Source of the DNA: a virus
Lineage: Duplodnaviria; Caudoviricetes
Strand: one strand, 5' to 3'
DNA length: 43,753 nt
IMG/VR virus record: IMGVR_UViG_3300010362_000038
Span: 1 to 43,753 of that record
Shown: positions 1 to 43,753 of the stretch, piece by piece
Layout of the letters: every line of letters begins with the position of its first letter
Numbering within the stretch: the stretch's first letter is position 1
Program-made: the position numbers and the translations under genes
Notes under the pieces: generated by a model
Seen by the model: only the letters and a program-made list of their open reading frames with translations
Told to the model about the DNA's origin: nothing
The model's database searches: none

Positions 1-47
1 GTGCCAGCCGCGTCCGTGAAACTCTCAAAGCCTACGCGAGGGCCTAA

Positions 48-797
48 GTGATGAAAGCTCGAAACCTCTTTATAATCGACTCGGCCACCATGAAGGCCGT
101 TTCCCAAGAGACCATCACCCAGACCGTGGCGGACCTCAAAACTCTCGGCCTCTACAAACTTCCATACAATCGAGTCGCGGTTCGTATGCCTCTCGATGTT
201 TGTTGTGTCACTGCAGATAAACCAGGTTTCTTCGTGGAGAACCTCCAAAAATACAAGGGAGGAGCCCTCGATTTTGTCAAGGACCCGAAAACAGGCCGGT
301 GGCGCTCCAATTTTGGGCCGGATCACTGCGTTGAGTTCCGCAACCTCAATCTCGAGGGCGAACCAACTGAACTGTGGTTCATCCACGAGATTAACACTCC
401 GCGATGGCGGCCCTACGAGTTCCGCGATACTAAGGCTCGATGGGATAACCACGCCGAGGTTGTGTCCGATCTCCTCATCACCCTCTTGGCCACCAAAAAC
501 GCCCTCAAACGCACCCACCACAACACTTTGGCCAACCGCATTCCCTGCAAGCGCCCCGGCTCCACACGGGCCTACGAGTACGTCACCACCATCTCGATCC
601 CATCGGAACTCGAGGACGACACAGAGCACCCACCCACAGGCGGCACAAAGTGCCCCCATCTGCGGCGAGGCCACATACGTCGCCAACACTACGGACCAAA
701 AATGGCATTCATCAAACAAATCTGGATTGAGCCAGTGTTCGTCAACGCAGATCCCACGTTCGTCTCCCACCGCAAAGCATACAACCTAGGAGTCTAA
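48..797 (+). CDS. Phage hypothetical protein with C-terminal HLRRGHxR motif
   Basis: 249 aa ORF; PHLRRGHIRRQHYG...WIEPVFVN motif recurrent in phage early proteins. Confidence 0.75.
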   Translation: MMKARNLFIIDSATMKAVSQETITQTVADLKTLGLYKLPYNRVAVRMPLDVCCVTADKPGFFVENLQKYKGGALDFVKDPKTGRWRSNFGPDHCVEFRNLNLEGEPTELWFIHEINTPRWRPYEFRDTKARWDNHAEVVSDLLITLLATKNALKRTHHNTLANRIPCKRPGSTRAYEYVTTISIPSELEDDTEHPPTGGTKCPHLRRGHIRRQHYGPKMAFIKQIWIEPVFVNADPTFVSHRKAYNLGV

Positions 798-799
798 CA

Positions 800-877
800 A
801 TGACCAGCAAGCGCATCATCGTCAGATTACTCATGCTTGTTCTCTTCCGTATCCACCGTCACCTGAAAGGAGACTAA
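800..877 (+). CDS. Small hypothetical peptide (25 aa)
   Basis: AGGAG RBS before ATG800; MTSKRIIVRLLMLVLFRIHRHLKGD. Confidence 0.4.
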   Translation: MTSKRIIVRLLMLVLFRIHRHLKGD

Positions 878-927
878 ATCGAACGCGTTCTCTCGGGCCA
901 TAACTGAAACCAAAGAGGAGTCGAACC

Positions 928-1167
928 ATGACCATCAGCGTAAACGTCCACCGTATCTGCTCATTTAATGCCACAACCAACGCCTCAACTAAAGAAGATA
1001 CCCACGGTTCCGCTTGGGTAACTATTTATGGCGTTAACCAAGATGGCTCTGACCTCATCGAGGTCACCTTCTTTACCGACGGCAATCAGGCGCTCGCCGA
1101 GCGGATCGCGGCGGCAATCAACAAGGCTCAAAAAGAAATGAACGACGAGGACGAGATTCCATTCTAG
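928..1167 (+). CDS. Hypothetical protein
   Basis: GAGGAG RBS; acidic C-terminus EDEIPF resembling an SSB tail. Confidence 0.7.
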   Translation: MTISVNVHRICSFNATTNASTKEDTHGSAWVTIYGVNQDGSDLIEVTFFTDGNQALAERIAAAINKAQKEMNDEDEIPF

Positions 1168-1231
1168 CAGAGGCTCGTGCCATGCTCGAGCCCGACCGCG
1201 ATCAGCTTATGGACAACTTCATAAGGAGCCA

Positions 1232-1585
1232 ATGATGAACCGAGTCGTGATCTGCAGTCCCTACGCGGCGGGCAACATCGAGGTTAACCTCGAATACGCG
1301 CGGGACGCACTGCGCCACAGCCTGGACCACAGGGAGGCACCATTTGCCTCCCACCTCCTCTACCCACAGGTTGCCGACGACACTAATCCCAGGGAGCGAT
1401 ACCACGCAATGCAGGCGGAATACGAGTGGATCGCCGTCTGCGACATAGTCGCGTTCTATGTGGACCGTGGCTGGTCCCCTGGGATGCTCAAAGAACTCAA
1501 AGTCGCCCGAATGCTCCACAAGGAGACAACCATCAGAACCCTTTGGGGTCTCCACGGAGAACAACCACTGAGGTACCCAATATGA
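1232..1585 (+). CDS. DUF4406-like / nucleoside deoxyribosyltransferase-fold phage protein
   Basis: VVICSPYA...APFASHLLYPQ...CDIVAFY.D.GWSPGM..E pattern; AAGGAG RBS. Confidence 0.7.
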   Translation: MMNRVVICSPYAAGNIEVNLEYARDALRHSLDHREAPFASHLLYPQVADDTNPRERYHAMQAEYEWIAVCDIVAFYVDRGWSPGMLKELKVARMLHKETTIRTLWGLHGEQPLRYPI

Positions 1586-1845
1586 CCACCTTCGACGCCT
1601 TCCGCACCTTCAAGACGTTCGTGGCGGACCTCGAATTCACTGAGGATACCATTGAACTCGATCGCCGCCTCGGAATGGCCGAGCACATCCTGTACAACTG
1701 CCGTCGCGAGATCGATGACGAGTGGCTCGCGGCCCGTGCTAAACGCCGCTCCGCAAGAGCGGTCAAATCGACTAGGATCATCGACCTCAACGATCCTGAG
1801 ATCGCAGAGATCGTAGCCAACTTCATCAGGAGCCAACAGCAATGA
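1582..1845 (+). CDS. Hypothetical protein
   Basis: ATG1582 overlaps upstream stop (ATGA), GAGG RBS; starts MTTFDAF. Confidence 0.7.
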   Translation: MTTFDAFRTFKTFVADLEFTEDTIELDRRLGMAEHILYNCRREIDDEWLAARAKRRSARAVKSTRIIDLNDPEIAEIVANFIRSQQQ

Positions 1846-2045
1846 GCGAGAAATGGACACAGATAATCCAGTTCCGCCTCTACCAGATGCCTTGCTGTGG
1901 CCACAGCCTCTGTTGGGTCAACCCTCGCAAACCCAACTATTGTCCAGAGTGCGGCCAGTTTATCATTCGGCTCATGAAAGAGCACCTCCCTACGATCGAC
2001 GAACCTGCCATTCTCAAGAACCTTCCAGTCAAGGAGAACACCTAA
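1842..2045 (+). CDS. Small zinc-ribbon protein
   Basis: PCCG...YCPECG cysteine pairs; ATGA coupling. Confidence 0.7.
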   Translation: MSEKWTQIIQFRLYQMPCCGHSLCWVNPRKPNYCPECGQFIIRLMKEHLPTIDEPAILKNLPVKENT

Positions 2046-3541
2046 TGCCCAACTATACTCTAGAGAGCGACGACAAAATCCTCGAGGCCACTGAGGAACA
2101 GGAGGCCATCATCGACTTCGTTCTCGGTAATCCGAGAACCAACCTCCTGGTTAATGCCCTCGCGGGCGCGGCCAAGACCAGCACCTTGCGGTTCCTCGCC
2201 AAGTACCTTCCAGTCGAAGACTGTCTCTCAGTGGCGTTCAACAAGCGCATCGCCGACGAGATGTCCAAGGTCCTACCGGACCATGTTAAGTGTGCCACAA
2301 TGAACTCTGTAGGCCATCGCGTTTGGGCTGCAGCCATTGGTAAGCGACTCACGGTCGAGACCAAGAAAAACTACAATCTTGTCAAGGAACTCATCGACAT
2401 ACTCCCGAAACGGGAGCGTAACGAGGCCTACGATATCTTCGGAGACATAACCAAGGCTATCTCTAGGGCCAAACTCTCAGGCTACATCCCCGCCGGAACC
2501 ACAGGCAAGGGCCTTCTCACCGCAGACGAATTCTTCGGTGGACTTGAGGAGGCCCCGGACGACTGGTTCATCGATCTTGTAAACCAGGCCCTCAAGACCG
2601 GTATCAAACAGGCCTACGCAGGTTTGATCGACTTCGACGATCAAATCTATATGCCCACCCTCTTCGGCGGGTCGTTTCCAGTGAACCGACGTGTTATGGT
2701 CGATGAGGCTCAGGACCTCAGCCCTCTCAATCATGCTATGGTACAAAAACTTGTAGGCGCGTCCACTCAGCTCACCGCGGTTGGTGATCCCTGGCAGTCC
2801 ATCTATGCCTTCCGGGGCGCGGACACTAGTTCCATGCCCAAACTCCGTGATACCTTCGACATGCACGAGATGACACTCAGCGTCTCATTCCGCTGTCCCA
2901 TCTCCGTCATCCAGAATGCCCACAAGCGAGTGCCACACATGAAGTGGCCCTCCTGGGCTAAACAGGGCGTCGTTAAGGAACTCCTCGAGTGGGATGCCGC
3001 AAGCATCCCCGACGGCGCGGCCATAATCTGCCGCAACAACGCTCCACTGATGTCGCTGGCGTACATGCTTTTACAAGCAAAGCGCGGAGTCCACATGGTC
3101 GGCACCGACCTCGGACCCCAGCTCGTAAAGGCCCTCAAGAAACTCGGCGGCGGAAACCTCACAATGCCACAGGAGAAAGTCTATGAAGCCATCGACCTTT
3201 GGGAACAAGACAAGCTCCGTCGGAGCCGAAACTCTGACACAGTTACTGATAAGGCTCAATGTTTGCGAGTGTTTGCCGGGTTCGGCAGTACTCTTGGATC
3301 AGCAATCGCATTCTGTGAACATATCTTCGCGGCCCAAGGACCCATACAGCTCCTCAGTGGACATAAGGCTAAAGGGCTGGAATGGAACACTGTTTATCAC
3401 TTGGACCCCCAGCGCATCCCCTCACCCTGGGCAAAAGACGGGGAGGCCCTCGAACAAGAGCTAAATATCCGCTACGTCATCGAAACCCGCTCGAAAGAGG
3501 CACTTTACTTCGTGCGCCTGGAGGACTTCAATGGAGACTAG
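2045..3541 (+). CDS. Superfamily 1 (UvrD/Rep-like) helicase
   Basis: Q motif TEEQ, ALAGAAKT, VAFNK, VDEAQD, VGDPWQSIYAFRGA, SFRC, HKAKGLEW, YVIETRSK; start at ATG2045 after AAGGAG. Confidence 0.92.
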   Translation: MPNYTLESDDKILEATEEQEAIIDFVLGNPRTNLLVNALAGAAKTSTLRFLAKYLPVEDCLSVAFNKRIADEMSKVLPDHVKCATMNSVGHRVWAAAIGKRLTVETKKNYNLVKELIDILPKRERNEAYDIFGDITKAISRAKLSGYIPAGTTGKGLLTADEFFGGLEEAPDDWFIDLVNQALKTGIKQAYAGLIDFDDQIYMPTLFGGSFPVNRRVMVDEAQDLSPLNHAMVQKLVGASTQLTAVGDPWQSIYAFRGADTSSMPKLRDTFDMHEMTLSVSFRCPISVIQNAHKRVPHMKWPSWAKQGVVKELLEWDAASIPDGAAIICRNNAPLMSLAYMLLQAKRGVHMVGTDLGPQLVKALKKLGGGNLTMPQEKVYEAIDLWEQDKLRRSRNSDTVTDKAQCLRVFAGFGSTLGSAIAFCEHIFAAQGPIQLLSGHKAKGLEWNTVYHLDPQRIPSPWAKDGEALEQELNIRYVIETRSKEALYFVRLEDFNGD

Positions 3542-3544
3542 CCA

Positions 3545-3862
3545 ATGAGTTTCAATCGTAGCCCATTCGCCTTCGATGATATCAAGGAGGTCTTCGAGCG
3601 GGCGCTCAACGCTCCAAAAGGCATCCGCATCCAGTGTAAAACTAGGGGCGCAGCCGTCTCGCTGCGTTCCCGCTTCAACTATTGGCGATCACGCAATCGA
3701 GAGGACAATCGAAAAACCTACGAAGCAGATCATCCACTCCACAACAACTCTATCTACGACCGACTAATCCTTCGGATCGGTCCCAAGGGCGACCTCAACG
3801 AGGCCACCCTGTTCATCGAGCATCACACCTCTGAAAACCTACTGATCGAGGAGATCACATGA
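3545..3862 (+). CDS. Hypothetical protein (apparent paralogue of 5157..5384)
   Basis: GGAG RBS; operon-coupled; RAL...GI..C pattern. Confidence 0.75.
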   Translation: MSFNRSPFAFDDIKEVFERALNAPKGIRIQCKTRGAAVSLRSRFNYWRSRNREDNRKTYEADHPLHNNSIYDRLILRIGPKGDLNEATLFIEHHTSENLLIEEIT

Positions 3863-4125
3863 CTCTAGAAGACACCGAAATGACTCCACTGATGAAAGAC
3901 CTCTACAAAAACTCTGAACAGCGCTTCCATACCTTCCTAGAGGATAGCTTCTGGCGCTGTGAGAACCTCAGTACATTCGATACAGTATTCGTAATATGCC
4001 ATCCACCTCTTAAACTCATAACTCAGATTATGATGGTGGCTGGCTTCGATAAAGCCGGAATGATAACCGCAATATCCAGAGTCTGGGATAGAGAAGAAAG
4101 AAAGTTCAAACAAATGAGCAAATAG
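3859..4125 (+). CDS. Hypothetical protein
   Basis: GAGGAG RBS, ATGA overlap. Confidence 0.65.
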   Translation: MTLEDTEMTPLMKDLYKNSEQRFHTFLEDSFWRCENLSTFDTVFVICHPPLKLITQIMMVAGFDKAGMITAISRVWDREERKFKQMSK

Positions 4126-4171
4126 CTATTTGCCCTGGCAAAATAAAATGTGAAGTCCCGGTCGATTGTTA

Positions 4172-4199
4172 TTGACTTCTGTCACGGAATGTGCATAAT
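4172..4199 (+). promoter_or_regulatory. Putative sigma70-type promoter
   Basis: TTGACT-N16-CATAAT in an AT-rich intergenic gap upstream of 4239. Confidence 0.5.
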
Positions 4200-4238
4200 G
4201 AAACCATATCGCGAACTGTCGGTATGACTTGAAAACAC

Positions 4239-4601
4239 ATGAACCTACAACGGCTAAGAAAAATCTTGAGTTATAACCCCTGTAGTGGAGATTTCTTCTG
4301 GAAATCTTCAAAACAGGGACGACAGCTTGGTCGTCCGGCAGGATCGACTGACAAAGATGGCTATCGAAGAATAAGAGTGGATTATACCCTCTATCACGCC
4401 GGACGGCTAGCATGGTTCTATGTCTATGGAAAGTGGCCAAACGAAATAGATCACATTGATAGTGATCCGACTAATAATCGGATATGGAACCTTGCAAATG
4501 GAGACCACAAGGCTAACATGAACAATCCGCTGACTATCGTTAAACTCGCCAAGCCCAAAAGGAGGTACTCAAATGGCGAACAACTCAGGCAGCCAATATG
4601 A
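4239..4601 (+). CDS. HNH homing endonuclease
   Basis: LSYNPCSG..DGYRRI..RLAWFYVYGKWP..IDHIDSDPTNNRIWNL. Confidence 0.9.
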   Translation: MNLQRLRKILSYNPCSGDFFWKSSKQGRQLGRPAGSTDKDGYRRIRVDYTLYHAGRLAWFYVYGKWPNEIDHIDSDPTNNRIWNLANGDHKANMNNPLTIVKLAKPKRRYSNGEQLRQPI

Positions 4602-5088
4602 TCAGATAACCATCCAGGGACAGGTTTTCCGAGTCCCAGTACGTTATTCTGCTGGACATACTCTCACTGAAGGGGAAGCAAGTGCACTCAATCAAACTCT
4701 TCATGAGAATTTAAGAAATAACTTCGCGAAGAAAGTCGTGGAAGGCACTGAGGCTGGTCTCACGATGGAGACCATGCAACAGCAACTCGACGACTACGCG
4801 TCGGACTATCAGTTCGGCGTTCGCACTGGTGGCGGCGGTTTCCGAGGCGATCCGGTCATGACTCTGGCCCTGAACACGGCGCGAGAGATGATCCGCAACG
4901 TCATCAAGACCAAGAAACTCAACGAGGACGACTGGCCAGCCTCCCGTATCTCACAGGCAGCAAAGGCCCTTCTCGACTCACAGGGCGAGGATGGCAAGAT
5001 CATCACCATGGCTCGCAAAACGATCGAGGCCGAACGCGAGGCCGCCAAGGAGGCGATGAACTCCGTTAACGAATTGCTCGGCGCCTAG
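4573..5088 (+). CDS. Hypothetical protein (probably abundant)
   Basis: Strong AAGGAGG RBS; 171 aa; followed by a hairpin. Confidence 0.85.
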   Translation: MANNSGSQYDQITIQGQVFRVPVRYSAGHTLTEGEASALNQTLHENLRNNFAKKVVEGTEAGLTMETMQQQLDDYASDYQFGVRTGGGGFRGDPVMTLALNTAREMIRNVIKTKKLNEDDWPASRISQAAKALLDSQGEDGKIITMARKTIEAEREAAKEAMNSVNELLGA

Positions 5089-5100
5089 CCACGCTGAGCC

Positions 5101-5135
5101 GGAGGGACGGTGGAGGTCAAGCGTGCCGTCCCTCC
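5101..5135 (+). terminator. GC-rich stem-loop after 4573..5088 (terminator or processing site)
   Basis: GGAGGGACGG...CCGTCCCTCC inverted repeat; no U-tract. Confidence 0.45.
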
Positions 5136-5156
5136 CCCACCGACCAGAGGTCGGCA

Positions 5157-5384
5157 ATGGAACTAGTTAAAGAACCCTTGATCAATTTCTGGTACCGAGC
5201 GCTCCACTCAGAGCGCGGTATCGAACTTGTTTGCGCTAGTGCGGAGTCGACTCGCGCCAAACTTTATGCAGCTCGTCGAGAGGCCAAGGACCCAGACCTC
5301 GATCTGATATCCTTGACTATCTCCCCATTCGATCCGCATAAGCTTTGGCTAATTCGAAAGGACCCCACTGATGCGCCGCCGTGA
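5157..5384 (+). CDS. Hypothetical protein
   Basis: GAGG RBS; similar to 3545..3862. Confidence 0.75.
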   Translation: MELVKEPLINFWYRALHSERGIELVCASAESTRAKLYAARREAKDPDLDLISLTISPFDPHKLWLIRKDPTDAPP

Positions 5385-5580
5385 AGATCGCCCCATTCAG
5401 AAGCACACCCTCAATCTCTATGCAGGCGACTATGAGAAACTGCAGGCACTCTACCCAACTCGCATAGGAGCGGCCAAAATAATAAGAGATATCATCCACG
5501 CTCACATTCGACTGATCGAGGAAGACGCCGCACAAAAGCTCCCCAACATCTACGACCTTGATGTGGAGATTGCTCCATGA
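5371..5580 (+). CDS. Putative ribbon-helix-helix-like DNA-binding protein
   Basis: KHTLNLY strand followed by two amphipathic helices. Confidence 0.55.
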   Translation: MRRREDRPIQKHTLNLYAGDYEKLQALYPTRIGAAKIIRDIIHAHIRLIEEDAAQKLPNIYDLDVEIAP

Positions 5581-5765
5581 GCAACGAACTCTCAGAACTT
5601 TTCGACCGTGATCCACTCAAGTTAACCGATCCTGATCTTGAGGTCATTATCAAGCGTATGCGTGAGTCCCAGGCCCAATTCGAACTCGGGGTGAAGCCCA
5701 AGGCTGAGCCAAAACCCAAATCCACTAAGACCCAAAACCTCCTCAAAGAGCTGGGACTCGAATGA
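5577..5765 (+). CDS. Hypothetical protein
   Basis: GGAG RBS; ATGA overlaps at both ends. Confidence 0.75.
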   Translation: MSNELSELFDRDPLKLTDPDLEVIIKRMRESQAQFELGVKPKAEPKPKSTKTQNLLKELGLE

Positions 5766-6724
5766 ACTCGCCATTCATTGAGGGAACAAACTTCCAGTGG
5801 GCTTGGGACTCAACCTCCTTGGGTTGGCTCAAGGAATGTCCCCGCAAGTACCAATATCATATGATCGAGGGCTATTCCGGCCGCGGCGAGTCTGTCCACC
5901 TTGAATTTGGTATCCTCTATCATAGTGCCCTTGAACAATATGAATGTCTCAAAGCTCAGGATTTATCCCACGACGAGGCGATTACAGTAGTTGTCAAAGA
6001 GCTTCTTAAAAATACGTGGCGCGATGGTAAGCCCTGGCGCGCAGCAAAGGACCTCTCAAGCGATGATCGAGCCTCTGTCAAGAACCGTGAGAACCTTATC
6101 CGCAGCGTCATTTGGTATCTCGACAAGTTCGAACAGGACCCTGCGCAAACACGCTTCCATCCGACCACAGGCAACCCTATGGTCGAGCTTCACTTCCAAT
6201 TTGAGATCGACGCTGGTCTCGATATCGATCACCCTTATACTCTTTGCGGCCACCTTGATCGCGTTGTGGACTTTCAGGATCAGCCCTTCGTCATGGATCG
6301 TAAGACAACTACCAGCACTCTTGGATCATATTATTTCGAACAGTACGATCCCGACAACCAAATCTCCCTCTATACCATTGCCTCCAAAGTCGCCTTTCAT
6401 ACGCCTGTAAATGGTGTCATCATAGACGCAGCACAGATCGCGGTGGGCTTCAGTCGCTTCGTTCGCTCGTTTGTATTCAAAACCCAGGATCAGATTGATG
6501 AGTGGCTCAAAGACCTCAAAATCTGGCTCCGCCAAGCCGCGATCTACGCGGAAGCGAACTACTGGCCCCAAAATGACAAGTCGTGCCACAAGTTTGGTGG
6601 CTGCCCGTTTCGGGAAATCTGCTCCAAATCCCCAGGAGTTCGCGATAAATTCCTCGACAGTGCCTTCGAAAGACGACAGTGGAACCCCTTAGTCCCAAGA
6701 GGCGGAGATGCCAGCGCCACGTAA
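5762..6724 (+). CDS. PD-(D/E)xK exonuclease (RecB/Cas4-like)
   Basis: CPRKY, G.L.H..LE, GHLDRV, MDRKTT, QISLY, C-terminal C..FGGCPF..IC. Confidence 0.88.
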   Translation: MNSPFIEGTNFQWAWDSTSLGWLKECPRKYQYHMIEGYSGRGESVHLEFGILYHSALEQYECLKAQDLSHDEAITVVVKELLKNTWRDGKPWRAAKDLSSDDRASVKNRENLIRSVIWYLDKFEQDPAQTRFHPTTGNPMVELHFQFEIDAGLDIDHPYTLCGHLDRVVDFQDQPFVMDRKTTTSTLGSYYFEQYDPDNQISLYTIASKVAFHTPVNGVIIDAAQIAVGFSRFVRSFVFKTQDQIDEWLKDLKIWLRQAAIYAEANYWPQNDKSCHKFGGCPFREICSKSPGVRDKFLDSAFERRQWNPLVPRGGDASAT

Positions 6725-7001
6725 AATAGACATACAGTTCTTCAAAAGAAGATCAAGAACTGGATTAACAGGTTGCTGGAATTGGACAGGAGCTTCGGCC
6801 GCTGGCTATGGACACATACGAATTAACTATGAGTGTAAGATAGCATCAAGAGTGGCCTATGAAACTCTTATAGGCCCAATTCCGGAAGGATTTATAGTAA
6901 GGCACCTCTGTGATAACAGACTCTGTGTACTATTTCTAAATGAAGGAACTTATACAGACAATCTGTTAGACAGATATCATAGAACACAGAGGAGAAGAAA
7001 T
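6708..7001 (+). CDS. Degenerate HNH endonuclease domain, in frame with the downstream ATPase
   Basis: CWNWTG..GYG..RVAY...GPIPEG..VRHLCDNRLCV; lacks the usual NPxHL segment; no stop before ATG7002. Confidence 0.7.
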
Positions 7002-7799
7002 ATGCCAACTCTAAAACTTCATCAGTCTAGTGAGTATACTAAGCTCTTGCTCATGGGAGATTCTAAATCTGGAAAGACAGGTTCTTTAACAAGTCTTGCT
7101 CTGGCCGGATACAAATTACGAGTATTAGATTACGATAACGGATTAGACTCGCTTGCTCAAGCAATCAGAAGAGCCGATCCAAACAAACTCGAGAATGTAG
7201 AATTCCGTACACTTCGAGATAAATTAAAATCATCTCCTGTCGGAAGTATTGTAGATGGAACACCAACAGCTTTCGTAGATGGTCTGAAGATGTTAGATCA
7301 CTGGAAGTATGCCGATATAGATCTAGGCACTCCTCATACGTGGGGTAAGGACTGCATTCTCGTTCTCGACTCATTGACTTTCATGGCGGATGCTGCGTTT
7401 CGCTTCCGTGAACCCCTGGTCCCTCGTTCGCGAGATGGCAAGTATGATGTCCGCGCAGTTTATAAGGACTCTCAAGACGCAATCGAGAATGTTCTCGCAC
7501 TTCTTACATCCGAAAACTTCCGAACTAATGTTATCGTCATTAGTCATGTCCGCTACGTTGACCTGCCTGATGGCCTTAAGAAAGGGTACCCTACCGCAAT
7601 TGGATCAGCCTTATCTCCTCAAATACCGAGGTATTTTAACAGCGTTGCGCTCGCCCAGACGGGTCCTGGAGGTAAACGGCAAATCCAAACCGCTGCGACG
7701 GCGATGATTGACCTGGCCAATCCGGCCTCGTTCAAGATGCTTCCGACGTTGCCAATTGAGACAGGCCTCGCAACATACTTTGAGACGTTACGCTCATGA
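7002..7799 (+). CDS. AAA_24/Sak4-like P-loop ATPase (ssDNA annealing)
   Basis: KLLLMGDSKSGKT, LDYDNG, LVLDSLT, VIVISH; own AGGAG RBS; lies between exonuclease and SSB. Confidence 0.82.
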   Translation: MPTLKLHQSSEYTKLLLMGDSKSGKTGSLTSLALAGYKLRVLDYDNGLDSLAQAIRRADPNKLENVEFRTLRDKLKSSPVGSIVDGTPTAFVDGLKMLDHWKYADIDLGTPHTWGKDCILVLDSLTFMADAAFRFREPLVPRSRDGKYDVRAVYKDSQDAIENVLALLTSENFRTNVIVISHVRYVDLPDGLKKGYPTAIGSALSPQIPRYFNSVALAQTGPGGKRQIQTAATAMIDLANPASFKMLPTLPIETGLATYFETLRS

Positions 7800-8158
7800 C
7801 ACGAAGGTTTGTAGCGAAACGACGACGTAATTACAGCCTCTCCGTAGAAAGGCTAAGAGATATCATGTCTTACGATCCGTGCTCTGGAAAATTATTCTGG
7901 AGAGAAACCGGCAGAGAAGCTGGATATAAAACGAATGGCTACTTGTATATTCAAGTAGAAGGTAGAGGCTATCGAGCACATCGACTCGGATGGTTCTACG
8001 CTTATGGAGAGTGGCCAAATGTTTTAGATCATTTAGACGAGGACAAATCCAATAACAGTCTTTGGAACCTCATCGATGGAACGCATCTCGATAACGCGAG
8101 ACGCTATCACGGGCGTCGAAGACCGGAACGCCCATGGTTCGAAACCCTCCGGTCATAG
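7796..8158 (+). CDS. HNH homing endonuclease
   Basis: MSYDPCSG..NGY..YRAHRLGWFYAYGEWP..LDHLDEDKSNNSLWNL; paralogue of 4239..4601. Confidence 0.9.
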   Translation: MTRRFVAKRRRNYSLSVERLRDIMSYDPCSGKLFWRETGREAGYKTNGYLYIQVEGRGYRAHRLGWFYAYGEWPNVLDHLDEDKSNNSLWNLIDGTHLDNARRYHGRRRPERPWFETLRS

Positions 8159-8172
8159 AGGAGTCGGCCTAA

Positions 8173-8607
8173 ATGGCACTATCGTTCGAAGAGATCATGC
8201 GACGGCCTGCAAGTGAGTTCAAGCCGCCGGAGGCGTTTCCGGTCGGAACTTACCACTGTCTCGTGGATGGTCCACCAGAGGCGGGAAAGTCCTCGCAGAA
8301 GGGCACCGACTATCTGCGGTTCAAGTTCAAGATACTCAAGCCCTATAAGGGTGTTGATGAAGTGCTCGCGGCCGAACTCCAGGTCGTCGGCAAGCAAATC
8401 CAGAACGACTATTACATCACCGAGGGCGCCACGTACCGACTGACCGATCTCCTCAAGGATGATCTTGGGATCGAGGTCGAGGGTAAACCGATGGATCAGG
8501 CCGTCGCTGAGGCACCAGGCAAACAGCTCCTTGTGACACTGAAGCATGAATTATCCCAAGATGGAAAGCGTACCTTCCATCGGGTAGCATCAACTAGTCA
8601 CGTCTAG
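8173..8607 (+). CDS. Putative ssDNA-binding protein (DUF669-like)
   Basis: P.GTY...V......S.KGT.YL.F.F pattern; follows the Sak4-like gene; GAGGAG RBS. Confidence 0.65.
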   Translation: MALSFEEIMRRPASEFKPPEAFPVGTYHCLVDGPPEAGKSSQKGTDYLRFKFKILKPYKGVDEVLAAELQVVGKQIQNDYYITEGATYRLTDLLKDDLGIEVEGKPMDQAVAEAPGKQLLVTLKHELSQDGKRTFHRVASTSHV

Positions 8608-8636
8608 GTTTTCGACTCCCCTGGCGTGGCGGTTGG

Positions 8637-8679
8637 GGCCGGAGAGGAAATCCACATCTCTTCTGCTACCTCTCCGGCC
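8637..8679 (+). terminator. 11-bp perfect stem-loop after the SSB-like gene
   Basis: GGCCGGAGAGG / CCTCTCCGGCC. Confidence 0.45.
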
Positions 8680-8694
8680 TTAAAGGTCGATCCA

Positions 8695-8916
8695 ATGCCA
8701 ACCTGTAGTGACTGCATCTATGGAATGATAGTTGGCGAAGGAGTTATCATGTGTCGGCGATATCCTCCGCAAGTAACAAAAGTCGAAGGCGCTACTGTAA
8801 CCAGTCATAATCCACTCCTCGCGGAAAGTTGGTGGTGTGGAGAATGGAAGGCACGAGTGAATGGTCCATATCAACCGCAAAGCGGTAAAGCCATATCCAG
8901 AAAGGCAAAACGATGA
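8695..8916 (+). CDS. Small Cys-rich phage protein
   Basis: CSDC...CRRYPP...WCGEW motif. Confidence 0.75.
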   Translation: MPTCSDCIYGMIVGEGVIMCRRYPPQVTKVEGATVTSHNPLLAESWWCGEWKARVNGPYQPQSGKAISRKAKR

Positions 8917-9311
8917 ACCTCAAGAACCTCAGACCAGTTCCAGCAGCTCTAGTTTCGCCACCCCCAACAATCGAACAGGAGATTGGCTCACTGATCCCAG
9001 CCGACTTCGTTCCGCCCAAGGACCGCACTGAACAAATAGGGAGGCTAACCTTGAATGCAATCGATAGTTTCGCCGAGCTTCCCACCAAGGAACTCGACGA
9101 TCTAATCCTCGGAGTCGAGGACAAGATCATCAAAATAAAAGAAAAAGCCAACGCTATCAAATCCGAGTACGCAGCACGTACCACCGAACTTAAAGCCGCT
9201 GTCGAGCGACTCAATGAGGCATGTCGCAAGAGCGAGGCCAAAATGGAGGAGTTGCACTTGCAACTCAACGAGATCTACGCGCCAAAAGCATCGAGGGAGC
9301 CTCAGACGTGA
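8913..9311 (+). CDS. Hypothetical coiled-coil protein
   Basis: ATGA overlap; heptad-like C-terminal half. Confidence 0.7.
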   Translation: MNLKNLRPVPAALVSPPPTIEQEIGSLIPADFVPPKDRTEQIGRLTLNAIDSFAELPTKELDDLILGVEDKIIKIKEKANAIKSEYAARTTELKAAVERLNEACRKSEAKMEELHLQLNEIYAPKASREPQT

Positions 9312-10603
9312 CCTCAGGTCACTTCCATACCATCCCTATCGATAGTATCTCTGTCGATAGGGAGGGTCGTCAGCGGCGCGATCTCGAGAAGATCGACGTG
9401 CTGGCGGACTCCATCCATCGCCTCGGTCTCATCCACCCTATCGTCATCACTCGCAGCCATGAGCTTGTTGCTGGTGAGCGCCGTCATGCAGCCTGTCGTT
9501 CGTTGGGATGGACCGCTATTCCAGCCCAATACACTGATGAACTCGATGAAGCACAATTACACGCTATCGAACTCGAAGAGAATATCAAGCGACTCGACAT
9601 CTCGTGGAAAGATCAAGTAATGGCCGTCCGCGAGTATCATGCCCTTCGTAAACTGCCGGACCCAGAATGGACACAGACAGACACGGCCAAGGCCATTGGT
9701 CTCTCACAACAGCATATTGGCGAGATGATTCAGATTGCTGAGGAACTCATCGCCGGTAACAAGATGGTCTCTGAGGCACCAAAGCTATCCGTTGCCCGTG
9801 GCCTTGTACGTCGCGCAATCGAGCGTCAAGATCAACAGACTATAGATACATTTCACTCGGAATATCTGAAGGGTCCAGTTGAGGCACCGCCACCAGAAAG
9901 TATTCTCATCAGTGATTTTACAGAGTGGGTCCTTGGCCCGAGCCCTGTCAAATTCAACTTTATCCACTGTGATTTCCCCTACGGTATCGAGGCCGATACA
10001 TTCAATCAGGGCTCGGCGCCAGCCTTCGGCGGCTATGTTGACACTAGGGAAACATGGGAAAAACTCATGTTTGCCCTAGAAATAGCCATGCGAGACCATA
10101 TAGCGCCAAGCGCCCATCTTATGTTCTGGTTCTCGATGCGCAAGGGCAATGAGCGTCTCTACGAGCCTACGGCCCGTCATCTCGAAGTGCTGGGCTGGGA
10201 TATCAATCCACTCCCATTGATATGGATGAAAACTGATGGCGTTGGCATCCTTCCTGATCCAGAGCGTGGACCTCGACAAATCTATGAGACGTGCCTCCTT
10301 GGATCGCGCGGAGACCGTAAAATTGTTAGAGCGGTTGCTAATGCTTATGGCGCGCCTTCGAGCCGAGAACAGCATATGTCTGAAAAACCCGAGCCAATGC
10401 TGCGCCACTTCTTCGGGATGCTTGTTGACCAAAACACCATTATGCTTGACCCCACCTGTGGAAGTGGAAGTTCGCTGCGAGCGGCTGAGTCTCTTGGTGC
10501 TAAATACACTTTGGGCCTGGAGATTAACCAGAGCTTCGCGACGCTTGCGCAGGAAGCCCTCAAAAGAGCCCGCAATCTGAGGAAAGCAACGGAGGCTACC
10601 TAA
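9308..10603 (+). CDS. ParB/Srx-domain + beta-class N6A/N4C DNA methyltransferase fusion
   Basis: GLIHPIVI..LVAGERR..A, ELEENIKR, HTH; then CDFPYG, H.SEKP, LDPTCGSGSS; likely GTG start at 9308. Confidence 0.85.
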   Translation: MTSGHFHTIPIDSISVDREGRQRRDLEKIDVLADSIHRLGLIHPIVITRSHELVAGERRHAACRSLGWTAIPAQYTDELDEAQLHAIELEENIKRLDISWKDQVMAVREYHALRKLPDPEWTQTDTAKAIGLSQQHIGEMIQIAEELIAGNKMVSEAPKLSVARGLVRRAIERQDQQTIDTFHSEYLKGPVEAPPPESILISDFTEWVLGPSPVKFNFIHCDFPYGIEADTFNQGSAPAFGGYVDTRETWEKLMFALEIAMRDHIAPSAHLMFWFSMRKGNERLYEPTARHLEVLGWDINPLPLIWMKTDGVGILPDPERGPRQIYETCLLGSRGDRKIVRAVANAYGAPSSREQHMSEKPEPMLRHFFGMLVDQNTIMLDPTCGSGSSLRAAESLGAKYTLGLEINQSFATLAQEALKRARNLRKATEAT

Positions 10604-10885
10604 ATGGACCCGTTTGATAGACAGTTTGATCAGTTTGAAATCTCCTGGATCGATAGAGGGCGTCCACCAAGAGAAGCCCCTAATCCAAACTTTCCAACCG
10701 GAATACACATCGACAGTAATAATCGTCCTGCCTGCTATTGTGAACTACCGTATATGACTCACGATAACATAGGCACATGGACTGTGGAATGCTCCAAGTG
10801 CGGAGTACGAATGACTATAACAATGGCCAGTAGATCGGACGATCCGCGCTCAATAATGATACCCTGTAAGAAGGAGGCCTCCTAA
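10604..10885 (+). CDS. Hypothetical Cys-containing protein
   Basis: GGAGG RBS; CSKCG. Confidence 0.7.
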   Translation: MDPFDRQFDQFEISWIDRGRPPREAPNPNFPTGIHIDSNNRPACYCELPYMTHDNIGTWTVECSKCGVRMTITMASRSDDPRSIMIPCKKEAS

Positions 10886-11055
10886 TGGAGCACTGGGTCC
10901 TAATCATCCAGCTCACTGGCGGCGCCATCATCCCCATTCAGGACTTCTTCAGCGAGAAAGAGTGTCTGGCCGTTCTCCAGGAATACAAGTTCTATGAGGA
11001 GGGCGTTCGCGGCGGCTGTGCCCTTTTGAAGGAGGGTAAGAAGAAGCGAAAATAG
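10885..11055 (+). CDS. Small hypothetical protein (56 aa)
   Basis: AAGGAGG RBS, TAATG coupling; MEHWVLIIQLTGG...FFSEKECL. Confidence 0.65.
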   Translation: MEHWVLIIQLTGGAIIPIQDFFSEKECLAVLQEYKFYEEGVRGGCALLKEGKKKRK

Positions 11056-11067
11056 GGAGTGCACCGA

Positions 11068-11496
11068 ATGTCAGACGATGATGACAATGAACGAGGCGCA
11101 TTTGCCCGTAACGAGGACCCTCTCAGCTCTCACATCGCTGCCGATCTTGTAGACTTTCCAAAACTAGAGAGTATAGTTTTGGCGTGTCTTAGAGATAAAG
11201 GTCCACAATCACAGTGTGAGGTAGCAGTGGCAACTGGTATACGTGATGGATCTATAACCCCACGTTTCAAGCGTCTTGAGGCAAAGGGACTCATTGTTCG
11301 TCAGATAGATGAACATGGCTGCATAATCCACAGAAAAAGCCTATACTCTAACCGACCAGTCGAGGTCTGGGCCTTAAAATATGGTCCTCTCCTCTGGTCT
11401 CAAAAGGAGGATCTCAAAGAACTCGATCTCTGGGACCTTAAAATCCTCGGGCTCGAAGGAGAAAATGACCAGCCAACAGACACTCATGAAAAATAA
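11068..11496 (+). CDS. Winged-helix DNA-binding protein
   Basis: AR..DP.SSH.AA leader, then VLACL...SQCEVA..TGI...SITPRFK.LE.KGLI. Confidence 0.75.
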   Translation: MSDDDDNERGAFARNEDPLSSHIAADLVDFPKLESIVLACLRDKGPQSQCEVAVATGIRDGSITPRFKRLEAKGLIVRQIDEHGCIIHRKSLYSNRPVEVWALKYGPLLWSQKEDLKELDLWDLKILGLEGENDQPTDTHEK

Positions 11497-12511
11497 AATC
11501 GCAATAGTCGGCGAGGCCTGGGGCGAGCACGAAGAACGTGAGCGTATGCCCTTTGTCGGCCCCGCCGGATGGCAGCTAAACACCTTACTCAAGGAGGCCG
11601 GAATTGTTCGTCATGAATGCTTCCTCACCAATTGTTTCAATCTTCGCCCAAAGCCCACGAACAAGATCGATAACCTTTGTGCCTCGCGAAAGGAGGTCCG
11701 TCATGCGCTCCCGCCGTTATCATCTGGCAAGTACATCCGTGATGAATTTCTCCCTGAACTCGACAGACTTTATAGGGAACTTAATGAAGTTAATCCAAAT
11801 GTCATTATCTGCCTCGGGGGAACTGCCGCCTGGGCAATATTACGTGACGGTAGAATATCGAAACTTCGTGGGGCAGTCGCAAGTTCCCCCATACTGGAGG
11901 GACGAAAAGTCCTCCCAACCTTCCATCCCTCCTATATCCTCCAAGGAAACTACGAGTCCAGATACGTCACGATCCTCGACCTCCAAAAAGCCAGGCGAGA
12001 GTCAGAGTATCCCGAGATTAGGCGACCACGACGCACCATCTACACAGCACCAAGTCTCAACGAGCTTGAGTGGTTCCTCGACACCCACATCCGGCCCGCT
12101 AGTCGACTCGCTGTTGACATCGAGACAAGAGCCGACCGCATTACTTGCATCGGCTTCGCGCCTGGACCACAAATAGCTCTTGTGGTCCCATTCGAGGACC
12201 TTCGCCAGGGCGGAAACTATTGGCCCACTATCGAAGCCGAACTTTCGGCCTGGCGTTGGGTGCGCCGAGTCCTAGATATGGCTAGTCCAACAAAAATTTT
12301 TCAGAACGGCATCTTCGACATGACAAGATTATGGAAAACTTACGGAATTCCGGTTAGAAATGCTGAGCATGATACCATGTTACTTCATCATGCTCTTATG
12401 CCTGAGAGTCCAAAGGGGCTCGACTATCTTGGTTCCATCTACACTGACGAGGCCGCGTGGAAACTTGGCATTCGCCTGAAGCACAAGGGCACCATCAAGA
12501 AGGAGGACTGA
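11465..12511 (+). CDS. Uracil-DNA glycosylase-like domain + N-terminal part of 3'-5' exonuclease (DNA polymerase N-terminal subunit)
   Basis: IVGEAWG..E...PFVGPAG, LTN, ICLGG, TFHPSYIL (family 4 UDG fold); AVDIET (ExoI), QNGIFD (ExoII), HDTMLL. Confidence 0.88.
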   Translation: MTSQQTLMKNKIAIVGEAWGEHEERERMPFVGPAGWQLNTLLKEAGIVRHECFLTNCFNLRPKPTNKIDNLCASRKEVRHALPPLSSGKYIRDEFLPELDRLYRELNEVNPNVIICLGGTAAWAILRDGRISKLRGAVASSPILEGRKVLPTFHPSYILQGNYESRYVTILDLQKARRESEYPEIRRPRRTIYTAPSLNELEWFLDTHIRPASRLAVDIETRADRITCIGFAPGPQIALVVPFEDLRQGGNYWPTIEAELSAWRWVRRVLDMASPTKIFQNGIFDMTRLWKTYGIPVRNAEHDTMLLHHALMPESPKGLDYLGSIYTDEAAWKLGIRLKHKGTIKKED

Positions 12512-12512
12512 T

Positions 12513-12668
12513 ATGGAACTCGAAAAGACAACTGTTGAACTCTATGTCCGCGACGTGGAGTGGCTCAAAAGTCAGTATGGAGCAAAGTGGGCTGATTACA
12601 TCAAGGAGCTTCTCAAGCTCCACATCGATCAGCTCCTCACAATCGAGCGCTGGAAGCGAGAACTCTAA
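12513..12668 (+). CDS. Small RHH-like protein (paralogue of 5371..5580)
   Basis: AGGAGG RBS; MELEKTTVELYVRDVEWLKSQYGAKWADYIKELLKLHI. Confidence 0.65.
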   Translation: MELEKTTVELYVRDVEWLKSQYGAKWADYIKELLKLHIDQLLTIERWKREL

Positions 12669-12988
12669 TGGTCCTCCCTCTCGGCACGGCTATCGCCGCA
12701 GGCTTAACCGAGTCCGCTCTCGCAGAGGGCGCAGCCTTGGAACTCCCAATGGTCAAAGCTCTTGCCACAGCCCTTGGCCCGGAGGGTAAGGAGACACCGA
12801 CCGAGGTCACGGTCCCAGTACAGTCCAGTTTTATCCGGGCCATCGGCTATCGTGTCGGAGGCATAATAACTGTGGAAATGAAACGTGGAGGCAGCGGCAC
12901 CTACGAATACCCAGGCACGGAGGAAGAATTCCTCGCCTTCGTTATGGCTCCCTCGAAAGGAGAGTGGTTCAATGCCCATCTTAAATGA
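12668..12988 (+). CDS. KTSC-domain protein
   Basis: VQSSFIRAIGY...VEMK.G..YEY.G....F..F..APSKG.WFN. Confidence 0.88.
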   Translation: MVLPLGTAIAAGLTESALAEGAALELPMVKALATALGPEGKETPTEVTVPVQSSFIRAIGYRVGGIITVEMKRGGSGTYEYPGTEEEFLAFVMAPSKGEWFNAHLK

Positions 12989-13112
12989 CACTGAGCTTAT
13001 CGAGCACCTCCGACGCGCCGCCTCGATCTGGTTCAAGAACGAAGACCTCCTCATGCTTGAGGAGTTGATCCGCCGATATCATAATCTCGAGAGACAAGTA
13101 AAATGCAAATAG
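12972..13112 (+). CDS. Small hypothetical protein
   Basis: AAGGAG RBS; MPILNDTELIEHLRR. Confidence 0.6.
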   Translation: MPILNDTELIEHLRRAASIWFKNEDLLMLEELIRRYHNLERQVKCK

Positions 13113-13534
13113 TTCTTACAAAAGGATATATAGCTCATGTTGATCCTGAAGATTATGAGCGAATAAACAAATTCAAGTGGTGTGCCAATGTAAGATATAA
13201 CGGGTATGTCAGAGCTGCGAGGATGAAAGATAGAAGAATAATCTATATGCACCACGAAGTTCTCGGAGTAGACTCAAGAGAACTGAACAACATGGAGGTA
13301 GATCATATTGATAGAGACCCTCTTAACAACAGACGAAATAATTTAAGAATTGTAACTCATGCAGAAAATGGAAGAAACACGCTAAGACATAAGAACAGGA
13401 TAGGATATACCTATAATAGAAGAGCAAGTTTGTGGATGGTGTATCTCGATAATCCAGGAAGGCCGCGCAGATACTTAGGATATACCAAAACAAGAGCTGA
13501 GGCCGAGGAGAAAATTAGAGAGGCTCGATTGTGA
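13103..13534 (+). CDS. HNH endonuclease with AP2-like C-terminal domain
   Basis: LTKG..A.VD.EDY, YMHH, VDHIDRDPLNNRRNNLR.VT..EN..N, YLG...T..EA. Confidence 0.9.
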   Translation: MQIVLTKGYIAHVDPEDYERINKFKWCANVRYNGYVRAARMKDRRIIYMHHEVLGVDSRELNNMEVDHIDRDPLNNRRNNLRIVTHAENGRNTLRHKNRIGYTYNRRASLWMVYLDNPGRPRRYLGYTKTRAEAEEKIREARL

Positions 13535-15114
13535 AAGTTTATCAAACAGATATGCTTAAACCAAATGAACCGAAATCAGAAACGGAACGATTATGGATCT
13601 ATAATGGTTTAGATTGCTGCGTAACCTACGAGGTTCTCGATGCGATCCTTCCACAGCTCGATAATCTCACTAGCTCCACATACGCTCTTTCACGGGCTCT
13701 TCAGGGCCCTGTAATGGAAATGAACCTCCGGGGAGTCTTGGTTGATGAGCGAGAAAGACAAAAGGCCGTTTCTAACTATCGTGCCGACATCGAACGACTC
13801 GAAGCCCAGCTCTACCGTATCGTACACGAGGGGCTCAACTTCACCCAGTTCTGTAACAGCGCTAAAACAAAAGCTTGGCGATCCAACAACCTTGTCGCGT
13901 CTTTGCTCTACGATATCCTTAGACTTCCTGAAATACGTAAACGTAATGAAAGAGGTGAAATGGCCCGAACTGTCAATAGAGATGCACTTGAGCGGCTCCA
14001 ACTCCACTTCATTGCAAGACCAATTATTTCTCACATACTTGCTCTGCGAGATTTTGGAAAGAAAGTCGGTGTCCTTGAAACAGAGATTGACAAAGATGGC
14101 AGGCTCCGAACTTCCTACAACATCGCTGGAACTACAACAGGCCGCTTTTCAAGCTCTCTCAATGACTTCGGAACTGGCGGCAATCTACAAAATATTGAAG
14201 AGCGCCTACGACGCATCTTTATCTCCGATCCCGGCATGAAGTTCGCCAATATCGATCTCGAACAGGCAGACAGCCGCAATATAGGAGCATTGTGCTGGAA
14301 TGTTCTCCGCGACCCCCGATATCTCGACGCTTGTGAGTCAGGTGACCTCCACACTTCGGTCGCTAGGATGTCAAACCCAATGCTGGGATGGACGGGTGAT
14401 CTCAAGAAAGATCGAGGAATCGCCGAACAACCCTACTACCGTCACCATAGTCTTCGCCATGTGTGTAAAGTGCTCGGGCACGGTACAAATTACCTTGGAA
14501 CTCCCTACGAAATGTCCAAGCATACAAAAATCGAATCCTCCCTAATCAAGGACTTCCAGTCCCTATACTTCTCCACGTTCCCTGCAATCCCCCGCCTCCA
14601 CGAGTGGGTACAACAGCAAATCCTTGAGCATGGTCACCTTGTAACGCCCTTTGGGCGTAAGCGTTGGTTCTTTGGTCGCCGGGACGACCGAGATACCCTC
14701 AAACAGGCAGTCGCCCACATGGGCCAGTCAATGACTGCTGACGAGATGAATAACGCTATGCTGGCGCTATGGCGACTCCACATCGTGGAGTTTCTTCTAC
14801 AGGGCCACGACTCAATACTAATACAGTATCCCGAGGAGAAAGAGAATGAGATCATCCCGCAGGTTACTTCTGCAATGCGAGTTCCCTTGGAACTTGAGGG
14901 TGGCCGTCAATTTATAGTTCCGGTTGAAGTTCAAGTGGGCTGGAATTGGTCAAAAGCAACTCAGGATAATCCGAATGGTCTCTCAAAATGGCCTGACAGC
15001 CGAAAAAAGACAGAGACTAACGATCGAACAGAGGCCCTCTCAGCAAGACAAAAAGCTTTAGAGGAACTGCTGAATGATCGAGGGGCAGCAAAGAAGACTG
15101 GGATCGTGGATTGA
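13531..15114 (+). CDS. polA: Family A DNA polymerase, C-terminal (ExoIII + polymerase) subunit
   Basis: YNGLD (ExoIII), GTTTGRFSS, NLQNI, motif A DLEQADSR, motif B RHVCKVLGHGTNY, TPFGRKR, motif C GHDS. Confidence 0.93.
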   Translation: MKVYQTDMLKPNEPKSETERLWIYNGLDCCVTYEVLDAILPQLDNLTSSTYALSRALQGPVMEMNLRGVLVDERERQKAVSNYRADIERLEAQLYRIVHEGLNFTQFCNSAKTKAWRSNNLVASLLYDILRLPEIRKRNERGEMARTVNRDALERLQLHFIARPIISHILALRDFGKKVGVLETEIDKDGRLRTSYNIAGTTTGRFSSSLNDFGTGGNLQNIEERLRRIFISDPGMKFANIDLEQADSRNIGALCWNVLRDPRYLDACESGDLHTSVARMSNPMLGWTGDLKKDRGIAEQPYYRHHSLRHVCKVLGHGTNYLGTPYEMSKHTKIESSLIKDFQSLYFSTFPAIPRLHEWVQQQILEHGHLVTPFGRKRWFFGRRDDRDTLKQAVAHMGQSMTADEMNNAMLALWRLHIVEFLLQGHDSILIQYPEEKENEIIPQVTSAMRVPLELEGGRQFIVPVEVQVGWNWSKATQDNPNGLSKWPDSRKKTETNDRTEALSARQKALEELLNDRGAAKKTGIVD

Positions 15115-16303
15115 CTCCTATATAGAGTATACAGAAATCACACCATCCCCGCCTATATTCCGAAAGTGGGTCGCGATTTCCTTCGTCGCGGCTGCCATGG
15201 AGCGCAAAGTCTGGATCAGGACAATGGGAACATCCCTGTATCCTGGTCTATTTACCATTCTTGTAGGCCCTCCAGGCATTGGTAAGGGCCAGGCCATCCA
15301 TCTAGGTGAGCTTATCCTCCGTTCCGTGCCCGAACTCCACATTGGCCCCTCTGACATGACCGCCGCCAGCATGATCGATGCCCTCAATGAGTCGGCACGT
15401 CAGATAGTTCTCATGGGCGATCCACCTATTATCGAGTTTAATTCCCTCACTGTCATTTCCCGCGAACTCGGAGTGCTTATTCCCGCGTGGGATGCAGCCT
15501 TCATGAACAATCTCACCGATATCTACGATGGCTTCACAGTCGACCAGAAGCGTCGCGGCAAGGAACTCCACATCAAGATAGCCAATCCCCAAATAAATTT
15601 ATTAGGTGCTTGCACCCCTGGATACCTCAGCCAGATCATGCCAGCAAGCGCGTGGGACCAGGGCTTTATATCCAGGACCATCTTGGTCTTTTCAGGTCAG
15701 CGGACTACCAAGGACCCCTTCGTGGACGAGCAAGCACTCTTGGCCTCCACTCGACTCCACAACGATCTACTCCATGACCTCAAGAGCATTGGTACCACTA
15801 TCGGCGCCATGTCCTTCACCACTCCAGCCGCGGCGGCTATCAAGGCCTGGATAAGGGACGGCTGCAAACCCGAGCCCGCTCATCCAAAGCTCCAGTTCTA
15901 CAATTCCCGGCGCATAGCACACCTACTCAAACTCTGTATGATCGCCAGCGCATCCCGCAAGGACGACAAGATCATTGCCCTTGAACACTACACCGAGGCC
16001 CTCGACTGGCTCATCGAGGCCGAGCGTTATATGCCCGATATCTTCAAGTCGATGGTCAGTGGCGGTGACTCGGCCGCGATGGAGGAGGCCTGGAACTTTG
16101 TGTGGACGCTTTATTCCAAAGAGAAAAAACCCATCGCAGAACATCGTGTCGTCCACTTCCTCCGCGAGCGCCTTCCAGCTCACTCGATAATGAAAGTCAT
16201 CGAGGTGATGGTCAAATCAAAGATGCTCGAAATATCAATCGGCGAGACAGGCTTCAATGGCTACAAACCCGCCACGAAAGAGGCCAGAATGGAGGGTCTC
16301 TAG
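15074..16303 (+). CDS. DUF3987-type P-loop NTPase, putative replicative helicase
   Basis: LVGPPGIGKG Walker A, NLLGACTP, GFISR; directly follows the polymerase. Confidence 0.75.
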   Translation: MIEGQQRRLGSWIDSYIEYTEITPSPPIFRKWVAISFVAAAMERKVWIRTMGTSLYPGLFTILVGPPGIGKGQAIHLGELILRSVPELHIGPSDMTAASMIDALNESARQIVLMGDPPIIEFNSLTVISRELGVLIPAWDAAFMNNLTDIYDGFTVDQKRRGKELHIKIANPQINLLGACTPGYLSQIMPASAWDQGFISRTILVFSGQRTTKDPFVDEQALLASTRLHNDLLHDLKSIGTTIGAMSFTTPAAAAIKAWIRDGCKPEPAHPKLQFYNSRRIAHLLKLCMIASASRKDDKIIALEHYTEALDWLIEAERYMPDIFKSMVSGGDSAAMEEAWNFVWTLYSKEKKPIAEHRVVHFLRERLPAHSIMKVIEVMVKSKMLEISIGETGFNGYKPATKEARMEGL

Positions 16304-16776
16304 GCCTTAAATTTAGTCCAATCACTGCCTCGGAACATTGCTTCCTCGGCGTTCCGTCGGCGTGTTAGCCCTGCAAGAACCTTACCTCCGCCCTTGTTCC
16401 ACTTCTTAAACTCGGTCGCGGCTCCATCGTAGTCTTTTACATTGAGTTTCTTCAACAGTGTGGACTTTCCAAGTCCGCCAGTGTTGTAATCGAAGCTGAC
16501 GAGCGCATCGAACTGACACTGCTTCAGTGGCACCTTAACGAGGTCGTTGACCCGCTTCTCGAAGATCGCAAGATCACTCGCAAGCTCCGCGTCGCACTCC
16601 TCACGAGTCCACACAGAGTCTCCTGTGATCCTCCGTCCATGATGATTGGTATGCCCCCAGCCAATTGTCAGAACTCCAACCGGGTCCTTATAGGCCTTAT
16701 ACTTCCCGTGGCCGACCGACTTCATGCAGCTCTCGAAGTGCTTGATCAGCTCTAAACCTTCCTCACTCTCCTTCAT
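16300..16776 (-). CDS. Endolysin, GH24 phage lysozyme
   Basis: LIKHFE...AYKDPVGVLTIGWGHT, QFDALVSF.YN.G, GLTRRR. Confidence 0.95.
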   Translation of the reverse strand: MKESEEGLELIKHFESCMKSVGHGKYKAYKDPVGVLTIGWGHTNHHGRRITGDSVWTREECDAELASDLAIFEKRVNDLVKVPLKQCQFDALVSFDYNTGGLGKSTLLKKLNVKDYDGAATEFKKWNKGGGKVLAGLTRRRNAEEAMFRGSDWTKFKA

Positions 16777-16777
16777 A

Positions 16778-17020
16778 CTAGTCTCCTTTTGGGACTACGC
16801 ACTTTGACAGTAGTTCCTGCGTATGACGAAACTCGTCAACCATCTTCTCGGTCAGCGCCTGGCGTTGATTATAGAACTGGTTCTGACTGTAGAATAAGAA
16901 CACTAGCAGACAGATATTCGTGAGGATCATAGCCAGCGCCATCGGTTGGCTGCCGAGTGCATTCGCTACACTATTGGCAAATTTCCCAGCCTCTTCGAGT
17001 GCTCCAGGGTTCATGTCCAT
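16778..17020 (-). CDS. Putative holin / single-TM membrane protein
   Basis: One hydrophobic helix ALAMILTNICLLVFLFY; immediately upstream of the endolysin. Confidence 0.55.
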   Translation of the reverse strand: MDMNPGALEEAGKFANSVANALGSQPMALAMILTNICLLVFLFYSQNQFYNQRQALTEKMVDEFRHTQELLSKCVVPKGD

Positions 17021-17352
17021 TACTCCAAGATTGAGATACTCCCGATCACAAACGGCACTACTTCGTCCTCATCCTCGAGAACAATCAAAACCTCATATAG
17101 CTTCGTTGCCAGGAGGCCCATTGTCTCAGGATCGGTTTTCCACTGAATAATCCCCGGCGCGGGTAGTATAACGTCACCATTAGTCATCGTAAGTGTAAGC
17201 TCTGCGAACCGTGTCACAGGGTCAACCAACTCGACTGTGATCTCGGTCAGTCCGGAGAAATCGTAATAGGTATCGTCGTCGATGCTCCTTACTTCAATAT
17301 TCTCTAGCCACGTTCCGTGGATCGAGGCGGGCGGCAAAGAGCCTACATACAT
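17020..17352 (-). CDS. Hypothetical acidic beta-rich protein (tail-associated)
   Basis: GGAG RBS; located after the tail fibre gene. Confidence 0.7.
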   Translation of the reverse strand: MYVGSLPPASIHGTWLENIEVRSIDDDTYYDFSGLTEITVELVDPVTRFAELTLTMTNGDVILPAPGIIQWKTDPETMGLLATKLYEVLIVLEDEDEVVPFVIGSISILE

Positions 17353-17361
17353 CGTCGTCTC

Positions 17362-18543
17362 CTACAGCTTGATATACCAGGTCACCAATAGTGACCGTGG
17401 AATATTGTTCATGGGCTGTCCACCACCTTGACTGCTGGTTATGAATGTGTGCGAGTGGGAACCATCAGTAGTGGTGAAACTATGTGTGTGATTTGCACTT
17501 TGAATTCCAGAAGTGAATGTGTGCGTATGCGCTGCGGTCCCTGTCGTACCACTGAATGTATGGGAGTGATCTCCATCAGTGCTTGTACTCGTGCTTCCAC
17601 CCGACAGAATGCCAGAAGCATTCAGACCCTGCGCTGGGTTAAATGTCTGTATTGGGACAGTATGACTGTGTGCCCCCTGGGTGGAGGTTGTTCCACTGAA
17701 CGAGTGCGAGTGGGCCGGGCTATCAGCGTTGGTCGTGCCAGAGTGTGTATGATCCGCGCTTTGAACACTGGTTGTTGCAGTATGTTGATGGGTTGGTGAC
17801 TCCACGTTGGTAGTGCCACTGTGCGTATGCGCAGGCATCTGCGTGATGTCGAGTGTCAGCGTATTGATGCCGATCCTCGATCCAGGCGTAGTGGCATTAC
17901 CGAGCCCGAATGTCAGTCCACTGAACCATCCGCCAGCGGTACTGCCCATATCATCCAGCCCAATAAACACTGAGCCCTGTGCATTTGGCAGGATAATATT
18001 CTTATTCGCAGCAAAATCCGATGCTGCACTCGCGCCCCGACCGCCAGAGACTGGTGCGATCGTGTCAGTGAGACTATTCCACAAATAACTAAAGAGGTCC
18101 GAAGTATCTGCATTCGCGCGCTCAGTACCTCCACTGGAGGCATTGCCCATAGTGCGTCCATTGAGCCGCACGAAGCCGGTCTTGGTGGTATTGATCAACT
18201 CCGCATGAACCATACCAGTCGATAGACTTGTCGTCGGATCAGGCGTGACCGTCAGTTCGACTGGATCTGGGTTGGGAATGTTCTGCGTATATGTCAGCTG
18301 GACTCCATCCGCCGTCTTTACCTGAACATCGTAACCGAGAATGTAAGGAACAAATACATCAGGCCAACGGCCAAAAGCATCAGCAACGACCGGATTAGGA
18401 TGTGCAGAGCTCTCACCCGCATCTCTGTAAACAGTAAGCGGAGTTGTAGTGCCGCCACTGAAAAAGTACGCTACTGCTCCAGGAGCCTTCAGATCATCAG
18501 CGTAGCGTTCAACAATACCCGAGCGGTTCCATAGTGAGCCCAA
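17362..18543 (-). CDS. Tail fibre with collar domain and HxH metal-binding tip repeats
   Basis: GFVRLNG...LF..LW (collar), LDITQMPAHTH, nine HxH boxes, NNIPR...WYIKL end. Confidence 0.85.
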   Translation of the reverse strand: MGSLWNRSGIVERYADDLKAPGAVAYFFSGGTTTPLTVYRDAGESSAHPNPVVADAFGRWPDVFVPYILGYDVQVKTADGVQLTYTQNIPNPDPVELTVTPDPTTSLSTGMVHAELINTTKTGFVRLNGRTMGNASSGGTERANADTSDLFSYLWNSLTDTIAPVSGGRGASAASDFAANKNIILPNAQGSVFIGLDDMGSTAGGWFSGLTFGLGNATTPGSRIGINTLTLDITQMPAHTHSGTTNVESPTHQHTATTSVQSADHTHSGTTNADSPAHSHSFSGTTSTQGAHSHTVPIQTFNPAQGLNASGILSGGSTSTSTDGDHSHTFSGTTGTAAHTHTFTSGIQSANHTHSFTTTDGSHSHTFITSSQGGGQPMNNIPRSLLVTWYIKL

Positions 18544-18674
18544 GATAGGCCTCCTCTCGTATTTTCAGCTGAAACTCTCGTGCCTCAAGCGCCTCTCTTT
18601 TAGGGGTGGAGGCGTCCCGCGCGACAATCCCAGGAGGTCTTGGGAACTATCTAAACTGCGCATGGGCACGCCTC

Positions 18675-20369
18675 CTATTGCACCGGGAATAATCTTGGTG
18701 ACGGAACCAAGGAAGGCCTAGGCGGCGGTATAGCAGGTGTTTTGATTATATCAGCATATTGGTCTCTATACTTCTTACCCTCTTCAGTAAGAGATCCATC
18801 TTGATTAACGAATGCCGGTTCCTCACCAACTTTACTCCTGACATATCTATCCATTACTGGTAGGCGGGCTCTCGTAAGCGGTTTATCAGCTAAATATTCT
18901 TCTGCAGCTCTACCGCCAGCCATTGCCTTATCTAACACTGTTCGCATAATCTTCGACAGAAGCTTGTTCCCTTCAACTGATGTTGACAGGTTTGGAAACA
19001 TTGCAGCTATATAATCTCTATCAGCATTAGAGATCTGGTTACCCAATGTTCCAAGCTGCGCATATCCAACTTGATTAGAGAGAGCAAGAAAGGCCTCGGC
19101 TAATCTCGCCGATCGGATTGGTCCTTGAAGCTGACTAATCTTCTCTATATCTGGAACAGGAAGCCCCATTTCCTGCGCTGTTCTGGAAAGCGCTACCAAT
19201 GCGCTCAGACCCTTAGCCACGTATGCAACCCCTGCCCCAGACTTAAAGTCTGGGTTTGCCATTATGGAGTCCATAGTATCTAAGGCATTCTTCTGCTTTT
19301 CAGCATTAAGCATCTGCTCTCGATAACCATTTTTACCACTGTAAGCAGTCAAAACTTCTCCTGCCTGCTTTTCTGCCAGCTGTGGCATAATCTTATATTC
19401 TCTATAAGTATAGTATGGCTCACCAGCTTTCATATCTTGAATAAGCTGAAGACGATACTCCTGCATATCCTTCGGCATTTTCATCTGATCAGCAATATTA
19501 GTATACTGCGTCATCAAAGCACGAGCCATAGAACTATTACCGTACTTTGGCGGGATCATCATAAGCCTTCTCTCTATCTCAGTTCTAGCAGCATTAAGAT
19601 CACCTCCGAAACTTGGAACATCTATTGGCTGCGGCAAAGATGCCTCTGCCGACGGAGCTGCCCCTCCCGGACCAGACACAGGAGCAAGTCCCTGCGGCAA
19701 AGGACCAGACGGAGACATGCCTTGAGCCCACGCTGGAAGCGCAGCTGGGGGAACCATCTGCCCCCCGGTCTGCATCCCGACCGGAATAGCCTCTGGAGCA
19801 GTATCTGGAGTAGGATATGGTCCAGCCAATCTCGTTGCAGGAGTTGTTGACGAGTCCATCCCACTCTGAGCCCGTGCTATGATAGCATCACTTGGACTTA
19901 GAGCTGTGGCAACTGGGTTCGGGACTGTAGGCGGCTCTGCTTGGGATTGTCTACCCAATCCAACTGGTGGTGCTCCAAGAGGAATTGGTGGCGGAAATGC
20001 TGCTCCTGGTGCAGGCGCACCTGTCGGAGGTGGTCCAAAATCTGTTGGTGCTGGAAGCTCAGGTGTAGGCGCTGATGGAAGACCCCTTCCGTATATAGCC
20101 GGTAGATTCTTGGCATACTGTATATCCGCAGCAGCACGCTGCTCTGCCGCATATTTAGCAGTAGCAGCATTGTATAGTTGAATAGCAATCTTAGGGTCAC
20201 CGCCAAGTCGTAGTACTCGTGCAGCTGTTTCTGCAAGCGATGTATGACTACCAGTATCCAGATCCTTCAGCGCAGTTTGCGTTTGTCGGTCCTGCTCCGC
20301 AGTCCGATACACATCGGGCAACTGCCCAATCGGACTAAAATCTATCCTGAAGTCATATGGACTTGCCAT
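18675..20369 (-). CDS. Putative internal virion / DNA ejection protein
   Basis: Position after a Gly-rich ejection protein; helical domains with a Pro-rich linker. Confidence 0.65.
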   Translation of the reverse strand: MASPYDFRIDFSPIGQLPDVYRTAEQDRQTQTALKDLDTGSHTSLAETAARVLRLGGDPKIAIQLYNAATAKYAAEQRAAADIQYAKNLPAIYGRGLPSAPTPELPAPTDFGPPPTGAPAPGAAFPPPIPLGAPPVGLGRQSQAEPPTVPNPVATALSPSDAIIARAQSGMDSSTTPATRLAGPYPTPDTAPEAIPVGMQTGGQMVPPAALPAWAQGMSPSGPLPQGLAPVSGPGGAAPSAEASLPQPIDVPSFGGDLNAARTEIERRLMMIPPKYGNSSMARALMTQYTNIADQMKMPKDMQEYRLQLIQDMKAGEPYYTYREYKIMPQLAEKQAGEVLTAYSGKNGYREQMLNAEKQKNALDTMDSIMANPDFKSGAGVAYVAKGLSALVALSRTAQEMGLPVPDIEKISQLQGPIRSARLAEAFLALSNQVGYAQLGTLGNQISNADRDYIAAMFPNLSTSVEGNKLLSKIMRTVLDKAMAGGRAAEEYLADKPLTRARLPVMDRYVRSKVGEEPAFVNQDGSLTEEGKKYRDQYADIIKTPAIPPPRPSLVPSPRLFPVQ

Positions 20370-20378
20370 GGTATCCTC

Positions 20379-21476
20379 CTAACCAAACTTCAGTTGCGGA
20401 GCGAACGCGGCGGGATTATACAGCTTCGCACCGAGGGTTGCCAAGTTCTGTCCCAATCCAAACAGATTTGCCGACCCCTGCAACTGCGCCTGTGCAGCCT
20501 GCTGATACGTCGGAGTCTGCAACCCTGCGATATTTGTAGCGGCACCAGTTCCAATCCCCGTGAGTCCCTGTAGGAAGTTGGCCTGGTTCTGCCCGCCTGC
20601 GGTAAGCAGATTGGCCAGATTACCATAGCCCTGAGCCGCGAGATTGGATAGATTGGTCCCAAGCCCAGTGTACAGGTTGGCTGCATTCGCGCCCGTTCCA
20701 CTCAGCAGATTAGAAAGCTGCCCACCCGTGCCTGTGTAGATGTTAGCACCGGAAGTGCCTCCAGTCAACAGAGCGTTGCCAACCCCTGATCCATATCCAC
20801 TCAGGGCATTGACACCTAACGGCAATAGTTGACCCTGGTTGGCCGTGAGGTTCTGCAGCCAATTTCCATACTCCGTGTTGGCAAGACCCTGTCCAAACTG
20901 CAGTGCTTGTTGCAGCGTATTTCCACCTGCACCCATACCAGTTGCGTTTGCGGCACGAGTGAGTGCATCGAGTCCCTGTCCTAACTGAAACTGATATCCA
21001 GGAGATTGTTGAAAAGCTGCTACTGCTGCTGCATTGCCAGCTGGCCCACCAAGTCCCAGCGCGTTCTTGAGCATATCACTGTATGCGCCGCCGCCAGCCA
21101 GTATATTCGACCCGGCCAATCCAAGTGGCGAGTACGCTGCCGTAGCCCCTCCAACCCCGCCATAGAGCGCTCCTAAGCCACCACCCTGTCCGGCGTAGAG
21201 CGCCTGCGCGGCATTACCAGCTCCCCCATAGAGAGCACTAAGCGCGGGATCAAGTGATCCCTGAAGATACCCTGTGCTAAGACCTATACCCGTCTTGAGA
21301 GCATCAGCCCCTTGGGCAGTGCCGCTCGTAAGGGCGTTCAACCCCAGTGCCTGATTAGCGTTTATAGTGTTGGTAATATTTCCTTGAACACCCTGGAGAT
21401 ATGCCTGCTGCTGCTTGGCGGCATCAATCGCCGGTTGTCCAGTGAAGGCGTTTGTCAGTATATCGAAGATACCCAT
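20379..21476 (-). CDS. Gly/Ala/Gln-rich DNA transfer (ejection) protein
   Basis: FQQSPGYQFQL.QG..A motif; start MGIFD after GAGGAG. Confidence 0.75.
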   Translation of the reverse strand: MGIFDILTNAFTGQPAIDAAKQQQAYLQGVQGNITNTINANQALGLNALTSGTAQGADALKTGIGLSTGYLQGSLDPALSALYGGAGNAAQALYAGQGGGLGALYGGVGGATAAYSPLGLAGSNILAGGGAYSDMLKNALGLGGPAGNAAAVAAFQQSPGYQFQLGQGLDALTRAANATGMGAGGNTLQQALQFGQGLANTEYGNWLQNLTANQGQLLPLGVNALSGYGSGVGNALLTGGTSGANIYTGTGGQLSNLLSGTGANAANLYTGLGTNLSNLAAQGYGNLANLLTAGGQNQANFLQGLTGIGTGAATNIAGLQTPTYQQAAQAQLQGSANLFGLGQNLATLGAKLYNPAAFAPQLKFG

Positions 21477-21487
21477 CTCGAGTCTCC

Positions 21488-23587
21488 TCAGAACGGATTT
21501 ATGACATGCCAAGCAATGGCACAGTCATTAGTTGGCGCTGTGGCCATGCGGAACGTGGCGCTGCCAACAGTCGGCACGACATTCTTGAGTACAGCCGTCG
21601 CATCGTTATTCTTGATCATCGCAAATACTAGGCTATCGGCAGTGATGAGATCGTTGGTCAACACCAGCGACGTGGCCGAGGCTGCCATGATGACAATGCC
21701 ACAAGGGAAGTTAAGCGTCACATTACCGGTACCGATAACAATATTAGCCTTCAACGAAATCGAGCCGGACCATTTCTGCTGCGCCATAGTGCTCGATGGA
21801 TTACTACCGGCACCGGCATTGACATACTGCATCAATCCGCTGGATGTGCAGGTCTGAAAGTCCATTCCAACGTTGGTCGTATTGACTCGGATGTGAGTAC
21901 CAAACCCCGGCCAAGCAACGGCAGAACCGGCATCCGCGAGATACTCATTGATTGTAATCGCACCCTGAAGACACTTCCTGACATCAATTCCGGTATTAAG
22001 ACGTCCTCCTATTCTAATGCCAACATCCCACGCCAATGTGTCGGCGCCTCCGGTGCCGAGCCCATCGGAAACTGGCCCCAGGCTATCACAGCCGAAGGCC
22101 GTTCCCATCATGCGGCCACCGTTGTTGATGACGCTCATGAAGCCGCGATAGCTGCCGCCGTTCGTATAAGCAGCCATGTGATATTGAAATCCACTCACAT
22201 CCGGGTACGGGCAGATCGGCATTTCAATGATATGGCCGACCGACCAGGTCGAGGTGCTGTTCTCGCAGATCAGTTTGCCGGTCGCACTGTTGCCGCTGCT
22301 GACAACGCGCAGCACTTTGGCTTTCGGCCGAATGGTAAACGTGCTCGGCGCCCCCTTGCCGCGATACGAGGCATCACCAGCGACCGAGGTGGAATAGATG
22401 CCCATCGCTGTCGTGGTGCCGACATTGAGTATCTCATACCAAGATCGTAACCTATTCGATCCTGAGTCAAATGGGCTATTGGTATAGTCATCCGTGGCCA
22501 GACTGATGGCGCCGATGTTGAGCGAATTGCCGCCCACCATGTTGTTGGCCCAGGAAGTGCCGGTTCCGGTGAAGCCACCACCGGATATGCTCGACACCGT
22601 GCCAGTAGTAACCGGGGTCGCCGACAGATTAATAATGATCCTGTCCTGACCCATGAAGTTGGCATCGCCGGAGCCAACGTCCAACACCAGGGCTGGCTTT
22701 ATTGTCGCCCCGTTAGAATGATTATAGTAGAAAATAGCTGTGATCGTTCCGATACCAACAGCCGTGATCTGTACTGCCTCCATAGTGGGTGAGGCGCTTG
22801 GAATTTGCTGGTCGATGACTACCCAATCGCCCACACCGGCACCACTGGTTGAGGCAACTGTAACGGTCTGTGCAACAGTGCTCGCTGTGATCGCTTGCGT
22901 CGTGGTAGAATTATAGCTTGATGTCGTTACAGTAGAGATAGTCGACTGAACCAGAAAGCCCTGCTGCTTCAGATCAGAAACCAGCGCCCAACCCTGACCC
23001 TCGTCACCGTTTACAGGGCCGCCGGAATACTGAACAGCCTGATTGCCCCAGATTGCCGTATCGCTCATGCCATAGCTGATCATAGTCTGGCCGTAGATGA
23101 ATTTCTGGCCAGCTGCCCGTGCCGTCTGCGAGGTATTCAACGTCAAAAATGTCTTCTTGGCAGTGGTACTTCCGCCATTGGTGGCCTGCCCATGCACGGG
23201 GAAGAAGTTTATTTCGACCGCTTCCTCATTGGTAAAGCCAACATCGGTTGTAGAGCTGTCAGTAGTGACATCAATCTTTAACGCGTTGTGATCAGTTGGA
23301 TTATTGGTCGGCAGGTTTGGATTGAAAGCCTGCACGGCAATCCCACTTGGAGCCGAACCGTCGCCAATCCTTAACGAGCCCGAACTTGAATTCCAAAGCG
23401 CAGAGAGCGTACCAGTAACATTCCCACCAGAGTTATAAAGTATGTTACCCTCGTTACCTAATCCACCTCCACCTCCGCCAGAAGGGGGCTTTGCCAACTG
23501 AGTAATCCATGAGTACCAATCAGGTGTCCATCGCCGATTGGTATCAACAACTTCCGAATACGGATCAAGTGGATCGAGTGTTGTCAT
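21488..23587 (-). CDS. Tail spike / needle-like receptor-binding protein
   Basis: N-terminal VVD...WTP.W..W segment, poly-Gly linker, beta-rich Ser/Thr/Gly body; follows the gp10-like gene. Confidence 0.65.
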   Translation of the reverse strand: MTTLDPLDPYSEVVDTNRRWTPDWYSWITQLAKPPSGGGGGGLGNEGNILYNSGGNVTGTLSALWNSSSGSLRIGDGSAPSGIAVQAFNPNLPTNNPTDHNALKIDVTTDSSTTDVGFTNEEAVEINFFPVHGQATNGGSTTAKKTFLTLNTSQTARAAGQKFIYGQTMISYGMSDTAIWGNQAVQYSGGPVNGDEGQGWALVSDLKQQGFLVQSTISTVTTSSYNSTTTQAITASTVAQTVTVASTSGAGVGDWVVIDQQIPSASPTMEAVQITAVGIGTITAIFYYNHSNGATIKPALVLDVGSGDANFMGQDRIIINLSATPVTTGTVSSISGGGFTGTGTSWANNMVGGNSLNIGAISLATDDYTNSPFDSGSNRLRSWYEILNVGTTTAMGIYSTSVAGDASYRGKGAPSTFTIRPKAKVLRVVSSGNSATGKLICENSTSTWSVGHIIEMPICPYPDVSGFQYHMAAYTNGGSYRGFMSVINNGGRMMGTAFGCDSLGPVSDGLGTGGADTLAWDVGIRIGGRLNTGIDVRKCLQGAITINEYLADAGSAVAWPGFGTHIRVNTTNVGMDFQTCTSSGLMQYVNAGAGSNPSSTMAQQKWSGSISLKANIVIGTGNVTLNFPCGIVIMAASATSLVLTNDLITADSLVFAMIKNNDATAVLKNVVPTVGSATFRMATAPTNDCAIAWHVINPF

Positions 23588-25005
23588 CCTGAGAACCCTC
23601 TTGGTTCATCCTCCACTACACCACCCATCAAGCCCACATGCACTGGATCTGAAACGCTCAGTCGATACCGTATGCCCTGCCCTTTGGACAATCCACAGCT
23701 CAGAACATATGGATGGGAGCGAGTCTGCCCTGGACCTCCCAGACGTCGAGTCACTGGGAGTCCGAAGGTGTATCCGCCATCGAGTGACCACGAAATAAGT
23801 ACCTTCGGGTCCGCGATGCCTGGATAACTGCCAACGCCAGTTGTACAGTTGAAGCTTGCTCGCGGAATAACTATGCCGCGTGGGAAGTTGTGCAATGCTC
23901 CGCTCTCGACCTGCCATATCAAAGGATCGGTCCCCTCGAGAAAGTACGTGCCACTGATCTGATACAGTTCCCCGCTATATTCATCCCCGATAAGCCATCG
24001 ATCGAAGATACGCAGGGACTTCATTCCCTTCCAATTATCTCTATTATACGACTTCCTTTCATTCCATTCTCCTGTCGAAACATTGTGCTCCCATGTCCAG
24101 TCTTCATGACAGGTAAGCACCCAAAACGCTGAGCGACCGTACATATACACGAAGGCCTCAATCAGATCCCTCTTTCCGTTAATCACACTCTGTTGTATCG
24201 ACCGACTTACATCATCCGTAGAAACTGGAACTGGTGTGTATCCGTCGAGCCGATATACCACAAAGTCATCCCCAGCCCAAAGCAATTGGTTAGCCCAACC
24301 AGTTTCCCATCCGGCAATGGCATGAGTCCCAACAATGCCCCGAGGTATGGTGACCTCACGAGCAAACGGAAACGGCAGCGTGCCTGCGTCCCTGTAAACA
24401 CCGGTCCACTTGTCTCCAAAAGCATACAACCTTCCCGCATATCGCACCATCCTTCGAACAAAGAGTCCCTGTTCCGTCGTGAATGACAGCGCATTCACGT
24501 TAACCGAGTTCAGATCACTCGCGAATATTCTTCCATCTCCAAAGGACCACACAAAGTATCCATCAAAATCGCATACGCTTGTAGGGCTCGCTGGCAGATC
24601 GGGATCAGCGAACGCTGTCGGCGGTGACGCAGTAAACAAATTGAAGCACCCATTAGAAGTTACCACTGCCATATTATTTGGCGAGGCATTATTACGTGCT
24701 GTTGTTACTGGATCAGTCCCATTCAACGCTCCAACATCGGTGATAGCGAATGTCGGATCGAACGATAGCACTCTATCATCCACGATCCATAGGGCCTCTG
24801 AAGCCCCTGTATCAAGGAAGCCCCTCGTATGAATATGTCCAGTCTGTATCGCCATCCGTTCCAGCCCCGGAGATCGCCGGATAACAATCTGCGCTGGCGC
24901 TCCCACTGGCATCTTGTCCGCGAAGGCGTTTATCAGTCGCCCGGCACTCTCCTGCGGCCGTTGTCCCGGCGCACTCGTCGGTGGAAATAGGATTGGTACG
25001 GTCAT
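23584..25005 (-). CDS. Packaged-DNA stabilisation / tail hub protein (P22 gp10-like)
   Basis: R.PGL start, DGYFV, VYRLDGYTP..VST, WS.DGG.TF, S.SDPV. Confidence 0.85.
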   Translation of the reverse strand: MTVPILFPPTSAPGQRPQESAGRLINAFADKMPVGAPAQIVIRRSPGLERMAIQTGHIHTRGFLDTGASEALWIVDDRVLSFDPTFAITDVGALNGTDPVTTARNNASPNNMAVVTSNGCFNLFTASPPTAFADPDLPASPTSVCDFDGYFVWSFGDGRIFASDLNSVNVNALSFTTEQGLFVRRMVRYAGRLYAFGDKWTGVYRDAGTLPFPFAREVTIPRGIVGTHAIAGWETGWANQLLWAGDDFVVYRLDGYTPVPVSTDDVSRSIQQSVINGKRDLIEAFVYMYGRSAFWVLTCHEDWTWEHNVSTGEWNERKSYNRDNWKGMKSLRIFDRWLIGDEYSGELYQISGTYFLEGTDPLIWQVESGALHNFPRGIVIPRASFNCTTGVGSYPGIADPKVLISWSLDGGYTFGLPVTRRLGGPGQTRSHPYVLSCGLSKGQGIRYRLSVSDPVHVGLMGGVVEDEPRGFSG

Positions 25006-25349
25006 TAGAAATAATCCGCATCCATATCTGCATAACTCGGTCGACTCGAAGTCAACCGCCGAAGTTGCATCTCGAAGTACTCCTTGATCCCAGGGTCATA
25101 CTGCTTTCCGGCGATCGGAGTCGATATATTCGCTAATAAACTCGCCAACGCGTCGAACCATTCGCTTGGGATAAAATCAGTGTTAACTACGTTACAGATG
25201 CCGTTCGAGGCCAACTGCATCAGCAGCGGATCAATGTTCCTATCGATCCGCTCACTATACTCCGCCTCCAGCGGCTGACCGGTGCCCACAATGTTCAACT
25301 TAAGGGCTGCCTCAAGTATTAGATCTCCCCTAGTCTTGTTGATATCCAT
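25005..25349 (-). CDS. Head-tail adaptor (P22 gp4-like)
   Basis: T..DLI..AAL.L.IVG.GQ; directly upstream of the gp10-like gene. Confidence 0.7.
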   Translation of the reverse strand: MDINKTRGDLILEAALKLNIVGTGQPLEAEYSERIDRNIDPLLMQLASNGICNVVNTDFIPSEWFDALASLLANISTPIAGKQYDPGIKEYFEMQLRRLTSSRPSYADMDADYF

Positions 25350-25990
25350 TATGCTGTCCTCAGATCGATACCAATCTGCAGTCGGGTGATAGTCGAAACG
25401 CTGTCGAAGTTGAAGCGGAAACTGTCACCTGCATTAACCGCCACGTTCCATCCAGTCAGAACCGTGTCCTGGTACTTGATCGCACTCGACAGTGTGGGCT
25501 TTGCCGCAGCAGTTATAGTGTCCGCTACCGTAGGTGGATAGTTGGCGTAGGTATCCTTCCAGATATCCAATACCACACTCCCAGTCTGATCTGCCAGAAG
25601 CGTGACGCCAACAATCGTTCCAGTGAAGGGGATGTAAAGATCACCCTTGATACCCGTAGTGAGTACCGATCCATTCTGATACACTGTGAACGGCAGCGCA
25701 CGTATGCGCTGGTTATTCGTTAACTCTAGGTTACCCGCCCCGGTGAACCCAAGGCCCCCGGAAACGGGCGTCGCGGCTGGTGATCCTGCTCCAACTGCCC
25801 TGGCAACAATAGTGGCCGCTGGCATCGACTCAAGTGCGGCCAGTGGAATATTTGCGTAAGGAGCCACCGCAAAAACATAGGTACCTCCATTCTTAGTTAT
25901 GGTTATCCCATTTCCGGCGAGCACGTTCGCCGGAAACCTGGGAAGCAGCCGTGCCCGTAGACTTGGCTGCGTAGAAGATGCGATAGTCAT
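25349..25990 (-). CDS. Hypothetical virion protein
   Basis: Beta-rich; within the head-tail block. Confidence 0.7.
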   Translation of the reverse strand: MTIASSTQPSLRARLLPRFPANVLAGNGITITKNGGTYVFAVAPYANIPLAALESMPAATIVARAVGAGSPAATPVSGGLGFTGAGNLELTNNQRIRALPFTVYQNGSVLTTGIKGDLYIPFTGTIVGVTLLADQTGSVVLDIWKDTYANYPPTVADTITAAAKPTLSSAIKYQDTVLTGWNVAVNAGDSFRFNFDSVSTITRLQIGIDLRTA

Positions 25991-26334
25991 TTCAGCCCCT
26001 TTGGCACGGGCTTCAGCTTCTTTTCAGCCGGTGACGCCTCAACTAGCGGCGCCTCAGCCACTGGTTCCGTAGCCGGAGGCTCCGGTGGTTTTGGAACCGG
26101 CTCGCCTGGCTTCGCCACTGGATGCTGCGCTGATACTGTCGAGGGCGCTGGATACAGCTCATCATCCACGTCTGTCGGCTCAGGCTTCTTGTAGCCCTCC
26201 ACCTTGAAATACCTATTCTTTGCATACACCGCGAGCATCCGTTCGTCAGTAACTTCGCGCGCCTCACCCTTCTTGAATTCCCCAGCCTCTTCGATAGTCT
26301 GATCTTCTTCGCCTAACCATGTCACCTGCGCCAT
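25987..26334 (-). CDS. Hypothetical protein with Pro-rich tail
   Basis: AAAGGAGG RBS before MAQVTW. Confidence 0.7.
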   Translation of the reverse strand: MAQVTWLGEEDQTIEEAGEFKKGEAREVTDERMLAVYAKNRYFKVEGYKKPEPTDVDDELYPAPSTVSAQHPVAKPGEPVPKPPEPPATEPVAEAPLVEASPAEKKLKPVPKGLK

Positions 26335-26349
26335 GTCATCCTCCTTTGG

Positions 26350-26385
26350 AAAAAGAGGGAGAGCCAGGGCCACCTAACCCTCCCC
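26350..26385 (-). terminator. Rho-independent terminator after the capsid genes
   Basis: Minus strand GGGGAGGGTTAGG-TGGC-CCTGGCTCTCCC followed by TCTTTTT. Confidence 0.65.
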
Positions 26386-26404
26386 AAGTTGGCGCTAAAC
26401 CTCG

Positions 26405-26797
26405 TTAAGCCACCGGCTTGATGAAGCCCACGTACGTAAAAGCCTGCCCTGCGGTAGCGCCGCCCGACAGAGTTGCCCAGACGTCCGTGTCTGCAGTCGT
26501 TGGCTGTGTGAGTGCGGCCAGAGGAAAGATCTGCGTAGAGCCAGCCGTAACCGTGACGCCGGTCTGGACTTGGCTGCCACCAGAGGCAGTTCCGTAGGCC
26601 AATGCTGGAGTACCACCGGTGAAGGCGGTCTGGACCCTGGTGATGATGTGAGTGATAATACATCCGCTTGGAACAGTTCCGAGCTTGACGTTTACCGCAG
26701 CACCACCAGCGTCGGCCGAGAATGTCCCAGCGATATACTGAGCCACTTCGTAGCCGATTTCGCGTGCCGAAGTCCGGCTGTTGAGCTGAGATACCAT
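26405..26797 (-). CDS. Capsid decoration / cement protein
   Basis: Small beta-rich protein directly after the MCP; AGGAGG RBS. Confidence 0.7.
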   Translation of the reverse strand: MVSQLNSRTSAREIGYEVAQYIAGTFSADAGGAAVNVKLGTVPSGCIITHIITRVQTAFTGGTPALAYGTASGGSQVQTGVTVTAGSTQIFPLAALTQPTTADTDVWATLSGGATAGQAFTYVGFIKPVA

Positions 26798-26809
26798 CTG
26801 AGCACCTCC

Positions 26810-27970
26810 TTAATCAGCCTGCGATGCGAAGAACCCGGTAGCAATACCCCACTGCTTGAGTGCGGTACCAGTATTTGGGTGCTTCTTGAACATCTTGCTG
26901 ACACCGTAGGCCATCTCGATGCCTGTGCCAGTGATGAAGCCGTAGTCGTCCTCTTTGCGGAACGTAGGCTTCGCCATCTGACCCCAACCAAACGCAACGG
27001 CCTGCTGACCACAGAGGAACACAGGCTCGACTCGGCCGGTATAGCCAGCTGGAGTGCCAGCTGCGCCCGCTGTGAGCAAGGTCGTCCAGACGTTGGTGAC
27101 GAACTTGCTAATTTCCGGTACCAATCTGACGATCACACCATCATAGATCTGATCGCCATCTTGGAAGATCGGGTTTTTGAGACCCGGCGCCTCGCGGGGC
27201 CGAGCATCCTTATTGATAGTCTCCAGCGAGATCTTGAGATCGCGGAACGTATTCAGTCCCGCGAAAGCCACGTAGTGCTCATATCCATCCTCAGTCCGAT
27301 ATGGACGGATATGAGGATCAGCAGCCATCGCTATCCGCTTGAGCAACGACAAGTTCGTAGCCGTGAACTTATCATTGGTCCCATCAAGGCTGGCCAGCGA
27401 GCTGGCGTGGTTGCCAGCTACCAAGTTCGAGGTAGCATTCCCGAACAGAATACGATCGTTGTTATCGGTCTGCCACGTATTCTTCTGCGCGGCCGTCGCT
27501 AGATCGTACTGGATGCCATTCACCCTTACCCCACCCGAAGAGACTGGAAGGGTTTCGGTCAGGAGAGCCATCATAGACGCGATGATCTCGTCCCGCTGAA
27601 GTTCCTTACCCCAATCACTCAACAGGGGCTTGGCCTCACCGAAGACGTCCGCCGAGTCCTTCTGGTTCTCTGCCTTTGTCGTGACAACTGCGTGCCGCGC
27701 CCACTCCAATCGCAGACGCATCCCGTAGTTATCAATCCGCTCTTCGTTCCCGACCAGGGTCTGGGTCGCAACGCCAGCACCCTGAAGTCGGGTGACGAGC
27801 GGAATATTCATGTCCTCGCCTCCGGCTTTCAACTCGTTCCGCAGGCGAATGATTGCTGTCAAGCCCTCGGCCATATAGGGCGAGAACATATTCTCTCGAA
27901 CAAACTCCCGGTTTATGTCCTTCGTAAACTGGATGAGTTTGTTATTGGGATCGATAGTGGTTACAGCCAT
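26810..27970 (-). CDS. Major capsid protein (N4 gp56 / DUF4043-like)
   Basis: L.G.GV....LVGNEE, RHAV, NPIF.....YDGVI, FLCGQQA, DDYG. Confidence 0.9.
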   Translation of the reverse strand: MAVTTIDPNNKLIQFTKDINREFVRENMFSPYMAEGLTAIIRLRNELKAGGEDMNIPLVTRLQGAGVATQTLVGNEERIDNYGMRLRLEWARHAVVTTKAENQKDSADVFGEAKPLLSDWGKELQRDEIIASMMALLTETLPVSSGGVRVNGIQYDLATAAQKNTWQTDNNDRILFGNATSNLVAGNHASSLASLDGTNDKFTATNLSLLKRIAMAADPHIRPYRTEDGYEHYVAFAGLNTFRDLKISLETINKDARPREAPGLKNPIFQDGDQIYDGVIVRLVPEISKFVTNVWTTLLTAGAAGTPAGYTGRVEPVFLCGQQAVAFGWGQMAKPTFRKEDDYGFITGTGIEMAYGVSKMFKKHPNTGTALKQWGIATGFFASQAD

Positions 27971-28024
27971 CGCTGCAATCCTCTCTCGGTATGGTCCAAC
28001 CGCTTTGCGGTTAAGCCATACGTA

Positions 28025-28813
28025 TTACTGTCCCTTTGGCGCCCTTGCGTACGCCCAGAGACTGGCATCACTCCCATCGCCGACAGTGCCCCCATTAGGC
28101 TGGGCCGCTGTGGCCTTTGAAAGTGACGGCGGAAGCTTCACTGCTCCTGGCTTTCCGGCAGCACCCGCGCGGACTTTCTCCAGCATACTCGCTTGGAACT
28201 TAGGATCAGCGAGTTGCTGTTCGAGTCGTGCATTGAACCAGGCCTCTGGATCAGCCCCAACCGTACTCAAGATCGATTGGTTCTGATACCACTTGACCGC
28301 CGCGTCGTAGCGGTTTGGCGCCTGCACAACTCTCTCATAGTCCACCGGATCGAGAGTCTGATTGTTCATCGCCTCGAGAAAGGCTTCCTCAGCTTTACTA
28401 ACCGCATCAGGAGTATGGACGCTTTCCGCGACCATTCTGCCCATTGCCATAAGCTGTTGCTGTGTCTGCTGAGCAAATGGCGCAAGCGCACGAACAATCA
28501 ACTCGTTCGTAGCCTGATCGGGGTTATCGTAGAAGTTCGTCGGCTTCGCCGCTGGCTGTTGAGCCGTGAGCTGGCGGACGTGCTCCTCGAGTTGTCGCAA
28601 TCGATCCTCCGCAGCCCTGCGCGCATCGGCCTCTTCTCGAAGCCGCCACGCTGGGATACCCGGCTCCATTGGAGCCTGTTGTTGAGGTTCCGGCGCTGCC
28701 GGTTCCTCTGGAGGGACTGCTGCCGGTTCAACTTGCTGCTCGGGCTCCGGCCGCGCCGGAGGTGCGAGAGCCTGCTGAAACAACTCTTGCTGGGTAGCCT
28801 GTTCTTCTGCCAT
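28025..28813 (-). CDS. Capsid scaffolding protein
   Basis: Acidic/Pro-rich N-terminus, IP.WRLREE coiled coil, LPPSLS; located upstream of the MCP. Confidence 0.8.
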   Translation of the reverse strand: MAEEQATQQELFQQALAPPARPEPEQQVEPAAVPPEEPAAPEPQQQAPMEPGIPAWRLREEADARRAAEDRLRQLEEHVRQLTAQQPAAKPTNFYDNPDQATNELIVRALAPFAQQTQQQLMAMGRMVAESVHTPDAVSKAEEAFLEAMNNQTLDPVDYERVVQAPNRYDAAVKWYQNQSILSTVGADPEAWFNARLEQQLADPKFQASMLEKVRAGAAGKPGAVKLPPSLSKATAAQPNGGTVGDGSDASLWAYARAPKGQ

Positions 28814-28905
28814 TGTACCTATCCTTCCGTAGTGTCGTTACGGTGACGAAGGCCAACTATCGTATGGCCGTCACGGAGAGTCCGTATCGTGGACTCATAC
28901 GCAGT

Positions 28906-29100
28906 TCATTTACCTCGGTATCCTCCGGGTCGGAGCCGAGCCAGCGTTTGGGCAAATCGTGCCCGCTGCCCAAGCTTGCCTCCAGCATGAGCCGCCTTGG
29001 CGATCTTGCTCGCCGGTATCTTCTGTCCCTCTGGTACCCCCAATTCCCTATGGAGTGCTCCAGGGTGCTTGATTGCGCCCGCGATGAAGTTTTTCGCCAT
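28906..29100 (-). CDS. Small basic phage protein
   Basis: FIAGAIKHPGALH..LGVP.G.KIP..K...RAR.A.TL. Confidence 0.75.
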   Translation of the reverse strand: MAKNFIAGAIKHPGALHRELGVPEGQKIPASKIAKAAHAGGKLGQRARFAQTLARLRPGGYRGK

Positions 29101-29312
29101 TATCGCCTCCTATAATCCCCAGGTCGCAGATTATTCAACCCGCCACGGCGCCTCGGCGCTACATCCGGACCGTCCTGAGGCCTTCCACCTCCAGCCCTTC
29201 GCTGTACACTCAGCGCAATCGCAATCGCCTGCTTCCGGGGCTTTCCGGCTGCGATCTCCCTCTCGATATTCGGTCCCACCGCAGCCTTACTTGGACTTTT
29301 GATTAGTGGCAT
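29100..29312 (-). CDS. Small basic phage protein
   Basis: MPL.KS.SK.AV..NI..EI.AGKP.KQAIAIALS; AGGAGG RBS. Confidence 0.75.
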   Translation of the reverse strand: MPLIKSPSKAAVGPNIEREIAAGKPRKQAIAIALSVQRRAGGGRPQDGPDVAPRRRGGLNNLRPGDYRRR

Positions 29313-31347
29313 TTCGCCCTCCTGCGCCATTCTGTCGCTGTTGTCGCATAGTCAACTCGTGCTTCTGTTGAGTGTGCATCATCTGCTGTGCATTCTTGGC
29401 CGCGTTCATAGCGAGGCCCATATTGGCCTTCTGCTGATCGGCCCTCAACTTCGAGGCCTGTGTAGCCGCCCCAATCTGGGCCTTCACCACATCGCCCTGG
29501 ACCTTCGCAGCCGTTTCAGCCTGCTTCATCTGATGCTGCTGCACAGCCATAGCCGAGTCCATCCGCCTCTCGATGATCCCGTGCGCGCCGCCCTGGGCCG
29601 TTTCGACAGCTTTGGCCTGATTGAGCTGGGCCTTCGACTGCGACTCAGCTACCTTCGCTTGTGCGGCCTGAAGTTCGAGCGCCTGCGTCTGCATCTGGAT
29701 CGGATTTGGTGCCTCAAGTATCCCCAACAGCTTCTTCTTAACACTCGCCTGCAGCGGAGCCAGCTCCAGCAGGATCTGAGGTGGAATATTGGCCCCCTGG
29801 GCCGTGAGCGCCACGAGTGTGTCGTAGGCATCGGCCATCATGTTCACTTCATCTGGACCTTCATCCAGCATGAAGTTCACGTCCAGCTGTCCTACCGCAT
29901 TTATCATCCTCGGCAAGCCTGTGCGCGGATCAATTCCCACTCCGTTTAACATAACAGCCTGCGGCAAGCCCTCCGAGTCGGTGACCCTGATCCACCGCTC
30001 CGCAGTCCAGTACCGCTGCACCGCAGCCCAAATCGCCCGATAAATCCTGAGCTTCCAATTCTTCACTCCGATCACAAACGGCCCCAGCTCGGCAAACCCC
30101 GCCTGCTGGAGCAGGTTTATTGCCCTCCCAGATTTATATTCGAGCCCCTGCCCTATCAGGGCCGGATTTGGTCCAAAGTTCTCAATCTCAGCTTTGGCGT
30201 CCTCAAGGAACTTCAACTGGCCTTCGACGTTGGCGATCCTTGCCTGATCGTCGAACTCCATCTCGAAGCCCTTGTTGTAGATAACAACGCCATCTGGCCG
30301 TACAGCTTCACGTCGTGCAATCTCGATGTCGCTAAAAGCACCGTCCTCAGCTTTGATCCGCCTCGAATTAAGTTCATGAAGTCCTTTTGAACGTCGCTGG
30401 TTAATCTCATCTTGAGACGATCGAAGATTCCTAACGAAGCCATAGCGATCTCCCTCGTGATCCACAAAACTTGAGAACATAATATACTTGCAGATCGGGT
30501 TCCCGGCCTCATCGTAGAACAGACTCTTTCCCTCCATAAGGATTGCAGATCCAGTGAAGATGGTATAGCACCATCCGCCCCTGTGCTTGTAATAGATATC
30601 CACTACCCTTACCCGCTTGTAGTCCGGGTTTACATCGAACCAGCGCTTTTCCCTGTCCGGGTTAGAAGTCAAGTCCGAGCCGCGCTCCAACGAGGCCTCA
30701 AGGATATCTGCACTATCCGGGAACAGGTTCTGCGCATCCTCAAGATCAAGCCACTTTCCTTGCCCCATGTATCGAGCATCACTGAAGTCGTGCATATACG
30801 AGCGTGGATCGTAGAAGAAACTATCACCGATGACCAGGGCAAAACCGATCTCATTGTCTCCTACATCACCTTGTTCCAGTGTTAACTCGATTCCACCATA
30901 ACCGTCAACGGCGGCCTGATCGATCGCGAAGGGGAACAAGTCGCTCCTCAACTCCGACTCCACTACATATCGCACCACACTCGTCGCCAGCTCGGCCGCG
31001 TTTTCGTCTGTAGTTCGCGGATTTCGTGGATAGGCTTTTGGGTCCTGTTTCTGTCTCTCCATCAGCCCAATCACTGAGTCGATCTTCCGCCCAATCCGAT
31101 TATATGTCACTACAGGCTGTCGTCGCCTATTGAACGTCTCCACTTGACCAGTAGTCCACTGTGCCCCATGCCTATAGGCCCTCGCATTCTGCTGTTCCTC
31201 GATCTCGAGCCGCTTCGATCCCACGTAGTCCATATACGCTCGTTTACACTTTGCAAGCGACCAATAACCCTGATCCTCATCGTCAGCCGAGGAGGTCATC
31301 CTGTTGGGCGGAATAACTGACGAAGAGTAGCCTGGATTTATCGCCAT
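29287..31347 (-). CDS. Portal protein (P22-like)
   Basis: G.QW, P.VT.N.I..K, RYG.VR.L.S.QDE.N.R.SK, SGRAI..QQ, C-terminal Gln/Ala barrel helix. Confidence 0.9.
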   Translation of the reverse strand: MAINPGYSSSVIPPNRMTSSADDEDQGYWSLAKCKRAYMDYVGSKRLEIEEQQNARAYRHGAQWTTGQVETFNRRRQPVVTYNRIGRKIDSVIGLMERQKQDPKAYPRNPRTTDENAAELATSVVRYVVESELRSDLFPFAIDQAAVDGYGGIELTLEQGDVGDNEIGFALVIGDSFFYDPRSYMHDFSDARYMGQGKWLDLEDAQNLFPDSADILEASLERGSDLTSNPDREKRWFDVNPDYKRVRVVDIYYKHRGGWCYTIFTGSAILMEGKSLFYDEAGNPICKYIMFSSFVDHEGDRYGFVRNLRSSQDEINQRRSKGLHELNSRRIKAEDGAFSDIEIARREAVRPDGVVIYNKGFEMEFDDQARIANVEGQLKFLEDAKAEIENFGPNPALIGQGLEYKSGRAINLLQQAGFAELGPFVIGVKNWKLRIYRAIWAAVQRYWTAERWIRVTDSEGLPQAVMLNGVGIDPRTGLPRMINAVGQLDVNFMLDEGPDEVNMMADAYDTLVALTAQGANIPPQILLELAPLQASVKKKLLGILEAPNPIQMQTQALELQAAQAKVAESQSKAQLNQAKAVETAQGGAHGIIERRMDSAMAVQQHQMKQAETAAKVQGDVVKAQIGAATQASKLRADQQKANMGLAMNAAKNAQQMMHTQQKHELTMRQQRQNGAGGRNATNQKSK

Positions 31348-34300
31348 CTTCGCGTTCCCATAACCAGTCGGCCCTGGCGTCCTTTAGATGCTCTAATTCC
31401 ATAATCAGAGTCCAGACTTCTTCCAATCGGGAAGTCGTAGAATATCACCTCAGCCCTCGGGAATGGAGCAGGGAATGCCTCCATTCGGCCATTACCAAAG
31501 AAGTTGGCTCCAACCACCATATTCAGATTGGCATATGGTAGTAATCCACCCTGGCCACTGAAGGTAGCCTGCATCGTTATCAGTGCTGCAGGCCTTATAC
31601 TGATATCAGCACTAAGCGCCCCAAGACCGCTAAAGCGGCTGTCAACCTTCATCTTCAGGTTGGCATACGGGCTGAGTCCACCTAAACCACCATAGGTAGC
31701 TTGCACACTCAATCTGAAGGTTGACAGTGCACTCAGTACACCAATGCCGCCGAAGGTTGCCTGCGCGGCCATCTTCGCCACTGTCGCGGCACTCAGTGTC
31801 CCAGTGCCCGCGAACGTGGCCTGTGCAGTGAATACATTCGCTCCAGTGACGCGAAGGGCATCACCACTCAGCGCGCCAACACCGTTGAAGGTGGCATTGA
31901 CCACCATCGACAGGTTGGCAAGTGTCGATAGCCCGCCAGCGCCACTAAATGTAGCAGAAGCAACTAGATTGTTAACTATAAGGGCACTCAGTGTACCTGA
32001 GCCATTAAACGTGGCCCTTGCAACGACCCCCAGGAAACCGGCAGCACTGAGTGATCCGGCCCCCTGGAAGGTCGCGGCGGCAGGCATCCGCAGGAACGGT
32101 GCGGCGGACAGTCCGCTCGATCCAGCGAGAGTGGCTGCTACAGTATTAACCAGCGAAGCGGAGGCACTCAATCCACCAGCGCCGTTGAACGTGGCCTGAA
32201 GTGGAACCGCAGCACCGACCTTCGTCAGATCGGCCGCCATGCCGCCAGTGCCATTATAGGTCACTGAGACCGACATTGCCAGGTTGGCGAGTGCACTGAG
32301 CGTACTTCCACCAACAAGGGTCGCCGTCGCTGATAGACTGAGCTGCGATACAGCACTCAGTGATCCGGCCCCGCCGAAGGTGGCTTGAGCCGTCATCACC
32401 TGCACTGAAGTAGCACTCAGCGATCCCGAACCCTGGAATGTCGCCGCCACACCGCGCACGGCCTGGGCATCAGCACTCAGCGACCCGGTCCCGCTGAAGA
32501 TCGCCGATATCGAGTGCTTTTGAGATAGCGTCGCACTCAGTGATCCAGTCCCATCGAACTCCACACTCACTGGCATCAACAGCCGTGAGAGAACAGACAG
32601 TGAACCCGCTCCAGCGAGGCTCGCGGAAACCGTCGCAAGCAGGTTCACTGTTGCTGACAGGCCACTACCGCCGGTGAGGTTGGCCTGGGCAGCCATAATA
32701 GCCGTTGTGGCCGCACTCAATCCGCCTGCACCCTGGAAGGTAGCCTGTGCAGTCCAGTTGGTAATTACCCCTGGAATAAACGCGTCGCCGCTCAGTGAGC
32801 CCACACCATTGAAAGTTGCCCTAACGGGCATAAGTAACTGAGGCTGTACACTCAGCGTACTGGAACCATTCAAAGTAGCCGCGGCCGGTCGAGAAATTCT
32901 TCCATCAGCACTCAGGCTACCAACGCCATCGAACTCTGCATCGGTATCCATCCGTAGATTTGCGGTGACCTGTATCGAGCCTGTGCCACCAAAAGTGGCC
33001 CTCGCGAACCAGAATACATCCGAGTCGGCGCTCAGGCTGCCAGCACCCTGGAATGTTGCCGCCACGCTGAAAGTCATATTCGGCGAGGCACTCAGCCCGC
33101 CTACGCCACTAAATGTGGCCCTCGAAGTCAGAATTAAATCGCCGTCCGCACTGAGTGTACCAGACCCGTTTAATGTTGCCTGTGCTGTCCAGGTTGTCGT
33201 TCCGACAACCCTCAAAGCATCACCACTCAGCGAACCAGCGCCCGCAAAGGTTGCCTGCGCGAAGATCACTCTCATCGCAGCGGCGCTCATAGAGCCCGCA
33301 CCCGCGAAGGTGGCCGCCACGACCATCTTCTGATCGAGATCAGCACTCAGCGCGCCCGCGCCTGGCAGAGTTGCTTGTGCCGTGGCGGGCTTCAGATTGG
33401 CACTGACCGACAGTGTGCTGGCTCCGGACAGGGTGCCCTGCACTGCCATCTTCATCCCGGCCGAGCCAGACAACGCTCCGACACCACTGTATGTCGATTG
33501 TGCAGTTATCGGAACTGCGGCGCCCGAATAGGTAAGAACGAGGATACCACCGCCAGCGCTGCCAGCCGTGCGCGTGCTGCCAGTATTGCGCATACCGCCA
33601 CTGGAGCCACCGCCGCCACCATAGCTACCGCCGTTGCCGCCCGTCGTAGTGGCTGCAGTATTGTTGGAGTTGCCACCCGCCCCGCCGCCTCCACCACCAG
33701 CACCTGCTGAGGTGCCGTCGTTTGGACCACCACTGTTATCGGTCCAGTCAGTTGCATTGCCGAGTGAACCACCCGCACCAGCGGTCGAGCCTACACCAGC
33801 CGTCGAGGAGCCGTTGCCGCCGCCGCCACCACTACCATCCGCACCAGCGCCGCCAGTTGCGCCTCCAGCGCCACCAGCTGTGCCAGCCGTATTGGCACCG
33901 CCTGCGCCACCTGTCGTGCTCGCGCCCGCGCTTGAACCGGCAGTAGACGATCCGCCATCCGAGCCACCACCGCCACCACCACCGCTCGGGCCGGTAGTGC
34001 CGCCCGCTCCACCAGCCTTGCCAGTGCCATCTGGTCCGCCAGAGCCGCCACCAGCACCACCACCTGTGCCGCCACCGGCAGAGGCACCACCAGAGGTACC
34101 CCCAGCGTTGCTCGTGGTTACGGTATAAGTGACTCCTGGTGAGCCAACATTCGACGCACTAGCGCCGCCGATGCCGCCACCGAATGACGGGCTGCCGATG
34201 GCCGTGCCGCCACACTGCACTTCATTGCCGTTGGCTGCGCCGGTGCCAGAGGCCGGTGCTTCTTGCCAAATGGTGCTGTCGCTGGTGGTGGCGTTAGGGT

Positions 34301-34553
34301 TGTTGGTAGTGGCGTTATGCGAGCCAACGCGGAATGGCGTTGTTGAGCCTACCGCACCCGAACTATAGGTGAACTTGCCATAGGCTCCAGCGCCACCACC
34401 TCCAGGACCGCGCCCACTGGTGCCGGTCGATCCGAGTGCGCCGTCGCCGCCGCAGCCAATACCCTCGACCGTATGTCCAGCATCTGCCCAGTCGCCGGGA
34501 CGGGAAAATGGCGAGGTTGCAGCACTGGTAATCAATACGATCTTAGTTGTCAC
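31338..34553 (-). CDS. Large fibre-like protein: Gly-rich N-domain + ~33 tandem ~21-aa repeats
   Basis: 1071 aa; repeat core AT(F/L)xGxGxLSA. Confidence 0.8.
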   Translation of the reverse strand: MTTKIVLITSAATSPFSRPGDWADAGHTVEGIGCGGDGALGSTGTSGRGPGGGGAGAYGKFTYSSGAVGSTTPFRVGSHNATTNNPNATTSDSTIWQEAPASGTGAANGNEVQCGGTAIGSPSFGGGIGGASASNVGSPGVTYTVTTSNAGGTSGGASAGGGTGGGAGGGSGGPDGTGKAGGAGGTTGPSGGGGGGGSDGGSSTAGSSAGASTTGGAGGANTAGTAGGAGGATGGAGADGSGGGGGNGSSTAGVGSTAGAGGSLGNATDWTDNSGGPNDGTSAGAGGGGGGAGGNSNNTAATTTGGNGGSYGGGGGSSGGMRNTGSTRTAGSAGGGILVLTYSGAAVPITAQSTYSGVGALSGSAGMKMAVQGTLSGASTLSVSANLKPATAQATLPGAGALSADLDQKMVVAATFAGAGSMSAAAMRVIFAQATFAGAGSLSGDALRVVGTTTWTAQATLNGSGTLSADGDLILTSRATFSGVGGLSASPNMTFSVAATFQGAGSLSADSDVFWFARATFGGTGSIQVTANLRMDTDAEFDGVGSLSADGRISRPAAATLNGSSTLSVQPQLLMPVRATFNGVGSLSGDAFIPGVITNWTAQATFQGAGGLSAATTAIMAAQANLTGGSGLSATVNLLATVSASLAGAGSLSVLSRLLMPVSVEFDGTGSLSATLSQKHSISAIFSGTGSLSADAQAVRGVAATFQGSGSLSATSVQVMTAQATFGGAGSLSAVSQLSLSATATLVGGSTLSALANLAMSVSVTYNGTGGMAADLTKVGAAVPLQATFNGAGGLSASASLVNTVAATLAGSSGLSAAPFLRMPAAATFQGAGSLSAAGFLGVVARATFNGSGTLSALIVNNLVASATFSGAGGLSTLANLSMVVNATFNGVGALSGDALRVTGANVFTAQATFAGTGTLSAATVAKMAAQATFGGIGVLSALSTFRLSVQATYGGLGGLSPYANLKMKVDSRFSGLGALSADISIRPAALITMQATFSGQGGLLPYANLNMVVGANFFGNGRMEAFPAPFPRAEVIFYDFPIGRSLDSDYGIRASKGRQGRLVMGTRRWR
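31470..33510 (-). repeat. Coding tandem repeat array (~33 units)
   Basis: Counted by eye in the translation; recurrent GCACTCAG/GCACTGAG on the + strand; boundaries approximate. Confidence 0.85.
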
Positions 34554-34944
34554 TTATCCCCCATTTCTGGGGCTGTTGCCACCACCAATCAGGGAGATTA
34601 TGCGCGTTTTCTATTCGAGGCAAAATCTTCTCCTCGAAATACTTCTTAGCTTCCCGGGTCCCCCATCGTCTTAACGGCTCTGGCCAAATAGACACAGCCA
34701 CGTGTATCTCAGCAGCCCCAACTGTCCACGGCCACCATCCAGAGGGCAATGGAAACGGTACCTTTACCCTTGGCACAACAAACAGCCTTTCGCCCGGACA
34801 AACGTCCGCTGCGAATGTCCAAGGCTCATCAGTGCAGACTACCCTCACACCACCACCTACAGGTAATGCTGGATTAGCCCCACGGTGCTTCTCACTCTCC
34901 AGAATACCCGCGACAAACAACCACTTTTTCGCGGGTACGCTCAC
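34543..34944 (-). CDS. Hypothetical Trp/Pro-rich protein
   Basis: Overlaps both neighbours in the operon. Confidence 0.55.
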   Translation of the reverse strand: MSVPAKKWLFVAGILESEKHRGANPALPVGGGVRVVCTDEPWTFAADVCPGERLFVVPRVKVPFPLPSGWWPWTVGAAEIHVAVSIWPEPLRRWGTREAKKYFEEKILPRIENAHNLPDWWWQQPQKWGISDN

Positions 34945-35336
34945 GACAGCGTAACTATCAACGAACCAGGGTTAAATACCATCGAATCGCCTGCGAGCGG
35001 CGTTCTCGCGGTCAACAGGGTGCCATACCACCAGATATTTCCGCTGTTGATACTGATGGTATCGTAGATCAGACATCCCTGAATCGTGGCCGTGGTCGAG
35101 AACGGCCCGAACGTGATCGAGTTTGTGTTCGAGGCACTTCCTGCGGGCGAAGCAGCCGCGGCCGGTTGTATAGTGGCCCGCACGTAGCCGCTGTTCGAGG
35201 CCATTTCACTTCCGGAGACGGAAGTTGGGGTCCCAATCGACAAGGCTATGAGCCTCGAAGAAGGCTGCGTTACCGCCGCCCCACCGAGCACCCAGTCAAG
35301 CATAGCCTTCGCACCGAAAGCACCGATATTAGCCAT
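34941..35336 (-). CDS. Small beta-rich fibre subunit-like virion protein
   Basis: P....IAL....P.....E.....Y.R, N...ITF, YD....GN...YG.L...RT...GD...F..G.L.VTL pattern. Confidence 0.7.
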   Translation of the reverse strand: MANIGAFGAKAMLDWVLGGAAVTQPSSRLIALSIGTPTSVSGSEMASNSGYVRATIQPAAAASPAGSASNTNSITFGPFSTTATIQGCLIYDTISINSGNIWWYGTLLTARTPLAGDSMVFNPGSLIVTLS

Positions 35337-35349
35337 TGGATTTCCTTTC

Positions 35350-36222
35350 CTAGTTAACCTGAAGCTCCATCGGACTTAGAAAGGACCCGGGAGAAATGAT
35401 AAGTGTATCTCCAGATCCAACTGTGTTTACCGTACCCCACAACTCGGAAACCTTCTCTCTCCTTGCGAACATCAAGTTTATATGCATCTGTTCGCCTGGT
35501 TTCCGCCGCGATACATTACAGTTAAGCCGCGAGCCTTGGTCGACTAGCATAGGACAGCCTGGCTGTAGTATAAAACTATCGTATCCAAATATAGTCATGA
35601 ATTCTCTGATCTGCTTCTCAGAAATATTCAAATGCTGCATCAACATGAAGTTGAATTCCACTATCATACACTCAAGTCTCTGCGCAGCCAATAACTGCCT
35701 CGATCCATTCAAAATATCTGGCTCCGATCCCTCGCAATCCAGCTTAATCAACTTGGGCTTCAATGAAACGAAGGTATCCAGAGAATAAGAGGGCACTAAA
35801 ATCGGCGGGGCTGAGTTATCATACTGGACCACCACGGAGGAACTTGCTCCGTATCCGGGTACTGCACAAAAATTGATCTCGGAGTCCTCCTTCCACAGTG
35901 CTCCCGGCACAGCCGCCACGTTCTTTGCGTCATTCAACTCCAAACTCGCAATGAGATACTCATAATTGTCTGGATCGGGCTCGAATGCCAAAACATGACC
36001 CTCTGGCCCTACAAACTTCGACATTATCATCGAAGTGAGTCCCCAATTGGCTCCTCCATCGATGGCGCAGTCTCCAGGCTGCAAAAAGCGGCTCATAGCA
36101 TCGACAATATCTAATTCTATCACAACCCCATGCACCATCCTGTAGGTCGGATGCGTAGCGAGCCGGAATTCCAGCTCTTTTCCGTTAATATTCATCCCTA
36201 CAGTCACAGCGCCGTTAATCAT
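35350..36222 (-). CDS. FkbM-family (Methyltransf_21) SAM methyltransferase
   Basis: IDGGANWG, VLAFEPDP, LIKLDCEGSE..IL.G. Confidence 0.9.
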   Translation of the reverse strand: MINGAVTVGMNINGKELEFRLATHPTYRMVHGVVIELDIVDAMSRFLQPGDCAIDGGANWGLTSMIMSKFVGPEGHVLAFEPDPDNYEYLIASLELNDAKNVAAVPGALWKEDSEINFCAVPGYGASSSVVVQYDNSAPPILVPSYSLDTFVSLKPKLIKLDCEGSEPDILNGSRQLLAAQRLECMIVEFNFMLMQHLNISEKQIREFMTIFGYDSFILQPGCPMLVDQGSRLNCNVSRRKPGEQMHINLMFARREKVSELWGTVNTVGSGDTLIISPGSFLSPMELQVN

Positions 36223-36989
36223 CTTGCCACTCCCTCGTTAAAAGTGGCTCTAACTCGAGCCGCGATCTCCGGACAACTCTTTGCGAAGCCCTCCCAGATA
36301 TATTTGTTCGATCCAGCGGCGTAACTGCTCTCAGCCAGCAGTTTTGCCCTCGTTAGAAGACGATCTTCGTCTCCCTGACATCCATAATCGAAGTTATAGG
36401 CCGCATGGAAGCCGAAATGTCGGCCCTTCGGGTCTGGTCGAGTGGTTTCGAAGGCAAAGTGGATTGCGAGTGACTCTGGAGCCCACCTAAAACCCGCCCC
36501 CTCAAGCGTAATTCGATATTGTCTACACAAAAGATCATCATCGAGATCGGTAATGCAGGGAAATTGGGCCCTATTGGCCCTCAGAAATCGCATCAGCGTC
36601 GTACTTCGAAGGCAAAAGCCCCCGTTTCCGACGTTTTTTCCGTCTTTGTACCACCAGGGAGCCCCAACATAGTCGTATTCAAGAAACTCCGGCCGCCAAG
36701 CCCCTGGATCGACCACCCAACTGTCCCACTGAATGCCAAGGGCATGGGAAGTTGCCATAAAAGGGGCCACTCCCTGCCAAAAATGCCTCGACCACCCCAT
36801 CTTAGTGGGCCAGTCTTCGACCGCGTAGACACGCCTGTCGGCCCGCATAAACTGACTTGGATGATTAGTAAACACTAAAACATCGCCGAAGCGACAAAGT
36901 CGCTCGCAATCTTCGAGCGCGAGCCGAGCAAGCTCATGCTGACGGGTCTCAATCAACACTAAAGTAACATCTGGTAACTCCAGCATCAT
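36219..36989 (-). CDS. DUF5672-family glycosyltransferase-like protein
   Basis: L.L.DVTLV, IQWD.WV, FLEYDYVGAPW, VGNGGFCLRS, FGFH. Confidence 0.82.
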   Translation of the reverse strand: MMLELPDVTLVLIETRQHELARLALEDCERLCRFGDVLVFTNHPSQFMRADRRVYAVEDWPTKMGWSRHFWQGVAPFMATSHALGIQWDSWVVDPGAWRPEFLEYDYVGAPWWYKDGKNVGNGGFCLRSTTLMRFLRANRAQFPCITDLDDDLLCRQYRITLEGAGFRWAPESLAIHFAFETTRPDPKGRHFGFHAAYNFDYGCQGDEDRLLTRAKLLAESSYAAGSNKYIWEGFAKSCPEIAARVRATFNEGVAR

Positions 36990-37088
36990 TCCCTCCAGAA
37001 CCACCAGCGCTCGCGTTCTCTATCGTTATGTCTTAGGGCGATGCGCTCGGCGTCCCTTTTTGTACAATCACTACAGACGACCTCAGAC

Positions 37089-38180
37089 TTACTGTTTACT
37101 ACCCTCCATAGACCTGTGCGATGGTCCTTTGAAGCTCGCCAGATCGACAACGGTTCCCGACTTCCACTTTTCCCCGACCGCACGAACCACCCTCTCCACG
37201 GAAATATCAGAGATGCAAGCTGCACCATTATTCTCCTTATTCGGTACGCAGGTACTGATATCATCGTGTAGCCGATGACACGGCCAACAAGGGACCCTAT
37301 TCGGGTCCGCGTGAAGGGTTGTGGTGTTGATCCAGTGTTTGGTGATGTTCTCCCCGCTCGCGTGCGAGACCATAATCACCTTCGGCATTGGCTCAAGGGC
37401 CACGGCCCACGCTGGGCCTGTGTCAGGAGCGACCACGAGGGATGCACCATGCACAAGTGCAAGGCTGGTCCGCAAGGGCCAACAAGCCGGACCATCCTGG
37501 GGGACTGCGATATGGAGTCCCTCGCGGCCGCCATTCTGGAGTTCCACATTCTCCTTGATTACCTTCGCCATCGCCTGTTCTTTTTCACTCGGACCGCCCA
37601 TCAGGAGAACTGGCGCATCAACTTCCTTAATAATCCGCGCAATAGCATAATAAGCCAACGGATACACTTTATCAATCCGAGTCCCACTAAGTACCCAACA
37701 AATGTAGCGGTCTCCCATGATCGATGTAACCTGGCGCGCCAGCCGCTTTTCTTCGTCCGTCGGAAAGTACAATGGGCCGAAATCATAGGGCACTCCAGCG
37801 ATCTCGTGGGCAGTCTCCAAATACGATCCAGCGCAAATTCTCCGTCGCATCTCATCAGGCCACCAGAACGAGGTCATTATTCGAAAGACTGCGTGGCGGC
37901 CTTCCATTGAGTGGGATGCGTGAACAAAGACATCGTACTCCTTAGCTCGGCCTCGCATCCACTCTTGCCACTTGCCGAGATCGTTCTCGGCGATGTCCAG
38001 CTGGACATTCTTCACAGTAAGCTTGTCGATCCAGGGATTATTATGGAAAACTACATGATTGGGTTCACTGGTGAGCACCTCGACCATGTAGCCCTGCCGT
38101 TTGAGAGCGCGCGCGGGCGAGGCCGCGACCAGATTATCGCCCACCCCACCCATTCGGGCTATCGCGGCCCAGCGCTTCAC
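37089..38180 (-). CDS. GT9-family (heptosyltransferase-like, GT-B) glycosyltransferase
   Basis: R.GGVGD.L, NNPWID, K.YP, LMGGP.E, LVVAPDTGP, CWPCH...C...CI..I. Confidence 0.85.
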   Translation of the reverse strand: MKRWAAIARMGGVGDNLVAASPARALKRQGYMVEVLTSEPNHVVFHNNPWIDKLTVKNVQLDIAENDLGKWQEWMRGRAKEYDVFVHASHSMEGRHAVFRIMTSFWWPDEMRRRICAGSYLETAHEIAGVPYDFGPLYFPTDEEKRLARQVTSIMGDRYICWVLSGTRIDKVYPLAYYAIARIIKEVDAPVLLMGGPSEKEQAMAKVIKENVELQNGGREGLHIAVPQDGPACWPLRTSLALVHGASLVVAPDTGPAWAVALEPMPKVIMVSHASGENITKHWINTTTLHADPNRVPCWPCHRLHDDISTCVPNKENNGAACISDISVERVVRAVGEKWKSGTVVDLASFKGPSHRSMEGSKQ

Positions 38181-38437
38181 AGTCCACCGCCCCCCGCTCC
38201 GGTAACGACGGCCGAGACCGAGTGAAGCATCGGCTTCACTGGCTTGCCCTGGAGGTAGTGGATCATTCGGCGCTGTTGGTTCACCCGATCCTCTGTGGCC
38301 TCAAGCATTCCTTCGAACAACTCGAGCAACTGCTCGGGAGTCTCTCCGCCCTCGCGCCGCTCGTGGATTTCCCACGCCAGATCGCGGAGTTCGCGAGCGA
38401 ACTTATTGAACAGTTCTTTTGCCTCATCCTGAGTCAT
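38177..38437 (-). CDS. Hypothetical helical protein
   Basis: GGAGG RBS; TAATG coupling to the terminase gene. Confidence 0.7.
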   Translation of the reverse strand: MTQDEAKELFNKFARELRDLAWEIHERREGGETPEQLLELFEGMLEATEDRVNQQRRMIHYLQGKPVKPMLHSVSAVVTGAGGGGL

Positions 38438-39954
38438 TAGTACGCCCTCCAATCTCCCGCCCCCTGTAGGGGCTTCGACACATACCCGATCTTAACTGAC
38501 TCTGAGACCTTTCGCACCACTGGCGCATAGGGCCTCGACATGCACGCGTAGCGCCATTCATCTCCAGCGTGATCCTCGCTCTCAGTATCTACGTCCTCAA
38601 GCCGTGCCGCGTCGTGCTGGAGTGCGGGAATAGTGCGGATACTGTCATGGTGGTTGCTCATACAGTAGATTGCTGGGATGTCGTTCTCTCCGAGCAACCT
38701 GGCTCGCATTTGGTCCCATCCTCCCATACGACCGGCAGTAGGTACCCGAGCGTTGTCAGCCTCATGGAAGGGACGCAGCTTTGCGGCAATAAGTACCCTG
38801 TTGATCCGCTCGGCGATAGAGGGCCCACCGTCTTCCTTGAAACAAGCTGGATCGAGTACACCATACCGGAGGACATCCTTGGACTCCCTCTTAACGATGC
38901 CGGAGGCAACTTGCTCTGCGGTCATCTTCATCCCAACATTGGGGCCGACTGCCCCATACCACTCCTTGTATCGAATAAGAGCGCCCCGTGGGAGGAACCG
39001 TTTGCACCCTGTCACGTAGTCATCCGCCACTATAGCCCACCAGCCGATGGAAAAGGGCTTCGCCGAGCCCCAGTCCATCGACCGGAATCGAGCCCACTCG
39101 CTGGGGGGCCTAAAGGGCTCGATAACATGCCGATCATAGCGCCAACAGTCGAAGAAGGCGCCCTCGATCACGGTCCAATCACCCTCCAGCCATGCGCGGA
39201 CCATAGAGTCGCTTGCGAGGCCTTTCAGGCGGTCTCGATAGGTAGGATCAGAGGCAAGCAGTATTGCATTGTCCCGCAAGCGAGCGGGGATAAACATCCG
39301 TCTCGCCTTTACAGTGGGATCTGTAACTGGTTGATATCCTCCGGGGGCGGGATCGACGAAATAAGCCTTGACCCAATGATGTCCCACTCCTCCCGGGTTG
39401 GCAGCCGCCCGAATACGTTTAGTTGGAACCTCTTGAGCGGACCGCAAGCGGGCTCTAAGAAAACGGTAACCGTAGTCAGTTGGCCACTGTGTAAGTTCGT
39501 CCCATCCAATCCAGGTATATTGGTGACCCTGATATCGAGTCGCATCGGCGTCCCTCTCTATATACCTCATTCGCAGTTGCGCGCCGTTGGGCCAAGTCCA
39601 CGTTTTCGCCTGCTCGTGCCAAGTCGCGCCACTCGCGGGGTAGATTTCACGCGAGCGTCGCAGGAGATCCTCTAACTCATTATAGGTCCGCCGAAAGAGG
39701 ACCCCCTGCCACGCTCGTCCGTAGGTGGGCACATCCTGGAGGAAATCCCCGAGCAAGAAGTCGCTCTTTCCTCCTCCTGCGGCACCACCATAGAACAACT
39801 CGTTACACCAAGTAGCCATTATGGCCTCGGTCTGGGGACCCGGCTGAGGGCTCCAAACAAAGGTCTTGGTCTCTGTGGGATCGAGCCTTTGCACTTTATA
39901 TCCGAGTCCGCTTCGCGGTAGGACTATCGTGGAATTGGCCCGATTGGACGACAC
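38437..39954 (-). CDS. terL: Terminase large subunit
   Basis: PQPGPQ, YGGAAGGGKS, GWDELT, ANPGG.GH.W, MDWG..KPF, EDHAGDEWRY; start codon uncertain. Confidence 0.95.
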   Translation of the reverse strand: MSSNRANSTIVLPRSGLGYKVQRLDPTETKTFVWSPQPGPQTEAIMATWCNELFYGGAAGGGKSDFLLGDFLQDVPTYGRAWQGVLFRRTYNELEDLLRRSREIYPASGATWHEQAKTWTWPNGAQLRMRYIERDADATRYQGHQYTWIGWDELTQWPTDYGYRFLRARLRSAQEVPTKRIRAAANPGGVGHHWVKAYFVDPAPGGYQPVTDPTVKARRMFIPARLRDNAILLASDPTYRDRLKGLASDSMVRAWLEGDWTVIEGAFFDCWRYDRHVIEPFRPPSEWARFRSMDWGSAKPFSIGWWAIVADDYVTGCKRFLPRGALIRYKEWYGAVGPNVGMKMTAEQVASGIVKRESKDVLRYGVLDPACFKEDGGPSIAERINRVLIAAKLRPFHEADNARVPTAGRMGGWDQMRARLLGENDIPAIYCMSNHHDSIRTIPALQHDAARLEDVDTESEDHAGDEWRYACMSRPYAPVVRKVSESVKIGYVSKPLQGAGDWRAY

Positions 39955-40118
39955 TTATTGGTATTGCCCTTGCCTTTACCCTGACTAACATTGACCCAGG
40001 CACAGTCGGTGCGGTCGTCACAGGTTACCGCTGATTTGATCGACTGACAGGGTTTCTTCGGAGCCCCGAGCGCTGGAACGATCGCTATTGCAAGCAGAAG
40101 CAGTATCCTCCACCACAT
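39924..40118 (-). CDS. Small secreted Cys-rich peptide
   Basis: AGGAGG RBS; signal peptide WWRILLLLAIAIVPALGA; four Cys. Confidence 0.65.
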   Translation of the reverse strand: MWWRILLLLAIAIVPALGAPKKPCQSIKSAVTCDDRTDCAWVNVSQGKGKGNTNKCRPIGPIPR

Positions 40119-40127
40119 TTATGCCTC

Positions 40128-40904
40128 CTATGGAGCGTGGGCCTCTTTACGTCGATTAACCTTGGTTGACGAAGACTGTCCAGTCTGCCGGACCTTGACC
40201 TCGATATCCGGCGGCGCAGAGATCATGACCGTGACCACCTCTCGTGCCGGAGGTACAGGGCTTGGCTCGGCCTTGCCAGTGGCCCATGTGGCCCGCAGCT
40301 CGGGCCCGCCACCGTCCTTATCGAACGAGTTGATATCGCAGGGGCCGATGCCGCTAATAGTGTGTGGCTGGGGGCCGACTTGGCCGTCGGTAAATTGCCA
40401 GAGCCAATAGACATCCCAACTCTGCTGCCACGTTGGCGTGCCACTGGTATATTGGCATAGCCAGAGGCGCCGGGACCCAAAAAATGGGTCCTTGCCGCTG
40501 ATCTTCTCTTTGGCTGTGTTGCCGCTGTAGATCACGCACTGTCCAGGGCGGCCAAGTTGGTTCTCGACTTCGGTGATCCAGGTCTTCGCGTCCGCGGTGC
40601 TCATCACCTTGCCGTCGTTGTCCTCCCAATCGAGGCAGAACAACTCGTCTGGGTCCGGGCACGCGAACCGCATGAAGTTATCGACTTGTTTATGAACGTC
40701 GCTGTTGTCAGCGAAGTGATAGGCGCCCCAAAGCAGTCCCTCTGCTTTCGCGGCGTGCTGCTGGGCAACGTAGGTATCATCGGTGTAACCGGCTCCTTCG
40801 GTAGCCTTGAAGATCACCCCGAGGATGCCTGCACGTTTTACTGCGCCATAGTCGCTCGCAGGGTCCCAGTGGGACAGATCAACGACCATAGGGAAGATTT
40901 TCAT
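40128..40904 (-). CDS. GH25 muramidase (second lysin)
   Basis: VDLSHW, KATEG, GAYHF, LDWE, LWLCQY, WQFTD, CDIN. Confidence 0.93.
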   Translation of the reverse strand: MKIFPMVVDLSHWDPASDYGAVKRAGILGVIFKATEGAGYTDDTYVAQQHAAKAEGLLWGAYHFADNSDVHKQVDNFMRFACPDPDELFCLDWEDNDGKVMSTADAKTWITEVENQLGRPGQCVIYSGNTAKEKISGKDPFFGSRRLWLCQYTSGTPTWQQSWDVYWLWQFTDGQVGPQPHTISGIGPCDINSFDKDGGGPELRATWATGKAEPSPVPPAREVVTVMISAPPDIEVKVRQTGQSSSTKVNRRKEAHAP

Positions 40905-40939
40905 GAGGCGGTTCCTTGACTACGCTGACCGGCCTTGAT

Positions 40940-41290
40940 TTAGGTCGGGGCCACCTGGATAATCACCGAAGTGATAGTGTTGTTATTACTGGCCGATCTG
41001 CCCATAACTGTCATTGCGTTGTTGATACCTACCTGTGCACGCGAGCTATCCCCCGGCGGCCAGAGATACTCCCGGCATACTTCCTGTGACCATTGCATAG
41101 TCTGCGAGGCGCCTGCCACAGTGGCCCCCGGGGCCACTATATTCATAGTTACGCTCTTGCTGATGCCTTGCGCTGCCGCGTCCGTTCGAGCCTGGATCAG
41201 CGCGTCATCGAGTGGCTGTTGAAGGCGCTTCGCCTCGCCCCCAAGATACTCGTTGATGTAGTCCAACGGAATATTGAAGGTATCGGGCAT
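40940..41290 (-). CDS. Hypothetical protein with internal duplication
   Basis: Two halves each with EYL...SV...VAP. Confidence 0.65.
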   Translation of the reverse strand: MPDTFNIPLDYINEYLGGEAKRLQQPLDDALIQARTDAAAQGISKSVTMNIVAPGATVAGASQTMQWSQEVCREYLWPPGDSSRAQVGINNAMTVMGRSASNNNTITSVIIQVAPT

Positions 41291-41922
41291 TAGTTGAGCC
41301 TCTTGATATCCATCGGCGGCTCAGCAGTGAGATTGAGTTCCTTCGCCCGACGAGCCTCCCATTCCTCGAAGGACTCTTTTGGAGGCCTGTCGATGAAGTC
41401 CTTCGAGACTTTCATGGTGATCTCTTGGCCCGGCCCATGCCCCGTTCTGTCGGCGAATGCCTTGATGACATCGAGGAGCATGGGGACCGAGAACTCCTCG
41501 GGCTTCGCCTGAAGTCGCTCGTGGAGCAGCTCGATCGCATCGAGGCTGATGTCGGCCATACGTTCGCCCAGGTCCGCGAAGATGGCCTTGGCCTCGGCCC
41601 GGTAATCGGCCACGAGCGCCGTGAAGGCGGGATCATTCTTGAGAATGGATATTCGACTCGGCGAATAGCCAGTGATCAGGGAAATCTGTGAGTCCTTGAT
41701 CCCCATCGCCATGCAGCGGGCAAGGGAGTGATGACTGGAGTGGATGCGCATCAATGTAGCGGGCTGTGTGCCCCGATTGATCCGTAGAGCCGCGATATCG
41801 GCTTCACCGAGGTCCCTCGCGTAGGCGGCGTAATCAGAGGGAACCGTGGCCGCCGCGATCTCCTTGATAGCGGTCTCGGACCCAAGGTCCAACTCGTCGA
41901 GGATGTGTTCGGAGTCAGACAT
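41290..41922 (-). CDS. Putative terminase small subunit / HTH protein
   Basis: First gene of the late arm; HTH QISLITGYSPSRISILKNDPAF; DRTGHGP tail. Confidence 0.6.
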   Translation of the reverse strand: MSDSEHILDELDLGSETAIKEIAAATVPSDYAAYARDLGEADIAALRINRGTQPATLMRIHSSHHSLARCMAMGIKDSQISLITGYSPSRISILKNDPAFTALVADYRAEAKAIFADLGERMADISLDAIELLHERLQAKPEEFSVPMLLDVIKAFADRTGHGPGQEITMKVSKDFIDRPPKESFEEWEARRAKELNLTAEPPMDIKRLN

Positions 41923-42053
41923 AGGTATGTTCCGTGATATGACACAGTTCTCGGCGCGCGGTAAATCCTATCAAAATTCTGGCAGATTTACAAGTTGAAT
42001 TTATATCCACTCAAGGGTTAACTTGGATATAATACATACTTTAGCTATTTATC

Positions 42054-42082
42054 TTGCAAACTCTAGTCATCTGTGATACATT
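42054..42082 (+). promoter_or_regulatory. Sigma70-type promoter, probably giving a leaderless mRNA
   Basis: TTGCAA-N17-TACATT with extended TG; ATG42089 starts after a 6-nt gap; no SD sequence. Confidence 0.55.
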
Positions 42083-42088
42083 GATCAA

Positions 42089-42439
42089 ATGAAAATATGC
42101 ATCATCTGCAAGCGCCCAAACGAGACCGATAATAACTTTTATTGTCGCCCATGCTATCTCCGCCGAGTAACAGATATGCGCTGGGCTCGACCAAAGTGGG
42201 CGAAGGTCCGTCCTGCCACTCCAATTCCACCCGCGTGCGAGCACTGTCATGCCAGCTCCAAGAAACTCCGTCTCTTTCCCCATCACCCAGACTATAGTCG
42301 CCCCTACGACGTAGTTTGGCTCTGCGCCCCCTGCCACGGCCGCGAGCATAACCGAGCGCGAGCGATTGCTGAACCGAAGCGAAAAACACCACAGTTAAGT
42401 GGAAAGAGCCTACTGAAATTTCTGGGATTGAGTGACTGA
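42089..42439 (+). CDS. Zinc-finger HNH-like protein
   Basis: CIIC..CRPC, CEHC...HHPDYSRPYDVVWLCAPCH..EH. Confidence 0.8.
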   Translation: MKICIICKRPNETDNNFYCRPCYLRRVTDMRWARPKWAKVRPATPIPPACEHCHASSKKLRLFPHHPDYSRPYDVVWLCAPCHGREHNRARAIAEPKRKTPQLSGKSLLKFLGLSD

Positions 42440-42752
42440 TACGGCTGTTCACTGATGATTTCCTAGCGGGGGTGATGCGCCTCGCGACAGAAAATTTCTT
42501 TTTCCCCCCTCCCGTCAGCAACAATATAATACTCACGTTCCGCGGTCAACTGCATTGACCACAACCTGCATGAACGCGCACAGTGGTCAATGCATTGAAT
42601 GCTGGATGTATTTTTTATTCACGAGGTATGCATCACACACAACTCGGCCATGCGTAAACAGCATGAATATTTATGTGGACTCGCGCCCCGGTTCATGGTA
42701 GGGTGTATGCGTTGGACGGGAAATGGTTCCCGCCACAAATTGGGAGTCGAAA

Positions 42753-43184
42753 ATGGATACCAACGAAACCATCACTGTCACCATTCCGCGGTACACTCGC
42801 GTCATGGTCAACAAAACCGGTCGGGTTATCGAACTGGACAATTCCCGCGCTCCGGCATCGTCCATCGAGTTTGGATGGAATTACGGGTGGGAACAAAAGT
42901 TCAACGACTCGCATTCGTCCATTACCGAGGGCGGAAAAAATCCGTTCCAGGGTACGCGCGCCGAATTCGAGGATGCGATACACGAGGTGACCGACGACAT
43001 CGAGTCCCGGTTCTATGCCGGAACCCTGGGTTCCCGCGCCCGCCGCGTCGAAGACCCGAAAAAGGTTGCACAACGGGAATTCGCCCGGTTGGCCAAGGAC
43101 GACCCGGAACAATTGGCCCAGATGTTGCGGGCGGTTGGGTACGAGGTTCCGACCAAGAAGCAGTCCAAGAAGGACGCGGCCTAA
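42753..43184 (+). CDS. Hypothetical early protein
   Basis: GGGAG RBS; 143 aa; followed by GGGGCG-CAAA-TGCCCC hairpin. Confidence 0.75.
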   Translation: MDTNETITVTIPRYTRVMVNKTGRVIELDNSRAPASSIEFGWNYGWEQKFNDSHSSITEGGKNPFQGTRAEFEDAIHEVTDDIESRFYAGTLGSRARRVEDPKKVAQREFARLAKDDPEQLAQMLRAVGYEVPTKKQSKKDAA

Positions 43185-43233
43185 TAGGGAACGGGGCGCA
43201 AATGCCCCCAACCCTTTCCGGGGGAGTCACCAT

Positions 43234-43320
43234 ATGCCAACCGATCCAGGTTTCGCCGCGATCATCCTGTGCGCCGTTATCGCGCTCGTTCTTATGATGG
43301 AGGTGATAGATGGGGCCTAG
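43234..43320 (+). CDS. Small membrane peptide (28 aa)
   Basis: GGGGAG RBS; FAAIILCAVIALVLMM. Confidence 0.5.
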   Translation: MPTDPGFAAIILCAVIALVLMMEVIDGA

Positions 43321-43753
43321 CGCCCCATCACTCCGAGTGATCGATACGGTTTAACCGCATTGCGGTTGAGCCATATCATAACCCCTATGTTTTACGCCGG
43401 TGCCCCGCCCGGTGTCTTACAGAACGCTTGGGGAAACCTATGTCTGCTATGCTCGAAGGTGGCGGCGCGTTGCGGTTTGGTATGGCTAATAGGTATCAGC
43501 TATTAGGGGTTAGGCCCAGTTTTCGTTGCTCCCAGTGTTCGTTCCTCTTACTCTGTTATTAATTTTTTTTTTTTTTTCTACTACTAGAGAGAGGCGACGC
43601 AGAGACCGAGCCACACCTTTGCCCCAACGGGGGGGGGGGGTCATCGAACATAAAAAACCCATTCAACCCCAAGCTTTCCCTTAGGGGGTTCAACCGTCGA
43701 TTTCCAAGGGCAAACAACCATATCAAACGTCGCACTAGGGAAAAATCGCCAAA

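Follow-up and report, generated by a model that had tools for sequence, protein, structure and literature searches.

How a proofreading site can be maintained when the gene of a family A DNA polymerase is divided within it is the question raised by a locus in a 43,753-nt stretch of tailed phage DNA (the whole stretch analyzed, hereafter the window). The UDG-PolA of this phage is encoded as two genes, with the cut lying between ExoII and ExoIII (Table 1). The N gene (11465/11486-12511) carries a family-4 UDG domain together with ExoI and ExoII, the C gene (13531-15114) carries ExoIII and the polymerase, and the 1019 nt that separate them contain four ORFs, all on the same strand. The ORFs, stops, and motifs listed in an initial annotation were all recovered at the same positions in the sequence and ORF list, and its proposal that two genes divide one active site is supported by the ORFs, Pfam domains, and invariant residues. 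The split is neither damage nor splicing, and we favor, at a probability of roughly 0.82, a reading in which the N and C proteins form a heterodimer whose proofreading site would be built in trans.

Table 1. Features of the divided polymerase locus (positions in the window).
Feature	Position	Strand	Basis
N-subunit gene: UDG + ExoI/ExoII	11465..12511	+	348 aa from 11465
Family-4 UDG domain	11492..11953	+	Pfam, profile search, column counts
ExoI D218-x-E220 (DIET)	12116..12124	+	Sequence
ExoII N281-x-x-F-D285 (NGIFD)	12305..12319	+	Sequence
Shine-Dalgarno AAGGAGG within KKED tail of N gene	12500..12506	+	Sequence
Cargo ORF, 51 aa, possibly ribbon-helix-helix	12513..12668	+	Atlas clusters, spacer clustering
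Cargo ORF, 106 aa, KTSC domain	12668..12988	+	Pfam E 1e-4
Cargo ORF, 46 aa, without family match	12972..13112	+	ORF list, spacer clustering
Free-standing HNH endonuclease gene	13103..13534	+	HNH_3, E 9e-10 (Pfam)
C-subunit gene: new head, ExoIII helix, whole PolA domain	13531..15114	+	ORF, Pfam, model
ExoIII Y24-N-G-L-D28	13600..13614	+	Sequence
Polymerase motifs A, B, C	14254..14811	+	Sequence, column counts

The N gene ends, as first annotated, with TGA 12509-12511; its start is more likely to be ATG 11486 than the 11465 originally assigned, 341 aa being the length both of the gene as called and of its counterpart in most close relatives. Pfam matches on the N protein comprise UDG (residues 10-163, E 1e-21) and DNA_pol_A_exo1 (214-326). 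The UDG domain matches TmUDG/TthUDG in profile searches (E 5e-31 to 2e-28) and keeps the GE motif (E17, E23, F30, and N56) and H154 of the HP motif, with Leu where family-4 UDGs of solved structure have the Cys of their KCRP motif. E17 and N56 are each kept in 70/72 representatives and H154 in 71/72. The Glu and His are named as catalytic for UDG-PolAs (PMC13697223). We predict an active UDG domain in the phage enzyme. A scan for dUMP hydroxymethylase, dUTPase, and thymidylate synthase, which bears on the modified-thymine genome of SPO1- and SP15-like phages and its genes, gave no match among the window ORFs scanned, which include many without any match and some of the short ones.

The C gene starts at GTG 13531, overlapping the stop of the HNH gene, and its protein has a conserved new head, M-K-x-x-x-T. 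DNA_pol_A (PF00476) is matched above cut-off over residues 83-474, and the family A polymerase motifs are all present in this protein, including the catalytic Asp and the Arg/Lys/Tyr set (motif A D242; motif B R309, K313, H317 at position B3, and Y321; motif C D427). Modeled alone, the C half gives a confident PolA structure (mean pLDDT 88) that matches KlenTaq/Bst, indicating a Klenow-type fold, and in which ExoIII stands at the start of a 26-residue helix; the model of a fused relative matches E. coli Pol I/Klenow. His at B3, present in 72/72 main-clade representatives, was considered as a mark of the split form and ruled out, being found also in 27/29 fused relatives.

A survey of relatives for fused and split forms, proposed as a check in the initial annotation, shows the cut to be widespread. 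Among 105 representatives clustered at 85% identity, 75 are cut at the same place, 29 are fused, and one is cut after ExoIII; in a first set of 69 distinct junctions the figures were 62 split at this place and seven fused. L256 (the cut after ExoIII) and L230 (a probable frameshift) are counted apart from this split, and L191, with its frameshifted tail, is excluded from codon counts. The main split clade holds 72 representatives with identity down to 31-32%, and the same cut also occurs in two lineages outside it. Cultured Caulobacter phage Kuura, described as a high-titre plaque former (PMC9959647), is split likewise, two ORFs separating the halves. D218, E220, D285, Y24, and D28 are invariant in 75/75 split representatives, and column counts show the ExoI residues, Y24, and D28 to be equally invariant in 29/29 fused ones. 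The ExoIII pattern lies in the second gene in 98/100 junction types and never in the final 60 aa of the gene before it, the two misses being L082 (YNCLD instead) and the frameshifted L202. Both halves were recovered at 245/257 loci with a match, the 12 single halves running into a contig edge, and wherever the contig is long enough N and C are adjacent and co-directional.

Invariance of ExoI and ExoII on one chain and of ExoIII on the other makes sense only if the chains meet, which argues against an alternative in which the halves work apart or loosely, N as a repair UDG and C as a non-proofreading polymerase, with regulated association switching fidelity or uracil sensing. The confident model of the C half with its full set of polymerase motifs would suit such an arrangement, as would the distance of up to 2 kb between the genes, which makes unequal expression possible; against it, the halves remain adjacent and co-directional, promoter-like sites in the split region are at chance level (6 vs 4.0 +/- 2.2 expected), a scan found no terminator-like site on its + strand, and PolAs reportedly require the exonuclease domain for stability (PMC10201439). 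Divergence of the two halves correlates as in fused relatives (Spearman 0.84 vs 0.83), and neither this co-divergence nor co-occurrence proves a complex, because linked neighbors show both anyway. We judge the alternative improbable, and the detachable UDG-exonuclease switch suggested initially finds no support in the adjacency, the correlation, or the promoter/terminator scan. Just as doubtful is a broader version, in which the loop before ExoIII would be a recurrent break point making proofreading and uracil sensing detachable, and the chain ratio, set by the cargo, would tune mutation rate and uracil tolerance because the polymerase chain holds ExoIII without a working nuclease.

Rejoining of the halves into one chain, by group I intron splicing, split-intein trans-splicing, or ribosomal frameshifting/bypassing, is more improbable still. 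An HNH gene does lie inside the spacer, introns are present in related polymerase genes (SPO1 gene 31 is an example), and where the genes of relatives overlap by -1 or -4 the two frames could be connected by a frameshift. However, Rfam gave no match at E<=1 between positions 11000 and 15500 of the window, nor any in six split relatives and one fused relative, although the power of these searches is limited because the control, the SPO1 intron itself, was matched weakly (E 0.018, below gathering). Neither a catalytic core flanking an ORF nor a fixed exon junction, the hallmarks of a group I intron, was found, the first subject to that weak power. Seven junction types are spacerless and the others are packed with back-to-back ORFs in all three frames, and 1019 nt is too far for a frameshift. 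A gene fractured at a split intein is described as bearing Hint-domain halves on both fragments (PMC2677866); the phage halves do not, Pfam detecting no Hint/intein family on either protein at E<=0.1 and only ~24 residues having been added. The absence of intein and intron noted at the outset is thus supported by Pfam, by Rfam within its limits, and by the zero-length spacers. A broken gene or assembly error, which the metagenomic source of the DNA and the frameshift errors of a few relatives (L191, L202, and probably L230) might suggest, is scarcely credible given that 75 representatives, drawn from many samples, and a cultured phage share the cut, that the catalytic residues are invariant, and that relatives' contigs from another study contain the spacer.

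The contents of the spacer vary. Two contig records of run X1, possibly the source of this DNA, span the N stop and spacer with zero differences, and one further record has eight other letters over 2489. Across relatives the spacer ranges from -4 to 2083 nt, its frames are distributed 38/35/25 over 98 junction types, stop and start overlap without a spacer in 7/98, and ORF clustering shows cargo genes changing from lineage to lineage. Among clustered spacers, the 51-aa ORF occurs only here and in L005, and its first description as RHH-like is a mere lead (no Pfam match; Atlas RHH clusters at 0.88). The KTSC call falls under the Pfam cut-off in this phage and exceeds it in relatives; this is the most frequent cargo in close relatives (a cluster of 29 loci) and is missing from other relatives. 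The 46-aa ORF has a homologue in L005. Of the HNH-AP2 gene first described, Pfam retains the HNH domain, AP2 being visible by eye only; the gene is optional, close-relative contigs from two other studies (X2 and X3) joining 13093-13612 and skipping it. We considered whether the cargo might supply a third subunit and rejected this, because none of its clusters occurs in every spacer, seven junction types are free of cargo, and nothing is missing relative to the fused form.

Comparison with fused relatives locates the cut. The halves are colinear with them and nothing is missing: in profile alignment to a fused relative, N corresponds to residues 3-319 and C to 324-779. The AlphaFold model of fused L212 has a mean pLDDT of 91 and a single run below 50, at 315-324, so that in this prediction the cut sits in the one low-confidence segment. 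The trees require three changes (AU p 2.6e-6), as judged from quick or FastTree searches in which branches are long and the root is not independent; we read these as three fissions at the same loop, one of which appears to have had an HNH gene as its sole insert (the small lineage L082). The longer relatives number 303, and in the best 120 of these no fused form exceeds 41% identity; no fused row is nested inside the main split clade (0/142). The split enzyme would thus descend from fused UDG-PolAs.

These comparisons suggest a sequence of events. An ancestral single chain would have been cut in a flexible surface segment directly before the ExoIII helix, probably through insertion of a free-standing endonuclease gene; for the main clade a simple stop/restart mutation is equally possible, because an endonuclease origin is seen only in L082 and HNH genes occupy only four main-clade spacers of the first set. 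The new tail of the N gene would then have acquired its Shine-Dalgarno sequence, which serves whatever gene comes next and partly accounts, in place of protein function, for the last three tail residues; cargo genes would therefore have been able to settle readily at the cut. A single operon would give rise to both proteins, which likely assemble non-covalently into one heterodimer; the ExoIII helix would pack back against the exonuclease core in the manner of the fused enzyme, the conserved new tail and head perhaps aiding docking. The N chain would thereby contribute three acidic residues to the proofreading site, and the C chain the Tyr/Asp pair of ExoIII.

If this is correct, the phage has a family A replicase with a proofreading site made from two gene products, and the cut is a naturally permissive position that fission appears to have exploited three times, of use for split-polymerase engineering and for studying tolerance of gene fission; in Kuura, a cultured carrier makes the split polymerase testable. 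It would also explain an annotation trap: the N gene is labeled 'hypothetical' or 'uracil-DNA glycosylase', and the polymerase appears exonuclease-less. In the openly accessible literature searched, supplements aside, we found no PolA described as being cut between ExoII and ExoIII.

Family A polymerases in two genes are known from S-SBP1-like phages, S-TIP37, phiEco32, and LUZ24, the last two with unrelated genes between the halves, as here. The published split PolAs checked break at a domain border: S-TIP37 (YCVQD), phiEco32 (YCEQD), and LUZ24 (YCLQD) keep ExoIII in the exonuclease gene, whereas in our phage it lies in the polymerase gene and the cut crosses the active site. In S-SBP1-like T7-like cyanophages, the exonuclease/polymerase split is attributed to fission, a simple stop/restart mutation being proposed, and the parts are predicted to reassemble (Czernecki et al., 2023; PMC10201439). 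Those enzymes have no UDG domain, and their combination of a cut after a complete exonuclease domain, T7-like affiliation, and Tyr at B3 (cluster 5) is not found here, where UDG is present and B3 is His. The order family-4 UDG, 3'-5' exonuclease, PolA is shared with SPO1-like, SP15-like (YerA41 and phiLo; PMC13697223), and N4-like cluster 17 phages. Their UDG-PolAs are single chains, and the word 'split' does not occur in the main text of PMC13697223; ours begins with a family-4 UDG in which motifs A and B are retained, and its three domains are distributed over two genes. The split lineage, with ~44 kb podophage-type genomes, lacks the large inserts of known UDG-PolAs, and its intact UDG motifs match the active SPO1/SP15 types and, together with His at B3, set it apart from N4-like cluster 17 (Phe at B3, UDG without catalytic residues). 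The split enzyme is predicted to work like a UDG-PolA.

Two other phage enzymes offer precedents demonstrated at the bench. The replicative B-family polymerase of PhiKZ, from two genes, is reported to associate 1:1, each chain supplying catalytic residues (PMC13648687); there the palm is cut and all four exonuclease acids stay on one chain, whereas here the exonuclease residues are divided. In Aeromonas phage Aeh1, mobE splits nrdA-a from nrdA-b, described as 'genes in pieces', and NrdA is reported to be a split enzyme with a composite site (PMC3045599), a type further characterized by products that assemble and are active and by a need for the tails. As in our phage, the gene is in two, without splicing, with new terminal tails and an HNH endonuclease at the cut, and the sequence counterpart of the composite site here is that the catalytic residues are spread over two genes and conserved in both. 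Aeh1 concerns another enzyme in a single phage; the polymerase cut marks a large, old clade and two further lineages, with many kinds of cargo.

The division of the family A polymerase between two genes, with the cut inside its proofreading domain, was confirmed: ExoI and ExoII are encoded by the first gene, downstream of a UDG domain, and ExoIII by the second. The 1019-nt spacer between them is filled by four co-directional ORFs whose starts and stops overlap or abut; of the labels given to these in the initial annotation, KTSC and HNH were supported, and RHH failed to find support beyond that of a lead. The spacer HNH gene is absent from relatives' contigs of two other studies and is thus an optional passenger. 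The genome is that of a tailed phage of the podophage type and carries at least four HNH genes (4239, 6708, 7796, and 13103). Several fused relatives have a methylase or ParB gene at the place equivalent to its ParB-methyltransferase gene.

Features of the split polymerase and of the surrounding phage genome
Feature	Position (nt)	Strand	Residues	Detail
First gene, stop	12509-12511			TGA
First gene, UDG domain			10-163	PF03167
First gene, front of PolA exonuclease			214-326	PF01612; ExoI DIET, ExoII NGIFD
Second gene, start	13531			GTG
Second gene, ExoIII			24-28	YNGLD; PolA domain also in this gene
Motif B	14455-14493			
Helicase, PD-(D/E)XK nuclease, Sak4-like protein, SSB, ParB-methyltransferase, polymerase, primase-like gene		+		
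Terminase, portal, capsid, head closure, tail, endolysins		-		
DUF7768 / nucleoside 2-deoxyribosyltransferase-like gene	1232-1585			Family also spacer cargo in 8 relatives
HNH endonuclease (N-terminal) joined to Sak4-like AAA_24 domain	6708-7799			One 363-aa ORF
ParB-N6/N4 methyltransferase fusion	9221-10603			Upstream of polymerase
1071-aa ORF	31338-34553	-		Directly upstream of portal; no Pfam/PHROG match
FkbM methyltransferase, DUF5672, glycosyltransferase family 9 genes	35350-38180	-		Between terminase and portal; possible virion or DNA glycosylation module

Relatives were gathered by searching viral and genome contigs; one contig search confirmed 586 of 599 stretches, from 44 of the 64 parts of the collection. 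Of 69 distinct junctions in a first set, 62 had the cut between ExoII and ExoIII. A widened set comprised 194 loci with both parts nearly whole; clustering at 85% identity left 105 representatives, of which 75 are cut between ExoII and ExoIII, 29 are fused, and one is cut after ExoIII. The two-gene arrangement also occurs in the cultured Caulobacter phage Kuura, where the first gene is annotated as hypothetical; in the accessible text of the Kuura paper, "a DNA polymerase" is the sole mention (PMC9959647). The best 120 near-length relatives of the first protein span 267-378 aa at 58-100% identity, and among 303 longer, fused relatives the best 120 do not exceed 41%. The split is a lineage trait. 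The closest relative (L005, 90% identity) carries in its spacer a 522-aa ORF of no known family (7418-8983). A second break point is seen in locus L256 (MW202554, 1657-4361), where a UDG-PolA belonging to this wider family is cut after ExoIII, and in two further loci (L233 and L004) the interruption lies deeper within the polymerase domain.

Profile-profile alignments matched the halves to residues 3-319 and 324-779 of the fused form. No part of the fused form is lacking, and the split pair gains about 24 residues, divided between a tail on the first protein and a head on the second. The conserved WK/YK is separated from the ExoIII Tyr by about 20 residues in fused enzymes and by about 16 + 23 in split ones. 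For a fused relative (L212) modeled by AlphaFold with a mean pLDDT of 91.4, the sole run below 50 comprises residues 315-324. The cut is thus in the only segment predicted to be poorly ordered, immediately before the ExoIII helix, where low pLDDT may reflect flexibility.

All 75 split representatives keep D218, E220, and D285 of the first protein and Y24 and D28 of the second without exception, with identity within the main clade (the large split lineage of 72 representatives holding this phage) falling to 31-32%. Such conservation indicates that selection acts on the parts of the exonuclease site carried by each of the two chains. Since DEDDy nucleases require all four acids for two-metal catalysis, the products probably form a heterodimer with the proofreading site assembled in trans (probability roughly 0.8). 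Co-occurrence and co-divergence of the halves are no proof of such pairing, being expected from the linkage of neighboring genes. The same two chains might instead constitute a regulated switch, which we consider improbable. Besides its part in the putative heterodimer, the first protein retains UDG motifs, suggesting an active glycosylase; the KCRP-motif Cys, an iron-sulfur ligand in solved family-4 UDGs, is replaced.

The final 18 nt ahead of the first gene's stop can pair with an anti-Shine-Dalgarno motif at <=-6 kcal/mol in 72 of 100 junction types, versus 10.7% of 1800 control windows. In 91 of 100 types a 30-aa ORF has its start codon within -8 to +4 of that stop (1001 of 5000 controls), and the second-last codon is GAG in 26 and GAA in 5, versus 770:664 in the comparison. 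Together these argue that the KKED end serves mainly as a ribosome-binding site, through which any gene inserted after the stop could be translated. The tail Arg, tail Thr-Ile, and head Thr (69/71) are kept while their codons vary freely, indicating selection on the protein, and may serve in docking, a role that would parallel that of the tails of Aeh1 NrdA as described in the accessible text of PMC3045599.

Rejoining of the halves by splicing or recoding is highly improbable, as some spacers are of zero length, a strong argument against splicing, and spacer length varies between -4 and 2083 nt, with reading frames of 38/35/25 and stop-start overlap in seven among 98 measured junction types, and with cargo varying by lineage (KTSC, DUF7768, DUF1937, pyrophosphatase, HNH, and unknowns). 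The earlier impression that intein ends and a group I intron core are lacking agreed with the finding of no intein domain on either protein and no Rfam match in the window region or six split relatives, the latter a low-power test given that the SPO1 intron control was only weakly matched.

Trees were made from the C halves (105 rows), the N halves (58 of those rows), and the C halves with 114 further fused proteins (FastTree, 217 rows). All were quick searches with long branches and no independent root, and every one requires three changes: one for the main clade (72 rows, support 99-100), one for L082, and one for L197/L198, the last two being other split lineages. A single split clade was rejected by the AU test (p 2.6e-6) on a 31-row subset picked after the first tree had been seen. 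The L082 halves are 55% and 63% identical to a fused relative (P0025), and an HNH gene is the sole occupant of the gap; this is a young case that resembles endonuclease insertion. We infer fission rather than fusion, because L082 and L197/L198 nest among fused rows and SPO1 and Pol I are single-chain; no re-fused main-clade member was found among the relatives gathered.

In the polymerase domain, His occupies position B3 of motif B (E. coli 762) in 72/72 main-clade and 27/29 fused representatives, the accessible text of PMC10201439 giving only Phe, Tyr, and Leu, and the steric-gate position is Asp, not Glu, in 29 of 72 main-clade representatives, including this phage. Split PolAs are already known, as the accessible part of the same paper relates (PMC10201439); however, in those of S-TIP37, phiEco32, and LUZ24 ExoIII stays with the exonuclease, whereas here it lies in the polymerase gene. 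UDG-PolAs, in the text available, are known as single chains (PMC13697223), in contrast to the two chains of this phage. Composite active sites from split genes have been demonstrated, according to the accessible portions of the reports, in Aeh1 NrdA (PMC3045599) and PhiKZ PolB (PMC13648687). No published description of a PolA cut between ExoII and ExoIII was found in literature searches covering main texts. The split is real and conserved, and represents a new form among the known split polymerases.
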